From the NCBI GenBank assembly GCA_031430795.1, contig JANPCE010000057.1, forward strand, positions 22,643 through 86,642: a DNA stretch of 64,000 nt, in the 5' to 3' direction. Within the stretch, counting starts at the first letter, position 1. Every line of letters begins with the position of its first letter. Positions 1 through 64,000 of this stretch are shown here, piece after piece. A model generated the notes under the pieces. The model saw only the letters and a list, made by a program, of their open reading frames with translations. It was not told the origin of the DNA and searched no databases. This stretch comes from Hyphomicrobiales bacterium (GTDB lineage: Bacteria; Pseudomonadota; Alphaproteobacteria; Rhizobiales; Aestuariivirgaceae). A program made the position numbers and the translations under genes.

Positions 1-121
1 CAAAATCATTGCCAAGGCGTGCGAAAATGCGCCCCGCCTGTTTGACGACGTGGTCGGTGTCGAGAATATGGGGTGGAACGGCGGTGGCAAGACTGGCGAT
101 GCGGGCGTGGTTGTTTTTCAT
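1..121 (-). CDS. Partial CDS (first 40 codons; continues past the left edge). Thiolase-fold condensing enzyme, type III PKS / KAS III-like.
   Basis: ATG at 121-119 with AAGGA 5 nt upstream. The translation MKNNHARIASLATAVPPHILDTDHVVKQAGRIFARLGNDF resembles N-termini of chalcone-synthase-like enzymes. Only 40 aa are visible. Confidence 0.35.
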   Translation of the reverse strand, partial: MKNNHARIASLATAVPPHILDTDHVVKQAGRIFARLGNDF

Positions 122-206
122 TTTGATCCTTGAGCCTCATACGCTGGATACAGGCAAACGGCTGACACAGGACAAAAAATTGAGCACATTGAATTTGAAT
201 TCTAAT

Positions 207-223
207 CCAATAACTGTTATTGG
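207..223. promoter_or_regulatory. Perfect 8-1-8 palindrome CCAATAACtGTTATTGG upstream of parD; candidate autoregulatory operator.
   Basis: Read directly from the sequence. It lies 23 nt upstream of the parD ATG, next to TTGAAT hexamers at about 190-201. Confidence 0.4.
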
Positions 224-245
224 TCACGTTTTATGGAGCAAAATC

Positions 246-506
246 ATGGCCATCAGCGCAGACATCGGACCCACCCTCGAAAAATTCGTGGAAAACCTCG
301 TCGAAAAAGGCCGTTATGGCTCGAAGAGCGAAGTGATCCGGGAGGGGCTGCGTTTGGTGCAGGACCGGGAAGCGAGACTGGCAGCACTTCATGCCGAAAT
401 TCAGATTGGCATTGACGCAGTTGAAGCAGGTGATGTGTACACTGCAGAAGAGGTTTACGCCGAACTTCGCGCATTGATTGATTCAAAGAAAAAGATCAGC
501 GCATGA
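246..506 (+). CDS. parD: Type II antitoxin, ParD family (ribbon-helix-helix).
   Basis: The product MAISADIGPTLEKFVENLVEKGRYGSKSEVIREGLRLVQDRE is a typical ParD/COG3609 N-terminus. The start was moved from the track ORF (9) to the in-frame ATG at 246. Its stop overlaps the parE start (ATGA). Confidence 0.85.
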   Translation: MAISADIGPTLEKFVENLVEKGRYGSKSEVIREGLRLVQDREARLAALHAEIQIGIDAVEAGDVYTAEEVYAELRALIDSKKKISA

Positions 507-790
507 AACTGATCTACTCCGCCCCATCAAAAAACGACCTGCGAAAAATTGCAAACTGGATCGCGGAAGAAAATCCAGCGCGGGCGGATAGTTTCGCCGA
601 CGAAATCATGGCTTCTTGCGAGCAAATCAAGGCATTTCCGGAAGCATATGTTGCAATTGGTTCATTCAAGTCTGAAGTTGTCAGGCGCAAACCACACGGC
701 AATTATCTGATCTTCTATCAAGTGAGCGCAGAAAGAATTGAAATTCTCCGCATCATGCACGGTGCCCAAGATTACTCCGACCTCTTCTAA
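503..790 (+). CDS. parE: Type II toxin, ParE/RelE family.
   Basis: 95 aa, with the C-terminal ..[23 protein letters not shown] typical of ParE. ATGA overlap with parD. Confidence 0.85.
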
Positions 791-1938
791 CCCCCAAACC
801 CATCCCAGAACGCCTTCGCCTTCGAGAAGAACCCTTCCGACTCCGGCGAATTGTTGCGTGCCTCTTTCTCGAAATCGCGGAGCAACTCGCGCTGACGCCG
901 TGTCAGGTTCACAGGTGTTTCCACCGCCACCTGGATGTACATGTCGCCAAGCTGCGGCGAGCGCAGCACGGGCATGCCTTTGGCTTTCAGGCGGAACTGC
1001 TTGCCGGATTGCGTGCCTTCAGGAATAGAGACGCGGGCTTTTTTACCGTCGATGGTGGGGACTTCGATATCACCACCGAGCACTGCTGTCGGCATCGAGA
1101 TCGGCACTTTGCAGAACAGGTCATTGCCGTCGCGCTGGAAAAATTCGTGGGCGCGCACCGACAAGAAAATATAGAGGTCACCCGTGGGGCCACCCCGCAT
1201 GCCGGCTTCGCCTTCATTGGCCAAGCGGATGCGTGTGCCGTCTTCAACACCTTGCGGGATGGTGACAGCGAGTGTGCGTTCCTTGGTGACGCGGCCCTGG
1301 CCGCCGCAGGCCATGCAGGCGTCGGCGATGACTTGGCCACGGCCCGCACATGTGGGGCAAGCGCGCTCCACCGTGAAGAAACCGGATTGCGACCGCACCA
1401 CGCCAGCGCCATTACAGGTGCCGCACGCCTTGGGTGCCGTGCCGGGCTTGGCTCCCGAGCCCTTGCACGGTTCACACGTCACCGAAGAGGGCACGCGGAC
1501 TTGCGCAGTCTTTCCGGTGAAGGCTTCTGTCAAACTGACTTCGAGATTGAAGCGCAGATCAGAGCCACGTTGCGCACCTCCGCGTCCGCGTTGCGGCCCG
1601 CGCTGGCGGCCACCGCCCATGACGTCGCCAAACAAGTCCTCGAAAATGTCTGACATGGACGAGCCAAATTCAGGCCCGAAACCAGCGCCTCCACCTGGCC
1701 TTCCGCCGCCCTGCTCAAACGCCTTGTGGCCAAAGCGGTCATAAGCCGCGCGCTTCTGCGGGTCTTTCAGCGCGTCATAGGCTTCGCTCGCCTCTTTGAA
1801 TTTCGCTTCAGCTTCCTTGTTGCCCGGATTGGCATCAGGGTGATGCTTTTTGGCCATGGTGCGATAAGCGTTTTTCAACGCCTTTTCGTCAGCGTTTTTG
1901 GGAACACCCAGAATTTCATAGAAATCGCGTTTGGCCAT
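787..1938 (-). CDS. dnaJ: Molecular chaperone DnaJ.
   Basis: J-domain HPD ([10 protein letters not shown]), a G/F-rich linker, and four CxxCxGxG zinc repeats ([32 protein letters not shown]). Confidence 0.98.
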
Positions 1939-1951
1939 TTTTATCCCAGTC

Positions 1952-2026
1952 CGTCATCCCGACGCAAGCCGGGACCTGCAACAGCGCTCTACCCTGAAAA
2001 AGGTCCCGGCTTGCGCCGGGATGACG
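1952..2026. repeat. Inverted repeat with 25-bp arms in the dnaK-dnaJ spacer, belonging to the CGTCATCCCGG...CCGGGATGACG family.
   Basis: The arms CGTCATCCCGaCGCAAGCCGGGACC and GGTCCCGGCTTGCGcCGGGATGACG differ at one position and enclose a 25-nt loop. The same terminal motif recurs at 7721-7748. Confidence 0.8.
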
Positions 2027-2070
2027 TTCATGTGTGAGGAGAGTCGCCGGGTCAAGCCCGGCCACCTGAT

Positions 2071-3993
2071 TTACGCCTTCTTGTCGTCGTCGTGGACTTC
2101 TTCGAAGTCGGCGTCCTCGATGTCTTCATCGTGCTCGGCTCCCGGATTGTCGGAATCATCCGGGCCGGCGCCATCCGTGGCACCACCACCGGACTGCTTG
2201 TACATGGCTTCACCGATCTTCATGGAGGCTTGCGCCAGCACCGTGGTCTTTTCACGGATGGCATCAGCATCGCCGGATTCAATTGCCGCCTTGAGTTCAA
2301 CCATCGCAGCTTCCGCCGCTTCCTTGTCAGCCGGCGGGGCCTTGTCGCCGAGGTCTTTCAAGGTTTTGGTGGTGGAATGCATCAGGCCTTCAGCCTGGTT
2401 CTTGGCTTCCACCAAGTCCTTCTTCTTTTTGTCGTCAGCAGCATTGGCTTCTGCTTCCTGCACCATCTTTTGCACTTCAGCATCAGAAAGACCACCAGAC
2501 GCCTGAATGCGGATCTGCTGTTCCTTGTTGGTGGCACGGTCCTTTGCCGACACGTTGACAATGCCGTTGGCGTCAATGTCAAACGTCACTTCAATCTGTG
2601 GCACACCACGTGGAGCTGTTGGCAGGCCCATGAGATCGAACTGCCCCAGCAGCTTGTTGTCGGACGCCATTTCACGTTCACCTTGCGACACGCGGATGGT
2701 CACAGCCGTTTGGTTGTCATCAGCGGTCGAGAACACTTGTGACTTCTTTGTCGGGATCGTCGTGTTGCGGTCGATGAGCCGTGTGAACACGCCACCCAGC
2801 GTTTCAATGCCGAGTGAAAGTGGAGTCACGTCAAGCAACAACACATCCTTCACTTCGCCCTTCAGAACACCGCCCTGAATGGCAGCGCCAATGGCCACCA
2901 CTTCATCAGGGTTCACACCCTTGTGTGGCTCCCTGCCGAAGAACTGCTTCACCACTTCGATGACCTTGGGCATGCGGGTCATGCCGCCCACCAGCACCAC
3001 TTCATCAATCTGGCCGGCGGACACGCCAGCGTCCTTCAAAGCCTGGCGGCACGGCTCAACTGTCTTCTGGATGAGATCATCCACAAGGGCTTCGAGCTTG
3101 GCCCGCGTCAGTTTCATGGCCAAATGCTTCGGACCCGAAGCGTCTGCCGTAATGAAAGGCAAGTTGATTTCCGTCTGCATGGCAGACGACAGTTCAACTT
3201 TGGCCTTTTCAGCGGCTTCACGCAGGCGCTGCAAAGCCAGCTTGTCTTTGCGCAGGTCAATCGCCTGCTCTTTCTTGAACTCGTCCGCGAGATAATCCAC
3301 GATGCGCATGTCGAAGTCTTCACCGCCGAGGAAGGTGTCGCCATTGGTGGACTTCACTTCGAACACGCCGTCACCGATTTCGAGCACGGACACGTCAAAC
3401 GTGCCACCGCCGAGATCGTACACAGCAATCGTGCCTGCTTCGCGCTTGTCCAAGCCGTAAGCCAACGCGGCGGCGGTTGGTTCGTTGATGATGCGGAGCA
3501 CTTCAAGACCAGCGATGCGGCCTGCGTCTTTCGTCGCTTGGCGCTGCGAGTCGTTGAAATAGGCAGGCACTGTGATAACGGCCTGCGTCACCGGCTCGCC
3601 CAGATAACGCTCAGCGGTTTCCTTCATCTTGGTCAGGGTGAAAGCCGATATCTGCGAAGGCGCATACTTGGTGCCGCGTGAATCGACCCAGGCATCACCA
3701 TTGTCAGCCTTGACGATGTTGTAAGGTACAAGCTTCTTGTCCTTGGCGACCATCGGGTCTTCCATGCGGCGGCCGATCAGGCGCTTGATGGCGAAGAAAG
3801 TATTTTCAGGATTGGTCACGGCCTGGCGCTTGGCTGGCTGGCCCACCAGATGTTCGCCATCTGCGGTGAAAGCGACAATGGACGGCGTGGTGCGCGCACC
3901 TTCCGCGTTCTCGATCACCTTCGGCGTCTTGCCCTCCATGACGGCGACACAAGAATTCGTCGTGCCAAGGTCAATGCCAATTACTTTTCCCAT
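2071..3993 (-). CDS. dnaK: Molecular chaperone DnaK (Hsp70).
   Basis: 640 aa with the [17 protein letters not shown] and [10 protein letters not shown] signatures and an acidic C-terminus. Confidence 0.99.
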
Positions 3994-4120
3994 ATTTCAC
4001 TCCTCAAGGCTGGCGGTCTGAAGTGTCCCTCGCGGCAACACCCTTGGCCCGCATCTGCGGGGCCCGCCTCCGTTTATAATCAATCCGACCGGAGCTAACC
4101 CCAATCAGCGTTCTGGCGCT

Positions 4121-4149
4121 ATATAGGGGGGCGATTGCGGGGCTTCAAG
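4121..4149 (-). promoter_or_regulatory. Sigma-32 (RpoH)-type heat-shock promoter for dnaK.
   Basis: The minus strand reads CTTGAA-gccccgcaatcgccc-CCCCTATAT, compared with the consensus CTTGAA-N13-15-CCCCATNT. It lies about 125 nt upstream of the dnaK ATG. Confidence 0.55.
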
Positions 4150-4179
4150 CGCGCTGGCGCAATGATTTCATGGTGCAGG

Positions 4180-4611
4180 TCAAATGTGCAAAACCTGCAA
4201 CTTCGGGCTGGATTTGAACTTGCGATCAGCCGTCAACAACACGTCGCATCCGGAATCCAGAGCTGAAACGTAGTGGATGGCGTCCAATAGCTTCAGACCC
4301 CAACTGCCGCCATTCTGTGCCGCACGCTTTGCCACTTCTCCTGTGAGAGGGACCAATCGCACCTCGCCGCCACGTTCAAAGAATTCCTCGTATGCCGCAA
4401 CCAGCTTCGCATTGTTTTCAGCCGCTGGTTTATAACTGCATTCGGCAAGCGTAAGCTCACTCGTCACCAACCTGCCACCGTCCCTGGAAATTTGCGCAAT
4501 TTGCGCTTCTACCCGATCTGCATAGCCGGGCATGTCCTCAAACTGGTAAATGAAGATGTTGGAGTCGACATAGACAGTCCTTCCCTGTGCCACGTGAAAT
4601 CCATCAATCAT
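4180..4611 (-). CDS. vapC: PIN-domain toxin, VapC family.
   Basis: 143 aa, with the N-terminal VYVDSNIFIY acidic PIN motif and a C-terminal LLTADRKF. It overlaps the upstream antitoxin by 8 nt. Confidence 0.8.
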   Translation of the reverse strand: MIDGFHVAQGRTVYVDSNIFIYQFEDMPGYADRVEAQIAQISRDGGRLVTSELTLAECSYKPAAENNAKLVAAYEEFFERGGEVRLVPLTGEVAKRAAQNGGSWGLKLLDAIHYVSALDSGCDVLLTADRKFKSSPKLQVLHI

Positions 4612-4882
4612 CGTCCCTTAACCAGCGGATATGGGCATCCACTTCCTCTTTCGTCCTTGGTTGCTGCCCCAAAGACACAGCGATGCCCCGCATGGCCATC
4701 AGCCGGCTCAAAGGCTTGCGTTGAGTCGCCTCTTCATCACGGATGACATTTGCCAGGTGATGGTCCAGCGCTTCCTTCATGATAAAGGATCGCGAACGTC
4801 GCGTGGATTTGGCCACCTTGTCCAGCATCTGGCGGGTGGAAAGCGGCAGACGGATCGAAATTGTGGGTGAAGGTTCAGCCAT
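4604..4882 (-). CDS. vapB: Ribbon-helix-helix (CopG/VapB-type) antitoxin.
   Basis: MAEPSPTISIRLPLSTRQMLDKVAKSTRRSRSFIMKEAL is an RHH fold signature. The ATG at 4882 has GGAGA 6 nt upstream and is preferred over the ATG at 4897. Confidence 0.75.
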   Translation of the reverse strand: MAEPSPTISIRLPLSTRQMLDKVAKSTRRSRSFIMKEALDHHLANVIRDEEATQRKPLSRLMAMRGIAVSLGQQPRTKEEVDAHIRWLRDDD

Positions 4883-4976
4883 GATAATCTCCTGCATTCA
4901 AATGTAACACAAAGTAACCCGAACCGCAACTGGGCCGGTGGCGTAACAGACCCGAAAACATACTGACCAAGGAGCA

Positions 4977-5600
4977 ATGAACCATTCCATGCAAGACGGC
5001 ATCACCCACCTTCCCGGATATTTCAACGCCACCGCGCAGGCAGACCTTCTCGTCACGCTGCGCGCAGCCGTTGCCCAAGCTCCACTCTTCACCCCTGAAA
5101 TGCCTAAAACCGGCAAGCCCTTCAGCGTGCGCATGACCAATCTTGGCTCCCTCGGCTGGGTTTCCGACAAGGAACGCGGCTATCGCTACCAACCCACCCA
5201 TCCCATCACCAACCTCCCTTGGCCCGCGATGCCAGACATGCTCACAAAACTTTGGCAAGCGGTGGCCAACTACCCGCAACCGCCACAAGCCTGCCTCGTC
5301 AACTTCTACACGTCTTCAGCCAAAATGGGCCTGCACCAGGACCGTGACGAACAAGACTTCGCCGCCCCCGTCGTCTCCATCTCCCTCGGCGACACCGCCC
5401 TCTTCCGCTGGGGCGGCACCACACGGGGCGGCAAAACCCTATCCGTCAAACTCCACTCCGGCGACGTCTTCGTCTTCGGAGGCACGGCTAGACTGTGCTT
5501 CCACGGGATTGACCGTGTGTATCCGGGAACGTCAACGCTGTTGAAAGACGGTGGACGGATCAATTTGACGATGCGCAGGGTGACAAAGCCGATACCTTGA
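4977..5600 (+). CDS. alkB: Fe(II)/2-oxoglutarate-dependent DNA repair dioxygenase AlkB.
   Basis: HxD (LHQDRDE), the distal His (CFHGIDRV) and RINLTMRRV, in the typical AlkB order. AAGGAG SD upstream. Confidence 0.9.
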   Translation: MNHSMQDGITHLPGYFNATAQADLLVTLRAAVAQAPLFTPEMPKTGKPFSVRMTNLGSLGWVSDKERGYRYQPTHPITNLPWPAMPDMLTKLWQAVANYPQPPQACLVNFYTSSAKMGLHQDRDEQDFAAPVVSISLGDTALFRWGGTTRGGKTLSVKLHSGDVFVFGGTARLCFHGIDRVYPGTSTLLKDGGRINLTMRRVTKPIP

Positions 5601-5607
5601 AAGTACT

Positions 5608-5634
5608 GAAAGAAATCATCCCCAAGTCGCGTAT
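5608..5634 (+). promoter_or_regulatory. Candidate ECF-type promoter (TGAAAGAAA-N14-CGTA), copy 1, upstream of the ECF sigma gene.
   Basis: The motif has the same 14-nt spacing as the copies at 6904-6930 and 7855-7881. Confidence 0.55.
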
Positions 5635-5645
5635 CATATGTGACC

Positions 5646-6212
5646 ATGTCTGAACCCTCCGACGCTGAACTGGTGCAGGCGACCCTCGCGGACGCCAATG
5701 CCTATGGGCGGCTGATCAACCGCCATCAGGCACCGTTGCGTCGCTACATCCGCAGGCTTCTGGGTGGGCTTGCCCCGGCTGCCGATGATGTGCTGCAGGA
5801 AGCGTTCATCAAGGCCTATCTCAACCTCAATGATTTTGACCAGACCCGGACTTTTGCGCCGTGGCTGTATCGCATCGCGCACAACGAGGCCGTCAGCCAC
5901 CTGCGTAAATCTTCCGCCGGCATCCAATTGGTCTCCGGCGAAGACGCGCAATTTTTTCTTGACCAGGTCGCCGATCCGGAAGACCCCGCCAGCCTGTTTT
6001 GGAAAAATCAAAAAAACAACCAGTTGCAAAAATCCCTGGGCGCCCTCGACGCAAAATACCGCGACGTGCTGGTGCTGCGATACCTTGAAGGCCAAAGCTA
6101 CGATGACATATCCGAAATCCTGCGGTTGCCGCCCGGCACTGTTGCGACACTGCTCAAGCGTGGCCTCACGCGGCTGCGCGATATTTTCGAAAACACCGGG
6201 GGAACCCCATGA
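5646..6212 (+). CDS. ECF (group 4) RNA polymerase sigma factor.
   Basis: Region 2 (FAPWLYRIAHNEAVSHLR) and region 4 HTH (SYDDISEILRLPPGTVATLLKRGL). ATG at 5646 is preferred over the GTG at 5640. Confidence 0.9.
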   Translation: MSEPSDAELVQATLADANAYGRLINRHQAPLRRYIRRLLGGLAPAADDVLQEAFIKAYLNLNDFDQTRTFAPWLYRIAHNEAVSHLRKSSAGIQLVSGEDAQFFLDQVADPEDPASLFWKNQKNNQLQKSLGALDAKYRDVLVLRYLEGQSYDDISEILRLPPGTVATLLKRGLTRLRDIFENTGGTP

Positions 6213-6898
6213 CTGATCTCGAACGGAAAATCCTGGAGACCATCCAGTCACAACGCCTGGTGCCCAAACCGGCCTACCGGTTTTTGGCCAAGCGCTCGGT
6301 GTTCTGGGCGCTCGCATTGGTTTCGTTGATGTTTGGCGGGCTGAACTTTGCCGCGCTTCTGTTTGTGATCTCGGACTATTTCGCCACCGGCTGGCGCATC
6401 CTCGACAACATTCATTACAACGAAGCCTTGCTGCTGCTGCCGGTGCTGTGGCTGCTGCTGGCGGGCTTGCTGGTGGCCAGCGCCACCTTTGGCCTCCGCC
6501 ACACCAGGCGCGGCTTTCGCTACAAGTCCAGCCATCTGGCCATGGCTGTTCTGAGCGCGAGCCTGTTGGTGGGAATCCTGCTGCATGCCAGTGCTGCGGG
6601 GCAGACAGCCCATAATTTTCTGCTGACCCGCTTTGAGGCCTACCGCACTTCGACCCATGTTCCTTTTAAAGAGTGGAGCAGGCCGGAGCAAGGTATGCTC
6701 GGCGGCACGGTTGTCGAAGATCTGGGCAATGGTCGTATCATGCTCAAGGATTTCAAAAACAAATCCTGGCTGGTGGATATCTCGGCCGCAAAGATCAATC
6801 TCGACAACCCGGTTGCAGAGGAAGGCGATGTTGCCATCGAAGGCGAGCAGACCGGACCCGATACATTCCGTGCACGGACGATTTCAGAATTCGACTGA
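6209..6898 (+). CDS. Multi-pass membrane protein translationally coupled to the ECF sigma; candidate non-canonical anti-sigma factor.
   Basis: ATGA overlap with the sigma gene. There is a short N-terminal cytoplasmic segment of about 30 aa, about four hydrophobic helices, and a soluble C-terminal domain of about 80 aa. No zf-HC2 motif is visible. Confidence 0.55.
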   Translation: MTDLERKILETIQSQRLVPKPAYRFLAKRSVFWALALVSLMFGGLNFAALLFVISDYFATGWRILDNIHYNEALLLLPVLWLLLAGLLVASATFGLRHTRRGFRYKSSHLAMAVLSASLLVGILLHASAAGQTAHNFLLTRFEAYRTSTHVPFKEWSRPEQGMLGGTVVEDLGNGRIMLKDFKNKSWLVDISAAKINLDNPVAEEGDVAIEGEQTGPDTFRARTISEFD

Positions 6899-6903
6899 CG
6901 GCG

Positions 6904-6930
6904 TGAAAGAAAGCAGCGGCACTCTCCGTA
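6904..6930 (+). promoter_or_regulatory. Candidate ECF-type promoter (TGAAAGAAA-N14-CGTA), copy 2.
   Basis: Same 9-mer, same spacing and same CGTA as copy 1. It lies about 50 nt upstream of the ATG at 6982. Confidence 0.55.
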
Positions 6931-6981
6931 ATATCCTGTGAAGCCCGACACAGGGTTTTGCAGTTGAAACAGGAGAGTACC

Positions 6982-7674
6982 ATGAAACACGCAACACTTG
7001 CGCTCGCAGCCGTTTGCCTTTTTGCAATAAATGCGATGGCGGCAGACTACAACCCCACCATCACCCCTTCGGAATTTTCGACCACCATCAACAATCCCAT
7101 GTTCAATCTCCCGGTTGGCAAGTTGATGGTGTATGAAGCGAAGACCGAAGATGGATTGGAACGCGTCGAAATCCGCATCCGCGAGGACGCACGCAAGATC
7201 ATGGGCGTTGACACCGTGATCTACAATGACCGGGTATTCCTTGATGGCCTGCTGGTGGAGGAAACCAACGACTATCTGGCCCAGCACAAAGACGGCAGTG
7301 TCTGGTACTTCGGCGAAGTGGTCGACAATTACAAGGACGGCAAATTCGTTGACCACAAGGGTGGCTGGATTGCCGGTGAAGATGGGGCACTCCCCGGGGT
7401 ATGGATCAAGGGCCAGCAGGTTGTCGGCGACAGCTACCGCATGGAATATTTTGCAGGAAAGGCGGAAGACATGGCCGAGGTGAAGGAAATCGGCTTGACG
7501 GTCAAGGTTGCGTCCGGAACATACAAGGACTGCACAAAGGTCTATGAGTGGACGCCGCTGGAACCAAATTCCAAGGAAGACAAATATTACTGCCCGGGTG
7601 CAGGCGGACAGGTGCTTTCAGTGCATTTGACCGACAAGGAGCGGTCCGAACTGGTCAAGGTTGCCACTGATTGA
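6982..7674 (+). CDS. Exported protein of unknown function (Sec signal peptide).
   Basis: AGGAG SD followed by an ATG. MKHATLALAAVCLFAINAMA-ADY is a signal peptide with an AxA cleavage site. I do not recognise the family. Confidence 0.7.
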   Translation: MKHATLALAAVCLFAINAMAADYNPTITPSEFSTTINNPMFNLPVGKLMVYEAKTEDGLERVEIRIREDARKIMGVDTVIYNDRVFLDGLLVEETNDYLAQHKDGSVWYFGEVVDNYKDGKFVDHKGGWIAGEDGALPGVWIKGQQVVGDSYRMEYFAGKAEDMAEVKEIGLTVKVASGTYKDCTKVYEWTPLEPNSKEDKYYCPGAGGQVLSVHLTDKERSELVKVATD

Positions 7675-7720
7675 GGAGCAGAGTGCTTCTCACGTGCTTT
7701 GAACCACGCTTCCAAAAAAT

Positions 7721-7748
7721 CGTCATCCCGGCAAAAGCCGGGATGACG
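7721..7748 (+). terminator. GC-rich hairpin CGTCATCCCGGC-aaaa-GCCGGGATGACG followed by TTAATATTT; likely an intrinsic terminator and a member of the repeat family.
   Basis: Perfect 12-bp stem with a 4-nt loop, 47 nt after the stop of the 6982-7674 gene. Confidence 0.5.
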
Positions 7749-7854
7749 TTAATATTTGACATTATTGCATTTTCAAGCGGTTCTGGGTTAGTTTACATAG
7801 TCTCAGATTTCCGTCATCCTCCGCTTCATGCGGAGGACCCATGGACAGGCACGC

Positions 7855-7881
7855 TGAAAGAAATACAAGCAGTGCCACGTA
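7855..7881 (+). promoter_or_regulatory. Candidate ECF-type promoter (TGAAAGAAA-N14-CGTA), copy 3.
   Basis: Identical motif and spacing, about 44 nt upstream of the ATG at 7925. Confidence 0.55.
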
Positions 7882-7924
7882 TAGATGTGTATCGGTGGTC
7901 TTAGTCCTGCTTCGGGAGGTTTTC

Positions 7925-9067
7925 ATGCGTCATATTGTTTTTGCAACACTGGTTCTTGTTGGCGGCATGTCATCGGCCATGGCCGAAGACTGTGCTGCAC
8001 CCTGCATCGGCAGCAAGATTAGTTTCGGCTTGAACGGAGACAGTATATTTTCTGCCTCACCAAACACACTTGAGGCCACCTCACTTCTCCCGGAAATCGG
8101 CATCGAGTCATACTTCCGCCCTCTTGATAATTTCAAATTTGTCAGTGTCATGAGCCTTGATCAGGTGATTGATCCCGCTCCTGGCAGCAATTCAGTTTTC
8201 TCCGGCCTCGGCCTCTATCAAAGTGAACTTTACGCCGAATACACCTTTGACCCCGTCACACTGACCATCGGAAAAATCGCTCCCATATTCAGCCTTGCCG
8301 CCGATGTCGGGGACGGCGTCAATGCAGCGGATCTGGCTGGCAACGCCGACATGGACGAAAGCCTTGGCATGGCGGCCGCCGTTGATTTTGATCTCGCTGG
8401 CTATTCCCACACACTCACCGGAACCCTGTTCAGCGTGGACCGGAGTTTCCTGGCGAAGTCTTACTTCAACCACCGCCCCGTTCCAACTCTGGCCGATGGC
8501 GGCGCTGGCAATGCCAGGGGCTTTGCGTCCACGTCACTCGTCCTCGACGGCTGCATGGGTGCCGCTGTTGATGAGTGCCACGAGGACGGCCAGTTCGGAT
8601 ACAGGCTGGGTGTCCGCTACCAGCGCCATGGTGTACAAACCGAAGACCAGGCCGACGAAGACATTCTTCCGCAAAATGAGTTGGCCTTGCTTGGCGCACT
8701 GCAAAGCAATTTCGACGTCGGAGAGCACAAGCTGCGTCTGATGACAGAAGCCGCCTATATCAACAATCTCGACAGCAACCCCGTCGATGCCCTCATCCTC
8801 ACAAACATCGCTGCCTATGTCATGGACGACTGGATCCTCTCCGCTGCCCTCTCCCGCCAGTTCAATTCAAGTGCCGGCGTCAGAACGTCCGAAAAGCTTG
8901 CAGAGTTCGCGGCCATCTACAATCCCGAAGCCGACCCCGGCCTCCCCAACTCAGACTGGTCCATCTCCGCCGCTTATACGTTTGCCGAGGACGAGGAAAA
9001 CCAAAAAGCGCATCTGCTGAGTTTACGGCTGAACCTGGAGTTGGGCGGAAGTTATGCGCTGAAGTGA
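7925..9067 (+). CDS. Exported protein of unknown function, possibly an outer-membrane beta-barrel.
   Basis: GGGAGG SD followed by an ATG. The signal peptide is MRHIVFATLVLVGGMSSAMA-ED. The body has alternating hydrophobic and polar stretches rich in G, S, D and Y. The start was moved from 7841. Confidence 0.6.
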   Translation: MRHIVFATLVLVGGMSSAMAEDCAAPCIGSKISFGLNGDSIFSASPNTLEATSLLPEIGIESYFRPLDNFKFVSVMSLDQVIDPAPGSNSVFSGLGLYQSELYAEYTFDPVTLTIGKIAPIFSLAADVGDGVNAADLAGNADMDESLGMAAAVDFDLAGYSHTLTGTLFSVDRSFLAKSYFNHRPVPTLADGGAGNARGFASTSLVLDGCMGAAVDECHEDGQFGYRLGVRYQRHGVQTEDQADEDILPQNELALLGALQSNFDVGEHKLRLMTEAAYINNLDSNPVDALILTNIAAYVMDDWILSAALSRQFNSSAGVRTSEKLAEFAAIYNPEADPGLPNSDWSISAAYTFAEDEENQKAHLLSLRLNLELGGSYALK

Positions 9068-9125
9068 CGGTCCTTGCGGTGAACGGCAAAGTGGCCTTGT
9101 CAGCGACGGCGGTCAAGCACAAGTT

Positions 9126-9947
9126 TCAACACATCAGTTTCTTGGCAGTCGTCAGTTTCTTGGCAAGCTCCAGCATGATTTCCGCAGGCTCAGGCGCTTG
9201 GCCTTCACGCAAAGCGCTGGACACATCATCCCAATGTGTTCCGTGGACAGTGGGTGGTTGGATTTTAAAAGATCCACCAACATCCATAATTGGAAAAGCC
9301 AGCCATACAATTTCGCTGTTGCTTGTCGATGTGGTTTTGAAAGCCGGCAGTGCATTGAAAAAAGCTGTGTCAACGACGACGAAGAACTTCTTGCCCCAAC
9401 GCCGAAACACCGGCACCTTCAGTTGAAGCTGTGGCATCAGTCTCTTCTGGGCGGATGAACGAAAATCAGGGCGACGGTCTGAAATGGTTTCGTCAAGCTT
9501 CCCATTCTTCAGAAAGAAATTGAATGCCGGTCTGATGGCTTCACCAGAAAAGTAAGTGGCTTGTACTTCCAATGCTGCAAAGTCTGTGATTTGATCTTCA
9601 GATATTTTACCAAGCAGAAAATCCACTTTGCCAATCTTTTTTGTCTTGCCACTCTTTCTATCTTCGACGCGCAAAAGTTTGATTTCAGGAAAAACCGCAA
9701 ATTTGTTGCCTTTTCCAAAGGCAATTTCCGCCGCGGCTTTGAAAATTACATCCCCCTCCAAAAACCGGGATGGACAAATGGCTGTTGCATTCAAACCATT
9801 CGAAAGCGTGCAAATGCCCAGTGGATTGGGCTTGCTGCTCTTGGTGCAGGCAACATTTTTGAACGGACACTGCTTCCGGTTGCGCAAATCCTTTGCTTCA
9901 TCGCTTTGATCTTTGACATGGCGACCGAAGATTTCGGAAATCAGCAT
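9126..9947 (-). CDS. Type II restriction endonuclease, NotI-like family.
   Basis: The start overlaps the methyltransferase stop (TGATG). The N-terminus IFGRHV...CPF-x5-C-x11-C-x11-CPSRF carries a four-Cys cluster and, together with a later LEVQATYFSG block, resembles NotI as I recall it. The gene is AT-rich. Confidence 0.6.
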   Translation of the reverse strand: MLISEIFGRHVKDQSDEAKDLRNRKQCPFKNVACTKSSKPNPLGICTLSNGLNATAICPSRFLEGDVIFKAAAEIAFGKGNKFAVFPEIKLLRVEDRKSGKTKKIGKVDFLLGKISEDQITDFAALEVQATYFSGEAIRPAFNFFLKNGKLDETISDRRPDFRSSAQKRLMPQLQLKVPVFRRWGKKFFVVVDTAFFNALPAFKTTSTSNSEIVWLAFPIMDVGGSFKIQPPTVHGTHWDDVSSALREGQAPEPAEIMLELAKKLTTAKKLMC

Positions 9948-11041
9948 CAGGCCACCAACGCTTCAAGTTGCCCATCAAATCCACTTTCCTGCAAAGCTTG
10001 TGACAACAAAATTGTCTCGGCAATCCTCTGCGCCATGAGCGGTGGAACAGAGTTGCCCACTTGCACAAACTGGTCCGTCATCGAACCTGAGAAAACGAAA
10101 TTGTCGGGAAACGACTGTAACCTGGCGGCTTCCCTCACGCTGATTGCCCTGTCTTGTTCAGGGTGAATATAGGCGCCCCAATGAACGTCGCACTTCGTCA
10201 AGATGGTGCAGGAAAGCCCATCCCATTTCATCCGGCCATAGCGCTTCGTGTGATCAGATCGTTTTGCCTTTTTCATGCCTTCAGGCAACAACGCCACCGG
10301 AATGTCACGCCAACTGCCTCCCGGCGGAATGTGCTTCATGCGTCTCAAGTTGATTTCTGAAAGTTTTGGTGCGGCATGATTGTGCAGGTTGGGTTTTGCT
10401 CCAGCATACTTGCCGCCATTTTCAAGCGCAGGAAGATCGCCAATGGCCTGTTTGATTGTCACAAAAGGCTTTTTGCCAATTCCATGCGTGAGCGCGGGGA
10501 ACTGAACGGCATGTTTCGTCCTTGTGCCAATGAACACAACACGCCGTCTTTCTTGAGCCACGCCATAGTCTTCAGTTTTCAGAACGCGCCACTCAACGCG
10601 ATATCCCAAGTCTTGCAACGCGCAACTGATCTGCCCGATCACCCGTCCGCCTTCAATTGACAGCAACCCCGTCACATTCTCCATGACAATCCATTGTGGC
10701 AACAAACCTGCAACAATGCGAAGATAGTCTTTGAACAAATGGCTGCGCTGATCATGCATGCCTCTTTGATGATTGTAGACGCTGAAACCCTGGCAAGGCG
10801 GTCCACCCACGAGACATGTCAGTTCGCCTTTTGCCAAGCCTGAGTTGCGCAACAGCTGAGCAGCGCTGATGTCCTGCACTGAACCCGGCAAAAACACCGC
10901 GCCGTTATGGTTCGCAGCAAAAGTGCGGCCGGCAACTTCGTCAATGTCGTTACCCAAAAGCACTGTGAAGCCTGCGGCTTCAAAGCCGGAAGAAAGACCG
11001 CCTGCCCCGCAGAATAAATCAATGACCGTTGGTTTCCCCAT
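9947..11041 (-). CDS. DNA (cytosine-5)-methyltransferase.
   Basis: Motif I DLFCGAGG, motif IV GGPPCQGFS, motif VI MENV, motif VIII QERRRV and motif X GNSVPP, in canonical order. Confidence 0.95.
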   Translation of the reverse strand: MGKPTVIDLFCGAGGLSSGFEAAGFTVLLGNDIDEVAGRTFAANHNGAVFLPGSVQDISAAQLLRNSGLAKGELTCLVGGPPCQGFSVYNHQRGMHDQRSHLFKDYLRIVAGLLPQWIVMENVTGLLSIEGGRVIGQISCALQDLGYRVEWRVLKTEDYGVAQERRRVVFIGTRTKHAVQFPALTHGIGKKPFVTIKQAIGDLPALENGGKYAGAKPNLHNHAAPKLSEINLRRMKHIPPGGSWRDIPVALLPEGMKKAKRSDHTKRYGRMKWDGLSCTILTKCDVHWGAYIHPEQDRAISVREAARLQSFPDNFVFSGSMTDQFVQVGNSVPPLMAQRIAETILLSQALQESGFDGQLEALVA

Positions 11042-11046
11042 AACCC

Positions 11047-11075
11047 ATCTTACCTGTTCCGAATTTGTTCTTCAA
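11047..11075 (-). promoter_or_regulatory. Sigma-70-like promoter TTGAAG-N17-TAAGAT for the M-R operon. Only 5 nt separate the -10 element from the ATG, so the mRNA would be leaderless.
   Basis: The minus strand reads cagacTTGAAGaacaaattcggaacaggTAAGATgggttATG. There is no SD. Confidence 0.45.
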
Positions 11076-11080
11076 GTCTG

Positions 11081-11110
11081 AAAACACAAAACCCGGCGTC
11101 GCCGCCGGGT
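11081..11110 (-). terminator. Rho-independent terminator downstream of the YegP-like gene.
   Basis: The minus strand has ACCCGGCG-gcga-CGCCGGGT (8-bp stem) followed by TTTGTGTTTT. Confidence 0.65.
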
Positions 11111-11135
11111 CTGGACTTCACGCAACAAACAAAAC

Positions 11136-11441
11136 TCAGCCCTTGTAGCCGTTCATGCGCGCGTTGTTTTTCGCATTCGCGGGTGATGAGAACGCCTCTG
11201 TGGCTTTGCCAACCTGCTTGCCATTGGCCGTGGAGAAACAACGCCAGCGGCTTTTGCCAGACTTGTCTTTGTAGAATTCCCACTTGTCCCCAGCCGTGTC
11301 GCGGTTGGCGTTGGCTTCGCAGTCTTTTTTGGCCTTGTAGCTTTCAGACGACGCGCCAACGATTTCCTTGTTGGACGCCGTTCGGCGCCAGCGGAATTCG
11401 CCGCGTTTGTCTTTGTAAATATCCAGTGTGTAGTCTGCCAT
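11136..11441 (-). CDS. YegP/DUF1508 family protein (two tandem repeats).
   Basis: Two copies of YKDK(R/S)GxxRWR...NG(K/E)xxGxSxxYxSxxxAxxxA (YKDKRGEFRWRR..., YKDKSGKSRWRC...). Confidence 0.8.
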   Translation of the reverse strand: MADYTLDIYKDKRGEFRWRRTASNKEIVGASSESYKAKKDCEANANRDTAGDKWEFYKDKSGKSRWRCFSTANGKQVGKATEAFSSPANAKNNARMNGYKG

Positions 11442-11539
11442 TTGGTGTTTCCCCAGAAATGGCGGGATGTTTCCCGTCGCTTATTGGTCGACCAGCTTGC
11501 TTGAGTCTGGCAAGTGCGAATTCAAGTTCTCAACAGTTT

Positions 11540-11920
11540 TCAACTGTGGATTTCGACGTGCCACCACTTTGGCCGCCCGCCCTTGAAGGAATGATACGCG
11601 GGCTTCAATGGCAATAGATGCGGCTTGTCGAAGACGCCTGTGGCGAGCGCCACCACGGGCTTGTCGTCAATCGCCCCCAACGTCGACCCACATTTCGGGC
11701 AAAACGTCCGGGAGGAATAATCTGAAGACCGCCATTTGGAGGGCTTGTGCCCCATCCATTTCACGTCTTCTTTGGCGAATTCAACCCAGGTCAGTGTCAG
11801 GCCGCCAGAATGTCGCTGGCACATGCGGCAAGAACAGGTGTGGGGTTTTGCCGGAGCACCCCTGGCTTCAAAACGGATGTGCCCACACAAACATCCGCCC
11901 GGCAGAACTTTTTGCGTCAT
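11540..11920 (-). CDS. GFA / CENP-V family zinc-binding protein.
   Basis: GGCLCGHIRFE, CSCRMCQRHSGG and FCPKCGSTL cysteine motifs. Confidence 0.75.
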   Translation of the reverse strand: MTQKVLPGGCLCGHIRFEARGAPAKPHTCSCRMCQRHSGGLTLTWVEFAKEDVKWMGHKPSKWRSSDYSSRTFCPKCGSTLGAIDDKPVVALATGVFDKPHLLPLKPAYHSFKGGRPKWWHVEIHS

Positions 11921-12127
11921 GGCGTGGTTCTCAGATTTGGTTGTGAACGAATAACCCAGTATGCGGCAAGGTCAATCACCTGCCAACGTCGTCTTCATGA
12001 TCGGCTCAAGACTGTTGTTGGGAGTGGAAATCCTTAGCCAGTTCTGGATTGTCCCGAAACTAGCCGATCCACAGCGCGGTGTCAAGCACTATTTTCCTGC
12101 CATGAGAATGTCACAATTGAAAGCGCT

Positions 12128-12691
12128 TTATTCCGCTTTTGCCACCCCAACCAAGGCGGGACGAAGGCAACGTTCGCCCACGGCATAGCCCGACTGCACT
12201 TCCTGCATGACTGTACCGGGTGCGCGCTCCGACGTTGGAATTTCAAACATGGCCTGATGGAAATTCGGATTGAACTTTTCGCCAACAGTTTCCAGTTTGC
12301 GGATGTTGTGGCGCTGGAACACCGAGAGCAATTCACGCTCCGTCAGATCGATGCCATCGAGAAATTTTTTCATCACGTCGTCAACAATGTCGCGCTCTTC
12401 CGCCGGCACAGCACCCAGTGCGCGGTTCAGCGAATCCGCAACGCTCAATAAGTCACGCGCAAAATTCGTGGCGGCATAAAGCACGCCTTCGGCTTTTTCG
12501 CGCTCAAGCCGCTTCCTGGTGTTTTCCGATTCCGCCGCATAGCGCAGAAGCCGATCCTTCGCCGCGGCAACTTCTTCCTTCAACGCGAAGATTTCCGCAT
12601 CGCGCGGATCAATCTCAGCGCCCGCATTCTGCAAAATCTCGTCCGCCGCAGCTTCAAGCTCTGCGTTGTCCTGTTCAGGTGTATCGCTCAT
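12128..12691 (-). CDS. grpE: Nucleotide exchange factor GrpE.
   Basis: 187 aa with an acidic N-terminus, a long coiled helix and a C-terminal beta domain (FHQAMFEIP...GTVMQEVQSGY). Located downstream of hrcA. Confidence 0.93.
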   Translation of the reverse strand: MSDTPEQDNAELEAAADEILQNAGAEIDPRDAEIFALKEEVAAAKDRLLRYAAESENTRKRLEREKAEGVLYAATNFARDLLSVADSLNRALGAVPAEERDIVDDVMKKFLDGIDLTERELLSVFQRHNIRKLETVGEKFNPNFHQAMFEIPTSERAPGTVMQEVQSGYAVGERCLRPALVGVAKAE

Positions 12692-12725
12692 GTCTCAACC
12701 AAATTGTTCGGAATTTCAGGCCTGC

Positions 12726-12754
12726 ATATCGGGGTTTCGCGGCCAAAAATCAAG
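12726..12754 (-). promoter_or_regulatory. Sigma-32-type promoter for grpE; the -35 element overlaps the end of hrcA.
   Basis: The minus strand reads CTTGAT-ttttggccgcgaaa-CCCCGATAT, about 35 nt upstream of the grpE ATG. The architecture matches the dnaK promoter at 4121-4149. Confidence 0.5.
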
Positions 12755-13838
12755 AGATCAACTTGCCCACAACTTTCGCCGTGTAATCCACCATCGGAAT
12801 GATGCGCGCATAGTTCAGCCGCGTCGGCCCGATGATGCCAAGCACGCCGACGATTTTTTCCTGCTCGTTTTTCAGTGGTGCCGCGACCAGCGACGAACCC
12901 GAGAGCGAGAACAAGCGATTTTCAGCGCCGATGAAAATCCGAACCCCCTCAGCCCCCTCGGCATTGCCCAGCAAATCTGCAAGGTCACGCTTGTTCTCAA
13001 TGTCCTCGAACAAACGCCGCATGCGCTCAAGATCTGCGGCAGCGGTGGCGTTCTCCAACAGATTTGCCTGGCCCCGCACAATCAGCGAGCGATTGTCCGC
13101 ACTCTGTTCGCCCGTCCACACCGCAAGACCGTCCTGCACCAGTTTCGCAGAAACTGAATCGAGCTCGCTGCGCAACTGCGTGACCTCCTGGGCAATGGCA
13201 AACTGCACCTCATTCAATGTTTTGCCCTGCGCCTGTGCCGACAAATAATTTGTGGCGCGCATGAAAGCCGCTGGCGGCAATCCGGCGGGCACTTCAATCA
13301 CACGGTTTTCAACAGCACCATCCTCGCCCACCAAAATCACAAGTGCACGGCCCGGTGCCAAATTCACAAATTCGATGTGCTTCAGGCGCACGGACATTTT
13401 CGGTGCCAACACAACGCCCGCACATTGCGAGAGGCCGGACAGCAACATCGTCGCCTCGCCCAAGACATCTTCAACTTTACGGCTGCGGTTTGTTGCCCTG
13501 ATCTGCGAATCGATGCGCGCGCGTTCATTCTCGGAGATTGCGCCAATCTCCAGAAGTGAATCGACAAAGAACCGCAAACCCATGTCCGTTGGCATGCGCC
13601 CCGCCGATGTGTGCGTCGAATGGATGAGCCCTGCCTCTTCCAAATCCATCATCACATTGCGCACAGACGCAGGCGACAAGGAGTTCGGCAGAACTTTGGA
13701 AATGGTGCGCGAACCCACAGGCTCACCCGTTTCCAGATAGGTATCAACCAGTCTCCGGAAAATCTCGCGGCTCCTCTGGTCCAGGCCAGCGATGCCTGAA
13801 AGTTTTTCGTCAACGGGTCTCGGCGGAATGATCGACAT
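12750..13838 (-). CDS. hrcA: Heat-inducible transcription repressor HrcA.
   Basis: About 362 aa with an N-terminal winged helix (SREIFRRLVDTYLETGEPVGSRTIS) and HrcA-family length and order. ATG at 13838 is preferred over the TTG at 13841. Confidence 0.93.
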   Translation of the reverse strand: MSIIPPRPVDEKLSGIAGLDQRSREIFRRLVDTYLETGEPVGSRTISKVLPNSLSPASVRNVMMDLEEAGLIHSTHTSAGRMPTDMGLRFFVDSLLEIGAISENERARIDSQIRATNRSRKVEDVLGEATMLLSGLSQCAGVVLAPKMSVRLKHIEFVNLAPGRALVILVGEDGAVENRVIEVPAGLPPAAFMRATNYLSAQAQGKTLNEVQFAIAQEVTQLRSELDSVSAKLVQDGLAVWTGEQSADNRSLIVRGQANLLENATAAADLERMRRLFEDIENKRDLADLLGNAEGAEGVRIFIGAENRLFSLSGSSLVAAPLKNEQEKIVGVLGIIGPTRLNYARIIPMVDYTAKVVGKLIS

Positions 13839-13883
13839 CAAGGTTATTTATGGTAAGAGCGCGCAAAATCAAAGGATCATCAG

Positions 13884-14600
13884 ATGACACGACCCTCTGG
13901 CCGCAAGGTCAACGAATTGCGCGCCGTTTCTTTCACCCGCGGATTTACCAAACACGCGGAAGGGTCATGCCTCGTCAAATTCGGCGAAACCCATGTTCTG
14001 GTCACCGCGTCTCTCGATGAAAAAGTTCCGCCGTGGATGAAGGGCAAGGGCAAAGGCTGGGTCACCGCCGAATATGGCATGCTGCCCCGCGCCACCCACG
14101 AACGTACGCGCCGCGAAGCCACCGCCGGCAAACAATCCGGCCGCACCCAGGAAATCCAGCGTCTGATTGGCCGCTCCATGCGCGCTGTCGTTGACCTTGA
14201 ATTGCTGGGCGAACGGCAAATCACATTGGATTGCGATGTGCTGCAAGCCGATGGCGGAACGCGCACCGCGTCCATCACCGGCGCATGGGTTGCACTTTAC
14301 GATTGCCTGAAGGGCATGGAAAAGCGCGGGCTTTTCACCAAGTGGCCGCTGAAAGACCATGTCGCGGCAATTTCCTGCGGCGTTGTAGATGGCGTTGCGG
14401 TCGCTGACCTGGATTATCCCGAAGACTCGTCCGCAGGCACAGATGCAAACTTTGTGATGACAGGTTCCGGTGGCATTGTTGAAATTCAGGGTACCGCCGA
14501 AGGTGAACCCTTCAGCGAAGATATGCTCCGTGAACTGATGAATTTGGCAAAAAGCGGGATTGCCGATCTCGTCGCATTGCAAAAGGCAACGGTGGCCTGA
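13884..14600 (+). CDS. rph: Ribonuclease PH.
   Basis: 238 aa with [18 protein letters not shown] and [15 protein letters not shown]. Confidence 0.97.
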
Positions 14601-15217
14601 TGCGTTCGCTGAAAGGTCAGAAAATCCTCATCGCCACCCACAACAAGGGCAAGCTCGAGGAGTTCCGCGAAATTTTCGCACCCCACGGCGTGGACGTGAC
14701 CAGTGCCGGAGAAATGAACTTGGGCGAACCTGAAGAAACCGAAGACAGTTTCATCGGCAATGCGAGGATCAAGGCGAAAGCCGCGGTGGAAGCCACAGGC
14801 CTCATCACCATCGCTGATGACTCTGGCCTCTGTGTTGATGCCCTGGGTGGCGCACCCGGCGTCTACACCGCCGATTGGGCCGGACCATCACGTGACTGGA
14901 TGCAGGCCATGCGACTGGTCGAGGAGAAGCTTCAAGCCAAAGGTGCTGTGACGCCTGACCAACGCACGGCATCCTTCAACTGCACCCTTCTCGTGCTTTG
15001 GCCGGACGGCGAAGAACGCATCTACGTCGGCAAGGCCCCGGGCCATCTGTCATGGCCACCACGGGGCGCTTTCGGCCATGGCTATGATCCGATTTTTGTG
15101 CCGGAGTGGCAATCCAAAACTTTTTCAGAACTGAGCCACGAAGATAAAAACAAAATCTCCCATCGCGGAAGAGCGCTGGAACTGCTGATGAAGGATTTGT
15201 TTTCTCCCTTGCGCTGA
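14600..15217 (+). CDS. rdgB: Non-canonical purine NTP pyrophosphatase (RdgB/HAM1).
   Basis: IATHNKGKLEEF, ETEDSFIGNARIKA and GHGYDPIF...ISHRG motifs. TGATG overlap with rph. Confidence 0.93.
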   Translation: MRSLKGQKILIATHNKGKLEEFREIFAPHGVDVTSAGEMNLGEPEETEDSFIGNARIKAKAAVEATGLITIADDSGLCVDALGGAPGVYTADWAGPSRDWMQAMRLVEEKLQAKGAVTPDQRTASFNCTLLVLWPDGEERIYVGKAPGHLSWPPRGAFGHGYDPIFVPEWQSKTFSELSHEDKNKISHRGRALELLMKDLFSPLR

Positions 15218-15219
15218 AA

Positions 15220-15317
15220 GCGTGAGGGAGTGGCGCGAAGCGCCGAGGGAGTATGTCGGCCTGGCTCGGTGCACGCTGACACACTCCCTCCCCGCCTTCT
15301 GCGGTACTCCCTCACGC
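15220..15317. repeat. Nested GC-rich palindromic element between the convergent rdgB and kinase genes.
   Basis: The outer arms GCGTGAGGGAGT (15220-15231) and ACTCCCTCACGC (15306-15317) are a perfect match. The inner arms are GAGGGAGT (15245-15252) and ACTCCCTC (15283-15290). Confidence 0.75.
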
Positions 15318-15338
15318 CTTCGGCGCACGGGAGAAAAA

Positions 15339-16328
15339 TTACAGCAACCCCTGCTCTCTCGCGCAAACCGCCAAATTCACTTCCGGCCTTGGACCAATAT
15401 GCGAAATCACTTCTGCCGCCGCGAGGCTTCCCAGCCTTGCACAATGGGCCAATGGTTTTCCAGCGGTGTAGCCAAACAAAAATCCAGACGCATAAAGATC
15501 GCCGGCACCTGTCACATCAATCACCTGTTTCACGGGATGTGCTGGAACCTCAATCGTGTCCTGACCCTTCACAATCACGCTGCCTTTTTCAGACCGTGTC
15601 ACCACTGCGATTGCACAGTCTTTTCGGATCGCATCAATGGCGCCTGAAAAATTCTGTGTCTTGTAAAGCGACTTGATTTCACTTTCATTGGCAAACACAA
15701 TGTTGATGCTGCTTTTGATCAGCGACAGAAAATCTTCGCGGTGGCGTTCCACACAAAAACTGTCTGACAGGGTGATGGAGGTCAATTTGCCGGCACCTTG
15801 CGAAATCTTCGCCGCTTCACGAAACGCGGCTTTGGCGGCGGGCTTGTCATAGAGATAGCCTTCCATGTAGGTGACATCCGCCGCTGATACAATTTCAGCG
15901 TCAATGTCCCTCTCGTTCAAATCCACGCAGGCCCCGAGATATGTGTTCATGGTGCGCTCGCCATCCGGTGTCACCAAAATGAAGGAGCGCGCGGTTGCTG
16001 GCCCTTCTGTTGCGGCGGGCGTGTCAAACGTCACGCCAATGGCGCGCATGTCGTGGCGGTAGATGCCGCCAAGCTGGTCTGCCCGCACTTTGCCGATGTA
16101 AGCGGCCTTGCCGCCAAAGCTGCCGATGCCTGCCGCTGTGTTGCCAGCCGAGCCGCCAGAGGTTTCAGTCGCGGATCCCATCACAGAATAAAGCTGTTCG
16201 GCACGCTCCTCGTCGATCAGATTCATCGAGCCCTTGACCAATCTTTCCCTGATGACAAAGGCTTCATCAACTTTGGCAATAACATCGACGATGGCGTTGC
16301 CGATGGTGAGGACGTGGTGGTGGGACAT
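15339..16328 (-). CDS. PfkB-family kinase, adenosine kinase-like.
   Basis: N-terminal LTIGNAIVDV and GGSAGNTA, and C-terminal DVTGAGDLYASGFL (PfkB signature 2). The start was moved to the ATG at 16328 because the track extension translates a repeat element. Confidence 0.85.
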   Translation of the reverse strand: MSHHHVLTIGNAIVDVIAKVDEAFVIRERLVKGSMNLIDEERAEQLYSVMGSATETSGGSAGNTAAGIGSFGGKAAYIGKVRADQLGGIYRHDMRAIGVTFDTPAATEGPATARSFILVTPDGERTMNTYLGACVDLNERDIDAEIVSAADVTYMEGYLYDKPAAKAAFREAAKISQGAGKLTSITLSDSFCVERHREDFLSLIKSSINIVFANESEIKSLYKTQNFSGAIDAIRKDCAIAVVTRSEKGSVIVKGQDTIEVPAHPVKQVIDVTGAGDLYASGFLFGYTAGKPLAHCARLGSLAAAEVISHIGPRPEVNLAVCAREQGLL

Positions 16329-16355
16329 GCTGAAATTCCTTGTTGCGGGGCAGGG

Positions 16356-16531
16356 CAATCGCTTGAAGCCAAGGGACCTCTCCCCCGCTTCGCGGACCCT
16401 CTCCGAAGCGGAGAGGGACTTCTTGCAGCGACCTCCCATATTACTGTTCAGGGCGCACGCACCACGGGTCCCTCCCTCCTGGGGAGGGTACGGCGAAGCC
16501 GGGGGAGAGGTCCCTTGGCTTCAAGCGATCG
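16356..16531. repeat. MITE-like nested-palindrome element, copy 1 (31-bp terminal inverted repeats).
   Basis: The terminal repeats are CAATCGCTTGAAGCCAAGGGACCTCTCCCCC and GGGGGAGAGGTCCCTTGGCTTCAAGCGATcG. There are internal hairpins (CCCTCTCCgaagcGGAGAGGG). The element is flanked by imperfect 18-bp direct repeats at 16338-16355 and 16532-16549. Confidence 0.85.
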
Positions 16532-16599
16532 CCTTGGTTGCGGGGCTGGCTAGCGGAGAACCCTTGCTGAAACAAGCCTGACGCATTACGTCTGCACGC

Positions 16600-17259
16600 A
16601 TGATCAAAGCTGCCTACAAGGCGTTGGGCGATATCACCGCGCCGGACTTCCGTTCCATCCTGTTCAAGGCCATTGGCCTTGCGCTGGTGTTGTTCGTCGC
16701 ACTTTTTGCTGGCGTGCAGTCCGTGTTCTGGTTTCTTACGTTTTTTCCCTATCCGTGGCTGGAAACGCTTGCCGCCATCGGTGCGGGGCTTGGACTGCTG
16801 GTTGCGTTCTTCTTCCTGATGGCACCGGTGACAGCGATTTTCGCCGGCCTCTACATTGACGAGGTGGCAGATAAAGTGGAGGCAAAGCACTATGCGCTGC
16901 ACCCCAAGGGCACCGCACTTCCCATGGTCAAATCATTGCTGGTCTCCGTTCAGTTTGGTTTACTGGTGCTGTTCATCAACATCCTGGCGCTGCCGCTGGT
17001 GTTCACGGGTGTTGGTGCCATCATTCTGATCGTCATCAACGCCTATTTGCTGTCGCGGGAATATTTTGAAATGGCGGCGATGCGCCACATGAGTGTGGAC
17101 GATGCAAAAGCTTTTCGGCAGGACAACGCTGCTTCGGTTTTTGTGGCAGGTCTGCTTCCGGCGTTTATGGCGGTCGTGCCAATTGTGAATCTCACCGTGC
17201 CTATTTTCGCAACAGCCTACTTCGTGCATCTGTTCAAGGCGCTGAAGTCTTCGGGCTGA
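16600..17259 (+). CDS. EI24/CysZ-family inner-membrane protein.
   Basis: 219 aa, about four TM segments, with an N-terminus (MIKAAYKALGDITAPDFRSILFKAIG) typical of this family in alphaproteobacteria as I remember it. Confidence 0.5.
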   Translation: MIKAAYKALGDITAPDFRSILFKAIGLALVLFVALFAGVQSVFWFLTFFPYPWLETLAAIGAGLGLLVAFFFLMAPVTAIFAGLYIDEVADKVEAKHYALHPKGTALPMVKSLLVSVQFGLLVLFINILALPLVFTGVGAIILIVINAYLLSREYFEMAAMRHMSVDDAKAFRQDNAASVFVAGLLPAFMAVVPIVNLTVPIFATAYFVHLFKALKSSG

Positions 17260-17914
17260 AGGGGCAGAGATCAGCGATGGTGCAACGCCAGCATTCAGGT
17301 TTGCGTGCCTTGCAAATGTAGCGGCCGTGCAAGATCAGCCAGTGGTGCGCGTGTTGTTTGAAATGATCGGGAATGGTTTTGAGCAAACCCTTCTCAACGT
17401 CCAGCGGCGTTTTTCCCGGAGCCAGTTTGAGGCGATTGCCGAGACGGAACAGATGTGTGTCCACGGCGATCGTCGGCTCGCCAAAGACATGGTTCAAAAC
17501 CACGTTCGCGGTTTTCCGGCCCACACCCGGCAGCGCTTCCAGCGCATCGCGGGTCTGCGGCACTTCGCTGCCGTGGCGTTCAATCAACAGCCTGCAAAGC
17601 GCTGTCACATTTTTGGCTTTTGAATTGAACAGACCAATGGTCTTGATCGCTTCGCGCAAACCGTCTTCGCCAAAGGCAAGCATACTCTCTGGTGTTGATG
17701 CTTTCGCAAAAAGTGGTTTCGTCGCCTTGTTCACACTTTCGTCTGTCGCTTGCGCCGAAAGCGCCACAGCCACCAGAAACGTGAAGGCATTGACAGAATG
17801 AAGCTCGCCCTTGGGTTCCGGATTGATGCGGTGAAAACGCGAAAAAATCTCTTCAACCGTCGCTTGCGGCAATCTGCGCAGGCCTGGTTTTCGTTTCTGT
17901 CTTGATTGATCCAT
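17234..17914 (-). CDS. nth: Endonuclease III.
   Basis: HhH-GPD (LPGVGRKTANVVLN) and a C-terminal 4Fe-4S cluster (CKARKPECWRCTIADLC). The start was moved to the ATG at 17914. Confidence 0.93.
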   Translation of the reverse strand: MDQSRQKRKPGLRRLPQATVEEIFSRFHRINPEPKGELHSVNAFTFLVAVALSAQATDESVNKATKPLFAKASTPESMLAFGEDGLREAIKTIGLFNSKAKNVTALCRLLIERHGSEVPQTRDALEALPGVGRKTANVVLNHVFGEPTIAVDTHLFRLGNRLKLAPGKTPLDVEKGLLKTIPDHFKQHAHHWLILHGRYICKARKPECWRCTIADLCPFSPKTSAP

Positions 17915-18413
17915 GCAAACACTTTGTGATGAAGCGATGACTGATATGCAAGAGCCAAAACCGGATTGGGCCGTGACACTGCGCCCCAACCGCTCCATGA
18001 CGCGGGAGGGCGTGGTCGCACTGATTGCGATTGTTGCCGCGCTCAATCTTTCGGCGGCCCTTGTGTTTCTGGTGGCTGGCGCATGGCCAATCCTTGGGTT
18101 TCTGGGATTGGATGTGGCCATCATCTGGTGGGCGTTGCGAAAGAATTGGGCGGATGGCGAGCGCTATGAACAAATCCAAGTGCATGGCGATGAACTGACG
18201 TTGAGGCGGTTTCCTGCCGCGGGTGCCGCAAAGGAGATGCGTTTCAACAGGCGGTGGCTCCGCGTTGACCTGGAATGGGATGAACCACGGGAATTGGTGG
18301 GGCGCTTGTTTTTGAAATACCGGGATGAGCGTTTTGAAGTGGGTTCGTTTTTGGGTGCGGATGACCGGAAATCTTTGGCGAAGGCGCTCAGAGGAATTCT
18401 TTCCCCGCCTTAA
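17913..18413 (+). CDS. DUF2244-like small membrane protein.
   Basis: LRPNRSMTREG is followed by two TM helices and a soluble tail. The start is uncertain: 17913, or the in-frame ATGs at 17937 or 17946. Confidence 0.5.
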   Translation: MQTLCDEAMTDMQEPKPDWAVTLRPNRSMTREGVVALIAIVAALNLSAALVFLVAGAWPILGFLGLDVAIIWWALRKNWADGERYEQIQVHGDELTLRRFPAAGAAKEMRFNRRWLRVDLEWDEPRELVGRLFLKYRDERFEVGSFLGADDRKSLAKALRGILSPP

Positions 18414-18513
18414 GAGCGGCTCCAGGTTGGTTTGAAGCATCATTTGAAAAAATCGTTGCCCGCTTCATGCCTGCAAGATTCACACATATTTTGTGTTGCC
18501 AAATGCAGCAGGG

Positions 18514-18674
18514 CCATCGCTTGAGGCCAAGGGACCTCTCCCCCGGCTTCGCCGTACCCTCCCCAGAGGGGAGGGACTCGTGGTGCGGGTACCCTGAACA
18601 GTAAAACGGGAAGTCGTTGCAAGAGGTCCCTCTCCCCTTCGGAGAGGGTGCCCGAAGGGCGGGAGAGGTCCCTT
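18514..18674. repeat. MITE-like element, copy 2 (core inverted relative to copy 1; distal terminal repeat truncated).
   Basis: It aligns by eye along its length to the reverse complement of 16356-16531, for example ATCGCTTGAgGCCAAGGGACCTCTCCCCCGGCTTCGCCGTACCCTCCCCAG. Confidence 0.8.
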
Positions 18675-18773
18675 TGTCGCCATATGCGATAGTCCCCCCT
18701 AGCGGAGCGGGAAAAAGAATCTTCAATCAAGTTTCGGGTGGCTTGAAGTGGCAAACCGAAATAGTTTCCCTTC

Positions 18774-19619
18774 ATGAAACACACTTCCCCCCTCGATGAT
18801 TATGCCACCGTGCGCGAGATCATTGCGCACCTCACGGACCATTGGCGCGATCAGCCATCGCTTGAAACACTTTCCCAAAAAATGCGGATGAGCCCTGAAC
18901 ATTTGCAGAGACTGTTCACGCGGTGGGCCGGGTTGTCACCGAAAGCGTTTATTCAAGCGATCACGCTTGACCATGCCAAGGTCATGCTGAAAGATGAAGC
19001 GAGTGTTTTGGATACGGCCCTGGATGTTGGCTTGTCTGGTCCCGGACGTTTGCATGATTTGTTTGTGACGCATGAAGGCATGTCTCCCGGTGCCTATAAA
19101 TCCAAGGGTGAAGGCTTGACGATTTTCCATGGCTTTCATCCCTCGCCGTTTGGGTTGGCGCTGGTGATGGTCACAGCTTTTGGATTGTGTGGTTTGGCGT
19201 TTGCGGATCAGGGTGAAGAGCAGAAGGCGCTGGCTGACATGACGTCGCGCTGGCCGCGGGCAATTTTTGTGGAAGACTCTGCGCGCACCGCAACCCATGC
19301 CGCGCAGATTTTCGCGCAACCCAATTTCAAGCCAGACCAGCCGCTGCGCATCACGTTTATTGGAACGGACTTTGAAATTCGGGTGTGGGAAACACTGTTG
19401 AAAATTCCGGCGGGCAAGGCCACGACCTATTCAACGATTGCCGGTCACATCGGTTCACCAAAGGCAGCGCGTGCCGTGGGTGCGGCTGTTGGCAGAAATC
19501 CGATTTCATTTGTGGTGCCGTGTCACCGTGTGCTTGGAAAAAGTGGCGCGCTCACGGGGTATCACTGGGGGTTGACCCGTAAGCGCGCCATGTTGGGCTG
19601 GGAGTGTGGGAGGGTGTAG
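18774..19619 (+). CDS. AraC-type HTH fused to methylated-DNA-protein-cysteine methyltransferase (Ada/Ogt-like).
   Basis: N-terminal AraC HTH (LETLSQKMRMSPEHLQRLFTRWAGLSPKAF) and a C-terminal MGMT active site (VPCHRV). No N-terminal Cys4 Ada domain. Confidence 0.85.
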   Translation: MKHTSPLDDYATVREIIAHLTDHWRDQPSLETLSQKMRMSPEHLQRLFTRWAGLSPKAFIQAITLDHAKVMLKDEASVLDTALDVGLSGPGRLHDLFVTHEGMSPGAYKSKGEGLTIFHGFHPSPFGLALVMVTAFGLCGLAFADQGEEQKALADMTSRWPRAIFVEDSARTATHAAQIFAQPNFKPDQPLRITFIGTDFEIRVWETLLKIPAGKATTYSTIAGHIGSPKAARAVGAAVGRNPISFVVPCHRVLGKSGALTGYHWGLTRKRAMLGWECGRV

Positions 19620-21248
19620 TTACTCTGCAGCCAGCCGCATGGGTTGCGCCAGGCCTGCGTCGATCAGTGATTCAGACCCGACACCAAATTTTTCGAAATT
19701 CCGGATGAAGCGCTGGACCAAGCTCCCGGCAGCCGCATCATAGGCGTTGACATCCGCCCAAGACTTGCGGGGATCAAGTTTACTGTGTTCAATGCCCGGT
19801 AGCGCCATCGGAACGGCAAAGCCGAAGTTGTGGTCCGTGCGCACCGCGACGGTTTCAATTTCACCCGCCAGTACCGCCGCAAGCACAGCACGCGTAAAGG
19901 CCAGAGGCATGCGTTGGCCAACGCCCACGCCACCGCCACTCCAGCCCGTGTTGAGCAAATAGCATGGGACGTTGTGCTTGCGCATGCGCTCGCGCAGCAT
20001 GTTGGCGTAAACAGTGGGATGACGCGTGAGAAAGGGTGCGCCGAAACAGGCTGAGAATGTGGCCAGCGGTTCGGTAACGCCACGTTCGGTGCCGGCCACT
20101 TTTGCGGTGTAGCCCGACATGAAGTGGAAGACAGCTTGATCTGGCGTCAACCGCGCAACAGGCGGAAGCACGCCGAACGCATCACAGGTCAACATGATGA
20201 TGGCCTTGGGATGCTGGGCCATCCCTGAAGTCGATGCGTTGGCAATGGCGTCGAGTGGATAGGCGATGCGGGTGTTTTCTGTTTTCGAGCCGTCACTGAA
20301 ATCCGGCAGGCGCGTTTCCGGATTGATGGTGACGTTTTCCAGAACCGTGCCGAAACGGTGGGACGCCGCGAAAATCTCCGGTTCTTTTTCCGCCGAGAGA
20401 TTGATGGCCTTGGCGTAGCAGCCGCCTTCGAAATTGAAGACGCCGCGTTCAGACCAACCGTGCTCATCGTCACCGATGAGGCTGCGTTTTGCGTCGGTCG
20501 AGAGCGTGGTTTTTCCGGTGCCGGAAAGGCCGAAGAAAATCGCCGTGTCGCCTTTTCCGCCAACATTGGCAGAGCAATGCATCGGCAGCACATTTTGATC
20601 CGGCAGCAGATGATTGAGAACGGTGAAAACAGATTTCTTGATTTCTCCAGCATAGTGTGTGCCACCGATGAGAACGATACCGGCTTTCAAGTCCATGGCG
20701 ATGACGGTTTCGCTGCGCGTGTTGTGGCGCACAGGATCGGCGCGGAAGGACGGCAGGCAAATGATGTGGAGCTTCGGTGCGGCGTCACCAACTGGCTTTC
20801 GGAGCAAGTGACGGATGAAGAGGGCCTGCCAGGCATGCTCGGTGATGACACGCACGGGAAGCGCGTGTTGTGGATCAGCACCGCCGACAAGATCTTGCAC
20901 GAAGAGAGACTTCATGCGGGCGTGCAGCAGCATATCGACGCGGAGTTTTTCAAAGTCTTGTTGCGACATCGCCGCCGCGTTGTCCCACCAGACGGTGCCT
21001 TCGGAGGCCGCGTTGCGGACGATGAATTTGTCTTTTGGGCTGCGGCCTGTGTGGGCACCAGTCGAAACCGCGAGTGCGCCCGTTGCTGTGATGGTGCCTT
21101 CCTCGCGGTCAACAGCGACTTGAAACAGTTCCGCCTCGTTTGCGTTCCAAGACACGCAATTGGCCCATCGCAAACCAAATTTGGCGAGCTGGGCCCGGAT
21201 CATCTGCTCTTCAAGTTCGACTTCCGTAAGTTTGTGAATGGCGTTCAT
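19620..21248 (-). CDS. pckA: Phosphoenolpyruvate carboxykinase (ATP).
   Basis: GRSPKDKF, the kinase-1a motif [11 protein letters not shown] and LIGDDEHGW. The start was moved to the ATG at 21248. Confidence 0.96.
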
Positions 21249-21293
21249 GGTGTTTCTCCCGCTGACAGAAATCAAATCTGGCGGAAGCAATGA

Positions 21294-21329
21294 TTGATGT
21301 AAAGATGTATTTACATCAATGGTTGATGT
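21294..21329. promoter_or_regulatory. Array of GATGT/ACATC pentamers including a 10-6-10 inverted repeat, upstream of pckA.
   Basis: The plus strand reads TTGATGTAAAgatgtaTTTACATCAA (21294-21319), and there is a further GATGT at 21325-21329. The patch is AT-rich and 46-80 nt upstream of the pckA ATG. Confidence 0.45.
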
Positions 21330-21367
21330 TATCGCACATTATTTTCTGATGGATTAACGTCTTACAC

Positions 21368-22393
21368 TCAAGGGGTTGGCGCACGGGGGTCTATCAGACC
21401 TTCTGCTTTCAAGTCTTTCCAGAGTATTTTGGGAATTTTGGTGGCAAGGGTTTTGATGTTGAGCGCCACTTGTTGCGGCGAAACTGCCCCCGGAATGATC
21501 GACACCACTGATGGATGCGCCATCGGGAAACGCAATGCGGCTTGCGGCAACTTCACTTTGTGATGTTTGCAAACGGCTTCGATCCGCGCGACGCGGGCCA
21601 TCACGCCTTTGGGTGCGGGGCTGTAGTTGTACATCGCCCCTTTCACGGCTCCCGTGGCGAGAATGCCGGAATTATAGGTTCCGCCGAGGACAAGGCCGAT
21701 GCCGCGTTTCTCGCAGAGCGGCAGGAAGGAATTGAGCGGTGCTTCCTGTTCCAGCAAAGTGTAGCGCCCCGCCAGCAGAAAGAGGTCGAAATCACCCTGC
21801 TCTGCCATGGTCTGGCAGGCCTGCCATTCATTGACGCCAGCCCCAAAGGCCTTGATGACTTTTTCATCGCGCAGTTTCACCAGCGCCTTGTAGCCGGAAG
21901 ACATCATGGTTTTGAGATGAATGTCGCGCGCGGCTTCGGAGCCATGGGTGAAGACATCGCAATCATGCACAAACAGCACATCAATGGAATCGACGCCCAA
22001 GCGTTCAAGTGAAAACTCGATGGAGCGCATGAAGCCGTCGTAGGTATAGTCGAAACGTTCCTTGCGGGAAGGCGTGTTGAAGAATTTGCCGATGGCTGTG
22101 CGGTCCTTGGGCGCGCAGACATCCATGAGCCGCCCAACTTTGGTGGAGAGCACATAGTCCCCGCGTTTCTTGCCGCGCAGGAAACGGTTCAAGCGGGTTT
22201 CAGAGAGGCCAAGGCCGTAGAGGGGGGCGGTGTCAAAATAGCGGAGACCAGCCTCCCACGCCGCCTCCAACGTCGCGTCGGCGTCCTTGTCAGAAACGGG
22301 CTTGAAAAGATTACCCAAAGGGGCGGTGCCGAAACCGAGTTCCGTGAAACGAAGACTTGCTCCCGATGGGGCCTTGAAGTGCCGCTTTTTCAT
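21368..22393 (-). CDS. Aldo/keto reductase (aldose or L-fucose dehydrogenase-like).
   Basis: 341 aa with LGFGTAPLGN, YFDTAPLYG and FVHDCD, in AKR order. The start was moved to the ATG at 22393. Confidence 0.85.
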   Translation of the reverse strand: MKKRHFKAPSGASLRFTELGFGTAPLGNLFKPVSDKDADATLEAAWEAGLRYFDTAPLYGLGLSETRLNRFLRGKKRGDYVLSTKVGRLMDVCAPKDRTAIGKFFNTPSRKERFDYTYDGFMRSIEFSLERLGVDSIDVLFVHDCDVFTHGSEAARDIHLKTMMSSGYKALVKLRDEKVIKAFGAGVNEWQACQTMAEQGDFDLFLLAGRYTLLEQEAPLNSFLPLCEKRGIGLVLGGTYNSGILATGAVKGAMYNYSPAPKGVMARVARIEAVCKHHKVKLPQAALRFPMAHPSVVSIIPGAVSPQQVALNIKTLATKIPKILWKDLKAEGLIDPRAPTP

Positions 22394-22457
22394 TTTGTTT
22401 TTCCCAATTGTTCTGTGCCTGCGAAACTGTCTGTTGTTTATCTCTGATGAACACTCT

Positions 22458-22477
22458 AAAACTGATATATCAGTTTT
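22458..22477. promoter_or_regulatory. Perfect 20-bp palindrome AAAACTGATATATCAGTTTT in the divergent AKR/UxaA control region; candidate operator.
   Basis: Read directly from the sequence: the reverse complement of AAAACTGATA is TATCAGTTTT. It ends 4 nt before the ATG at 22482. Confidence 0.6.
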
Positions 22478-22481
22478 GGCA

Positions 22482-24050
22482 ATGACCATGAGGTCCCTTT
22501 CGATGCAAGCCCCTGTTCACAGCACCAACACCACGCGACCGCCCACGATCAGGTTGCATGGGCAAGACAATGTATTGGTGTCCACGCGCATCATTGAAAA
22601 AGGTGAAGCTGTGACCGAGGGCCTGGCCACGGCTGCAAAAATCATGCGTGGCCACAAAATGGCGTCGCGGAAAATTGCAGCCAATGAGCCGATCCGCAAA
22701 TTTGGCCAGATCATTGGCTTTGCCAAATCCGACATCAGTGTTGGCGAATGGGTGCATGAGCACAATGTTGTCATGGGCGAGTTGGCGCATGACTATGCTT
22801 TTGCCCAGGCCGCGAAGCACGAACAACTGTTGCCTGAAGCTGAGCGCGCGACATTTGAGGGCTATCGCCGCAAGCATGGCAAAGTGGGCACACGCAACTA
22901 CATCGGCATCATGACGTCGGTGAATTGTTCCGCAACAGTGGCCACACACATTGCCAAGGAAGTTGAAAAGCAGGGCCTGCTCAAGGATTATCCCAACATT
23001 GATGGCGTGGTGGCACTGCGGCAGGACAATGGCTGCGTCATCGATTATCGCGGCGTGATCTTTGATACCTTCAAGCGCACGGCCTGGGGCTATGCCACCA
23101 ACCCCAACATGGGTGGTGTGATGATGGTAGGGCTGGGCTGTGAAGGTTTCCAAATCCCACGCTTCAAGGAAGCGTACAAGGTCGAAGAGAACGATTTGTT
23201 CCGTACAATGACGATTCAGGAAACGGGTGGCACACGCAAGACCGTGGACAAGGGTCTGGAGTATGTGAAGGAGATGCTCAAGTCCGTGAACAACGTGAAG
23301 CGGGAACCGTGCCCTGCATCAGACCTCATCCTCGCTTTGCAGTGCGGCGGTTCCGATGGCTACTCCGGCATCACGGCCAATCCGGCACTTGGCGCTGCTG
23401 TTGATATTCTGGTGAGACATGGCGGCACAGCCATACTTTCTGAAACACCGGAGATTTATGGTGCGGAACATTTGCTGACACGGCGTGCTGCCACCAAGGA
23501 AGTGGGCGAAAAACTTGTGGGCATCATCAAGTGGTGGGAAGACTACACGCGCCGCAACAACATGGAGATGAACAACAACCCCTCACCCGGCAACAAGCTC
23601 GGCGGTCTCACCACCATTCTTGAAAAGTCACTGGGTGCGGCAGCCAAGGGCGGCACCACCACGCTGCAAGCGGTTTACAATTATGCGGAACCCGTGACCG
23701 CCAAGGGCTTCGTGTTCATGGACACGCCAGGCTATGATCCTGTGGGCGCCACGGGCCAGGTGGCAGGTGGTGCAAACGTCATGTGCTTCACAACAGGGCG
23801 GGGCTCCGCCTATGGCAACAAGCCCTGCCCTTCCATCAAACTCGCCACCAACACGCCGATCTACAACCAGATGATTGAGGACATGGACATCAACTGCGGT
23901 GACATCATTGACGGAGTGCCGCTGGAAAAAAAGGGCGAGGAGATTTTTGAACTGATTTTAAAGACAGCGTCCGGGCAGCAGACGAAGTCAGAAGAACTGG
24001 GCTACGGTGAGAACGAATACGTTCCGTGGTACATCGGGGCGGTGATGTGA
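22482..24050 (+). CDS. UxaA-family sugar-acid dehydratase (altronate/galactarate dehydratase-like).
   Basis: N-terminal SAF-type domain (IRLHGQDNVLVSTRIIEKGEAV), then GYRRKHGKVGTRNYIGI, LQCGGSDGYSGITANP and a typical C-terminus. The start is uncertain (22482, 22488 or 22503). Confidence 0.85.
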   Translation: MTMRSLSMQAPVHSTNTTRPPTIRLHGQDNVLVSTRIIEKGEAVTEGLATAAKIMRGHKMASRKIAANEPIRKFGQIIGFAKSDISVGEWVHEHNVVMGELAHDYAFAQAAKHEQLLPEAERATFEGYRRKHGKVGTRNYIGIMTSVNCSATVATHIAKEVEKQGLLKDYPNIDGVVALRQDNGCVIDYRGVIFDTFKRTAWGYATNPNMGGVMMVGLGCEGFQIPRFKEAYKVEENDLFRTMTIQETGGTRKTVDKGLEYVKEMLKSVNNVKREPCPASDLILALQCGGSDGYSGITANPALGAAVDILVRHGGTAILSETPEIYGAEHLLTRRAATKEVGEKLVGIIKWWEDYTRRNNMEMNNNPSPGNKLGGLTTILEKSLGAAAKGGTTTLQAVYNYAEPVTAKGFVFMDTPGYDPVGATGQVAGGANVMCFTTGRGSAYGNKPCPSIKLATNTPIYNQMIEDMDINCGDIIDGVPLEKKGEEIFELILKTASGQQTKSEELGYGENEYVPWYIGAVM

Positions 24051-24121
24051 GTGCTGTCGGGATTGCTTTGAGCAATGGGGCCAACTAAGGCTTCTCGTCC
24101 ACATTCAACCCGGGTTTTACC

Positions 24122-25057
24122 TTGTCACGCCATCTCCATACGCGCAACGACCAATCAACTCTTGAGCGGCTCAAACGGCTGGTGTCTTCGCGCGGCGGGC
24201 TGGCAAAGGCGGCGGCTGAACTTTCGGAAGAAGCATTCGTCCGGGCCATGCTGCGAAAACCCTTGCGCCGTGCGGTCGCCACCTTGCGCGGACAGCAGCA
24301 ACCAGAGACCTGGCTTTTCGTGGTGGGTTGCTACAATTCAGGCACGACGATCTTGCGCAACATGATTGCAGCTCATCCCGAGATTGCCAGCATGCCGCGC
24401 GAAGGTGTGCGATTTGCGCGTCAACTTTCAGACCTGCAAGAGGGCGGCCACCACATGCATTGGGCCGAGAACTGGAAGGAGCTTGCCACCCCTGCCAATG
24501 GTGCTGCGGATGCACACGAAGCCATGCTTGACTGGAGTCCTTTCTGGCAGCGCGGTGCCAAGGTTCATGTCGAAAAATCCGTGGCTCATACAGCGCGCAT
24601 CCCTTGGCTGGCGGCGCATTTTCCCAATGCGCGTTTCATCGGCATTCACCGCAATGGGTATTGCGTGTCGGAAGGTTTGCGGCGGCGTTCGCGCCCGCCG
24701 GATTGGCTGAAGGCCAAGACCGGGCTTGACCACTATCCGCTCGAGATGTCGGCGCAACAATGGCTTGATGCCAACACCGCCATGTTGACCGGGCTTGAAG
24801 CCGTGCAACACAAAATGATTGTGCCCTTCCAACACATGGTGACAAACCCTGCTGAGGTTTTGGCCGAGGCTTTTGCCTTTGCAGGAGCAGCACCCCTGCC
24901 GCTGTCTTTTGACGGTGCCCACATCGCCATCGGTGGCAAGCCCCACGAAATCCGCAACCCTGATCCTGCCAGCCTGAAGCGGCTTTCAAATGATGACAAG
25001 GCGCTGCTGCGATCACAGCTGGGGGGCATGATGGCGCGGCTGGGTTATAATGTTTAA
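24122..25057 (+). CDS. Sulfotransferase (Sulfotransfer_3-like).
   Basis: PAPS 5-prime-phosphosulfate loop VVGCYNSGTTIL and a later VEKSVAH..ARFIGIHRNG. The start is uncertain (TTG 24122 or ATG 24248). Confidence 0.65.
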   Translation: MSRHLHTRNDQSTLERLKRLVSSRGGLAKAAAELSEEAFVRAMLRKPLRRAVATLRGQQQPETWLFVVGCYNSGTTILRNMIAAHPEIASMPREGVRFARQLSDLQEGGHHMHWAENWKELATPANGAADAHEAMLDWSPFWQRGAKVHVEKSVAHTARIPWLAAHFPNARFIGIHRNGYCVSEGLRRRSRPPDWLKAKTGLDHYPLEMSAQQWLDANTAMLTGLEAVQHKMIVPFQHMVTNPAEVLAEAFAFAGAAPLPLSFDGAHIAIGGKPHEIRNPDPASLKRLSNDDKALLRSQLGGMMARLGYNV

Positions 25058-25200
25058 GAGCAGTTGCATGTCTGCATCCGCTTTTGCAACACAGTATTTC
25101 ACGATGCAATTAAAGGCGTTTGATTGCGTTCGGGACTTCCGTTATGGGTCTTGCCGTTCAGAGCCAAGGCTTGCCGTGGCACGAACCTTGGGAACAAAAA

Positions 25201-26322
25201 ATGGGCTTTAGCATGCAATCAAGAACAAAAATCCTGGCAGAACAATACAATGCTGATCTGCCGCACAGTTTGAAAGAAGAGGTTGCAGAGGTTCAGCAAC
25301 AGTTCGAAAGAAAGCACCAAAATAAACCCCGCAAAGTTCTTTTGATTGGTGGAAGCGGCTACATTGGAACTGTTGTTGCCTTTGAGTTGCTGGACAAGGG
25401 CTACCACGTCAGAAATCTGGACAAGCACGTCTATGGAAATACGCTCCTGGCCGGATGTTATGTGGCCCACCCAAATTACGAGTTTTCATATGGTGATTTC
25501 TGCAAGCCTGAAGAACTTGATAGGGCGCTCAATGAGGTGACGGATGTTGTCTTTTTGGCTGGCCTCGTTGGCGATCCAATCACACGCAAATATCCTGCCG
25601 AGGCGGAGGCCATCAATGACAAGGGTGTCAAAAACGCCCTGAATCAACTGAACGGCAAGGGATTGTCCAACGTTCTTTTCATTTCAACCTGCTCAAACTA
25701 CGGGTTGATCAAATCGAATGAACTTGCAAATGAGAATTTCGAGCTCAACCCGCTTTCCAGCTATGCGCGCGACAAGGTGGGAGCCGAACAGCTGATAATG
25801 TCGCTTAAAGGATCAGTGGATTTTTCGCCAACGATCCTGAGATTTGCCACAGCATTCGGACTTTCGCCTCGCATGCGTTTTGACCTGACGGTCAATGAGT
25901 TTACCCGCACACTTGTCCAAGGCAAGGACTTGTTGGTGTTTGATGCGGATACGTGGCGGCCCTACTGCCACGTCAAAGATTTTGCACGACTTATCCGCCG
26001 TGTAATGGAGCTTTCTGACAACAGAAGCAGTTTTGAAGTTTTCAATGCAGGTGGCGTGGAAAACAACGCAACCAAGAGGTCACTGGTTGAAAAGATCGTC
26101 GAGCGCATCCCGAATTCAGTGGTCAACTACCAGGAAAAAGGCAGCGATCCCCGGAACTACAAAGTCAACTTCGACAAGGTCAGGGAAAAGCTTCATTTTA
26201 CACCGTCGTTCAGTCTTGACTATGGAATCGACGAGGTCATCCTCGCCCACAAGCGCGGACTTTACAACGCGCCGGAAATTGAACTTGGACAACTCGGAAA
26301 CTACTCAGTCCGATACAGTTGA
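25201..26322 (+). CDS. NAD-dependent sugar epimerase/dehydratase (extended SDR).
   Basis: Rossmann motif LIGGSGYIGT and catalytic YARDK (YxxxK). The start is uncertain (25120, 25144, 25201 or 25213). Confidence 0.8.
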   Translation: MGFSMQSRTKILAEQYNADLPHSLKEEVAEVQQQFERKHQNKPRKVLLIGGSGYIGTVVAFELLDKGYHVRNLDKHVYGNTLLAGCYVAHPNYEFSYGDFCKPEELDRALNEVTDVVFLAGLVGDPITRKYPAEAEAINDKGVKNALNQLNGKGLSNVLFISTCSNYGLIKSNELANENFELNPLSSYARDKVGAEQLIMSLKGSVDFSPTILRFATAFGLSPRMRFDLTVNEFTRTLVQGKDLLVFDADTWRPYCHVKDFARLIRRVMELSDNRSSFEVFNAGGVENNATKRSLVEKIVERIPNSVVNYQEKGSDPRNYKVNFDKVREKLHFTPSFSLDYGIDEVILAHKRGLYNAPEIELGQLGNYSVRYS

Positions 26323-26367
26323 ACCCGCGGGTAGTTTAGTCCGCGAAACGCGTTTGAAGGTGCATGA

Positions 26368-27510
26368 ATGATTTTATTGTCAATTCCCAATATTGGAGAA
26401 ACCGAGGAAGCCTACCTTCGTGAATGTGTCAGGACAAACTTTGTTTCTTCAGTTGGCCCTTTCGTTGACAGGTTCGAAATAGGGGTGGCGTCACTGCATG
26501 GGGGAACAAAAGGCGTAGCTACAAGCGCGGGCACAACTGCTTTGCATGTGGGGCTTGTTGCGCTGGGAGTTCAACCAGGCGACATGGTTATCTGTCCAAG
26601 CTTCACCTTTGTTGCGACGGCCAATGCCATTGCCCACCAACATGCAGTTCCTTGGCTCATGGATGTCAATTCAGGCTGCTGGACACTTGACCCGGATGTT
26701 CTTGAAGCAGAGTTAAAGACAAAAACCAGACGAAACGGCCAAACTCTTGTGCACATGGAAAGTGGACGGAAAGTTGCTGCTATCGTTCCTGTCTATACAC
26801 TTGGCACACCGGCAAGCATGGAACGCATATCTGCAATTGCAGCAGAGTTTCAGTTGCCAATCCTTGCAGATGCCGCAGCAGCCATAGGCGTTACCTACAA
26901 AGGACAAACCCTCAATGATCTGGCCGATCTGACTTCGTTTTCGTTCAACGGAAACAAAACCATCACCACTGGTGGAGGAGGAATGCTCATTGGAAAGAAT
27001 GCCGAGGCGTTGGCGCTTGCACGACATCTTTCAACAACTGCCAGAACCTCTCCTGACTACGACTATGACCGGGTGGGTTACAACTACCGCATGACAAACA
27101 TCCAAGCAGCAATTGGTTGCGCGCAGCTTGAGCGACTTCCAAGTTTCCTGATGCGCAAACGACAAGTCCGGGACCGTTACAACGATGCATTTAGAAACAG
27201 GCGGGGTATCACGTTGTTTCCACAGCCCCAAGACCTTGAATCGGCCTGCTGGTTCTCTGGCTTGGTGCTTGATCCAGTGGTTCAACCGCCGATCAAGGAT
27301 ATCTGTGTTGCACTCAAGGCTGACGGCATTGAAGCGAGATCATTTTGGAAACCTTTGCATGAGCAGAAACCATATCAGCACTGCCCGCGTTCTGATTTGA
27401 CCGTAACTGAATCGTTCTGGCGCAACGTCATCACACTTCCGTGCAGCACAATGATCACTGATGCAGAACTCGAAAAGACCGTTGAAGCTGTGGACCGGAT
27501 TCTGGTTTGA
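26368..27510 (+). CDS. DegT/DnrJ/EryC1/StrS-family sugar aminotransferase.
   Basis: PLP-lysine context SFSFNGNKTITTGGGG, with family-typical length and N-terminus. Confidence 0.88.
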   Translation: MILLSIPNIGETEEAYLRECVRTNFVSSVGPFVDRFEIGVASLHGGTKGVATSAGTTALHVGLVALGVQPGDMVICPSFTFVATANAIAHQHAVPWLMDVNSGCWTLDPDVLEAELKTKTRRNGQTLVHMESGRKVAAIVPVYTLGTPASMERISAIAAEFQLPILADAAAAIGVTYKGQTLNDLADLTSFSFNGNKTITTGGGGMLIGKNAEALALARHLSTTARTSPDYDYDRVGYNYRMTNIQAAIGCAQLERLPSFLMRKRQVRDRYNDAFRNRRGITLFPQPQDLESACWFSGLVLDPVVQPPIKDICVALKADGIEARSFWKPLHEQKPYQHCPRSDLTVTESFWRNVITLPCSTMITDAELEKTVEAVDRILV

Positions 27511-27562
27511 AGCATTCTATGGACATAATCAGCCCTTGACACGGCAAAGGCTTAGAATTGTG

Positions 27563-28678
27563 TCAGCGTGGTTGAGGAAGCTTGGCAATCGATTCCACGA
27601 TAAGTCTTGAGCAGTGTTCAGCCTCAAAGTTTCGCGACCACTTCAACGCCGCTTGAGACCATTTCTGCCTTGTCTCAGGCACCAACAAGGACATCACGGA
27701 ATTGACCGCCGCTTCAATGTCGTTGGGCGGGATAATGAGTCCCGCATTGCCAACACTTTCGAGTATAGAAGATACGTTCGTGGTAATCGTCGGACAACCA
27801 ACTGCCATGGCTTCAACTGGCACCATAAAAAAAGACTCTAACTGCGAAAAAGAAACCAGAGCAAGAGCCTGACTCAGTTCCTTGTAAAGTTCTTCACGGC
27901 TGCAGTAGCCAAGAAAGCGAATGTCTTCTCTCGTGTCCAAATACGCATTGTCAGCGGCACTTAAAGTACCCCTAATTGCTTTTTCCTTGCCGAACCCCCC
28001 GATCACCAATCCAAGTCGAATACCCCGCGCGTGTAGTTCTTTATGCAGCGCAATCAAAAGGTCGTTTCTCTTGTGCGCGCCTCCGCTTGTGATGGAAATA
28101 AGATTTGGCCGGATGACTTTCGCTGGTCCAATATTCTTAGGGATATCAATGCCTATGTACCGGACTTCAGGGTTAGAGATATCGCCTTGGTAAGACGCCT
28201 TCGCAACCTCCAAAATGTGATTGGATTCAAACATGTTGATGTTTGACCGCTTCAAGGCTAGCCGACTGTAAAAGGGATGTAGCAAGCTGCGAATCCGCCC
28301 TACAGTTGCAACTGTCTCAGACCGCTTCATGAATGGCATGACATTGATGTGATATGTAATCTGCGGGAGCCCAACGGGTGTCCAGAAGTTAAAGCTGAAT
28401 ATGCTGTCACACCCCAGTTGGCGCGCAAGCCGCGAAAACCCGAAGTGTCTGAATAGAACTCCTTTTTCCACCCGCTCCAACTCTGGTTTCAGAAGAATTT
28501 TGAGGTTGGGTCTGCTGTTGTCGGAAAGCAGTTCGGCCGTTTCCGCAGAAGCGATTACAACATAGACTGTCCATCCGGCGTCAACGCAACCGCGCAAAAT
28601 TCGCTCGGCGACAGTGACGCCGCCCCCGCGCTTGATGTTGATAGCATCAAAAATGATTGTTCTGTTTTGAGGTTTCAT
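27563..28678 (-). CDS. GT-B glycosyltransferase (GT4/GT1-like).
   Basis: C-terminal E-x7-E region ESFFMVPVEAMAVGCPTITT. 371 aa. Confidence 0.8.
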   Translation of the reverse strand: MKPQNRTIIFDAINIKRGGGVTVAERILRGCVDAGWTVYVVIASAETAELLSDNSRPNLKILLKPELERVEKGVLFRHFGFSRLARQLGCDSIFSFNFWTPVGLPQITYHINVMPFMKRSETVATVGRIRSLLHPFYSRLALKRSNINMFESNHILEVAKASYQGDISNPEVRYIGIDIPKNIGPAKVIRPNLISITSGGAHKRNDLLIALHKELHARGIRLGLVIGGFGKEKAIRGTLSAADNAYLDTREDIRFLGYCSREELYKELSQALALVSFSQLESFFMVPVEAMAVGCPTITTNVSSILESVGNAGLIIPPNDIEAAVNSVMSLLVPETRQKWSQAALKWSRNFEAEHCSRLIVESIAKLPQPR

Positions 28679-28692
28679 CTGGATGAGTCAGC

Positions 28693-29763
28693 CTAAACTA
28701 TTGCAAGGTGCGCAAATACTGTTTCGTGGTTTTTGCGTGCGCGTTCCAGGTCACGAAGGTTGCCTATGTCCTGCCAGTATTCATACAAAGGATATGGAAT
28801 AACTTGATTGCCATGCTGCACGAGCAAGTTAAGCAAATCAGGCATGTCGAAAAACTCATTCGAGGGCAGAAATTTCAACGCAGCACCCTGAATGATATAA
28901 TTCCCAGAATTGGCGAGGAAATTGATGACAGGTTTTTCTTCAATCTTTGCAACCTTGTTGTGCTCAACGGTCACAACCCCATAAAGAAGCTGCTCGCTGT
29001 AAGAGTTCACGGCGATTGTTGCGTCTGCACCGCGCCGCAAATGAAGCGTCATCATCGATCCGTAGTCGAGTGCGGTAAGAATGTCGCCATTCGTTACAAA
29101 GACGGGTCTTGAGTCGTCAACGTCAAGCAATCCCAGCGAACCAGCCGTCCCCATCCGCTTGTTTTCACGAATATAGCTGATGGAGATGCCCCAACGGGTG
29201 CCATCTCCAAAGTAGTTTTCAATAACCTCCGCCAAAAAATTTACTGAAAGCGCGAACTCGCGGAATCCGCACTCCCGGAATCGAACAATCATTTTCTCAA
29301 CCAAAGGTGCTCCACACAAATCAACCATTGGCTTTGGCATTGTATTTGTCAGCGGGCTCAATCTTGTACCAAGCCCACCAGCCATTATGACCACAAGTGG
29401 ATGGTTGTGGTCTTGCCGCCATTCTGGCTCAAGTACCGCAAGCGCACAAAGCCTGTTCTCTCCATCTAGAAGTGGAAGTTGCCTGATGACATGCTTTTTC
29501 ATCATGGCGTGATAGTGTTGTTCCTGTTGGTCCACAAAATCAAAATCTGGCGTTTCGTACATGCAGTATTTCAGGGGATCAGTCATTGCCTTGCCGGACA
29601 AAAGGGCAGTCCTAATAAGCGCGTCAGTCACCGTTCCCAGCAAACCACCTTGATCATCCAAGACAAGCGCGATTTTTGCTGCGTTACCGTGAATAATGCG
29701 AGCCGCGTCTGCAATCGTTCCCGCGCGATCTATGCAAAGATGGTCAATGTTCTGAATGATCAT
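28693..29763 (-). CDS. CBS-pair domain fused to a sugar-phosphate nucleotidyltransferase.
   Basis: N-terminal CBS-like region of about 110 aa, then the NTP-transferase motif VIMAGGLGTRLSPLT. Confidence 0.8.
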   Translation of the reverse strand: MIIQNIDHLCIDRAGTIADAARIIHGNAAKIALVLDDQGGLLGTVTDALIRTALLSGKAMTDPLKYCMYETPDFDFVDQQEQHYHAMMKKHVIRQLPLLDGENRLCALAVLEPEWRQDHNHPLVVIMAGGLGTRLSPLTNTMPKPMVDLCGAPLVEKMIVRFRECGFREFALSVNFLAEVIENYFGDGTRWGISISYIRENKRMGTAGSLGLLDVDDSRPVFVTNGDILTALDYGSMMTLHLRRGADATIAVNSYSEQLLYGVVTVEHNKVAKIEEKPVINFLANSGNYIIQGAALKFLPSNEFFDMPDLLNLLVQHGNQVIPYPLYEYWQDIGNLRDLERARKNHETVFAHLAIV

Positions 29764-30010
29764 GACAGCAATATCTGTTTGTTTGAGTTGGGCGTGTCAA
29801 GTTTTGGTTGCTTATCCACAACGTTTTCAAAACTCTCAAAATACTGTGACTTGGATGAGTGAGTCCGCAGGGTTGGTGCACAGGAATTATTTGGACCGCT
29901 CAGCCCGCTGGCAAGAACAGGGGTTTGATTTGCTTCTTGTGCCATTTTTCTGTTGCCGATCCCAAAATAAAGTAGAGAGCAAGGCCCAGCAACACAACAG
30001 AATAAAAGGC

Positions 30011-30157
30011 TCAAATATCCAAGCATGCCCGGGGATTTGGACATGCCACAACATAGCGGCTCTCTGGCGCATGGCGCACCAACATCGCCAACATCTGCCT
30101 GGCACCACCAGACTTGGCACCACAGGCGTTGACGAGAACGCGGGGTTCAAGCACCAT
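30011..30157 (-). pseudogene. Probable N-terminal remnant (about 48 codons) of a GT-B glycosyltransferase.
   Basis: MVLEPRVLVNACGAKSGGARQMLAMLVRHAPE resembles GT4 N-termini (compare IIFDAINIKRGGGVTVAERIL of the GT at 27563-28678). The frame then stops, and it lies at the junction between GC-rich and AT-rich sequence. Confidence 0.35.
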
Positions 30158-32063
30158 CTGTCTGGAAAAAACACTGAAATGGTGTGTATGAACTGACGGA
30201 CTTTTCAAAATGCCTGCCGCCGCCCACGGCTGTTTCGTCGGCCACAGTTTCAAACGTCATCTGCTCGAAGAAATCAGCGACAAGTCCGTTGCGGGCGGTG
30301 GGAACATAGAGTCCTTTGACTACGTCTGCACCACCCTCACCAGCCAGCTGCATGACCTGGTTCATGAGGAACTGTTCGACCCCGCGCCGCAACACCCGGC
30401 AAGACATCAACCATGTGTCTATCGACCAAGCATGCGCTTCAGTCTTGTCAATGACCACAACTGATATCATGCCATGGTCTGCAAACCTGTCTTTCATACG
30501 CACTTGCATGCAGATGAAATTGGAATCTGCAGAAAGCCGCTCAACATCAACTTCGCTGTAGCGGCGGGTTGTGAGGTTAAACTGGTTTGACTTTGAAATG
30601 AGCTGTGCGATTCGCGCCTTGCCCGTTGGGTCAAAGGGTTTCACGCTGATCCGCATGTCGAGAGACTGCAAGTATTCATCATAGTTGCCGATTGATTCAA
30701 GCGTGGCGGCAGCACGGGCGCGGCCAGTGTATGCGTCGCTGCGGCCAAGGTCCTCGGCTGTCAGCGGCAGGTATTCAAAATATCCCGCATCCAAAAGCGA
30801 GGCCGGGAAATATGAAACGTCTTCCGGCATCTCCGGCACATGAACGAAAGGCAGTTCTGCGCGGACGCGTTCACGTTCAGCCGGATTGTCATCAACAAAA
30901 ACCAGAGACTCGAGGCCAAGGTCGAGACTTTGGGCGATGCGTCGGATGTTGCTGGCCTTGTCGTCGAAATTGGCAATGAAGACGGCGACATGTTGTTCGC
31001 GCAACAACATTTCCGCATGGGACTTGAAAGGCTCACGGGCAATTGCTTCCACATTCTTGGAGCACACCGTGAGCACGATGCCCCGGTCGCGCCAGTCCAG
31101 CGTCAGACGCTGGAATGCCGTGAAGGCTTCACCTTCGGCGCTGCCTTGCCCAAGCCGCAAACCCTCCGGTCCGTCATCCGCCACCACACCACCCCAAATG
31201 GTGTTGTCGAGGTCCAATACAAGGGCGCGACCGGAACGGCCTGCAAGGGCTGCCAGTTTTGCGGCGAGACTGTCAGCGACCTGTGGGCCGTATTCCAGGG
31301 CATAGGGCGCTTTTGCCAGATGCATACGCACGGGGTCACAAAAGGCGAAAGTACCGATACGTTCAGCCAGTAAACCAAAATCCCAGACGAGCCACTGTCT
31401 GGCCTGGCCTTGTGCATGAATGAACGCGTTGAGTTGCGACACCAGCCTTGTGGCAGACCCCGCCATGCCACCGTCGCTGGATGACAACGCACTGGCTGGA
31501 TCGCGCGCAAGTGTTGCGACGATGACTGGAACGTCAATCCGCTTGCTGATGCCGTCAACGATGCGGGTGAGGTGGGCCGCAGCCCGGGACATGCGGGCGT
31601 CTTCCGCCGCATTGTCCAACAAGGGTACGCGCTCCGCGAAAGCGGAAGCGTCGAGCATCACCAGCACAGCGTCGAACGGGCCTTCCGGCCCCGCCCACTG
31701 ATCGTCCATGGCGAGTGCTGTCGCCGCATCAAAACCTGTTGTCGTCATTTGCAGGACAAGGCCGCGGGCGGGACCTGCGGCAGCAAGGTCGGCAGCCAGA
31801 AAATCAAGGGTCTTGTTGCCCACTGCCAAAACCCGCATCGGCCTGAAACCCGGCAGGTGGGCATGTGACGCAAAGGCAAGTTTGCCAAGTCTCTGCATGC
31901 GGGATTGATGTTGCATCGGCACGCGCATGGCAGCAATCCGCCGCAGTTCTTTAGAGAGGTCAACGCGCTCTTGGTCCACGCCGCGCAATTCGCCCGTGAG
32001 CCTTTTGAGCCGCACGTCAAAATCTGCGGCGGCGGGTTCGCGCCAGTCTCCGGGCTTAAACAT
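30147..32063 (-). CDS. FkbH-like HAD-IIIC phosphatase/acyl-loading enzyme with an N-terminal extension of about 270 aa.
   Basis: HAD motif I LVLDLDNTIWGG, the central NQFNLTTRR block and the catalytic cysteine context WLMSCRVLRRG. Confidence 0.8.
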   Translation of the reverse strand: MFKPGDWREPAAADFDVRLKRLTGELRGVDQERVDLSKELRRIAAMRVPMQHQSRMQRLGKLAFASHAHLPGFRPMRVLAVGNKTLDFLAADLAAAGPARGLVLQMTTTGFDAATALAMDDQWAGPEGPFDAVLVMLDASAFAERVPLLDNAAEDARMSRAAAHLTRIVDGISKRIDVPVIVATLARDPASALSSSDGGMAGSATRLVSQLNAFIHAQGQARQWLVWDFGLLAERIGTFAFCDPVRMHLAKAPYALEYGPQVADSLAAKLAALAGRSGRALVLDLDNTIWGGVVADDGPEGLRLGQGSAEGEAFTAFQRLTLDWRDRGIVLTVCSKNVEAIAREPFKSHAEMLLREQHVAVFIANFDDKASNIRRIAQSLDLGLESLVFVDDNPAERERVRAELPFVHVPEMPEDVSYFPASLLDAGYFEYLPLTAEDLGRSDAYTGRARAAATLESIGNYDEYLQSLDMRISVKPFDPTGKARIAQLISKSNQFNLTTRRYSEVDVERLSADSNFICMQVRMKDRFADHGMISVVVIDKTEAHAWSIDTWLMSCRVLRRGVEQFLMNQVMQLAGEGGADVVKGLYVPTARNGLVADFFEQMTFETVADETAVGGGRHFEKSVSSYTPFQCFFQTDGA

Positions 32064-32080
32064 GTCTTTGGCCTGTCAAT

Positions 32081-32503
32081 TCAAACTTGCCCGTCTGCGG
32101 CGAAATCCCCGGCTGGCAGCAAGCTGTGGGTTTTGCCGGTTGCGATCAGACGGTCTGCCGTGCGCACTTCGAATTTCGCCTCGATGCTGCCCATGGCCTC
32201 GGCCACGTGAACGACATGGAGTTTCAACACAGCCGCTTCACCCACATAAAGCGCGCGGCGGTAGTCGATCTGCCAGGACAGGGACACACCCCTGTCGCCC
32301 GGGATTTTGCCGCCCAGAACGTGGGACAGTTGAGCCAAGATGATGCCGCCATAAACGATGGCGCGTTCAAAGCCACGGGCGCGGGCAAATGCGTCATCCA
32401 CATGAACGGCGCTGCGGTCGTTGGACAGTGACTGGAACATAGCCATCATGTCATCAGTGACGGTGAAGCCGTGTTCGGCCATATCTCCCGGCTTGAGCGC
32501 CAT
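32081..32503 (-). CDS. MaoC-like (R)-hydratase/dehydratase, hotdog fold.
   Basis: 140 aa with the DRSAVHVD..FA...GFERAIVYG pattern typical of MaoC dehydratase domains. Confidence 0.7.
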   Translation of the reverse strand: MALKPGDMAEHGFTVTDDMMAMFQSLSNDRSAVHVDDAFARARGFERAIVYGGIILAQLSHVLGGKIPGDRGVSLSWQIDYRRALYVGEAAVLKLHVVHVAEAMGSIEAKFEVRTADRLIATGKTHSLLPAGDFAADGQV

Positions 32504-32506
32504 GGA

Positions 32507-32758
32507 TCAGGCCGGAAGCTTGCCGCCTATCAACGTCACCAACTCACCGACATGGGCAAGACTGGTGATTTCGGCGGCGGTGAACTTGATCTTGAAGCGC
32601 TGCTCGAGGCGGACCATGAGCTGAACATTTGCAAGACTGTCCCATTGTTCGATGTCTTCGGCCGTCGTTGTCATGCCAACCTTGCCGTCATACTCGTCGA
32701 ACAGGTCTGTCATCAGGGCCTGGATTTCATCGAGGATTTTCTGCTGGTGGGCGCTCAT
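32507..32758 (-). CDS. Acyl/peptidyl carrier protein.
   Basis: 83 aa with the phosphopantetheine attachment context IEQWDSLANVQLM (DSL). ATGA overlap with the upstream methyltransferase. Confidence 0.85.
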   Translation of the reverse strand: MSAHQQKILDEIQALMTDLFDEYDGKVGMTTTAEDIEQWDSLANVQLMVRLEQRFKIKFTAAEITSLAHVGELVTLIGGKLPA

Positions 32759-33669
32759 GTGGTTTTCCTTGCGATGACTGCTGTTGAAATGGCCATGGCC
32801 CGTTTGCGGGCGGATTCGAGTGTTGTGCCACTGGTGGGCGCAAAAAGCGTGTCCACAATCTCAAAGCCCGCTGTCCGCACAAGATCAACGATTTCCTCAG
32901 GCGCCCTGAACAGGGCGAGATGGTCGGGCGCTGGCGAGTTTACGGGCGCATTGATGAAGGCCAGTCCATCCTTGGCGAGAAGGCGCATGATGGCATCCAG
33001 GGCCTCGGCCGGCTTTTCAAGATGTTCCAAAACTTCAGAGAAGACGATGGAATCAAACATGCCCGAAGGTGCCGAGAACATGTTGACGAGTTCGAGATGA
33101 ACAGTCTTTTTTGGTTTCAAAACACCAAGCGCATGCTGTGTCATCGCGATTGAAGCCGGGCTGACATCCCAGCCTGTGGCGGTGGCGCAGCCCGGCGCAT
33201 CGGCGGCGAGGCCGAGGAACAGGCCGTGTCCCGGGCCGATCTCGAGATGCCGGAAGCCGGACTTCAGTTTGCCCAGATAAATGCTCTGGTAGTAACCCAT
33301 GACTTCGGTGTGGTTGCGCCACCACAGTTGCGACATCAGCAAGCCGTTCATGTAGCGGGTCATGAAGACGCGGTCCGCGTAGACTTCACGTTCGGCCTGC
33401 TCAAACGTCGAGAGCCGATATTCGCCGGTGCGCCGGAACGCGATTTCTTCATCGACAACCATTTCGCAGAGCCAACGATAATCCGCGAGATGCGTGTCCA
33501 TGCCATCGCCCACGAGCATTTCGACAGTGTGGGCAAGTTTCTCGGCGAACGCGAAGCCTTCTGGCGTTGTCGCCTCAAAACGTTTGCGCAGGTATTTTTC
33601 GTGGGACGGAAAAACCGCACTCTGGCGCGTGGCGAGGGATTGCAGTTTGGGGAAATCATTTGGAATCAT
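32755..33669 (-). CDS. Class I SAM-dependent methyltransferase.
   Basis: Motif I HLEIGPGHGLF and post-I/II FSEVLEHLEKP. The start was moved to the ATG at 33669, which overlaps the upstream stop (ATGA). Confidence 0.8.
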   Translation of the reverse strand: MIPNDFPKLQSLATRQSAVFPSHEKYLRKRFEATTPEGFAFAEKLAHTVEMLVGDGMDTHLADYRWLCEMVVDEEIAFRRTGEYRLSTFEQAEREVYADRVFMTRYMNGLLMSQLWWRNHTEVMGYYQSIYLGKLKSGFRHLEIGPGHGLFLGLAADAPGCATATGWDVSPASIAMTQHALGVLKPKKTVHLELVNMFSAPSGMFDSIVFSEVLEHLEKPAEALDAIMRLLAKDGLAFINAPVNSPAPDHLALFRAPEEIVDLVRTAGFEIVDTLFAPTSGTTLESARKRAMAISTAVIARKTT

Positions 33670-34853
33670 GGGGAATTGTTTTCCGTTAACTCTATGTGCC
33701 TGACCCGTTCCCGCAAGGACTGGGCATAGGCGGAAAAATTCTCTCGGGTGAGCGTGTTGCTCCCCCTCGATATTGCGTCCAGCATCCACCGGATCTGGAC
33801 GGCGTCCACCATATGGCCCGGATCGCGGTAATTTGCCAGCACTTCTGTTATTTGCCGTTCATTGTCGAATGCATGGACTCGTACACCCGGCACCGCAGCC
33901 AAATCCTCCACCGCACATTCGCGCAACCTGATCGAGAGTTCCAGCACGTCGTTGTTCCGGTATTTCAACGCCCAGACCGGGAAAGTCAGTTGTGAGACCG
34001 GGTAGAATACAAGTGCATAGGGTGGGACTAGGATGTCAACCTTGATGTTTCTTTGTGAGAGTGATTTTGCAAACGGAAGCAGGGACTGACGAAGTGCGGT
34101 AAACTCCTCGCATGCGATTGCTGCCGGTGCGGCAGGAATTCTGTCAAACTTGGCAACTGCCGCTTTCACGAAGTTCAACTTTTGGGCATCGTCGGGAAGG
34201 CGTCGCACCGCTGCAAGCGTTTTTTCAATCTCAGTTATTGTCCGCTGGCGCGGGCCCGGCAGTCCAAGAGCGAGTCGCGCTGACTGACTGATCGCAGTCC
34301 ACTCAAAGTCCTTGCCGATATTGTACCAAGGGGTGTCATAATACGAGAAGGGGAAGGTCACGCTTTCCTGTTCGGCAGGACTGAAGAAAGTGACAGAGTC
34401 GAGACCAACGATGACTCTTTGCAGCCTGGGCATTGCAACAACTTTGTTGAAGACGAGATCAAGATCCCGGAAGCGTGGCGCGTTGTAGCTGATGTTGAAG
34501 GGCGCGCCGCTTTCCGGAAAAGCCGCTTTGAGAAGCGCGGGATCAATGGGGTTGACGGTAGAACCGCCAATGAGGAGCAGATCAACATCACTTGCAGCCA
34601 CCACGTTCAACAGGCTGGCTGACGAATTCGCATCACGCGCGAAGGAAGCAGGTGTGGGCCGTGCGCCCCAGGGCCTGAGGTCATAGGGATCAACCAGCGC
34701 CACCAACAAAAACGCGCAAAGGCCCAGAACGAAAGGCAGCCCCGCCAAAAGCAGATAGGGCGCTCTGGCGCGCAGCAAGTTTTGATTGTTGGCTTTGCCC
34801 ATCCGATGCCAAAGCCCCATCGCGAACAACAATTGTGAAAAGTGCTGTGTCAT
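33666..34853 (-). CDS. Single-pass exported protein with SGNH/DltD-like catalytic blocks; candidate partner of the MBOAT.
   Basis: One N-terminal TM (LLLAGLPFVLGLCAFLLVALV), a LLLIGGSTV block (block I-like Ser) and a C-terminal YRDPGHM block (DxxH block V-like). Its start shares a nucleotide with the MBOAT stop (TGATG). Confidence 0.5.
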   Translation of the reverse strand: MTQHFSQLLFAMGLWHRMGKANNQNLLRARAPYLLLAGLPFVLGLCAFLLVALVDPYDLRPWGARPTPASFARDANSSASLLNVVAASDVDLLLIGGSTVNPIDPALLKAAFPESGAPFNISYNAPRFRDLDLVFNKVVAMPRLQRVIVGLDSVTFFSPAEQESVTFPFSYYDTPWYNIGKDFEWTAISQSARLALGLPGPRQRTITEIEKTLAAVRRLPDDAQKLNFVKAAVAKFDRIPAAPAAIACEEFTALRQSLLPFAKSLSQRNIKVDILVPPYALVFYPVSQLTFPVWALKYRNNDVLELSIRLRECAVEDLAAVPGVRVHAFDNERQITEVLANYRDPGHMVDAVQIRWMLDAISRGSNTLTRENFSAYAQSLRERVRHIELTENNSP

Positions 34854-36418
34854 CAGAACCCACCATAAAGATAGGGGGATTTGCGGTCGATCATGACCAC
34901 GGCCGTAACCATCAAGGCACAGCATATCACGCCCCACAGCAGGACAGGTCGCCAGGTCAGGCGCATGATGCCGGGGGTGATGGATTCATTGTCAAAGGTC
35001 ATGATGGCAGGCCGATAGCGGCGCAACAGTTCCACTGAATTCGGCAGCAGCCAGACCACAAAGATTGAAAGCAGCAGCAGCGGCAGGGTACTGCCCGGCA
35101 TTACAATGTCAGTGGGCTGGCCAACAACGAGGCTTCCGACCAATCGACCGAAAGCGTCGACGCTGGACGAACGAAACAGGGCAAATGTCAGGATCAGTGG
35201 TGCCACGGTGATGGCCTGGCCGATGATTTGCCTTTGCAGGTTGGACGTGCGCTTGCGAAAATTTTTCCATGTCTTCGTTGCCCGGATTTCGGTTTCCGCA
35301 ATGTACCATACTCCATGGATGAGGCCGAAAAGCATGAAAGTTGCGGTGGCTCCGTGCCAGATCGCAATGACTTGAAAATTGACGAGCAATGGCAGCCAGA
35401 TCGACAGGATTTTTTCCACGCGCCGGGGCATGTTGTGGGTTAAAGCAAGCCGTGTGCCCCAGACCGCAATTGGCGTGTAAAGAAAGCGCGTGATCACCCG
35501 CGTCAGTGTCATGTGCCAACGACGGTAAAAATCTGCAATGCCAGTGGCGCGCAATGGCGAATCAAAATTCTGCGGCAGGCGCAGTCCGAACAAGCGCCCG
35601 ATGCCCAACGCCGCATCAGAGTAGCCGGAGAAGTCAAAGTACAGCTGGAAGTAATACGCCAGCATGGCCGTCGCGGCAGCGCCGCGCGAAACCGTGTTGC
35701 CTGCCGCGATGACATCAAAAACCCGGTCAGAGAACAGGGCAAGCTTGTCGGCAATGACAATTTTCTTGAACAGGCCCATGGCCAGCAGCATCAAGCCTAT
35801 TTCAATGTCGATACGGCGGATGCTTCCGAAGTTTCTGCGCAGCAACTGTGGTGCCATTTCCCTGAGGTAGGAAATCGGACCGATGATGAGTTGTGGAAAC
35901 AACAGGATGAATGCGGCGTAGGCCAGTCCGCCTTTCACTGTGGGGGTTTGCCCCTCTCCCGCCCTCAGTACTTGAACAGTCTCAGGCTTGTGGCCATAGG
36001 CGTCGGCGAGAAATACTGCCTGGTGGAATGTGTAGAAAGATATGCCAACAGGAATGCCGTATGGCAGCAACGTCGCCGCCGCACCGGGTTGAAAGAGTGC
36101 CCAGACCTGGTTCACGTATTTGAACAGGATCAACAGGCCAAAATTGTAGAGCATGCCGAGCACGAAGACGGTGAGACGTAGGCGCTTGCGCTGGTGCGCA
36201 TGGGGGTGTGACAGGTAGATACCGATTGCAAGGTTCACCAGGACGCTTGCAATCAACAGTCCCGCTGAAAACCAACCTTCCCACGCATAAAACATAAGAG
36301 ATGCTATGGTGATTGCGGCGTAGCCGCCAACCGGCCCCCATGAACGTGCAAGGCTCCAGTAAAACAGCAGCGAAAAAGGCAGAAAAATGAACAGGAATAA
36401 CGGATCGCTGAATGTCAT
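34853..36418 (-). CDS. MBOAT-family membrane O-acyltransferase (AlgI/DltB-like).
   Basis: 521 aa, multi-pass, with the N-terminus MTFSDPLFLFIFLP, the conserved FYRRWHMTL and the IAIWHGA histidine motifs. Confidence 0.88.
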   Translation of the reverse strand: MTFSDPLFLFIFLPFSLLFYWSLARSWGPVGGYAAITIASLMFYAWEGWFSAGLLIASVLVNLAIGIYLSHPHAHQRKRLRLTVFVLGMLYNFGLLILFKYVNQVWALFQPGAAATLLPYGIPVGISFYTFHQAVFLADAYGHKPETVQVLRAGEGQTPTVKGGLAYAAFILLFPQLIIGPISYLREMAPQLLRRNFGSIRRIDIEIGLMLLAMGLFKKIVIADKLALFSDRVFDVIAAGNTVSRGAAATAMLAYYFQLYFDFSGYSDAALGIGRLFGLRLPQNFDSPLRATGIADFYRRWHMTLTRVITRFLYTPIAVWGTRLALTHNMPRRVEKILSIWLPLLVNFQVIAIWHGATATFMLFGLIHGVWYIAETEIRATKTWKNFRKRTSNLQRQIIGQAITVAPLILTFALFRSSSVDAFGRLVGSLVVGQPTDIVMPGSTLPLLLLSIFVVWLLPNSVELLRRYRPAIMTFDNESITPGIMRLTWRPVLLWGVICCALMVTAVVMIDRKSPYLYGGF

Positions 36419-36509
36419 GAAGGCCTGTTCGGTGGGGGCACACTGTCAGGCTCGACGTAGCCCGGCGCAAAATTGTTGTCAAACAGACCTTTGCAAATTT
36501 CAGACGCGG

Positions 36510-37115
36510 TTACTTTGCCTTTTTGGAAATTTCCCGTGCCGGAATGCCTGCCACAGTGACACCTGGCGCTACGTTTTTCGTCACCACTGCACCCGCACCC
36601 ACCACAGCCCCGTCACCGATCGAGACCCCGGGCAGGATGGTTACGTTTGCGCCGATGTGGACTTCATCGCCTAAAATAACTGACGCCAACCTGACGGGTG
36701 ATTGGCTGACGGGCAGGCCAGCGGAGCGATCATAGGTGTTTGAATAGATAACCACGCCGCTTGAGATCATGCAGTGCCTGCCGATTTCAATGCCGCCACT
36801 TCCCGCCAGAATGCTGTTGCGGGAGACGTGGGAGCCATCACCGATGTGGACACGGCCTTTTGTTCCCGCAATCAGCTGGGTGCCCGGGTGGATGCTGACT
36901 TTCCGACCGAGACGCACACCGGAACAATCTGAAATCACCACAGAACGTCCAAGATAAAGTTGCCGCGCTCCGTAGCGTGGACCCAGCAGGAAACCGCGTA
37001 CGCGGCCCTCAAGTGTCAAAGCGGAGCGGGATCCGCCAATTCGCGCGCAATAGGACGCAAGGCTGGCCAGAATATGGGCGAACCAGTCGGGAAGGAGAAT
37101 GGATAAAAACCGCAT
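36510..37115 (-). CDS. Left-handed beta-helix (hexapeptide) acetyltransferase.
   Basis: Repeated [LIV]-G-x4 hexapeptides (IGDGSHVSRNSILAG.., IGANVTILPGVSIGDGAVVGAGAVV). Confidence 0.85.
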   Translation of the reverse strand: MRFLSILLPDWFAHILASLASYCARIGGSRSALTLEGRVRGFLLGPRYGARQLYLGRSVVISDCSGVRLGRKVSIHPGTQLIAGTKGRVHIGDGSHVSRNSILAGSGGIEIGRHCMISSGVVIYSNTYDRSAGLPVSQSPVRLASVILGDEVHIGANVTILPGVSIGDGAVVGAGAVVTKNVAPGVTVAGIPAREISKKAK

Positions 37116-37171
37116 TGCTGACGTTTAGTTTGAAGGTCATTGGCTGTCGACCCCCAACCTGATTTTGCACG

Positions 37172-38521
37172 CTATTGCTTGGTGGTGAACGCCTTGCCAT
37201 TCCATCGCATTTTGCGGCCGCCCGGAAGCGAAATATGCGACTTTCCTTCGGGCGCGCCATTTTCCATGGTAGGCGCTACGTCGAATTTTCCTTCGACTTC
37301 CGAAAAACTGGAAGACTGTTTTACCGCATCCTTGTCGAAATATTCCCGCGACACGCCTCGCCAGACATTGCCACGCGCCACGAGTTCGTTGCTGGCCCGG
37401 TATTCGATGCCCACAGGCCTGGCGGCACCTTGCACCACGCCAGTGTTGCCTATGACCGAAATCCGGAGCGAAGAAAAAGCGCGCACGAACCCCCAGTTGC
37501 AGTTGGCCATGTGATTGGCTTCAATGAGGATGTCGCGGTTCAGACGGTCTGGAAAGTCAGCCGCCGCACCCACGTTCACGCCATAGTCGCAACCCGCAAT
37601 GCGGTTGTTGGCAATTTTTCCATGGCGCGTGCCGTTGGAAGCGTTCACGCCCACATCCGACGTGCGATTGATATTCCAGCCCGTGATGGAAAAATTCTGC
37701 ACATCACCATTGAAACTGACGCAATCATCAGCACCCGGGCCAGAACCCTTGCCCAGCACAGTTCCGTCAAACAACCTGACATCCCTGATTTTGCCGGTTG
37801 CGCCGTCAACGCGGACAGGCTGACAGGTTCCTTCCAGATCATCGAAATGGCAGTTCCTCACCTCAACATCAGACAGCGTGTGATCACCACCGATGATGGA
37901 AAGGCCCCGACGGGCAAGCCTGACAAAGTTACAACCGTTGATTTGAACCGCTCTGACAGGTGCGCCACGGGGCTTGAGCCGCAAGCCACTGGGCATGTTG
38001 GCAAAGCGGCAGTTTTCGATGACAGCGGCACCGCCGCGCAAACTGATGCCCGTCAAATGGCCAGCTTTCAGGCCACCTTCAAAATCGAGGCCGCTGGCAC
38101 GAAAGCCATTTGATTCCACTTCAACCAAAGTTGACGCAATCTGGCCGTTGCCCCTGAAAGTGACGTCCTCAATTGAAAAACCTTCGTTGCCCTCCGCAAG
38201 GCAGTGAAGCAAACGGGGCATGTTTGCTGCAGCCTCCACGACAATTCCGGTCTGGGCACCGCGGAGTTTGAGATTGCGGCCCTCACCGTTCTGCAGTCGC
38301 AGCGGGCGGGTGAGCGAGACGTTTTGGTCGATCACAATTTCGCCGCCGCCGCGCTGCCTGGCCGCAGCCAATGCCACTGTCCACTTCGCCCAAAAGTCCA
38401 CGCCTTCAAATTCTGAAAGCCGCATCACTGTTTGGGCTTGGCCCCGGCTTGCCGCCAGAACCGGAACGGCGAAAGATGCCAGTCCAACCAATACATTGCG
38501 GCGCGTGGTGCGAACTTTCAC
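37172..38521 (-). CDS. Tat-exported right-handed parallel beta-helix protein (polysaccharide lyase / hydrolase / epimerase-like).
   Basis: GTG start with a twin-arginine signal (MKVRTTRRNVLVGLASFAVPVLAA). Repetitive N/G/V-rich beta-helix turns (NCHF, NCNW, GN..). Confidence 0.6.
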   Translation of the reverse strand: MKVRTTRRNVLVGLASFAVPVLAASRGQAQTVMRLSEFEGVDFWAKWTVALAAARQRGGGEIVIDQNVSLTRPLRLQNGEGRNLKLRGAQTGIVVEAAANMPRLLHCLAEGNEGFSIEDVTFRGNGQIASTLVEVESNGFRASGLDFEGGLKAGHLTGISLRGGAAVIENCRFANMPSGLRLKPRGAPVRAVQINGCNFVRLARRGLSIIGGDHTLSDVEVRNCHFDDLEGTCQPVRVDGATGKIRDVRLFDGTVLGKGSGPGADDCVSFNGDVQNFSITGWNINRTSDVGVNASNGTRHGKIANNRIAGCDYGVNVGAAADFPDRLNRDILIEANHMANCNWGFVRAFSSLRISVIGNTGVVQGAARPVGIEYRASNELVARGNVWRGVSREYFDKDAVKQSSSFSEVEGKFDVAPTMENGAPEGKSHISLPGGRKMRWNGKAFTTKQ

Positions 38522-38524
38522 GTG

Positions 38525-40051
38525 TCAGTTTTCCTTTTCCTGTCTTCCCATGCGCAAGAGTGCGCGCGCAAAGGGAATGCCCATTGCCACGGCAAAAATA
38601 GCGGCTGAAAGCAGCAATTCGATGGCGGAGTGCCATGGCAGATAGCGGTGCACAAGCCATGATACGGCAGTTGCGGCGATGGCAAGAAGTGCCGGTCTGG
38701 CGAAGGGGCGCAGCAACTCGGAAAGGGGAACTTTCAAGGTGCGTGAGGTTTTCAAAGGCAGGGCAACGGCATGGGACACGATCATCAACGCTGAAAATGC
38801 AATCGCCACGCCAAGGTATGAAATGTCTGCTGGAAGCCACTTGGACAACGCATAGACGGCAAGTGGGTTGAACAAGGATCCAATCAATAACAACGGCCCG
38901 TAAGCACGCACCTCACCGATTCCGGACAGCACCTTCATCCAACCCTCTGACAGGCCACGCGCGACCATGCCGGGAATCATGACGAGAAACAGCATGACCA
39001 TTTGGGACGCGGTGGCACTTCCCGCAACAAACCCAGGCCCCAACCATAACGCCATCACCGCAGAAGCGTTGACGGCGAGAAAGCCGGCCGCTGACAATAT
39101 CACCAGCGCCTGCATGGTGCCGGTTGTGGCGATGAATTTTCGCGTTTTGGGCGTGACGACCCGTTCGACAGCAACTTGCCTCGCGATTGCAGCATCCATG
39201 CCCTGCACGAGGCCGATGGTGAGCTGGCGCATATAGTTCAAAAGCTGCGATGCAATGGCAAACGCGAAAGCCCCCGCCAAGCCAAAATACCAACTCACAA
39301 ACAGGAGGTCGAAGCGCATGTAAAAATTGAAGGCAAGCACCACAAAACCGTTCCAGCCCACGGTGGCCGCCATTTTCCAGACCTCGGGCAAGGAAACCAT
39401 GGTGGGCCGGGGCCATTTTTGCCGCGAAATTCTCACGCCATGCCAGGCCCAGGCCATGTTGACGGCGATGATTGCCGCGAAGGAAAGCCAGGCAAAGATT
39501 TCGACGATGGCACCTGCACCACTTGCCAAAGACACTGCGGCAAGCGCCGCGCACAGTTCGCCGAGCCGTTCGAGTGTCTGGTAGATGTTGTGCAAGCCGT
39601 TGTTGCCTGTGACAGGCAGAAGATTGGTGGCAGGCGCTACAAGTACCGCCACAAATGTGGAGGCCATGCGCGTCAGCACCAGTGTCACCGCAGCAGCAAA
39701 GAGGTCAGCAGGAATTGAGAAGCGGTCAAGGAAAAACAGAACAACAGACAGAACTGCAACTGAAAACAGGGCGGCCACAAAACTCAGGAAAAAAGCCGAA
39801 GAGAAGACTTCTTCGAACTCGACTTCCGATTTTCCATGCAGGGCCAGGCCCAGTTCAGGCACCATGGTTCCACGCACCATTTCTTTGAGCATGCCGGCCA
39901 TGCCGGTCGACGTTGCGACAAGGGCGACGACTGTGAAAACATCCTGGGAAATGCCCGTGAATATCCGCACGAGCCACAGCCCCATGACCACCGTGATGGC
40001 CATGCGGGCGTAGTTTGAGAGAATGCGGATTTGTTCAGCGGTGATAGCCAC
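38525..40051 (-). CDS. Wzx-type oligosaccharide flippase (MOP superfamily).
   Basis: 508 aa with 12 or more hydrophobic segments. Its position is next to the polymerase-like gene. GTG start. Confidence 0.65.
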   Translation of the reverse strand: MAITAEQIRILSNYARMAITVVMGLWLVRIFTGISQDVFTVVALVATSTGMAGMLKEMVRGTMVPELGLALHGKSEVEFEEVFSSAFFLSFVAALFSVAVLSVVLFFLDRFSIPADLFAAAVTLVLTRMASTFVAVLVAPATNLLPVTGNNGLHNIYQTLERLGELCAALAAVSLASGAGAIVEIFAWLSFAAIIAVNMAWAWHGVRISRQKWPRPTMVSLPEVWKMAATVGWNGFVVLAFNFYMRFDLLFVSWYFGLAGAFAFAIASQLLNYMRQLTIGLVQGMDAAIARQVAVERVVTPKTRKFIATTGTMQALVILSAAGFLAVNASAVMALWLGPGFVAGSATASQMVMLFLVMIPGMVARGLSEGWMKVLSGIGEVRAYGPLLLIGSLFNPLAVYALSKWLPADISYLGVAIAFSALMIVSHAVALPLKTSRTLKVPLSELLRPFARPALLAIAATAVSWLVHRYLPWHSAIELLLSAAIFAVAMGIPFARALLRMGRQEKEN

Positions 40052-41522
40052 TCGGTCTTATTCCACTTTGCATTTCCCTGCGTTGAGGGTGGAAAACCGG
40101 ACGTGCATTCTTGCGCAGATGTCCCCTTCGGAACAGCAGCATGAACAGCAGCAAGGGAACACCGTATCTGAACAGCTGCGACATCATGCCCGTCACATCT
40201 CCCGTCAACAGCGAAAACGCCATTAGCATGTTGATGACACAAAAAATGACGACCTTGAGGGGGGTGCGCTCTTTCAGGATCAGCATGTTGTAGGCTTGGG
40301 CTGCTACCCACCCATAAAGCAGCATTCCAATCACGACTGCCGGGTAGCCGAAGTTCATGTAGAGTTCACCGACATAGCCGGGCGGCACCCCGGAGGCATT
40401 GTCGCGGCCATAGATCTCTTGGCCGACAAAAAGCCCGATGCGGACAGCTGGCTTTTCCAACCAGATGGAGCGCGGAATGGGACCAACGATGAACAGCACA
40501 AGGCTTTCTCCATAAAGGTAGTCGACCCTGTCCGGAACGGCATTCACGATCACCGAAGTCTTGCCAATGTCCATGAAATAGGCGCGGCCAACCGTGGCCT
40601 TCAGGATCGATTCAACACTGACGCTGAATTCCTTGTCTTCGGCGTTGGCAGCTGACGACATGGTGCGCAATTGCCCCATCAGAGTCAGGAAGACGAGCGC
40701 CACAACGACGGCCACCGCACCTTTCAGTACAGAGATGCGTTTGACGCTGTAATGCCAGATCGATAACAGGATGATGCCAAGGTAAATCATCTCCGTCCGG
40801 GAACTGGTGAGAAACGGAAGGATGAGCGACAGAAAGGCGACCGCCACAAGGGCAAGCCAGTCAAACAAACTCGCCTGGTTTTTCTGCGCGATCATATTGG
40901 TGGCATGCAGGAAGAATGCGACTTGCGGCAGCGTTTGGGCACCCATGCGCATGTAGCCAAAAGCCGCGCCACGCGCCGCGTTGCCCACGGTATCCTCGTC
41001 CACACGCTTTGCTGAAAGCGCGCCCTCGGCGATTGCCTCATCAATGCCCAGTTCTTTAATGAACAGATAGAGCACTACCGAACCAATGACAAAGGCGGCG
41101 ATTGCGAATACGCGCGTGGCGGCAAGGCTAGCGATCGGTTTTGAGTTTACAGGCGAACGAGCCGGAGTCCTCACCATCAGATAACCGCAAAGACCGGTGA
41201 CGGTCGCAATCAAAAGCAGGACACCGCCGTCCCAAAGAACGCCGTGATCCAGCCCAGCGAGAACGATAAGTTGTGCATCCCCATCGTAGTCAAAGAACAA
41301 AAGATACAGTGCTTTGCAGAACACCCCGAGGAACAACATGTAAAGCAGCATGTAGAGTGGCGATATCAGATCGTTGTCGCGCTTGTATAAAATGGCCAGG
41401 GAGCACAACAGGCTCGGCATCAAGCCGAGGCTCAATGTCATGTAGTCATCACCGCCGATGAAGGCCATGACAGCTGTCGCCGCCATTGTCACAAAAGTCA
41501 CAACCACCATGATCGGGTTCAT
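40035..41522 (-). CDS. Wzy-type polymerase / O-antigen ligase-like multi-pass membrane protein.
   Basis: 495 aa with about 12 TM segments and a large loop. ATGA overlap with the upstream FkbM gene. Confidence 0.5.
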   Translation of the reverse strand: MNPIMVVVTFVTMAATAVMAFIGGDDYMTLSLGLMPSLLCSLAILYKRDNDLISPLYMLLYMLFLGVFCKALYLLFFDYDGDAQLIVLAGLDHGVLWDGGVLLLIATVTGLCGYLMVRTPARSPVNSKPIASLAATRVFAIAAFVIGSVVLYLFIKELGIDEAIAEGALSAKRVDEDTVGNAARGAAFGYMRMGAQTLPQVAFFLHATNMIAQKNQASLFDWLALVAVAFLSLILPFLTSSRTEMIYLGIILLSIWHYSVKRISVLKGAVAVVVALVFLTLMGQLRTMSSAANAEDKEFSVSVESILKATVGRAYFMDIGKTSVIVNAVPDRVDYLYGESLVLFIVGPIPRSIWLEKPAVRIGLFVGQEIYGRDNASGVPPGYVGELYMNFGYPAVVIGMLLYGWVAAQAYNMLILKERTPLKVVIFCVINMLMAFSLLTGDVTGMMSQLFRYGVPLLLFMLLFRRGHLRKNARPVFHPQRREMQSGIRPSGYHR

Positions 41523-42343
41523 GGGCGTCTCCAGGCGAAGACGTCGCCGTCCCGGTAGAGCCAGCGCTCGTCATGGGTGGATGATGGCTCACCCTTGCTG
41601 ATGACGGCCTTCATGCCGAGTGATTCGAGGTAGGGCTTGATCAAGGTGTTGATGGGTTGGCCATTGTCCAGCCGCGCGTGGCCCTTGCTGTAGGCGCGGA
41701 TGTTCGTGCTGCGCCGCAGGGTTTCTTCAGCACCTTTGAGCACTTCGAGTTCGGCACCGTTGACCGTCACGGAGAGATAGTTGATTTCAGAAATGCCGAG
41801 ATCATGCAGCACAGCGTCGATGCGGTGGAACTCGATGTTGACTTCACCCATTTCAGCGTTGATGGAACGCAAGTCGTTATCCATGCGCACGCCGTCAACT
41901 TTGATCTTGTGGTCTCCGACATGAGGGCTGACCATCATCTTGCCACTTTGCCTCGAACTGTAGGCTGCGCCCTCAAACAGCGTCACATTGCTGTAGCCGC
42001 TTTCCTGAATGGCGGCGCGCAGCCGATTGGCATTGGCGGGCATGGCTTCAAAAATCACGAGCCTGCCGTTTGCCCCAATCGCCTTGCAGAAGCGGTGCAT
42101 GGTGGATGGCCATGGGGTGCCGATCTGGACCACCGTGTCGCCGCGGTTGACGGCAAGTTCGGTGGGCACTGAGTTTTGCACCCTGAGCAGCGCCCGCCGC
42201 ACGAAATCCTTGGCCTTGCCCTCAGGCAGAAGCCGCGCAGGTGCCGATACTGTCCGTGTCACGGCCCGCTTGCCATAGTTCAGCACCCGCGCCAGTTTGA
42301 AGCGGTCACCGCTCAGCGAAAGTTTTGATGTTTTTGGATCCAT
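41519..42343 (-). CDS. FkbM-family methyltransferase.
   Basis: The C-terminal INYLSVTVNGAELEVLKGAEETL matches the FkbM hallmark (..KiDvEGaE..vLkG..). Confidence 0.6.
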   Translation of the reverse strand: MDPKTSKLSLSGDRFKLARVLNYGKRAVTRTVSAPARLLPEGKAKDFVRRALLRVQNSVPTELAVNRGDTVVQIGTPWPSTMHRFCKAIGANGRLVIFEAMPANANRLRAAIQESGYSNVTLFEGAAYSSRQSGKMMVSPHVGDHKIKVDGVRMDNDLRSINAEMGEVNIEFHRIDAVLHDLGISEINYLSVTVNGAELEVLKGAEETLRRSTNIRAYSKGHARLDNGQPINTLIKPYLESLGMKAVISKGEPSSTHDERWLYRDGDVFAWRRP

Positions 42344-42401
42344 GGTCCCAGCAAAAACACGGTTTTAACAGAAAAGCCAGCCGAAATATGGCGGGGCAAC
42401 T

Positions 42402-43370
42402 CTAAACAGGCTTGCGCCACGCCATCTGGACCCAGGCACGCTCGTCGCGCAAAACATCAAGACGGTCTGTCAGCCGCCAAATGAAACCCTTCAATCCGCT
42501 CTGAAGTTCCGCCGCATTGGCGAACTCCAGCAGGCGCGGTGGTTTGGAATAGCACTCCAGTTCCTTGAAACCCAGATGGCTGCAAATGCCGCGCACAAAG
42601 GGTTTGCGGTAGCCAAAACGCATGTTGATGAAGCTGCGCTCAAGCAATGCCCTTGGCACCAAGCCTGCCAAGCCCAGCCAACTCAAGCGAAGTGAAAACC
42701 ATCGGACAAATGAGTCAACATTCTTGAAATCAATCACAAGAATGCCGCCAGGACGCAAAACCCTGTGGGCTTCCGCCAAGGTCTTTTGCGGATCGGTGTG
42801 CAGCATCAGGTTGCCGATGATGATGACGGCGTCGAACCTGTCGCCAGCAAACCGGAGACTGTCCAATGTGCCCTGCAGCGCGGCGACGCCCAACGAACCG
42901 TCAACCCGGAGGACTTCAGGGCTGGGGTCAACCGCAACCACTTGCGATGCAGGCAGGGCCTTTGCAAGTTCCAGCGAGGTGAAGCCATTGCCACAACCAA
43001 GATCGAGTATTTGTTTGGGCGCCGAAACGCCATGCCGTGCCAGCACATCCACAACATGGCGCGCAACACCTGTCTTCAAGGCCGCATTGTCTGTCCAGCC
43101 AAAATCCGTGTAGACATTGCCCTTGTCGTCACCAATTCTGGACGTCTCCACAAAGAGCCTGCGATAGGTGTCTTCATCGGTGATTTCGCGAACGGCTTCG
43201 GCGGTCAAGGCCACATCCAGCATGTCATTGACGTTGGAATCAAAGCTGATGCCACAGCGGCGGCAGCTGGCGTGGCCATAATCCACATGGGCGAACTTGC
43301 CGAACACGGGCACAACGTGCGCCTCTCCGGCACAGGTCAAACAATTCTTGGGTGGCTTTGGGGGGTGCAT
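42402..43370 (-). CDS. Class I SAM methyltransferase with an N-terminal Cys-rich zinc-ribbon-like segment.
   Basis: CLTCAG...CRRCG at the N-terminus and motif I ILDLGCGNGF. Confidence 0.75.
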   Translation of the reverse strand: MHPPKPPKNCLTCAGEAHVVPVFGKFAHVDYGHASCRRCGISFDSNVNDMLDVALTAEAVREITDEDTYRRLFVETSRIGDDKGNVYTDFGWTDNAALKTGVARHVVDVLARHGVSAPKQILDLGCGNGFTSLELAKALPASQVVAVDPSPEVLRVDGSLGVAALQGTLDSLRFAGDRFDAVIIIGNLMLHTDPQKTLAEAHRVLRPGGILVIDFKNVDSFVRWFSLRLSWLGLAGLVPRALLERSFINMRFGYRKPFVRGICSHLGFKELECYSKPPRLLEFANAAELQSGLKGFIWRLTDRLDVLRDERAWVQMAWRKPV

Positions 43371-43379
43371 GTTGCGCTT

Positions 43380-44252
43380 CTATTGAAAGAGGGAAACTTT
43401 GAGCCGGCCTGCATCGCGATGGCGGGCAACTTCGCGAAGCATGTCGCTGAAAGCCTGCCTGAGGGCAGGTGATTCGGAAAAATTGAAGGGGTGGCTCCAG
43501 AGATGAAGCACGCCACCTTCACGCATGGCGCGCTTCAACCCCATGTGAAAGCGGCGCATGATGACGGGCACGCGCCAGGCCTGCGCCGCGTCAGCAAAGA
43601 GCATGGAACCCGCGTGGCGGATAATACCTGCCTCGCCCAAGGTTTCATTCGCCAAGGGCGGCGGCGACACAAATGAGGAGGCCAGATACAGCCATCTGTT
43701 TTTGTAGTTTCCGTCTGCGGCCACACGCACCTTTTTGAAGCCCCTGCGGGCAAGGACGTCCAAGTGGTTTTCGCGGTTTTCCGGAAACACGACAACATCG
43801 GGCGAAAGGCCATATGGCTTCATCGCAGCCTGAAAGCGGTCGATTTCCGCGTCAATCACGGCCGCATCCATGGCTTCGTAGGTGAAGGGAATATGGGAAT
43901 ACGAATGACAGCCGATGACGTGAGGTTGATGTGCGGCGCGCACCATTTCAAAAACGTCGCGGCCGTTAAAGGATTCTGGTTCGGCATCTTTCAAAGTAGC
44001 CGTTACGACGTCACGCCAGCGTTGCGGCAGATGGCTGAAATCGCGTTTGTCCGGAGTCTCGACCATTGCGCCCACAGTGGCCCAGGTCGCGGGTATTTGC
44101 AGGTCGTCCATCTCCTGCAACATGGCCGGCAGGACAATGCGCAGATTTTTGTAGACACCCTTTGCCTGGCGTTCGCGCCACTTGGTCATGTGAACATTGC
44201 CCCAGGCCAGTTCAAAGTCAAAACTGATCACGAATTCTGCGTTGGGTCTCAT
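43380..44252 (-). CDS. Polysaccharide deacetylase (CE4-like).
   Basis: VISFDFELAWG (motif 1-like) and CHSYSH (HxxxH motif 2). The start was moved to the ATG at 44252. Confidence 0.6.
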   Translation of the reverse strand: MRPNAEFVISFDFELAWGNVHMTKWRERQAKGVYKNLRIVLPAMLQEMDDLQIPATWATVGAMVETPDKRDFSHLPQRWRDVVTATLKDAEPESFNGRDVFEMVRAAHQPHVIGCHSYSHIPFTYEAMDAAVIDAEIDRFQAAMKPYGLSPDVVVFPENRENHLDVLARRGFKKVRVAADGNYKNRWLYLASSFVSPPPLANETLGEAGIIRHAGSMLFADAAQAWRVPVIMRRFHMGLKRAMREGGVLHLWSHPFNFSESPALRQAFSDMLREVARHRDAGRLKVSLFQ

Positions 44253-44407
44253 GGCGGTTGTCCGGGCACCTTGTGTCTGCGGGTGAACTGTCCGCGAAAA
44301 CGCATCGGGGCCGGATATGCTGTCAAGGCCCCATCGTGTCAACCCACTTGCAATGGACTTGATCTTGCGACAAACCGCCAGCAACAGACCCGCCGTTGAC
44401 AAAAACA

Positions 44408-45244
44408 ATGCAGAACACCTCCAGCCATTCAGAAATCATCGAACGTGTGCGACAGCGCTTTCCCTTCCCGCAGTACATGACGGGGGACCTTGCAGCCTAT
44501 TACACGGTGGCACGCGTGGTGTCGGAGCACCTCAAACCCGGTGACAGACTTCTCGACTTCGGCAGCGGCCCTTGTGACAAAACGGCAGTCGCTGCCGCTT
44601 TGGGAATTGTCTGCGATGCCGTCGACGACCTCCAAGATGACTGGCACTTGCGCGGCAACAATGTGAAAAAGATTGAGGATTTTGCCGGGGACAACAGCAT
44701 CAACTTCTCCCGGACCTTCAAGCCGGCACCAGCTGACACCTTCAACATGGTCATGATGAATGATGTGCTGGAACATATTGCCGATTCGCCCCGGGATTTA
44801 CTGCTCAGCCTGGTGAACAGCGTCAAGCCCGGCGGCTATTTGTTTCTCTACGTTCCCAACCTCGCCAACATCCGAAAGCGCGTTGACCTGATGCGCGGGC
44901 ACACCAATTTGCCGCGCTTTGACCTGTACTACTGGTACAAGGGACCCTGGCGGGGGCCACGCCGGGAATATGTGCGGGACGATCTCATCCGGCTGACGCA
45001 ACATCTCGGACTGGAGTTGACCAGTCTGCAAACCGTGCATCACATGTTGCACCGGGTGCCCGCGAAATTGAAGCCACTGTATAAATTGGCGACTTCAGTG
45101 TTCCCGGACTGGCGGGACACGTGGGTGTTGGTGGCGCGAAAGCCCATGGGCTGGCAGGCGAAACACACCCTTTCCGACGCCGATTTTGGCGAGATTTATG
45201 GCCAGGTGAACAAGAAGTCGCTCTACGCTGAAGCGGCAGACTGA
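44408..45244 (+). CDS. Class I SAM-dependent methyltransferase.
   Basis: Motif I LLDFGSGPCDK and MMNDVLEHI. ATG at 44408 is preferred over the TTG at 44396. Confidence 0.7.
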   Translation: MQNTSSHSEIIERVRQRFPFPQYMTGDLAAYYTVARVVSEHLKPGDRLLDFGSGPCDKTAVAAALGIVCDAVDDLQDDWHLRGNNVKKIEDFAGDNSINFSRTFKPAPADTFNMVMMNDVLEHIADSPRDLLLSLVNSVKPGGYLFLYVPNLANIRKRVDLMRGHTNLPRFDLYYWYKGPWRGPRREYVRDDLIRLTQHLGLELTSLQTVHHMLHRVPAKLKPLYKLATSVFPDWRDTWVLVARKPMGWQAKHTLSDADFGEIYGQVNKKSLYAEAAD

Positions 45245-45251
45245 CGCGTCG

Positions 45252-46079
45252 ATGCTGATTCAACAACGTGACGCCGCCTGGTGGTTCAAACTCAATGGTG
45301 CCCTGCGCTATGCCATCGCCCAAGGTGCTGCCAACGCATTTGGCACGCCCGTGGTCGTCACCGAATATCCCAAATCAGGCGGGACTTGGTTCAGCCAGAT
45401 GTTTGCGGCAGCCCTCGACGTGCCCTACCCGCGCAACCGCCTACCGCACCTGCGACGGCAGATCATCCATGGCTGTTATCTCAAATCTAGCCCTGGGGCA
45501 GACACGATGGTGGTATGGCGCGATGGGCGGGATATCATGGTGTCATACTATTATCACCTGATCTTTGAGAAACCGATCACCAGCGCCCGCTACAGCCGCT
45601 CCATCATCGCCAAGCTCGACATCAAGGACCAGCGCGACATCCAGCGCTATCTTCCGCGCTTTATTGAATGGTGTTACGCCGGAGGGTATCCATACTATTC
45701 ATGGACGCATTTTGTGCAGACTTGGCTTGCGCGTCAGGACGTACACCAAACCAGCTATGAAAAGGTCACGGAAAACCCCCTGCGTGAATTGCAGGCCGCA
45801 TTTGCGGCCTTTGGCTGGCCCTGTCCACCGGAGGAGAAGCTTAAGACGATCATCGCGGATTTCTCGTTTGAAGCGCAATCGGACAGGCCGCGTGGTGTCG
45901 AAGATGTGACAAGCTTTGTGCGCAAGGGCATCATCGGTGACTGGCAAAACCACTTCACGGGCGAGGCCTGCGAGGTGTTTGACCGCTTGGGCGGGGCTGA
46001 ACTCATCACACTTGGCTATGAAAAGGACCGGGGCTGGATCGAACGGCAAAAGAAATCGCTTGTTTCCCACGAAAGTTGA
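45252..46079 (+). CDS. Sulfotransferase (Sulfotransfer_1-like).
   Basis: The 5-prime-PSB loop EYPKSGGTWF (compare the canonical PKSGTTW) and a later VVWRDGRD. Confidence 0.7.
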   Translation: MLIQQRDAAWWFKLNGALRYAIAQGAANAFGTPVVVTEYPKSGGTWFSQMFAAALDVPYPRNRLPHLRRQIIHGCYLKSSPGADTMVVWRDGRDIMVSYYYHLIFEKPITSARYSRSIIAKLDIKDQRDIQRYLPRFIEWCYAGGYPYYSWTHFVQTWLARQDVHQTSYEKVTENPLRELQAAFAAFGWPCPPEEKLKTIIADFSFEAQSDRPRGVEDVTSFVRKGIIGDWQNHFTGEACEVFDRLGGAELITLGYEKDRGWIERQKKSLVSHES

Positions 46080-46168
46080 CTTGGGCGGGTGCATCACTTA
46101 CATCCCGGCGAAATGAGTTCAGGCGGCAAAACGCCTGATTTTGCCAATTCACGGGAAAGTCTGAAACA

Positions 46169-47173
46169 ATGACAGTGGCGCTGGTAACAGGTGGGACCGG
46201 GTCTTTTGGCCAGACCATGGTACACCATCTTCTGGCCCAGGGGACACGGGAAATCCGCGTGTTTTCCCGCGATGAGGAAAAACAGGATTCCATGCGCCGC
46301 AGCATGAATGATCCGCGCCTCAAGTTCTTCATCGGCGACATCCGCAACCGCGACAGTCTGTCCGCCCCCATGACGGGGGTCAACCATGTCTTTCATGCGG
46401 CGGCATTGAAACAAGTGCCGTCTTGCGAGTTTTTTCCACAGGAAGCCGTGGCCACAAATGTGATCGGCAGTGACAATGTCATCAGGACGGCAGTCGCGGC
46501 GGGTGTTGCGAGTGTTGTGTGCCTTTCCACGGACAAGGCCGTAATGCCGATCAATGCCATGGGCATTTCAAAGGCCATGATGGAGAAGCTGGTGGCTGCC
46601 CATGCGCGGCTGAACCCAGAAAGCCCGACTGTGGTTTCGTGCGTTCGCTATGGCAATGTGATGGAATCGCGCGGGTCTGTCATTCCGCATTTCATCCGGC
46701 AGATTGCAACAGGTCAAAGCATCACCATCACCAACCCGGAGATGACGCGGTTTCTGCTGGCCCTCCCCGAAACGGTTGGCCTCGTGGATTTTGCCTTCCA
46801 CAACGCAAAGCCTGGCGACATTTTCATCAAACGGGCACCCGCCTGCACCATGGGCGACCTAGCGGCGGCATTGATGAAGCTGTTCAACGCCAAGAACGAC
46901 ATCGTCCGCATCGGTGAACGGCATGGCGAAAAACTCTATGAGACTTTGGCCACCAAGGAAGAACTGTTGAACGCCGAGGACATGGGCGATTTCGTGCGCC
47001 TGCCGTGTGATGTGCGCGACCTCAACTACGACAAATATTTTTCCGAAGGCACGCTCGCCCGTCCCAACCGTGACGACTACCATTCCCACAACACCAAACG
47101 GCTAAATCAGGGCGACGTGGAAGCGTTGCTCGCCACCTTGCCGGGTGTGCGCAAGGCCATGGGCAAGTCCTGA
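46169..47173 (+). CDS. UDP-GlcNAc 4,6-dehydratase/5-epimerase of the CapE/FnlA/WbjB type.
   Basis: TGGTGSFG Rossmann motif and the family-specific MxxxK triad variant (AMGISKAMMEK) in place of YxxxK. Confidence 0.8.
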   Translation: MTVALVTGGTGSFGQTMVHHLLAQGTREIRVFSRDEEKQDSMRRSMNDPRLKFFIGDIRNRDSLSAPMTGVNHVFHAAALKQVPSCEFFPQEAVATNVIGSDNVIRTAVAAGVASVVCLSTDKAVMPINAMGISKAMMEKLVAAHARLNPESPTVVSCVRYGNVMESRGSVIPHFIRQIATGQSITITNPEMTRFLLALPETVGLVDFAFHNAKPGDIFIKRAPACTMGDLAAALMKLFNAKNDIVRIGERHGEKLYETLATKEELLNAEDMGDFVRLPCDVRDLNYDKYFSEGTLARPNRDDYHSHNTKRLNQGDVEALLATLPGVRKAMGKS

Positions 47174-48057
47174 TGCGAGTATTGATCCTTGGTGCGTCAG
47201 GACTGATTGGCCACAAGCTGTGGCAGGTGCTGGGCAAGCGGTTTGACGATGTGCACTGCGCGTTGCATGGCAGCCGAAAACCGCTGCAAAAGTACGCCTT
47301 GTTCAACAGCACCAAGGTGCACGAGAACCTTTCAGTCGAAAACTGGCGGTCCGTCGAGGCTTTGCTGGCGAAGGTGAAACCTGATGTGGTGCTGAACTGC
47401 GCGGGCATCACCAAGCGCCGCCCCATTGTCAGCGACGCCATTCACGCCATCACCGTCAATGCCCTAACCCCGCATCTGCTGGCGCGCTGGGCCGGCGGGA
47501 ACGAGGCACGTATCATCCATTTTTCAACGGATTGCGTTTTCGACGGCAAGGATGGTCCGTATACGGAGCAAAGCCCGACGACTGGCAAGGATGCCTATGG
47601 CCAGACCAAGGCGCTTGGCGAAATCCGCTATGACCATTGCCTGACGATCCGCTCTTCCTTCATTGGGCGGGAACTGTCTGTGCATTCGGAACTGCTGGAC
47701 TGGTTGCTGAATCAGAACGGCAAGAAGATCAAAGGATTCTCTGAGGCGTGGTACAGCGGCATATCAACACTTGAAATGGCCCGCATTGTGGGCGACATCA
47801 TTGAAAAAAAACCTGAACTCAGCGGCCTGCATCAACTCTCGACTGTGCAGCCCATTAACAAATATGACTTGCTGTGTGTGGCCCGGGATGCCTTCAAGCT
47901 TGATGTTGAAATTGTGCCTGATCCGTCATTCATCACGTTTCCAACCCTGGATTCCAGTTTGCTGCGCTCCAAAATGAAAATTGAAATCCCCACATGGCCT
48001 GAAATGATGGCAGCGCTGGCTGCCGATCCCACGCCCTATCCAAAGTTGCCGCTATGA
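47173..48057 (+). CDS. RmlD-like SDR sugar 4-reductase.
   Basis: ILGASGLIGHKL and YGQTK (YxxxK). 294 aa. TGATG overlap with the upstream gene. Confidence 0.7.
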   Translation: MRVLILGASGLIGHKLWQVLGKRFDDVHCALHGSRKPLQKYALFNSTKVHENLSVENWRSVEALLAKVKPDVVLNCAGITKRRPIVSDAIHAITVNALTPHLLARWAGGNEARIIHFSTDCVFDGKDGPYTEQSPTTGKDAYGQTKALGEIRYDHCLTIRSSFIGRELSVHSELLDWLLNQNGKKIKGFSEAWYSGISTLEMARIVGDIIEKKPELSGLHQLSTVQPINKYDLLCVARDAFKLDVEIVPDPSFITFPTLDSSLLRSKMKIEIPTWPEMMAALAADPTPYPKLPL

Positions 48058-49145
48058 CCCCAACACTCAAAGTTCCACAATTCCGTTCCTTCGTCGACAT
48101 GGCGGATTTCGAAAACATCCGGCAGGTTTTTGAGCGCAACTATATTGCGGAAGGGCCGATGGGCCTGCAGTTCAGGGACAAACTGCTTGAGGTCACGGGC
48201 TCGCCCCATGGTGTTTTGGCCAGCAACGGCACTGTGGCCATCTACATGGCCATGCGGGCGCTTGGCATCGGGCGCGGTGATGAAGTCATCGTGCAGAATG
48301 TCTCATTCATTGCGTCCGCCAACGGCGTGGAAATGGCCGGTGCCAAACCAGTCTTTGTTGATATTCCCGCGTTTGACGATCTCACCGTTGACCTGTCGAA
48401 AATCAAAGTGACGACGAAGACCAAGGCGATCATGATTGCCCACCTCTTTGGCACCGCCTGCAGCAACATTGAAGAGGTGGTGCAGTTCTGCAAGGACCAC
48501 AAGATCTATCTCATCGAAGATGCCGCACAGGCGCTCTATATCCGCAACGACAAGAAACATTGCGGCACTTTTGGAGACGTCGGAACATTCTCGTTCTATG
48601 CCGACAAGACCGTGACCACGGCTGAAGGCGGGTTTGTGTGCACCTCCCACGCAGACGTCAACGAACGCATGGTGCTGTTGCGCAACCAGGGCCGCAAAGC
48701 AAGTGGCTCATTCTTTCATCCCGAGATTGGCTACAATTTCCGGCTGACAGACTTGCAGTCCGCACTTGGGCTTTCGCAGATGGCGAAGATTGACGTGATC
48801 ATGCGCGAGAAGGCGAAGATCGGCGAGGCTTATGAAAGCCGCCTTGGCAACCGCGTGAGGTTTTTGAAACGCCGGCCGGATTTCAACTACATCCCTTTCC
48901 GTGTCATTGTCTTCGTCGACAATGCGGAGAAAACCATGACCCACATGGCAGCCCATGGCATTGAGCCGCGCACCATGTTCGTGCCGTTCCACGCCCAGCC
49001 CTGTTACAGCCACTACAAACTGAAAGAAAAAAACTTTCCGAATTCCGTCGAATGTTTCCGGCGCGGCATCTGCCTGCCAACATGGATCGGACTTTCGGAC
49101 GAACAGATCAACCACACCTGCGACCGGCTGCTCGAAGCGCTGTAA
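48054..49145 (+). CDS. DegT-family sugar aminotransferase.
   Basis: PLP-lysine context FSFYADKTVTTAEGG. ATGA overlap with the upstream gene. Confidence 0.85.
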   Translation: MTPTLKVPQFRSFVDMADFENIRQVFERNYIAEGPMGLQFRDKLLEVTGSPHGVLASNGTVAIYMAMRALGIGRGDEVIVQNVSFIASANGVEMAGAKPVFVDIPAFDDLTVDLSKIKVTTKTKAIMIAHLFGTACSNIEEVVQFCKDHKIYLIEDAAQALYIRNDKKHCGTFGDVGTFSFYADKTVTTAEGGFVCTSHADVNERMVLLRNQGRKASGSFFHPEIGYNFRLTDLQSALGLSQMAKIDVIMREKAKIGEAYESRLGNRVRFLKRRPDFNYIPFRVIVFVDNAEKTMTHMAAHGIEPRTMFVPFHAQPCYSHYKLKEKNFPNSVECFRRGICLPTWIGLSDEQINHTCDRLLEAL

Positions 49146-49159
49146 GGAACAAGAACACC

Positions 49160-50287
49160 ATGAAAGTCATGACCCTTGTGGGCACACGGCCTGAGATCAT
49201 CAAGCTCTCGCGTGTCATTGCGGAGCTCAGCAAATTCACTGAGCATGTGCTGGTGCATTCAGGACAGAACTACGACTACGAGCTGAATGAAGTTTTCTTC
49301 AAAGACCTCGGTGTGCCACGCCCCCATCATTTCCTCGAAGCCGCCGGCACCAATGCCGCCGAAACCATTGGGCAAGTGATTATCAAGGCTGACAAAGTGT
49401 TCGAGTTGGAAAAGCCGGATGCGTTGCTGCTTTACGGTGACACCAACTCGTGTTTGGCCGTGATACCGGCGAAGCGCCGCAGGATACCAGTCTTCCATTT
49501 TGAAGCAGGAAACCGCTGCTTTGACCAGCGCGTGCCGGAAGAACTCAACCGCAAGATCGTCGACCATCTCTCCGACATCAACATGCCATTGACCGAACAC
49601 GCCCGGCGCTATCTTCTGGCCGAAGGCATACGGCCCGACACCATCATCAAGACCGGCTCGCCCATGAAGGAAATTCTCACCCACCATATGGATGAGATCA
49701 AGGCGTCAGACATCTTGCAGCGGCTTGGCCTCACGCCCAAAAAATTCTTCATCGTTTCCGCCCACCGCGAAGAGAACATCGACTCGGATCAGAACTTCAA
49801 TGACCTGCTCGACAGTTTGAATGCAATCGCCAAGAAGCACGACATGCCGGTAATCGTGGCCACGCACCCGCGCACCATGAAAAAATTGCAGGCCCTGAAC
49901 CGAGGCGACCTTGACCCCCGCGTGCAATTCCAAAAGGCCATGGGCTTCTTCGACTACAACAAGCTGCAGATGGAAGCCTATTGCGTGATTTCCGACAGCG
50001 GCACGATCACCGAGGAAAGTTCCATCTTGAATGTGCCCGCCATCACCGTGCGCCAGGCCCATGAGCGGCCGGAAGGCATGGATGAGGGCATCCTCATCAT
50101 GAGCGGCCTCAAGCCCGTGGACGTGTTGCGCGCCATTGACGTGGTGACGTCGCAGCATGACCGCGAGCATCGTGTGTTCCGCCTTGTCGGCGATTATGAT
50201 GTGGATAATTTTTCCAAAAAGGTTGTCCGCATCGTGCTCAGCTACACAGAGTACATCAACCGCACGACGTGGCGGAAACGCCTGTAG
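49160..50287 (+). CDS. Non-hydrolysing UDP-N-acetylhexosamine 2-epimerase (WecB/FnlC-like).
   Basis: LVGTRPEIIK, GDTNS and HFEAGNRCFD. The start was moved to the ATG at 49160. Confidence 0.88.
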   Translation: MKVMTLVGTRPEIIKLSRVIAELSKFTEHVLVHSGQNYDYELNEVFFKDLGVPRPHHFLEAAGTNAAETIGQVIIKADKVFELEKPDALLLYGDTNSCLAVIPAKRRRIPVFHFEAGNRCFDQRVPEELNRKIVDHLSDINMPLTEHARRYLLAEGIRPDTIIKTGSPMKEILTHHMDEIKASDILQRLGLTPKKFFIVSAHREENIDSDQNFNDLLDSLNAIAKKHDMPVIVATHPRTMKKLQALNRGDLDPRVQFQKAMGFFDYNKLQMEAYCVISDSGTITEESSILNVPAITVRQAHERPEGMDEGILIMSGLKPVDVLRAIDVVTSQHDREHRVFRLVGDYDVDNFSKKVVRIVLSYTEYINRTTWRKRL

Positions 50288-50293
50288 CGTCCC

Positions 50294-51478
50294 ATGCGGA
50301 TCGTCATTTCCTACCGCTATTTCTGGCCTGACACGTCGCCTTACGCCATCATGCTCAAGGACATTGCAGCGTGGCTGGCGGAAGCGGGACATGATGTGAC
50401 AGTGTTGACAGCGCAACCCGCCTACAAGCCAATGGCTGGTGTGCCGAAACAGCCCGCAAGGGAGCAGATGCGCGGCTACACCGTGCGCCGTCTCCCGCTT
50501 TTGCCTGAAGGCGGGCGCACCATCTTCAAAGCCGTGAATGCGGCGCTGTTCGTTGTCATGTCTTCCTTGATCGTGCTGTTTGGACGCAAGCCTGACATTG
50601 TCTGGACGGCGACAATGCCACCCGTGCTGCAGGCCTTTGCGCTGCGTCTGGTGGGTGCCTTGCGGGGTGCGAAGTTCATCTATCATATGCAAGATATCCA
50701 CCCTGAGATCGCTGTATATTCCAACATCTCAAAGCCTGGGCTGTTGACCCGCCTGCTCACCTCACTTGACAGCTACACGCTCCGGCGCACGGCGCGCGCC
50801 ATGGTGTTGAGCACAGACATGCGGGACGCCGTCATTGCACGGGGTGTGCCGGAACACGTGCCGCAGGTTGTGCGCAATTTTTCGCTTGGCGTGAATTCAA
50901 AAATCAAACCCGCGACCGCGCCAAAACCCGGCGAAGCCGTGCGGTTTGTGTTTGCGGGCAATATTGGCCGTTTTCAGAACCTCGAGCCGTTGGTTGATGC
51001 GTTTGGACGGTTGAGCGATCCCATGCTGCAGCTCGATCTGGTTGGCGATGGTCGCGTGAAGGCGCTGCTCCAGAAACAGGTGCTGGAGAATGGTTATGAC
51101 AACATCCACTTTCATGACCACATGAGTGCTGATGATGCCTATGTTTTCATGTGCGGATGCCACGTCGGCCTGATTTCCCTGAGCCGCGAGCTTTACCGCT
51201 ACGCCTTTCCCTCCAAGCTGCTGACCTATATGGCAGCCAACCTTCCGATGTTTGCCATGGTGGAGGAGCACAGTGCCTTGGCACGCTTGTTGACGGACCG
51301 GAACATCGGCACTGCCGTTTCCTGGGATCGCAATGCCGATGAACTTTCCGCTGCAATCCGCGACATCGCAGCCAAGGCCAGAAGCGGGGTGATGCGCCCC
51401 GCTGAATGCTCCGACTATTATCTTCCTGAGGTGGCCAAGGCGACCTATCTCAAAGTGGTGGATGAGCTTGCGACATGA
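50294..51478 (+). CDS. GT4 glycosyltransferase (WbuB-like).
   Basis: MRIVISYRYFWPDTSPY N-terminus. It follows a CapE/2-epimerase cassette, as WbuB-type L-hexosaminyl transferases usually do. Confidence 0.75.
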   Translation: MRIVISYRYFWPDTSPYAIMLKDIAAWLAEAGHDVTVLTAQPAYKPMAGVPKQPAREQMRGYTVRRLPLLPEGGRTIFKAVNAALFVVMSSLIVLFGRKPDIVWTATMPPVLQAFALRLVGALRGAKFIYHMQDIHPEIAVYSNISKPGLLTRLLTSLDSYTLRRTARAMVLSTDMRDAVIARGVPEHVPQVVRNFSLGVNSKIKPATAPKPGEAVRFVFAGNIGRFQNLEPLVDAFGRLSDPMLQLDLVGDGRVKALLQKQVLENGYDNIHFHDHMSADDAYVFMCGCHVGLISLSRELYRYAFPSKLLTYMAANLPMFAMVEEHSALARLLTDRNIGTAVSWDRNADELSAAIRDIAAKARSGVMRPAECSDYYLPEVAKATYLKVVDELAT

Positions 51479-52338
51479 CCATGCGTCCCCTCATCATCAT
51501 CGGTGCAGGCCGCTCTGGGACCAACATCCTGCGGGACACACTGACGCAGATTCCGGGCTACGCCACATGGGATTGCGATGAGATCAATCTCATGTGGCGG
51601 CACGGCAATATCGGCATGCCGCACGACATGTTCAGTGCAAGGGAAGCGCGGCCCGGGGTTCAGCGCTACATGCAAAACGCCTTCGCCTCGTTCCAGCGCA
51701 AGTCCGGCGCCACAACCGTGGTCGAGAAAACCTGCGCCAACAGCCTGCGCGTGCCTTTCATCGACGCCATTTTCCCTGAAGCGCGCTATCTCTACATCGT
51801 GCGTGATGGCCGCGATGTGGCGTTGTCTGCGGCGCAGCGCTGGACGGCTTCGGTTGAAGCCAGATATCTCCTGAAGAAGTTGCGCCATGTCCCAATAACA
51901 GATGTGCCACATTATGGATTTCGTTTTCTTGCCAACAGGCTTCATCAGCGACGTTCGGTGGAAAAGCGACAGAAGGCCTGGGGCCCAGTGTTTCCCGGGA
52001 TGGCAGAGATGGTGAAGTCGAAGCCTCTGCTTGACGTTTGTGCGGCACAATGGGCGGCCTGCGTTGCGGCTACAGACGCGGCCCTTGCGGGCATGTCACA
52101 AAACAAAAAACTGAAGGTCACATATGAGGTACTGGTGTCTGATGCGGCGGGGACGATGCAAGCCATTTGCGAATGGTTGGGGCCAGGTGTTCCTGAGCAG
52201 CTGCCTTCGGCGGCGTTGAATGCCATTCATCAGGGATCACTCAATGGATGGAAGCGGAAACTCCAACAGTTTTCGCCTGAATCGCTGTCCACCATGTCGG
52301 CGGCGCTGAAAAGCCATGGCTATGAAGCTACCACTTGA
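51475..52338 (+). CDS. Sulfotransferase (Sulfotransfer_3-like).
   Basis: IIIGAGRSGTNILRD PAPS loop and VEKTCANS..ARYLYIVRDGRD, parallel to the protein at 24122-25057. Confidence 0.7.
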   Translation: MTMRPLIIIGAGRSGTNILRDTLTQIPGYATWDCDEINLMWRHGNIGMPHDMFSAREARPGVQRYMQNAFASFQRKSGATTVVEKTCANSLRVPFIDAIFPEARYLYIVRDGRDVALSAAQRWTASVEARYLLKKLRHVPITDVPHYGFRFLANRLHQRRSVEKRQKAWGPVFPGMAEMVKSKPLLDVCAAQWAACVAATDAALAGMSQNKKLKVTYEVLVSDAAGTMQAICEWLGPGVPEQLPSAALNAIHQGSLNGWKRKLQQFSPESLSTMSAALKSHGYEATT

Positions 52339-52957
52339 TCCCGCACAACGGCAGTTTGCGTTGTCGCCGGGGCAGGCCGCGCTGAAACGCGGGTTTGATC
52401 TCCTCGCTGCGGTGGCGCTCGCTCCGATCATTCTTCCGGCAACGCTTGTTCTCGTCATTTGCGCGCGCACCAGCACTGGCCAGAGTGGATTGTTCGCCCA
52501 ACACCGCGTCGGACTTTTTGGCGAGACGTTCACACTCTATAAAATCCGCTCCATGCGTCCCCTTGAAGGTTTCGACACGACTGTCACAACCATTGCCGAC
52601 CCGCGCATCACCCCGTTTGGGCGATTTGTCCGCCGCACCAAGCTGGATGAATTTCCCCAATTGTGGAATGTGTTGAAAGGTGACATGAGTTTTGTCGGGC
52701 CGCGGCCTGATGTTCCCGCAACCTATGCGAATTTGCCGGAGTCAGATTGCGCCCTGCTTTGCATGAGGCCCGGCATCACCGGACCCGCAACGATTTCTTT
52801 TCGCAACGAGGAAGAGGAACTGCACCAAGCTGCCGATCCCGAAGCCTATAACCGCGACGTGATCTTCCCGGCCAAGGTTGCAGCCAACCTGGCCTATGCG
52901 CGCAACTGGAACCTTGCCAACGATATCCGCATTTTACTGCGCACTGTTTTGAGATAG
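52316..52957 (+). CDS. Small polyprenyl-phosphate sugar-phosphate transferase (PglC/WbaP C-terminal type; initiating enzyme).
   Basis: KRGFDLL, one TM, LYKIRSM and KLDEFPQLWNVLKGDMSFVGPRP. Confidence 0.9.
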   Translation: MAMKLPLDPAQRQFALSPGQAALKRGFDLLAAVALAPIILPATLVLVICARTSTGQSGLFAQHRVGLFGETFTLYKIRSMRPLEGFDTTVTTIADPRITPFGRFVRRTKLDEFPQLWNVLKGDMSFVGPRPDVPATYANLPESDCALLCMRPGITGPATISFRNEEEELHQAADPEAYNRDVIFPAKVAANLAYARNWNLANDIRILLRTVLR

Positions 52958-52966
52958 AGCTTCCCC

Positions 52967-54079
52967 ATGTTCGACATTTTCCTCTCTGCCCCGCACATCG
53001 GCGAAAATGAACAGGCGCTTGCCGCAGAAGCCCTGATGGCCAACCAGGGCAAGCCGGACCTGGCCATGCTGAAACGCTTTGAGCGCGAGCTTGCGGCCTA
53101 TACCGGATTCAAACATGTGGCCGCACTCTCCAGTGGAACAGCAGCCCTGCATCTGGCGCTGCTTGTCGCCGGTGTGCAGCATGGCGACGAGGTCTGGACG
53201 TCGTCGATGACTTTCATGGGCGGCGTGTCGCCGATTGTCTTTGTCGGCGCAACACCAGTGTTTTTTGATCTTGCCGCAGACAGCTGGACCATCAGCGTGG
53301 ACTTGATCGAGGAGGAAATGAACAAGGGCAGAAAACCCAAGGCCATCCTCTCAACCGATCTCTATGGCCAGGCTTGCGACATGGACCGGCTTTCGGCACT
53401 GTGCGAAAAACATGGCGTCGTCCTGATCAGTGACGCGGCGGAAACTTTGGGGGCCTTTCGCAATGGACGCCACGCCGGGCATGGCGCAAAAGCTGCGGCA
53501 CTTTCTTTCAACGTCAACAAGATCATCACCACCTTCGGCGGCGGCGCATTGATGTCGGACGACGAAGCTTTCATCAGGCGTGCCGAGTATTTTTCGACGC
53601 AGGCGCGCCAGCCCGCCATCCACTACCAGCACACCGAGATTGGCTACAATTACCGGCTTTCCAATGTTTCTGCTGCCATTGGCGTTGGCCAATTGCAAAA
53701 CATCGAGGCGCGGGTGGCGCGGCGGAGAGCCATTTTTGCCCGCTACCTCGAAGCGCTTGCAAAATTTCCAGCACTGCATTTCATGCCGGAGCCCAAAGGC
53801 AGCCGCAGCACCCACTGGCTCACCTGCCTTGAGGTCACTCTTCAATCGACGCGCACATCTCAACACATTCTCGACTTCTGCAAAGCAGCGCGGATCGAAA
53901 CGCGCCCTCTGTGGAAGCCGATGCATATGCAGCCGGTATTTGCCAACACCCGTTTCGTGGGGCCGGGCCTGTGTGAAAGGCTTTTCGCCAACGGCCTTTG
54001 CCTGCCTTCGGGAAGTGCGATGACTGATGTGCAGCAAACACGGGTGATCAATGCGGTGTCAGCAGCCTTGGCGGCATAG
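52967..54079 (+). CDS. DegT-family sugar aminotransferase (PglE/WbpE-like).
   Basis: PLP-lysine context LSFNVNKIITTFGGG. Confidence 0.85.
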   Translation: MFDIFLSAPHIGENEQALAAEALMANQGKPDLAMLKRFERELAAYTGFKHVAALSSGTAALHLALLVAGVQHGDEVWTSSMTFMGGVSPIVFVGATPVFFDLAADSWTISVDLIEEEMNKGRKPKAILSTDLYGQACDMDRLSALCEKHGVVLISDAAETLGAFRNGRHAGHGAKAAALSFNVNKIITTFGGGALMSDDEAFIRRAEYFSTQARQPAIHYQHTEIGYNYRLSNVSAAIGVGQLQNIEARVARRRAIFARYLEALAKFPALHFMPEPKGSRSTHWLTCLEVTLQSTRTSQHILDFCKAARIETRPLWKPMHMQPVFANTRFVGPGLCERLFANGLCLPSGSAMTDVQQTRVINAVSAALAA

Positions 54080-54244
54080 GACGACTGTTTGCAATGAATC
54101 CGCAACATCTCAAGATCAATGCAAAGCGAGAATGTTTCCTTGCGTTGGGTTTGTTGCATTGCCTTTTCGGTTACCCTATCATGGACCAGCGAGGGGTCGC
54201 GATTTCAGGGACCGGAAGGTGTTGAATCTTTCGGCGCGTCAATA

Positions 54245-57200
54245 ATGTCAGTTTTTGAAGCAATCACCGCCCAAGACCATTTTTTCGTCGCCAACCCCCA
54301 TCACTACGACGTCTTCAGCAATGGTCCGGTGGACATGCTGGACTTTGCATCGGAAGTCAGCGCAACGGCAACAACCTATGAGTGGCTGACCAGCAGCGGG
54401 CACCGCATCGTAGCGCGAGGTGTGTTTACGTATTCAGGTGGCGTTGTGTCGGGTACGGTGGAGGATGTTGCCATTTACCTGGACAATGTTGGTGTTGGCG
54501 ACATTCTTGTCAACGATCTTAGCGGTGTCACAATTGCCTCCCTGCTATCGGGGCATGCAGCATTTTGGCAAACGCTCTTCTCCGGCGACGACACATTTTC
54601 CACTTCATCTTTCGGTTCCAGCTCGATCAGCGGTGACGGGTTCACAGGTGTTGACGGGGCGGCCGGCGGCAACGACGATTTCGGGGTGTTTGAGGGCAAC
54701 GTTTATACGTCTGCCGCAGGCGACTACTCAGAAATCGCGGTGGGTGCCACTGTCAGCGGCGGTGCGGACACATTCAACGTCAATGGAAACAATGTCGGTG
54801 GGGCACACCTTCAGGGCGATGCCCGCGTTGTGCCGGTAACATCAACCTTGTACGGCGGCGATGACGCTTTTTTCGGGTTGGTCAACGGTGGCACGATCAT
54901 TGGCGATGCGCATTTCACCCTCGGCGTTCTTTACGGTGGGTCGGACGAAATCAGCGTGAATAGCAATGACGCTGAAGGTCAAGTCATTGGCGACGCCTAC
55001 GTCGTGGGAGGCCCAGAGCTCGGTGGCGTGGCTGGAACGCTCTATGGCGGTGCCGATATCATCTCAGGCAATACTGACTACGTTTCAGGCGAAGCCCACC
55101 AGTTCTATCTCGGGACTTTCGTTGGTGGCGACGACATCATTACGAACAGCCGTTCGACCACAGAGTTCATTGGTGGATTGTATGGCGATGTCCGCTACAT
55201 TGAGGCCGAGGCCACAGCTGACAGCCGTTTTGTCGGTGGCGACGACCTGATCACCTACACCGGACCCTACAGTTCCAAGATCGTCGGCGACATCGGACAA
55301 TTGCTGGCGGGTGCCCTCATCACAGATATTACCTTGGGCAACGACATTTTGCGGGGCAGCAACAGTTCCGGTGTCGGGCCGGGCGGCATAATATATAGAG
55401 ACACAATCTATGGCGATTATGATTGGGACCAGGTAGGCGTCTTGACCACAGCCAAAGGCGGCCACGACTGGATTGATGGCGGCGATGGTGATGACCGCCT
55501 GTATGGTCAAACCGGCATCGACACGGTTGCCTTCGAATTCGCCACCCACACCGTCACCGTCGACCTGAACCTGCAAGGTGCCGCCCAGGCCACAGGTGGC
55601 GGATTCAATGATTTACTTGAAGGCTTTGAAAACATCTTCGGTTCAGCCCAGGCTGACACGCTGCGGGGCGATGCGGGCAACAATGTCATCGAAGGTGCAG
55701 TTGGCGGCGACACACTCGGCGGCCGGGGCGGCTATGACACGTTGAGCTACAGCAGATCAAACGCCGCTGTCACTATCTCGCTTCTCGCCAACACCGCGTC
55801 CGGCGGCCATGCCACGGGCGACGTGATCTCTGGCTTCGAAAATATCCTGGGTTCCGTACACGTTGACACGCTCACAGGCAGCAACGCCGCGAACATCATT
55901 GAGGGTGGGTTGGGTGGCGATACCATGACAGGCAATGGCGGGTTGGACACGCTGAGCTACCTGTTTTCGGATGCCGCCGTCACAGTCAATCTCTTGAACA
56001 ACACCGCATCCGGCGGCCATGCCACGGGTGATGTGTTTTCCGGTTTTGAATACGCGCTTGGCTCAGCCTTCGACGACACATTGACAGGCAGCAATGGCAT
56101 CAACATTCTGACTGGCGGCGGCGGCGGCGACACACTCTACGGCAACGGCGGGCTCGACGTGCTCAATGGTGGTGACGGTGATGACACACTGGACGGTGGC
56201 AGCGGCGTTGACTTTCTCAACGGTGGCGAGGGCAACGACCGCGTCATCTACAGCATCGCCACCACGGGCGCGTCATTCAACTTCCAGTCCCAGACTTATC
56301 AAGGCAGTGTGAACGAAACCTGGTCCGACATTGAAAGCGCCACGGGTACGCAAGGTGACGATAACTTCACACCATCATTGGCTGCCAACCACATGGATGG
56401 TCAAGGCGGCAGCGACAGTGTCGCCTACAACGACTCCAACGCAGGTGTTATGATTGATCTTGATGGTGTGACGCTTGGCATTGGGGGCCACGCCGAAGGC
56501 GACACTTTGACAGGCATCGAGAAAGTCATCGGTTCAGCATTTGACGACACGTTGACGGGTCATGCTGGCGATGACCGGCTTGAAGGCCGCAATGGTGTGG
56601 ATACTCTGACGGGTGAATTGGGTGCAGACACGCTGATTGGTGGATCAGGTGGCGACATTCTGGATGGCGGCTCGGGCGTTGACGACGTGGCATCTTACAC
56701 AAGCTCCCAGTCAGGCGTCACGGTTGGCGTCAATAGTGGTGCGGTGAACAGTGGCGGCGATGCCACGGGCGACACGCTTCTCGGCATCGAACACATCACA
56801 GGGTCGGCTTTCAATGATGTCATCACCGGCAACTCCGCGCAGAACACCTTGACAGGTGGCGACGGCGATGACGCGCTCAACGCCTCCACCAACAACGACG
56901 AGGTATACGGCGGTGGCGGCGACGACATTCTGTTGGGCGGCAACGGTGCTGACATCATCGATGGTGGAACGGAAACGCTGCTTGGCGACACGGCAAGTTA
57001 CGCCAGTTCCGCAGCCCGCATTATCGCGGACCTTTCCACCAATTTCGCCGATGGCTCGGGGCAAGGGGCGGGAGACACTTTCATCGACATCGAAAACCTT
57101 GAGGGATCCAACTTCAACGACATCCTCACCGGAGATGCCAACAACAACACGCTCTCAGGCCTCGGCGGCAATGACGAGATCAATGGCGGAGGCGGCGATG

Positions 57201-57505
57201 ACATTTTGAACGGTGCATCCGGCATCGACGAACTCAACGGCGGCCTCGGCAACGACACCTACACTGCCGGGCCCGATGGTGATTTCTACGTTTTCACCGA
57301 TGCCGCCTTCGGCCAGGATCGCATCATCGGCTTCCAGAACGGCCAGGACCTTCTGGACTTTACGGCATTGGGCTTCTCCCACGCTGACTTCAACGAAGTC
57401 GTGGTCGGCGCAGACCTCGTCCTTGAACTCATCGCCGACCCCCTGCAAACCGTGACCCTTGTCGGCATCAATCCCAATACGATTGACCAGCTGGATTTTG
57501 TGTAA
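54245..57505 (+). CDS. Large RTX-repeat calcium-binding protein (about 1086 aa) with an N-terminal region of unknown function.
   Basis: Dozens of GGxGxD nonapeptides (GGDGDDRLYG, GGGGDDILNG..) and a C-terminus ending ..NTIDQLDFV. ATG at 54245 is preferred over 54119. Confidence 0.85.
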   Translation: MSVFEAITAQDHFFVANPHHYDVFSNGPVDMLDFASEVSATATTYEWLTSSGHRIVARGVFTYSGGVVSGTVEDVAIYLDNVGVGDILVNDLSGVTIASLLSGHAAFWQTLFSGDDTFSTSSFGSSSISGDGFTGVDGAAGGNDDFGVFEGNVYTSAAGDYSEIAVGATVSGGADTFNVNGNNVGGAHLQGDARVVPVTSTLYGGDDAFFGLVNGGTIIGDAHFTLGVLYGGSDEISVNSNDAEGQVIGDAYVVGGPELGGVAGTLYGGADIISGNTDYVSGEAHQFYLGTFVGGDDIITNSRSTTEFIGGLYGDVRYIEAEATADSRFVGGDDLITYTGPYSSKIVGDIGQLLAGALITDITLGNDILRGSNSSGVGPGGIIYRDTIYGDYDWDQVGVLTTAKGGHDWIDGGDGDDRLYGQTGIDTVAFEFATHTVTVDLNLQGAAQATGGGFNDLLEGFENIFGSAQADTLRGDAGNNVIEGAVGGDTLGGRGGYDTLSYSRSNAAVTISLLANTASGGHATGDVISGFENILGSVHVDTLTGSNAANIIEGGLGGDTMTGNGGLDTLSYLFSDAAVTVNLLNNTASGGHATGDVFSGFEYALGSAFDDTLTGSNGINILTGGGGGDTLYGNGGLDVLNGGDGDDTLDGGSGVDFLNGGEGNDRVIYSIATTGASFNFQSQTYQGSVNETWSDIESATGTQGDDNFTPSLAANHMDGQGGSDSVAYNDSNAGVMIDLDGVTLGIGGHAEGDTLTGIEKVIGSAFDDTLTGHAGDDRLEGRNGVDTLTGELGADTLIGGSGGDILDGGSGVDDVASYTSSQSGVTVGVNSGAVNSGGDATGDTLLGIEHITGSAFNDVITGNSAQNTLTGGDGDDALNASTNNDEVYGGGGDDILLGGNGADIIDGGTETLLGDTASYASSAARIIADLSTNFADGSGQGAGDTFIDIENLEGSNFNDILTGDANNNTLSGLGGNDEINGGGGDDILNGASGIDELNGGLGNDTYTAGPDGDFYVFTDAAFGQDRIIGFQNGQDLLDFTALGFSHADFNEVVVGADLVLELIADPLQTVTLVGINPNTIDQLDFV
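55520..56160 (+). repeat. Three tandem in-frame units of about 210 bp (70 aa) inside the first RTX gene.
   Basis: TLSYSRSNAAVTISLLANTASGGHATGDVISGFENILGS... is followed 210 nt later by TLSYLFSDAAVTVNLLNNTASGGHATGDVFSGFEYALGS.... A more divergent unit precedes them. Confidence 0.8.
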
Positions 57506-57603
57506 CCAGAGTCGCCTGCAATTGTTGATTTTAACGATTTGGACTTACACGTACGTGATCTGGATTGTATGCAGGCGCAGGATCGTTCGCTGGAGGTACT
57601 GCC

Positions 57604-59334
57604 ATGACTGTTGTTTCTGACTATACCGCCCTCTTGACGGGCCAGACCTGGGCGGGCACGGGGTTCACCGCGAGCCCTGCTTTCGTGACGTTTTCTTTCG
57701 ATACGGTTGCGGCGGATTACGTCGATGATGGATCATATACACAAGCCTTCATTGATTCATTCACTGCCTTCGGCGCAGCTGCAAAGACGGTTGCACGGGC
57801 AGCACTCGCTGCATGGGCTGACATCTCCGGCATCACGTTGTTTGAGGTTGCAGCGGGTCAGGGCGATCTGCGGTTTGGCGGCTATGATTTCACCCTCGAC
57901 CCCGACACCGCCGCATTTGCAGGGTTTGCCTATCATCCGGCAACGGATGTTGAACAGTACTTCGCTTTTCGCGATGCACTGGGCGGAGATGTTTTCATCG
58001 ATCTCAACTATGTGACGGACACTTTCATCCTGCTGCATGAGGTTGGCCATGCCATGGGATTCAAGCATCCGTTTGAGGGAGATCCGACACTTTTGCCCGC
58101 ACTCGACAACCACGACAACACGGTGATGAGCTACACCGGAAACAACAATCCGTTTTTGGGGCCGTTTGATGTGCAGGCCGTGCAGTCAGTCTATTGCCTC
58201 AATGCGGCGGACGGCACACAGGTGGCCTCGTGGTCGTGGAATGCCGGAACCGAGACCCTCACCCAATCCGGCGATGCCGCCGCCAACAGGATTTTCGGCG
58301 TCTCGGTGCGCGACGTGATCAACGGCAGCGGCGGCAATGATTTCATCGGCGGTTTTGGGGGTGATGACGTTTTGAATGGCGGCAGCGGAGACGATTCGTT
58401 GCACGGCGGCGACGGTGCCGACATGCTGGTTGGCGGCCTCGGCAATGATCGTTTCACCGGAGGACTGGGTGCGGACACGCTGAATGGCGGCAGCGGCTTG
58501 AATGACCTCATCGATTATTTTGAATCTGCCGAAGGCATTGTTGTTGGCACCAACAATGGCGCGGTGAACACCGGCGGTGACGCCGCCGGTGACATTCTGC
58601 TTGGCATCGAAGACATTTATGGCAGCGACTTCGCAGACACCATCACAGGTAATTCGGCGCAAAACTTTCTGCTTGGTGCTGACGGCGATGACGCGCTCAA
58701 CAGCAGCAGCAACAATGATGTGTTGTTTGGCGGCAACGGTGACGACGTGCTGCTGGGTGGCGCGGGCGCAGACTATATTGATGGAGAAGGCAACACCCTA
58801 GTTGGCGATACCGTGTCTTTCTCCAATGCCGGAGCACGCATCACCCTCACCCTTGTCAACGGCGGCGGCACAGCCACTGGCTCCGGCCAGGGCGGCGGCG
58901 ACACCATCGTCAACGTCGAGAATATCACTGGCTCCGCCTTCAACGACATCCTCACGGGCGATGCCAACGCCAACACCATCTTGGGCGGGGCAGGCAACGA
59001 CACGCTGAATGGCGGTGATGGTGACGACACAATCAACGGCCAAGGCGGGTTGGACACCATCAATGGCGGCGGTGGTGATGATGTTCTGATCGGCGGGCCG
59101 GACGCCGACAAATTCGTCTACAACATCGCCGCACTCTGGGATGATGATCAAATTCTCGGCTGGCAGAACAATGTCGACAAGATTGATCTCGTGGGTGCCG
59201 GCTTCGACTTCGCAGATTTCACCGAAACCCAATCCGGCGCCGACACCCTCCTCACCCTCACCATCAACCCCGCCCACTCCATCCGGCTGGTGGGCATCAA
59301 TGCGAATACGATTGACGCGACGGATTTTGTTTGA
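57604..59334 (+). CDS. Serralysin-type (M10B) zinc metalloprotease with a C-terminal RTX domain.
   Basis: Metzincin motif HEVGHAMGFKHPF, Met-turn TVMSY, serralysin-like N-terminal VTFSF, RTX nonapeptides, and a C-terminus ending ..DATDFV. Confidence 0.88.
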   Translation: MTVVSDYTALLTGQTWAGTGFTASPAFVTFSFDTVAADYVDDGSYTQAFIDSFTAFGAAAKTVARAALAAWADISGITLFEVAAGQGDLRFGGYDFTLDPDTAAFAGFAYHPATDVEQYFAFRDALGGDVFIDLNYVTDTFILLHEVGHAMGFKHPFEGDPTLLPALDNHDNTVMSYTGNNNPFLGPFDVQAVQSVYCLNAADGTQVASWSWNAGTETLTQSGDAAANRIFGVSVRDVINGSGGNDFIGGFGGDDVLNGGSGDDSLHGGDGADMLVGGLGNDRFTGGLGADTLNGGSGLNDLIDYFESAEGIVVGTNNGAVNTGGDAAGDILLGIEDIYGSDFADTITGNSAQNFLLGADGDDALNSSSNNDVLFGGNGDDVLLGGAGADYIDGEGNTLVGDTVSFSNAGARITLTLVNGGGTATGSGQGGGDTIVNVENITGSAFNDILTGDANANTILGGAGNDTLNGGDGDDTINGQGGLDTINGGGGDDVLIGGPDADKFVYNIAALWDDDQILGWQNNVDKIDLVGAGFDFADFTETQSGADTLLTLTINPAHSIRLVGINANTIDATDFV

Positions 59335-59433
59335 TGCCTGGCCTTTGCACGGGGCATTGACTTGGCCAATGCGCCGCCGCACACTTTGCAAGTTGGGGGC
59401 ATGAGCACAGAACTTTTGTGAAAGGCCGCAAAT

Positions 59434-61908
59434 ATGGCAACCTTCACCGTAACTTCCATGTTGGACGACAATGGCGCGGGGTTGACGCTTCGCGAAGCCG
59501 TCGTGTTGGCCAATGCCAATGCCAATGCAGACACCATCGTGTTTGCCGCCGATTTGGCCGGAGATACCATTACACTGACAGCCGGGGCGCTTTCGATCAC
59601 AAGCGCAGTGACCATCAACGGCGACCTTAATGGTGATGGCGATTTTGACATTGAGATCAGTGGCGGCGGCGACAGCCACCATTTCAATATCTCTTCATAT
59701 GCCGCTGTCACATTGAATTCGTTGAGCCTCTCCTACGGCTACAGCATTGCCGCGCTCAGCAATACGCCCTTTGCCGGTTCCATCGTCAACGCGGGTACGC
59801 TCATCATCAACAACAGCCTGTTTTTCGACAACGCCGCCAACACATTCAACCTGGCACCGCCTCCGGATGTGTTCACTCATGGCTCAAACGCGGCAGGCCA
59901 CATCTTCAACAGCGGGTATCTCTCTATCACTGATTCACACATGGTGGCAGGCGACGGCAGGGGCGGCATTGGCGCCACTGGCGCGTATAACAATGGTGGA
60001 CCTGGGGGTACAGCTGTCGGCGGCGGAATTGGTGTTGGTGGCATCATGAGCACAGGTGTTCTGACAATGAACCGCTTGCAGATCAGTGGTTCCCTAGGTT
60101 CGGGCGGAACTGGCGGAACGGGTGGCGACTCGGCCACCAACACAGGTGGCAACGGTGGTGTTGGCGGTGGTGGTGTTGGTGCCATACTTGCCTACGGCAC
60201 AATTGGGGGAACAGTGCAGAACACTTCCAGTCCCGCATTCTCGGGTGCGGGCGGTTTGGGCGGGTTCGGACCACTTGGCACCGGACAACAGGGCGGAACC
60301 AGCTTTGCTTTCCAGGGCATCGTCGACGATGCAACTGGTTCATTCACCGCCGTCTCCAACCTCGGCACATTCAATGGCGACAACATTTCAGGCATCGTCG
60401 GCACGTTCTTTGGCATGGGCGGCAATGACCAGCTGACTGGTGTCAGTGGCAGCACCCTGCACGGCGGCACAGGCAATGATGTACTTTCCTCTTTGGCTCT
60501 TGCCAGCGCCTACGGCGGCGTCGGCAACGACACCCTTGTCAACAGCTTTGTCAGTGGCGGCACATGGGATGGTGGTGCGGGCAATGACACACTGGATGTC
60601 AGCCAGGACAGTTTCAATGGCCAAAGCTTTGACCTCGGTGCCGCCAGTTTCACGATTTTCAGCGCAGCCTTCTCCAACTTTGAAAACCTCATCGCCACCC
60701 AGGGCAATGACACCATCATCGGCAGCAGCACGGCTAACAGCATCAATGGATTCAGCGGGTCTGACACCATCAACGGCGGTGCCGGGGCTGACATCCTGGA
60801 TGGTGGTGCGGGCTTGGGCGACACACTCGTCTATGCCACCTCCAATGCTGGTGTCACCATCAACCTGCAAACAGGTGCAGCTTCCGGTGGCCATGCCACG
60901 GGCGACTTGGTCTCCAACTTCGAGAACGTCACCGGCTCCAACCACGCCGACACTCTGACGGGTACAAATGGCAACAATGTATTGAACGGCGGTGCCAATG
61001 TCGACAGCCTGAACGGTGGCGGGGGCGATGACACGCTGATTGGCGGAACGGGTGGCGACACGCTGAATGGCGGATCGGGCCTGCGTGACGTCGCGGACTA
61101 TACGAATTCCGATGCAGGCGTGACAGTCAGCATTGGCGGTGTGCCCTCCGCCGCAGGTGGGCACGCGGCCGGCGACACACTGACTCTGATTGAAGACCTC
61201 ACTGGCTCCGCGTTTGCCGACACGCTTTCCGGCAACAGCAACCAGAACATCCTGATTGGCGGCAACGGTGCGGATACGCTCAGTTCGTCAAACAACAATG
61301 ACCAGCTGTTTGGCGGCAACGGGGATGACGTTTTGAATGGCGGCGTGGGTGCGGACATCATCGATGGAGGGGCGAACAATGATACGGTGTCGTTTGCAGG
61401 CATCGGTGCGCGAATTGTGCTCACACTTTTGAATGGCGCCGGTACGGCGACAGGTTCTGGCCAGGGGGCGGGTGATACCATCACCAATATTGAGAACATC
61501 ACCGGCACCAGCTTCAACGACATCCTGACGGGCGACGCATTTGGCAACGTGATCCTTGGGGGGGCCGGCAATGACACCCTGAATGGCGGCGGCGGTGCCG
61601 ACACCATCAGTGGCCAGGGCGGGCTTGACACCATCAATGGCGGGGCTGGTGACGACACGCTCATCGGCGGGCCGGACGCCGACAAGTTTGTCTATAACAT
61701 CGCCGCACTCTGGGATGATGACCAGATCATCGGCTGGCAGAACAACGTCGACAAGATCGACCTCGTGGGCGCTGGATTTAATTTCGCCGACTTCACGGAA
61801 ACGCAAGCCGGTGCCGACACACTCCTCACCCTCACCGCAAACCCCGCCCACAGCATCCGGCTTGTCGGCATCAACGCCAATACGATTGATGCGACGGATT
61901 TTGTGTGA
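59434..61908 (+). CDS. RTX-repeat protein with a CSLREA-like/beta-helix head and a glycine-rich segment.
   Basis: N-terminal GLTLREAVVLANANANADTIVFAADLAGDTITL, a GGxGG-rich stretch, then RTX nonapeptides. The last 75 aa are identical to the protease tail at 71 of 75 positions. Confidence 0.85.
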   Translation: MATFTVTSMLDDNGAGLTLREAVVLANANANADTIVFAADLAGDTITLTAGALSITSAVTINGDLNGDGDFDIEISGGGDSHHFNISSYAAVTLNSLSLSYGYSIAALSNTPFAGSIVNAGTLIINNSLFFDNAANTFNLAPPPDVFTHGSNAAGHIFNSGYLSITDSHMVAGDGRGGIGATGAYNNGGPGGTAVGGGIGVGGIMSTGVLTMNRLQISGSLGSGGTGGTGGDSATNTGGNGGVGGGGVGAILAYGTIGGTVQNTSSPAFSGAGGLGGFGPLGTGQQGGTSFAFQGIVDDATGSFTAVSNLGTFNGDNISGIVGTFFGMGGNDQLTGVSGSTLHGGTGNDVLSSLALASAYGGVGNDTLVNSFVSGGTWDGGAGNDTLDVSQDSFNGQSFDLGAASFTIFSAAFSNFENLIATQGNDTIIGSSTANSINGFSGSDTINGGAGADILDGGAGLGDTLVYATSNAGVTINLQTGAASGGHATGDLVSNFENVTGSNHADTLTGTNGNNVLNGGANVDSLNGGGGDDTLIGGTGGDTLNGGSGLRDVADYTNSDAGVTVSIGGVPSAAGGHAAGDTLTLIEDLTGSAFADTLSGNSNQNILIGGNGADTLSSSNNNDQLFGGNGDDVLNGGVGADIIDGGANNDTVSFAGIGARIVLTLLNGAGTATGSGQGAGDTITNIENITGTSFNDILTGDAFGNVILGGAGNDTLNGGGGADTISGQGGLDTINGGAGDDTLIGGPDADKFVYNIAALWDDDQIIGWQNNVDKIDLVGAGFNFADFTETQAGADTLLTLTANPAHSIRLVGINANTIDATDFV

Positions 61909-61929
61909 TGGACAAATATCGGCTGTTAA

Positions 61930-62047
61930 AATTCATGATGACATTCTGCGGCTCTATGGTGGCGTTTCCTTTTTTCTAAAGCGCAGGCATTCGACAATCG
62001 GACATTTAAGCCCTATTGAATTTAAAAGGAGAGCGGAAGTTTCTTAA
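61930..62047 (+). mobile_element. C-terminal remnant of an IS3-family transposase (OrfB integrase-core tail).
   Basis: The translation ..ILRLYGGVSFFLKRRHSTIGHLSPIEFKRRAEVS* matches the conserved IS3/IS150 tail (FYNxxRxHSxLGYxSPxxFE). No upstream transposase body is present. Confidence 0.55.
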
Positions 62048-62091
62048 GCAAATGTCCGTGAAACCGGCAGCAGCTCAAAAAGGTGTCAATC

Positions 62092-62691
62092 ATGCCCGAC
62101 TTCTGGTTCTCTATTGGCAGCACTTATACATACTTGTCAGTGATGCGGCTGGCTCAGGTCGAGAGTGACACCGGGATCACTTTCCGCTGGCGGCCCTTCA
62201 ATGTGCGATCCATCATGATCGATATGGATAACATCCCCTTCGCGAAGAAGCCGATAAAGGCAGCTTACATGTGGAGGGATATCGAACGACGTTCGAAGCT
62301 GCGGGGGCTCTCGGCAAAATTCCCTGTGCCTTATCCCCTTGCGGAGTTGGAGAGAGCCAACCGGGTTGCGTGCATTGGGGCCGTAGACGGGTGGTGTGCC
62401 GCCTACGTCCGCTCAAGTTATCGGCGCTGGTTCGAGGCTGGGCAACCGGCAGGGAGCGAGCCAAATATTTCTGAGAGTATCAGAGATGCAGGCGCCGATC
62501 CGGGGGAGATCTTGAGGCGAGCTGATGCAGAAGAAGGAAGACAGGGACTCATCGCCGCAACTGAAGAAGCCAAAAGCCTTGGAATCTTCGGTTCACCGAA
62601 TTTTGTTGTCGGCCGCGAATTATTCTGGGGCGATGACAGGCTTGAAGACGCCATTGCATATGCAGGTGAAAACGGCGACGCCTCCCGTTGA
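62092..62691 (+). CDS. DsbA-like thioredoxin-fold protein (2-hydroxychromene-2-carboxylate isomerase family).
   Basis: FWFSIGSTYTYLS N-terminus and C-terminal GIFGSPNFVVGRELFWGDDRLE, both typical of the family. The start is either ATG 62092 or GTG 62083. Confidence 0.65.
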   Translation: MPDFWFSIGSTYTYLSVMRLAQVESDTGITFRWRPFNVRSIMIDMDNIPFAKKPIKAAYMWRDIERRSKLRGLSAKFPVPYPLAELERANRVACIGAVDGWCAAYVRSSYRRWFEAGQPAGSEPNISESIRDAGADPGEILRRADAEEGRQGLIAATEEAKSLGIFGSPNFVVGRELFWGDDRLEDAIAYAGENGDASR

Positions 62692-62768
62692 TTTGAGCTG
62701 ATGGAGGGTGGATGAAGAGGCAGTCTCACCAGACAAATCAATCAACGAAAGTGTTGGGGTATAAGCGA

Positions 62769-63926
62769 CTATGATCCTGCGCTGACCAATCTCGCCAGAG
62801 GATTGGACACAATCATCGACACAAGCTCCGATTGTTTGTTGCATCCGGTTTTCAGAAACACTGACTGCAATTGGCTTTTTGCGGTGTTGGGAGAAATCCC
62901 GATGCTTTGGGCGGCGTCAACCATGCTGCGGCCTTCGACGAGTTGAGCCACCAGTTTGGCTTCCGCTGGCGTAAAATCAAACAGCGCTGCAATGTCCCCG
63001 GCGGTCGGTTTCAGCTTCGCATCGGGATCCGAGAACAGGATAGCCACGGCGGATTGTTCTGTTCCCAAACCCAATCCAGTGGACATGAAGGGAATGATGC
63101 TGACCGCAAGCGGGCGTTCAATCGGATCAAGCAAGGCAATGACGCCGCCGGGGATCAGCGGGTCACTCGTATCAAGGCTCGCGGCTTTACCGACACGCTG
63201 CTCAAAAGCCGGTTGCAGAGCCGGGTAAATTGGTCTGACCCGGCCATTTGAATAGGTCAGCCACCGTGATGATCGCAGCAGTTTGTCGGCCAGTCCGTTG
63301 ACATGCAGTGGCCTGCAGGTTTTATCGACAAGAATAAACCCGACGTTCAATTTACTGAGCAATTCAAAGGTCTGGGCTTCACGGCCGACAAGGGTTCCGA
63401 TCTGGTCGGCAAGCTGGCACGCCCGCACCAGATGTTGCAGCAATATCGAAAACACACGTTTGTCTTCTTCACTGAATCCGTCGGAGCCGAAGGATTTGTG
63501 CAGTCCAACCGCCACCGCAAGATTGCCGCGCACGGGCGCTGTTCCACCCAGAAAATGATAGATGCCGACACGCTTGCACCAATCTGCCCGAAATTCGGTT
63601 TTCTCGAATTCCCCTGTCTCGATCAGTTCACCGCCATGACGCACAAACAATCCATTTTTGTTTTTGGCGTTTTGATACCAGGGATTTTGATTGTGGTAGT
63701 GCAAGCGATAATCACTGCGCGCCTTCGGATCAAAATTGGCGCTGGTGCCAAGCAGTTTGATGAGATCACCACTGCGGTGGTCCGACACAAAAAGCAAAGC
63801 GCTGCCGATATCCATGGCCTTTTGCACAACGTCCACCACAGCAGCCAATTTATCCGGGTCAGCGGCAGCTTCGTAAATCTGCCCCACCACGTCCAAAAGT
63901 TTTTCTTCTGTCCATTGCTGTGACAT
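62769..63926 (-). CDS. LuxR-family transcriptional regulator with an N-terminal sensory (PAS/GAF-like) region.
   Basis: C-terminal HTH FTPAEAKLVAQLVEGRSMVDAAQSIGISPNTAKSQLQSVFLKTGCNKQSELV. Confidence 0.85.
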   Translation of the reverse strand: MSQQWTEEKLLDVVGQIYEAAADPDKLAAVVDVVQKAMDIGSALLFVSDHRSGDLIKLLGTSANFDPKARSDYRLHYHNQNPWYQNAKNKNGLFVRHGGELIETGEFEKTEFRADWCKRVGIYHFLGGTAPVRGNLAVAVGLHKSFGSDGFSEEDKRVFSILLQHLVRACQLADQIGTLVGREAQTFELLSKLNVGFILVDKTCRPLHVNGLADKLLRSSRWLTYSNGRVRPIYPALQPAFEQRVGKAASLDTSDPLIPGGVIALLDPIERPLAVSIIPFMSTGLGLGTEQSAVAILFSDPDAKLKPTAGDIAALFDFTPAEAKLVAQLVEGRSMVDAAQSIGISPNTAKSQLQSVFLKTGCNKQSELVSMIVSNPLARLVSAGS

Positions 63927-64000
63927 GTCCGGGAGATTTCAGCACATTCGCCTGTGTCCGGTCAAACATCACCCGTTCGGGTGAAACACAACTTCGCGTT

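Follow-up and report, generated by a model that had tools for sequence, protein, structure and literature searches.

A predicted carrier-protein-dependent MBOAT/SGNH acylation cassette with an FkbH-like loader in an alphaproteobacterial glycan locus

Six genes within a 64,000-nucleotide stretch of DNA from a Hyphomicrobiales bacterium (hereafter, the window) may encode a carrier-protein-dependent MBOAT/SGNH O-acylation route. We give a probability of roughly 0.55 to the reading that this machinery decorates the glycan encoded by the same locus with glyceryl or with a methylated or dehydrated form of it; we infer both the acyl group and the acceptor. The genes occupy positions 36418-30147 of the minus strand, in the order MBOAT, P2 (exported SGNH-like), SAM methyltransferase, ACP, MaoC hotdog and FkbH-like loader. 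The relevant features are as follows:

34853-36418, minus strand: MBOAT membrane acyltransferase, 521 aa, about 9 hydrophobic segments (PF03062, E=1e-14)
35351-35521, minus strand: conserved MBOAT histidines RWH (H302) and WHG (H355), from translation and DltB alignment
35411-35476, minus strand: MBOAT segment TPIAVWGTRLALTHNMPRRVEK, residues 315-336, aligning with HC and the start of TMH8 of DltB
34856-34873, minus strand: C-terminal MBOAT hexapeptide YLYGGF, a fused FxYxxF-type acyl-shuttle motif with Tyr518, from translation
33666-34853, minus strand: P2, 395-aa exported SGNH-like protein with one N-terminal membrane helix (residues 36-54)
32755-33669, minus strand: SAM-dependent methyltransferase, 304 aa, soluble (Methyltransf_23, E=2.5e-16)
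32507-32758, minus strand: ACP, 83 aa, phosphopantetheine site Ser41 (DSL), net charge about -6 (PP-binding)
32081-32503, minus strand: MaoC-type hotdog (hydratase/dehydratase), 140 aa (PF01575, 31.7 bits, cutoff 27)
30147-32063, minus strand: FkbH-like loader, 638 aa (TIGR01686, 264 bits, cutoff 147; TIGR01681, HAD-IIIC)

The cassette is tightly packed, its genes being joined by overlaps or by gaps of at most 17 nt. A TGATG overlap links MBOAT and P2, ATGA overlaps link P2 to the methyltransferase and the methyltransferase to the ACP, and gaps of 3 nt and 17 nt precede MaoC and FkbH, respectively. Genes called independently on a nearly identical public contig (L084) encode the same six products (521/395/304/83/140/638 aa), and the motifs RWHM, WHG, GGS, DPGH, DSL, DLDNT and SCR all appear on translation of the six ORFs. 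These data bear out the sequence-only reading, which had described six tightly joined same-strand genes with these coordinates and motifs. Its family assignments for the MBOAT, methyltransferase, ACP, MaoC and FkbH proteins were likewise recovered in Pfam/NCBIfam profile searches.

The cassette is surrounded by a 30-kb glycan locus encoding glycosyltransferases, three DegT aminotransferases, FnlA/B/C-like enzymes, three sulfotransferases, methyltransferases and a hexapeptide acyltransferase. The window also encodes an unassigned 508-aa protein, in which about 10 segments are hydrophobic. The flanks consist of a glycosyltransferase/nucleotidyltransferase pair on one side and, on the other, a Wzy-like gene and the hexapeptide acyltransferase gene, the latter directly adjoining the MBOAT gene. 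The surroundings had been read as a Wzx/Wzy glycan locus; the glycan locus stands, but the Wzy match (26.1 bits) falls just under the Pfam threshold of 26.6 bits and no family match to Wzx was obtained in the window.

The MBOAT matches the DltB structures 8jem/6bug with E=1e-18, and its H355 aligns with DltB His336, an active-site residue (PMC11035591). Our MBOAT alignment (A6) shows no variation at H355, Y518 and F521, and conservation of at least 90% at H302. A C-terminal [FYIVL]xYxx[FY] motif is present in 128 of 135 related MBOATs, and the acyl-shuttle function of this type of motif has been demonstrated in PatA and DltX (PMC12148441). The protein fails the DltB-equivalog model (121 bits vs a cutoff of 375), and its size and fused C-terminal motif resemble those of AlgI-type enzymes.

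Residues 315-336 of the MBOAT form the region that best separates carrier-linked from unlinked enzymes. The docking site of DltC on DltB, formed by M302-K312 and R317 (PMC11035591), aligns with these residues; the DltB counterpart of the segment is the horizontal helix HC plus the start of TMH8. The segment carries the conserved R323 and has no GG[NS], a short motif typical of unlinked MBOATs; it was found in 0/67 FkbH-linked vs 17/19 unlinked enzymes, a count that ignores shared ancestry. GG[NS] may mark enzymes that draw on acetyl-CoA, AlgI and PatA among them; DltB itself does not have it. In an unbiased, MBOAT-centred metagenome sample, an ACP was encoded near none of the 57 MBOATs with GG[NS] and near 11 of the 19 without it (Fisher p=1e-8, shared ancestry again being ignored). 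One exception, L089, has an ACP together with an AMP-binding (adenylating) enzyme. Moreover, the clade of the window MBOAT is entirely FkbH-linked and the unlinked MBOATs cluster separately in the tree, with a nearest-neighbour label concordance of 22/28 that was reached in only 23 of 2000 shuffles. Altogether, this comparative sequence evidence supports the notion that acyl-ACP docks on the MBOAT where the DltC-binding helix lies in DltB.

P2 had been described as a single-TM exported SGNH-like protein, and its membrane helix, SGNH blocks and structural matches agree with that description. Blocks I, III and V are present: Ser98 sits in the GGS block, and the family also keeps N120 and D344-x-x-H347. 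In the family alignment (A2), G96, S98 and H347 are invariant, and N120 and D344 are conserved in at least 90% of the sequences. Profile searches returned no Pfam or NCBIfam family for P2. The best Foldseek match of its AF2 model (pLDDT 72.9) is DltD (6pfx), followed by many SGNH esterases with probabilities of about 1.0; the match is weak (E=2e-3, TM 0.25-0.57).

The FkbH-like loader comprises an N-terminal domain, a HAD-IIIC phosphatase domain with the DLDNT motif (residues 284-288) and a C-terminal domain with Cys555 (SCR). D284, D286 and C555 are invariant in alignment A1. The ACP scores 24.1 bits against PP-binding (cutoff 20.8) and also matches NCBIfam ACP models. Regarding the putative tailoring enzymes, the methyltransferase belongs to a cassette-specific orthologue group, whose members (1e-60 to 1e-103) adjoin FkbH/ACP in 17 of 80 genome loci. 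O-methylation of carrier-bound glycerate is thought to occur in suomilide biosynthesis (PMC13122637). The MaoC orthologues carry LSGDxNPLH, and their genes always come after that of the ACP. In 7/8 other loci an SDR comes after MaoC, which indicates a lactyl-type product; the cargo of loci with MaoC plus SDR would probably be lactyl. The window MaoC keeps the Asp-x4-His of the hydratase motif (NDRSAVH), but the motif is degenerate (SNDRSAVH vs SGDxNPLH) and the partner SDR is absent from the window. Hence, the tailoring chemistry is the least certain step in this organism.

Co-occurrence of FkbH, ACP and MBOAT genes, which the sequence-only reading had suggested surveying, was recovered in an FkbH-centred survey of species-level genomes, which yielded at least 597 matches. 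Among the 55 loci with at least 6 kb of flank on each side, an ACP lies within 3 kb of the FkbH homologue in 54 (98%) and an MBOAT within 6 kb in 43 (78%). The partner of these MBOATs is either a P2-family protein (25 loci) or an AlgX-like SGNH protein (PF16822), the latter marking a second cassette subtype. The hosts are Gram-negative and include Alpha- and Betaproteobacteria and Acidobacteriota, among others, and the four-gene core MBOAT/P2/ACP/FkbH is conserved across phyla. On pSymB of Sinorhizobium meliloti, this core forms a stand-alone operon, whose products are 42% (MBOAT), 25% (P2), 45% (ACP) and 46% (FkbH) identical to those of the window.

In the route that we propose, the FkbH-like enzyme would, by homology, take 1,3-bisphosphoglycerate, dephosphorylate it in the HAD domain and hold glycerate on Cys555 before moving it to the phosphopantetheine arm of the ACP. 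MaoC may then remove the 3-hydroxyl of the ACP-bound unit to give an enol-pyruvoyl/pyruvoyl group, and/or the methyltransferase may methylate a hydroxyl. The resulting cargo would be a C3 acid that is methylated and/or dehydrated in this organism, and plain glyceryl in four-gene versions such as the S. meliloti operon. Comparative sequence evidence suggests that acyl-ACP binds the MBOAT from the cytoplasmic side, at the equivalent of the DltC-binding helix. By analogy with the biochemistry of PatA and DltB/DltX, the MBOAT histidines would shift the acyl group to Tyr518 of its own YLYGGF at the outer face. From this tyrosine ester, the group would pass to Ser98 of membrane-anchored P2, which is predicted to esterify the polysaccharide produced by the surrounding locus at one of its hydroxyls.

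A different arrangement would consist of two separate systems acting on the same polymer, in which FkbH, the ACP, the methyltransferase and MaoC supply acyl-ACP to a cytoplasmic N- or O-acylating enzyme and MBOAT-P2 is an ordinary acetyl-CoA O-acetyltransferase. The cytoplasmic acceptor would be a nucleotide-sugar or a lipid-linked repeat unit, as in the di-O-methylglyceroyl pseudaminic acid of C. jejuni, where an amide-linked methylated glycerate and an FkbH-domain gene occur without any MBOAT. Consistent with such a split, most MBOAT-P2 pairs come without FkbH or ACP, with FkbH in only 3/22 well-flanked metagenome loci; MBOAT-P2 is therefore a module of general use, with a carrier link in certain clades only, and adjacency in a glycan locus may be coincidental in some cases. 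Furthermore, 12 of the 55 FkbH-ACP loci (22%) have no MBOAT, so the loader can do without it and also serves other acyltransferases, the candidate partners being a hexapeptide transferase, deacetylase-like genes and unassigned proteins of 330-338 aa. The window itself encodes the three DegT aminotransferases and the hexapeptide acyltransferase next to the MBOAT. We nonetheless consider this arrangement unlikely. The S. meliloti operon contains no other acyltransferase and thus no other user of acyl-ACP, the 78% linkage holds in several phyla and with both types of SGNH partner, the linked MBOATs form their own clades, all without GG[NS], and start/stop overlaps tie the MBOAT and P2 genes to those of the methyltransferase and ACP.

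With the same architecture and mechanism, this FkbH branch might load the ACP with a phosphorylated or activated small acid other than glycerate. The branch has an extra 270-residue N-terminal domain, without a Pfam match here, and the family model covers only residues 279-605 of the loader. Its closest solved relative, BF1531 (PDB 3slr, E=1.7e-46), is uncharacterised, none of the listed homologues bears a function-tested name, and we found no published study of the branch. We regard another cargo as even less probable than two separate systems, since the score lies far above the FkbH cutoff, no variation occurs at the HAD aspartates or the cysteine, 1,3-bisphosphoglycerate is the substrate of every FkbH-like enzyme in the literature that we found, and the accessory genes (dehydratase plus ketoreductase-type SDR, or O-methyltransferase) fit the tailoring of a dihydroxy acid. 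Least probable of all, the pathway could operate as proposed on another envelope molecule, namely lipopolysaccharide, a periplasmic glucan, peptidoglycan or a lipid. The S. meliloti cassette would suit such an acceptor, as it lies outside any glycan-assembly cluster, adjoins an AI-2 uptake operon and is separated from capsule export genes by about 9 kb that include mobile elements. The window cassette, however, lies within a glycan locus, and characterised MBOAT/SGNH pairs are usually encoded together with the genes of their polymer.

The proposed glyceryl delivery to a glycan shares features with several known systems. As in the Dlt system (DltA-DltC-DltB-DltX-DltD, teichoic acid D-alanylation in Firmicutes), the gene of a small carrier protein neighbours those of a membrane-anchored SGNH-like protein and an MBOAT, the MBOAT retains both histidines and, at the place of DltC binding in DltB, has a longer segment with an arginine instead of GG[NS], and the best, albeit weak, structural match of P2 is DltD. 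Unlike Dlt, the cassette has an FkbH-type HAD enzyme instead of an adenylating ligase, presumably a hydroxy acid instead of an amino acid as cargo, and Gram-negative hosts with presumably a polysaccharide as acceptor; its MBOAT has 521 aa vs about 415 for DltB. The earlier idea of a Dlt-style machine thus holds for the set of carrier, MBOAT and SGNH proteins and does not extend to DltX, which is missing, the shuttle hexapeptide being fused to the MBOAT as in PatA/AlgI-type enzymes, nor to the MBOAT score, which is below the DltB equivalog cutoff. The related idea that FkbH takes the place of DltA finds comparative support in the conserved core, the S. meliloti operon, the SGNH blocks of P2 and its match to DltD, and the docking-segment differences.

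The long MBOAT with its fused FxYxxF, the separate exported SGNH-type partner, the Gram-negative hosts and the polysaccharide locus recall PatA/PatB, AlgI/AlgJ/AlgX/AlgF, WssH/I and PatA1/B1, and the second cassette subtype even has an AlgX-like partner. However, PatA/AlgI-type O-acetylation systems work with acyl-CoA and without a carrier protein (PMC12148441), whereas the cassette operon holds an ACP and a loader, its MBOAT has no GG[NS], and P2 matches neither AlgX nor GDSL Pfam models. As in the FkbH/ACP glycerate modules (methoxymalonyl-ACP, tetronates, suomilide loading module), the FkbH-like enzyme adjoins a stand-alone ACP and an O-methyltransferase or dehydratase is expected to act on the carrier-bound unit. 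In contrast to these modules, the cassette has no PKS, NRPS or FabH-like condensing enzyme and no FkbK/FkbI dehydrogenases, and the unit would exit via a membrane acyltransferase to a glycan instead of entering a chain-building enzyme. The flagellar glycan of C. jejuni carries 2,3-di-O-methylglyceroyl groups and its locus has an FkbH-domain gene (PMC3068675, PMC7099621), the candidate being cj1302. This is likewise a glycerate-derived, O-methylated acyl group on a bacterial glycan, but it is amide-linked on a cytoplasmic CMP-sugar and involves no MBOAT/SGNH pair.

We found no published description of an MBOAT glycan acylation route fed by FkbH and ACP. The route proposed here would resemble the D-alanylation of Gram-positive bacteria with a different loader, and it appears to be widespread.

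The cassette that we characterize here occupies positions 36418-30147 on the minus strand and encodes, in this order, an MBOAT (521 aa), the exported SGNH-like protein P2 (395 aa), a methyltransferase (304 aa), an acyl carrier protein (ACP, 83 aa), a MaoC protein (140 aa) and an FkbH-like loader (638 aa). An ORF check of the window bore out these six genes and the tight spacing attributed to them by the sequence-only reading. The P2 gene overlaps the MBOAT stop codon (TGATG), ATGA overlaps join P2 to the methyltransferase and the methyltransferase to the ACP, and gaps of 3 and 17 nt separate ACP from MaoC and MaoC from FkbH. Moreover, independently made gene calls on a near-identical public contig give the same six products. 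Profile searches upheld five of the six family assignments (MBOAT, SAM methyltransferase, carrier protein, MaoC and FkbH), and all the motifs quoted for the six proteins were present on translation of the ORFs. Every component is known and only the combination is new. Full-text literature searches on FkbH, MBOAT/SGNH, carrier protein and HAD-IIIC turned up no description of an FkbH/ACP/MBOAT/P2 arrangement, in agreement with the novelty claimed for it.

In bacterial MBOAT/SGNH acylation, only the Dlt pathway is considered to use a carrier protein, and all other systems use acyl-CoA (PMC12148441). The proposal of a Dlt-style machine holds in part. A carrier protein, an SGNH-like partner and both MBOAT histidines are present, whereas a DltA ligase, a DltB equivalog and a separate DltX are not. 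In the position taken by the adenylating ligase DltA in the Dlt pathway, the cassette has FkbH, as had been suggested, and a Pfam/NCBIfam profile search found no AMP-binding gene among the six cassette genes. The loader scores 264 bits against the FkbH domain model TIGR01686 (cutoff 147) and also carries a HAD-IIIC phosphatase domain. The aspartates of its HAD DxDxT motif (DLDNT) and Cys555 (in SCR) are invariant among 25 homologues, and a homologue search retrieved thousands of full-length relatives. Judging from characterised relatives, this enzyme would form glyceryl-S-ACP from 1,3-bisphosphoglycerate (PMC7489565). The ACP itself shows a PP-binding domain with a DSL site.

The MBOAT matches PF03062 with 54.8 bits (cutoff 27), and its residues H302 (RWH) and H355 (WHG) align with DltB, H355 being the equivalent of DltB His336. 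In the MBOAT family alignment, H355 is invariant and H302 is at least 90% conserved. Against the DltB equivalog model TIGR04091, the protein reaches 121 bits for a cutoff of 375, over residues 165-416 only. Its C-terminus reads YLYGGF, a motif of the FxYxxF type with Y rather than F at the first position. Y518 and F521 are invariant in the family, and 128 of 135 relatives carry the C-terminal hexapeptide motif. A 2025 study documented that PatA auto-acetylates the tyrosine of a C-terminal FxYxxF and passes the acetyl group to the SGNH protein PatB, and that the Dlt pathway has the same motif on the separate microprotein DltX (PMC12148441). Unlike in the Dlt pathway, the motif of the window is fused to the MBOAT; no separate DltX was found, and there is no room for a small ORF between the cassette genes. 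Therefore, the fused shuttle known from PatA/AlgI occurs here together with a carrier protein of the Dlt style.

P2 has no Pfam or NCBIfam family match. The protein starts with a single hydrophobic helix preceded by basic residues and followed by SGNH blocks, which implies that the domain is predicted to face outward. We defined this divergent family by iterative profile HMMs on the retrieved loci, and an exhaustive representative search brought it to 382 representatives; word-indexed searches yielded no more than 1 protein for P2 as the query and 5 for an alignment of 30 sequences. Across the family alignment, G96, S98 and H347 are invariant and N120 and D344 are at least 90% conserved, residues that correspond to SGNH blocks I, III and V (including G-x-S, N and D-x-x-H). 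An AlphaFold model based on 105 aligned sequences reached a pLDDT of 72.9, an earlier one based on 6 sequences (pLDDT 38) being unusable. The top PDB match of this model in Foldseek was DltD of Enterococcus faecium (E=2e-3), followed by two more DltD entries and many SGNH esterases at a probability of about 1.0. The TM scores are modest (0.25-0.57), and therefore the fold assignment rests on the structural matches and the conserved blocks together. Two members of the P2 family, P0176 (784 aa) and P0185 (651 aa), have an additional 300-450 C-terminal residues without a Pfam match. In some cassettes (L041, positions 13464-15889; L071, L075 and L076), the MBOAT is followed by two P2 paralogues in tandem, recalling the division of labour between AlgJ and AlgX in alginate acetylation. 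On pSymB of S. meliloti ml46 (L003, 13573-14802), the P2 orthologue is publicly annotated as 'TonB-dependent receptor'; this annotation is almost certainly wrong, because the protein has one membrane helix and the SGNH blocks.

The core of the cassette is conserved far beyond the window. S. meliloti pSymB carries a compact four-gene unit of MBOAT (522 aa), P2 (409 aa), ACP (83 aa) and FkbH (628 aa), without methyltransferase or MaoC, whose products are orthologous to those of the window and 42%, 25%, 45% and 46% identical to them. Scanning the FkbH alignment against one genome per species gave at least 597 confirmed stretches, the best 80 of which belong to Alpha- and Betaproteobacteria, Acidobacteriota, Gemmatimonadota, Chloroflexota, Nitrospinota, Cyanobacteria and Myxococcota. 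The expected co-occurrence of FkbH, ACP and MBOAT genes was evident in the 55 FkbH loci that have 6 kb or more of sequence on each side: an ACP gene lies within 3 kb in 54 of them and an MBOAT gene within 6 kb in 43 (78%). The neighbour of the MBOAT is a P2-family protein in 25 of these 55 loci. In a second subtype it is an AlgX-like SGNH protein, as in Bradyrhizobium, where the order is ACP-FkbH-AlgX-like-MBOAT.

About one fifth of the FkbH-ACP loci have no MBOAT (for example L012:8825-9838, L020:11210-12223 and L051:8849-9841). These loci carry 330-338-aa proteins without a Pfam match, polysaccharide-deacetylase-like genes or a hexapeptide transferase, whose products may be alternative users of the acyl-ACP. 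A further observation concerns S. meliloti Rm1021 (L002, pSymB NC_003078.1, ~14973-17035). Compared with strain ml46, its FkbH-like gene has a 1-nt deletion at about nt 1083 of the coding sequence (AAGGCC to AA-GCC), which splits the gene into two ORFs. The gene is thus either a pseudogene or carries an old sequencing error; if the deletion is real, Rm1021 would be without the modification.

Reciprocally, we followed 80 relatives of the MBOAT in a scan of metagenome contigs centred on this protein. Most of them pair with a P2-family protein, and FkbH is present at only 3 of the 22 loci flanked by 3 kb or more on each side. Thus, the MBOAT-P2 pair is the broader module, and FkbH linkage is a trait of particular lineages. 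In a neighbour-joining tree, calculated without support values and without experimentally characterised AlgI and PatA, the window MBOAT falls in a clade whose members are all FkbH-linked (S. meliloti, Aurantiacibacter, Sphingomonas, a Caulobacteraceae MAG and one metagenome contig). Further clades are made up of the remaining FkbH-linked MBOATs, and the unlinked ones cluster apart. In the unbiased metagenome sample, 22 of 28 MBOATs share the label of their nearest labelled neighbour, a value reached by only 23 of 2000 label shuffles.

Of the alignment columns that discriminate best between linked and unlinked MBOATs, nearly all lie within window residues 315-336, between the two histidines. 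Structures of the DltB-DltC complex place DltC on the horizontal helix HC of DltB (Met302, Val305, Ile306 and Met309), with salt bridges to Lys312 and Arg317 (PMC11035591). These docking residues align with window residues 315-335 in a pairwise alignment, with the numbering taken from chain offsets. Unlinked MBOATs have a short 'Y-[IL]-P-L-G-G-N-R-K-G' loop at this place. In linked MBOATs and in DltB, the loop is absent and a longer segment is found instead, usually with an arginine in the linked proteins. The window MBOAT has TPIAVWGTRLALTH in place of the 'Y-[IL]-P-L-G-G-[NS]' loop, and its R323 is common to 82% of linked and 11% of unlinked MBOATs. The GG[NS] motif occurs in 0 of 67 linked versus 17 of 19 unlinked MBOATs, counts that take no account of phylogeny. 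In the MBOAT-centred sample, an ACP gene is on the locus of none of the 57 MBOATs with GG[NS] and of 11 of the 19 without it (p=1e-8, phylogeny ignored), and several of the 8 motif-less MBOATs lacking an ACP gene have almost no flank. One of the two 'unlinked' exceptions without GG[NS] is a metagenome contig (L089, JAAUYH010156047.1, 5527-12197) on which genes for a P2-like protein of 817 aa, an MBOAT and an ACP lie together with a convergent gene for an AMP-binding enzyme of 762 aa; it thereby resembles the Dlt pathway as a carrier-fed MBOAT set with an adenylating loader. Therefore, what the signature follows is linkage to a carrier protein and not to FkbH in particular. The GG[NS] loop, which we take to be a feature of characterised AlgI and PatA, here defines the ACP-unlinked class. 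The signature in the HC region is consistent with docking of the ACP on the MBOAT, and the match of the ACP to the DltC model is weak (E=0.003).

In the mechanism that we propose, FkbH would load the ACP, the acyl unit would be tailored while bound to the carrier, and the acyl-ACP would dock onto the MBOAT. The acyl group would then move onto the C-terminal tyrosine of the MBOAT and pass to P2 and from there to the glycan. That the four core genes function together is well supported. For donation of the acyl group by the ACP to the MBOAT the support is indirect, and what the acyl group and its acceptor are is inferred. In the main rival explanation, the loader serves a cytoplasmic acyltransferase and the MBOAT-P2 pair acetylates from acetyl-CoA. 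The minimal four-gene operon of S. meliloti, the clade structure of the MBOATs and the correlation with the GG[NS] motif all speak against this rival. We give a probability of about 0.5 to the full reading of a second widespread carrier-dependent MBOAT/SGNH class outside Firmicutes, with FkbH-type and, in some loci, adenylating loaders that charge a dedicated ACP, GG[NS]-less MBOATs with a DltB-like docking helix, and transfer of hydroxy-acyl groups (glyceryl, lactyl, and methylated or dehydrated derivatives) onto polysaccharides.

Regarding the tailoring genes, the profile search confirmed a class-I SAM methyltransferase, with orthologues (E=1e-60 to 1e-103) in 17 of the 80 best FkbH loci among the 597 or more. 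The MaoC protein matches PF01575 with 31.7 bits (cutoff 27) and keeps the catalytic Asp and His of the hydratase motif, which is degenerate compared with its orthologues. Such orthologues were found by single-sequence phmmer in 8 loci, each time directly after the ACP gene, and in 7 of these 8 the next gene is an SDR followed by FkbH. A count of 16 of 55 loci, obtained with an iterated MaoC profile, was discarded because the profile had drifted into SDR proteins. The order dehydratase-ketoreductase-FkbH presumably resembles that of the loading modules that convert glyceryl-ACP to lactyl-ACP in some polyketide pathways. Both MaoC and the methyltransferase are encoded in the window, with no cassette-type SDR anywhere in it and no dehydrogenase within the six-gene cassette. 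Therefore, the cargo is probably a dehydrated and/or methylated C3 acid, which is the weakest inference of our model. A methoxymalonyl-type pathway was rejected, as FkbK- and FkbI-type dehydrogenases are absent beside FkbH, the ACP and the O-methyltransferase. The gellan literature that we found names no glyceryl transferase, and we know of no genes assigned to glycerate and related esters of exopolysaccharides. Methylated glycerate has precedents in the suomilide loading module (PMC13122637) and in the 2,3-di-O-methylglyceroyl pseudaminic acid of C. jejuni flagellin, whose locus has an FkbH-domain gene (PMC3068675, PMC7099621); in C. jejuni, unlike in our model, the methylated glycerate is amide-linked and no MBOAT is involved.

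The cassette lies within a large glycan locus that spans about 24-54 kb of the window. This locus encodes GT4 glycosyltransferases, a nucleotidyltransferase, three DegT aminotransferases, FnlA/B/C-like enzymes, several methyltransferases, three sulfotransferases, a hexapeptide acyltransferase, a deacetylase-like protein and a weak Wzy-like protein. Of the Wzx/Wzy glycan locus that had been described around the cassette, the glycan locus stands, the Wzy match is weak, and no family match for Wzx could be confirmed. Further features of the locus and its flank are:

24122-25057: sulfotransferase
45252-46079: sulfotransferase
51475-52338: sulfotransferase
38525-40051: 508-aa protein with about 10 hydrophobic segments and no family match, between a beta-helix protein and the Wzy-like gene
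54119-61908: three consecutive RTX calcium-binding repeat proteins (1128, 589 and 824 aa), directly downstream of the glycan locus

The 508-aa multi-pass protein may be the missing flippase. The three sulfotransferases, together with at least four further methyltransferases in the same locus, suggest a heavily decorated and possibly sulfated polysaccharide.

If our reading is right, the generalisation that carrier proteins are confined to the Dlt pathway (PMC12148441) does not hold. MBOATs fed by a carrier protein would then be common among Proteobacteria, Acidobacteriota and further phyla, and a missing GG[NS] loop could identify them in sequence data. Moreover, a glycolytic intermediate would be tied to the decoration of surface polymers, and a wider range of acyl groups would be available outside the membrane. 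The presence of the system in S. meliloti, a genetically tractable symbiont, makes it directly testable. A second carrier-dependent class, if true, would provide the first genetic handle on the glycerate esters of bacterial exopolysaccharides.
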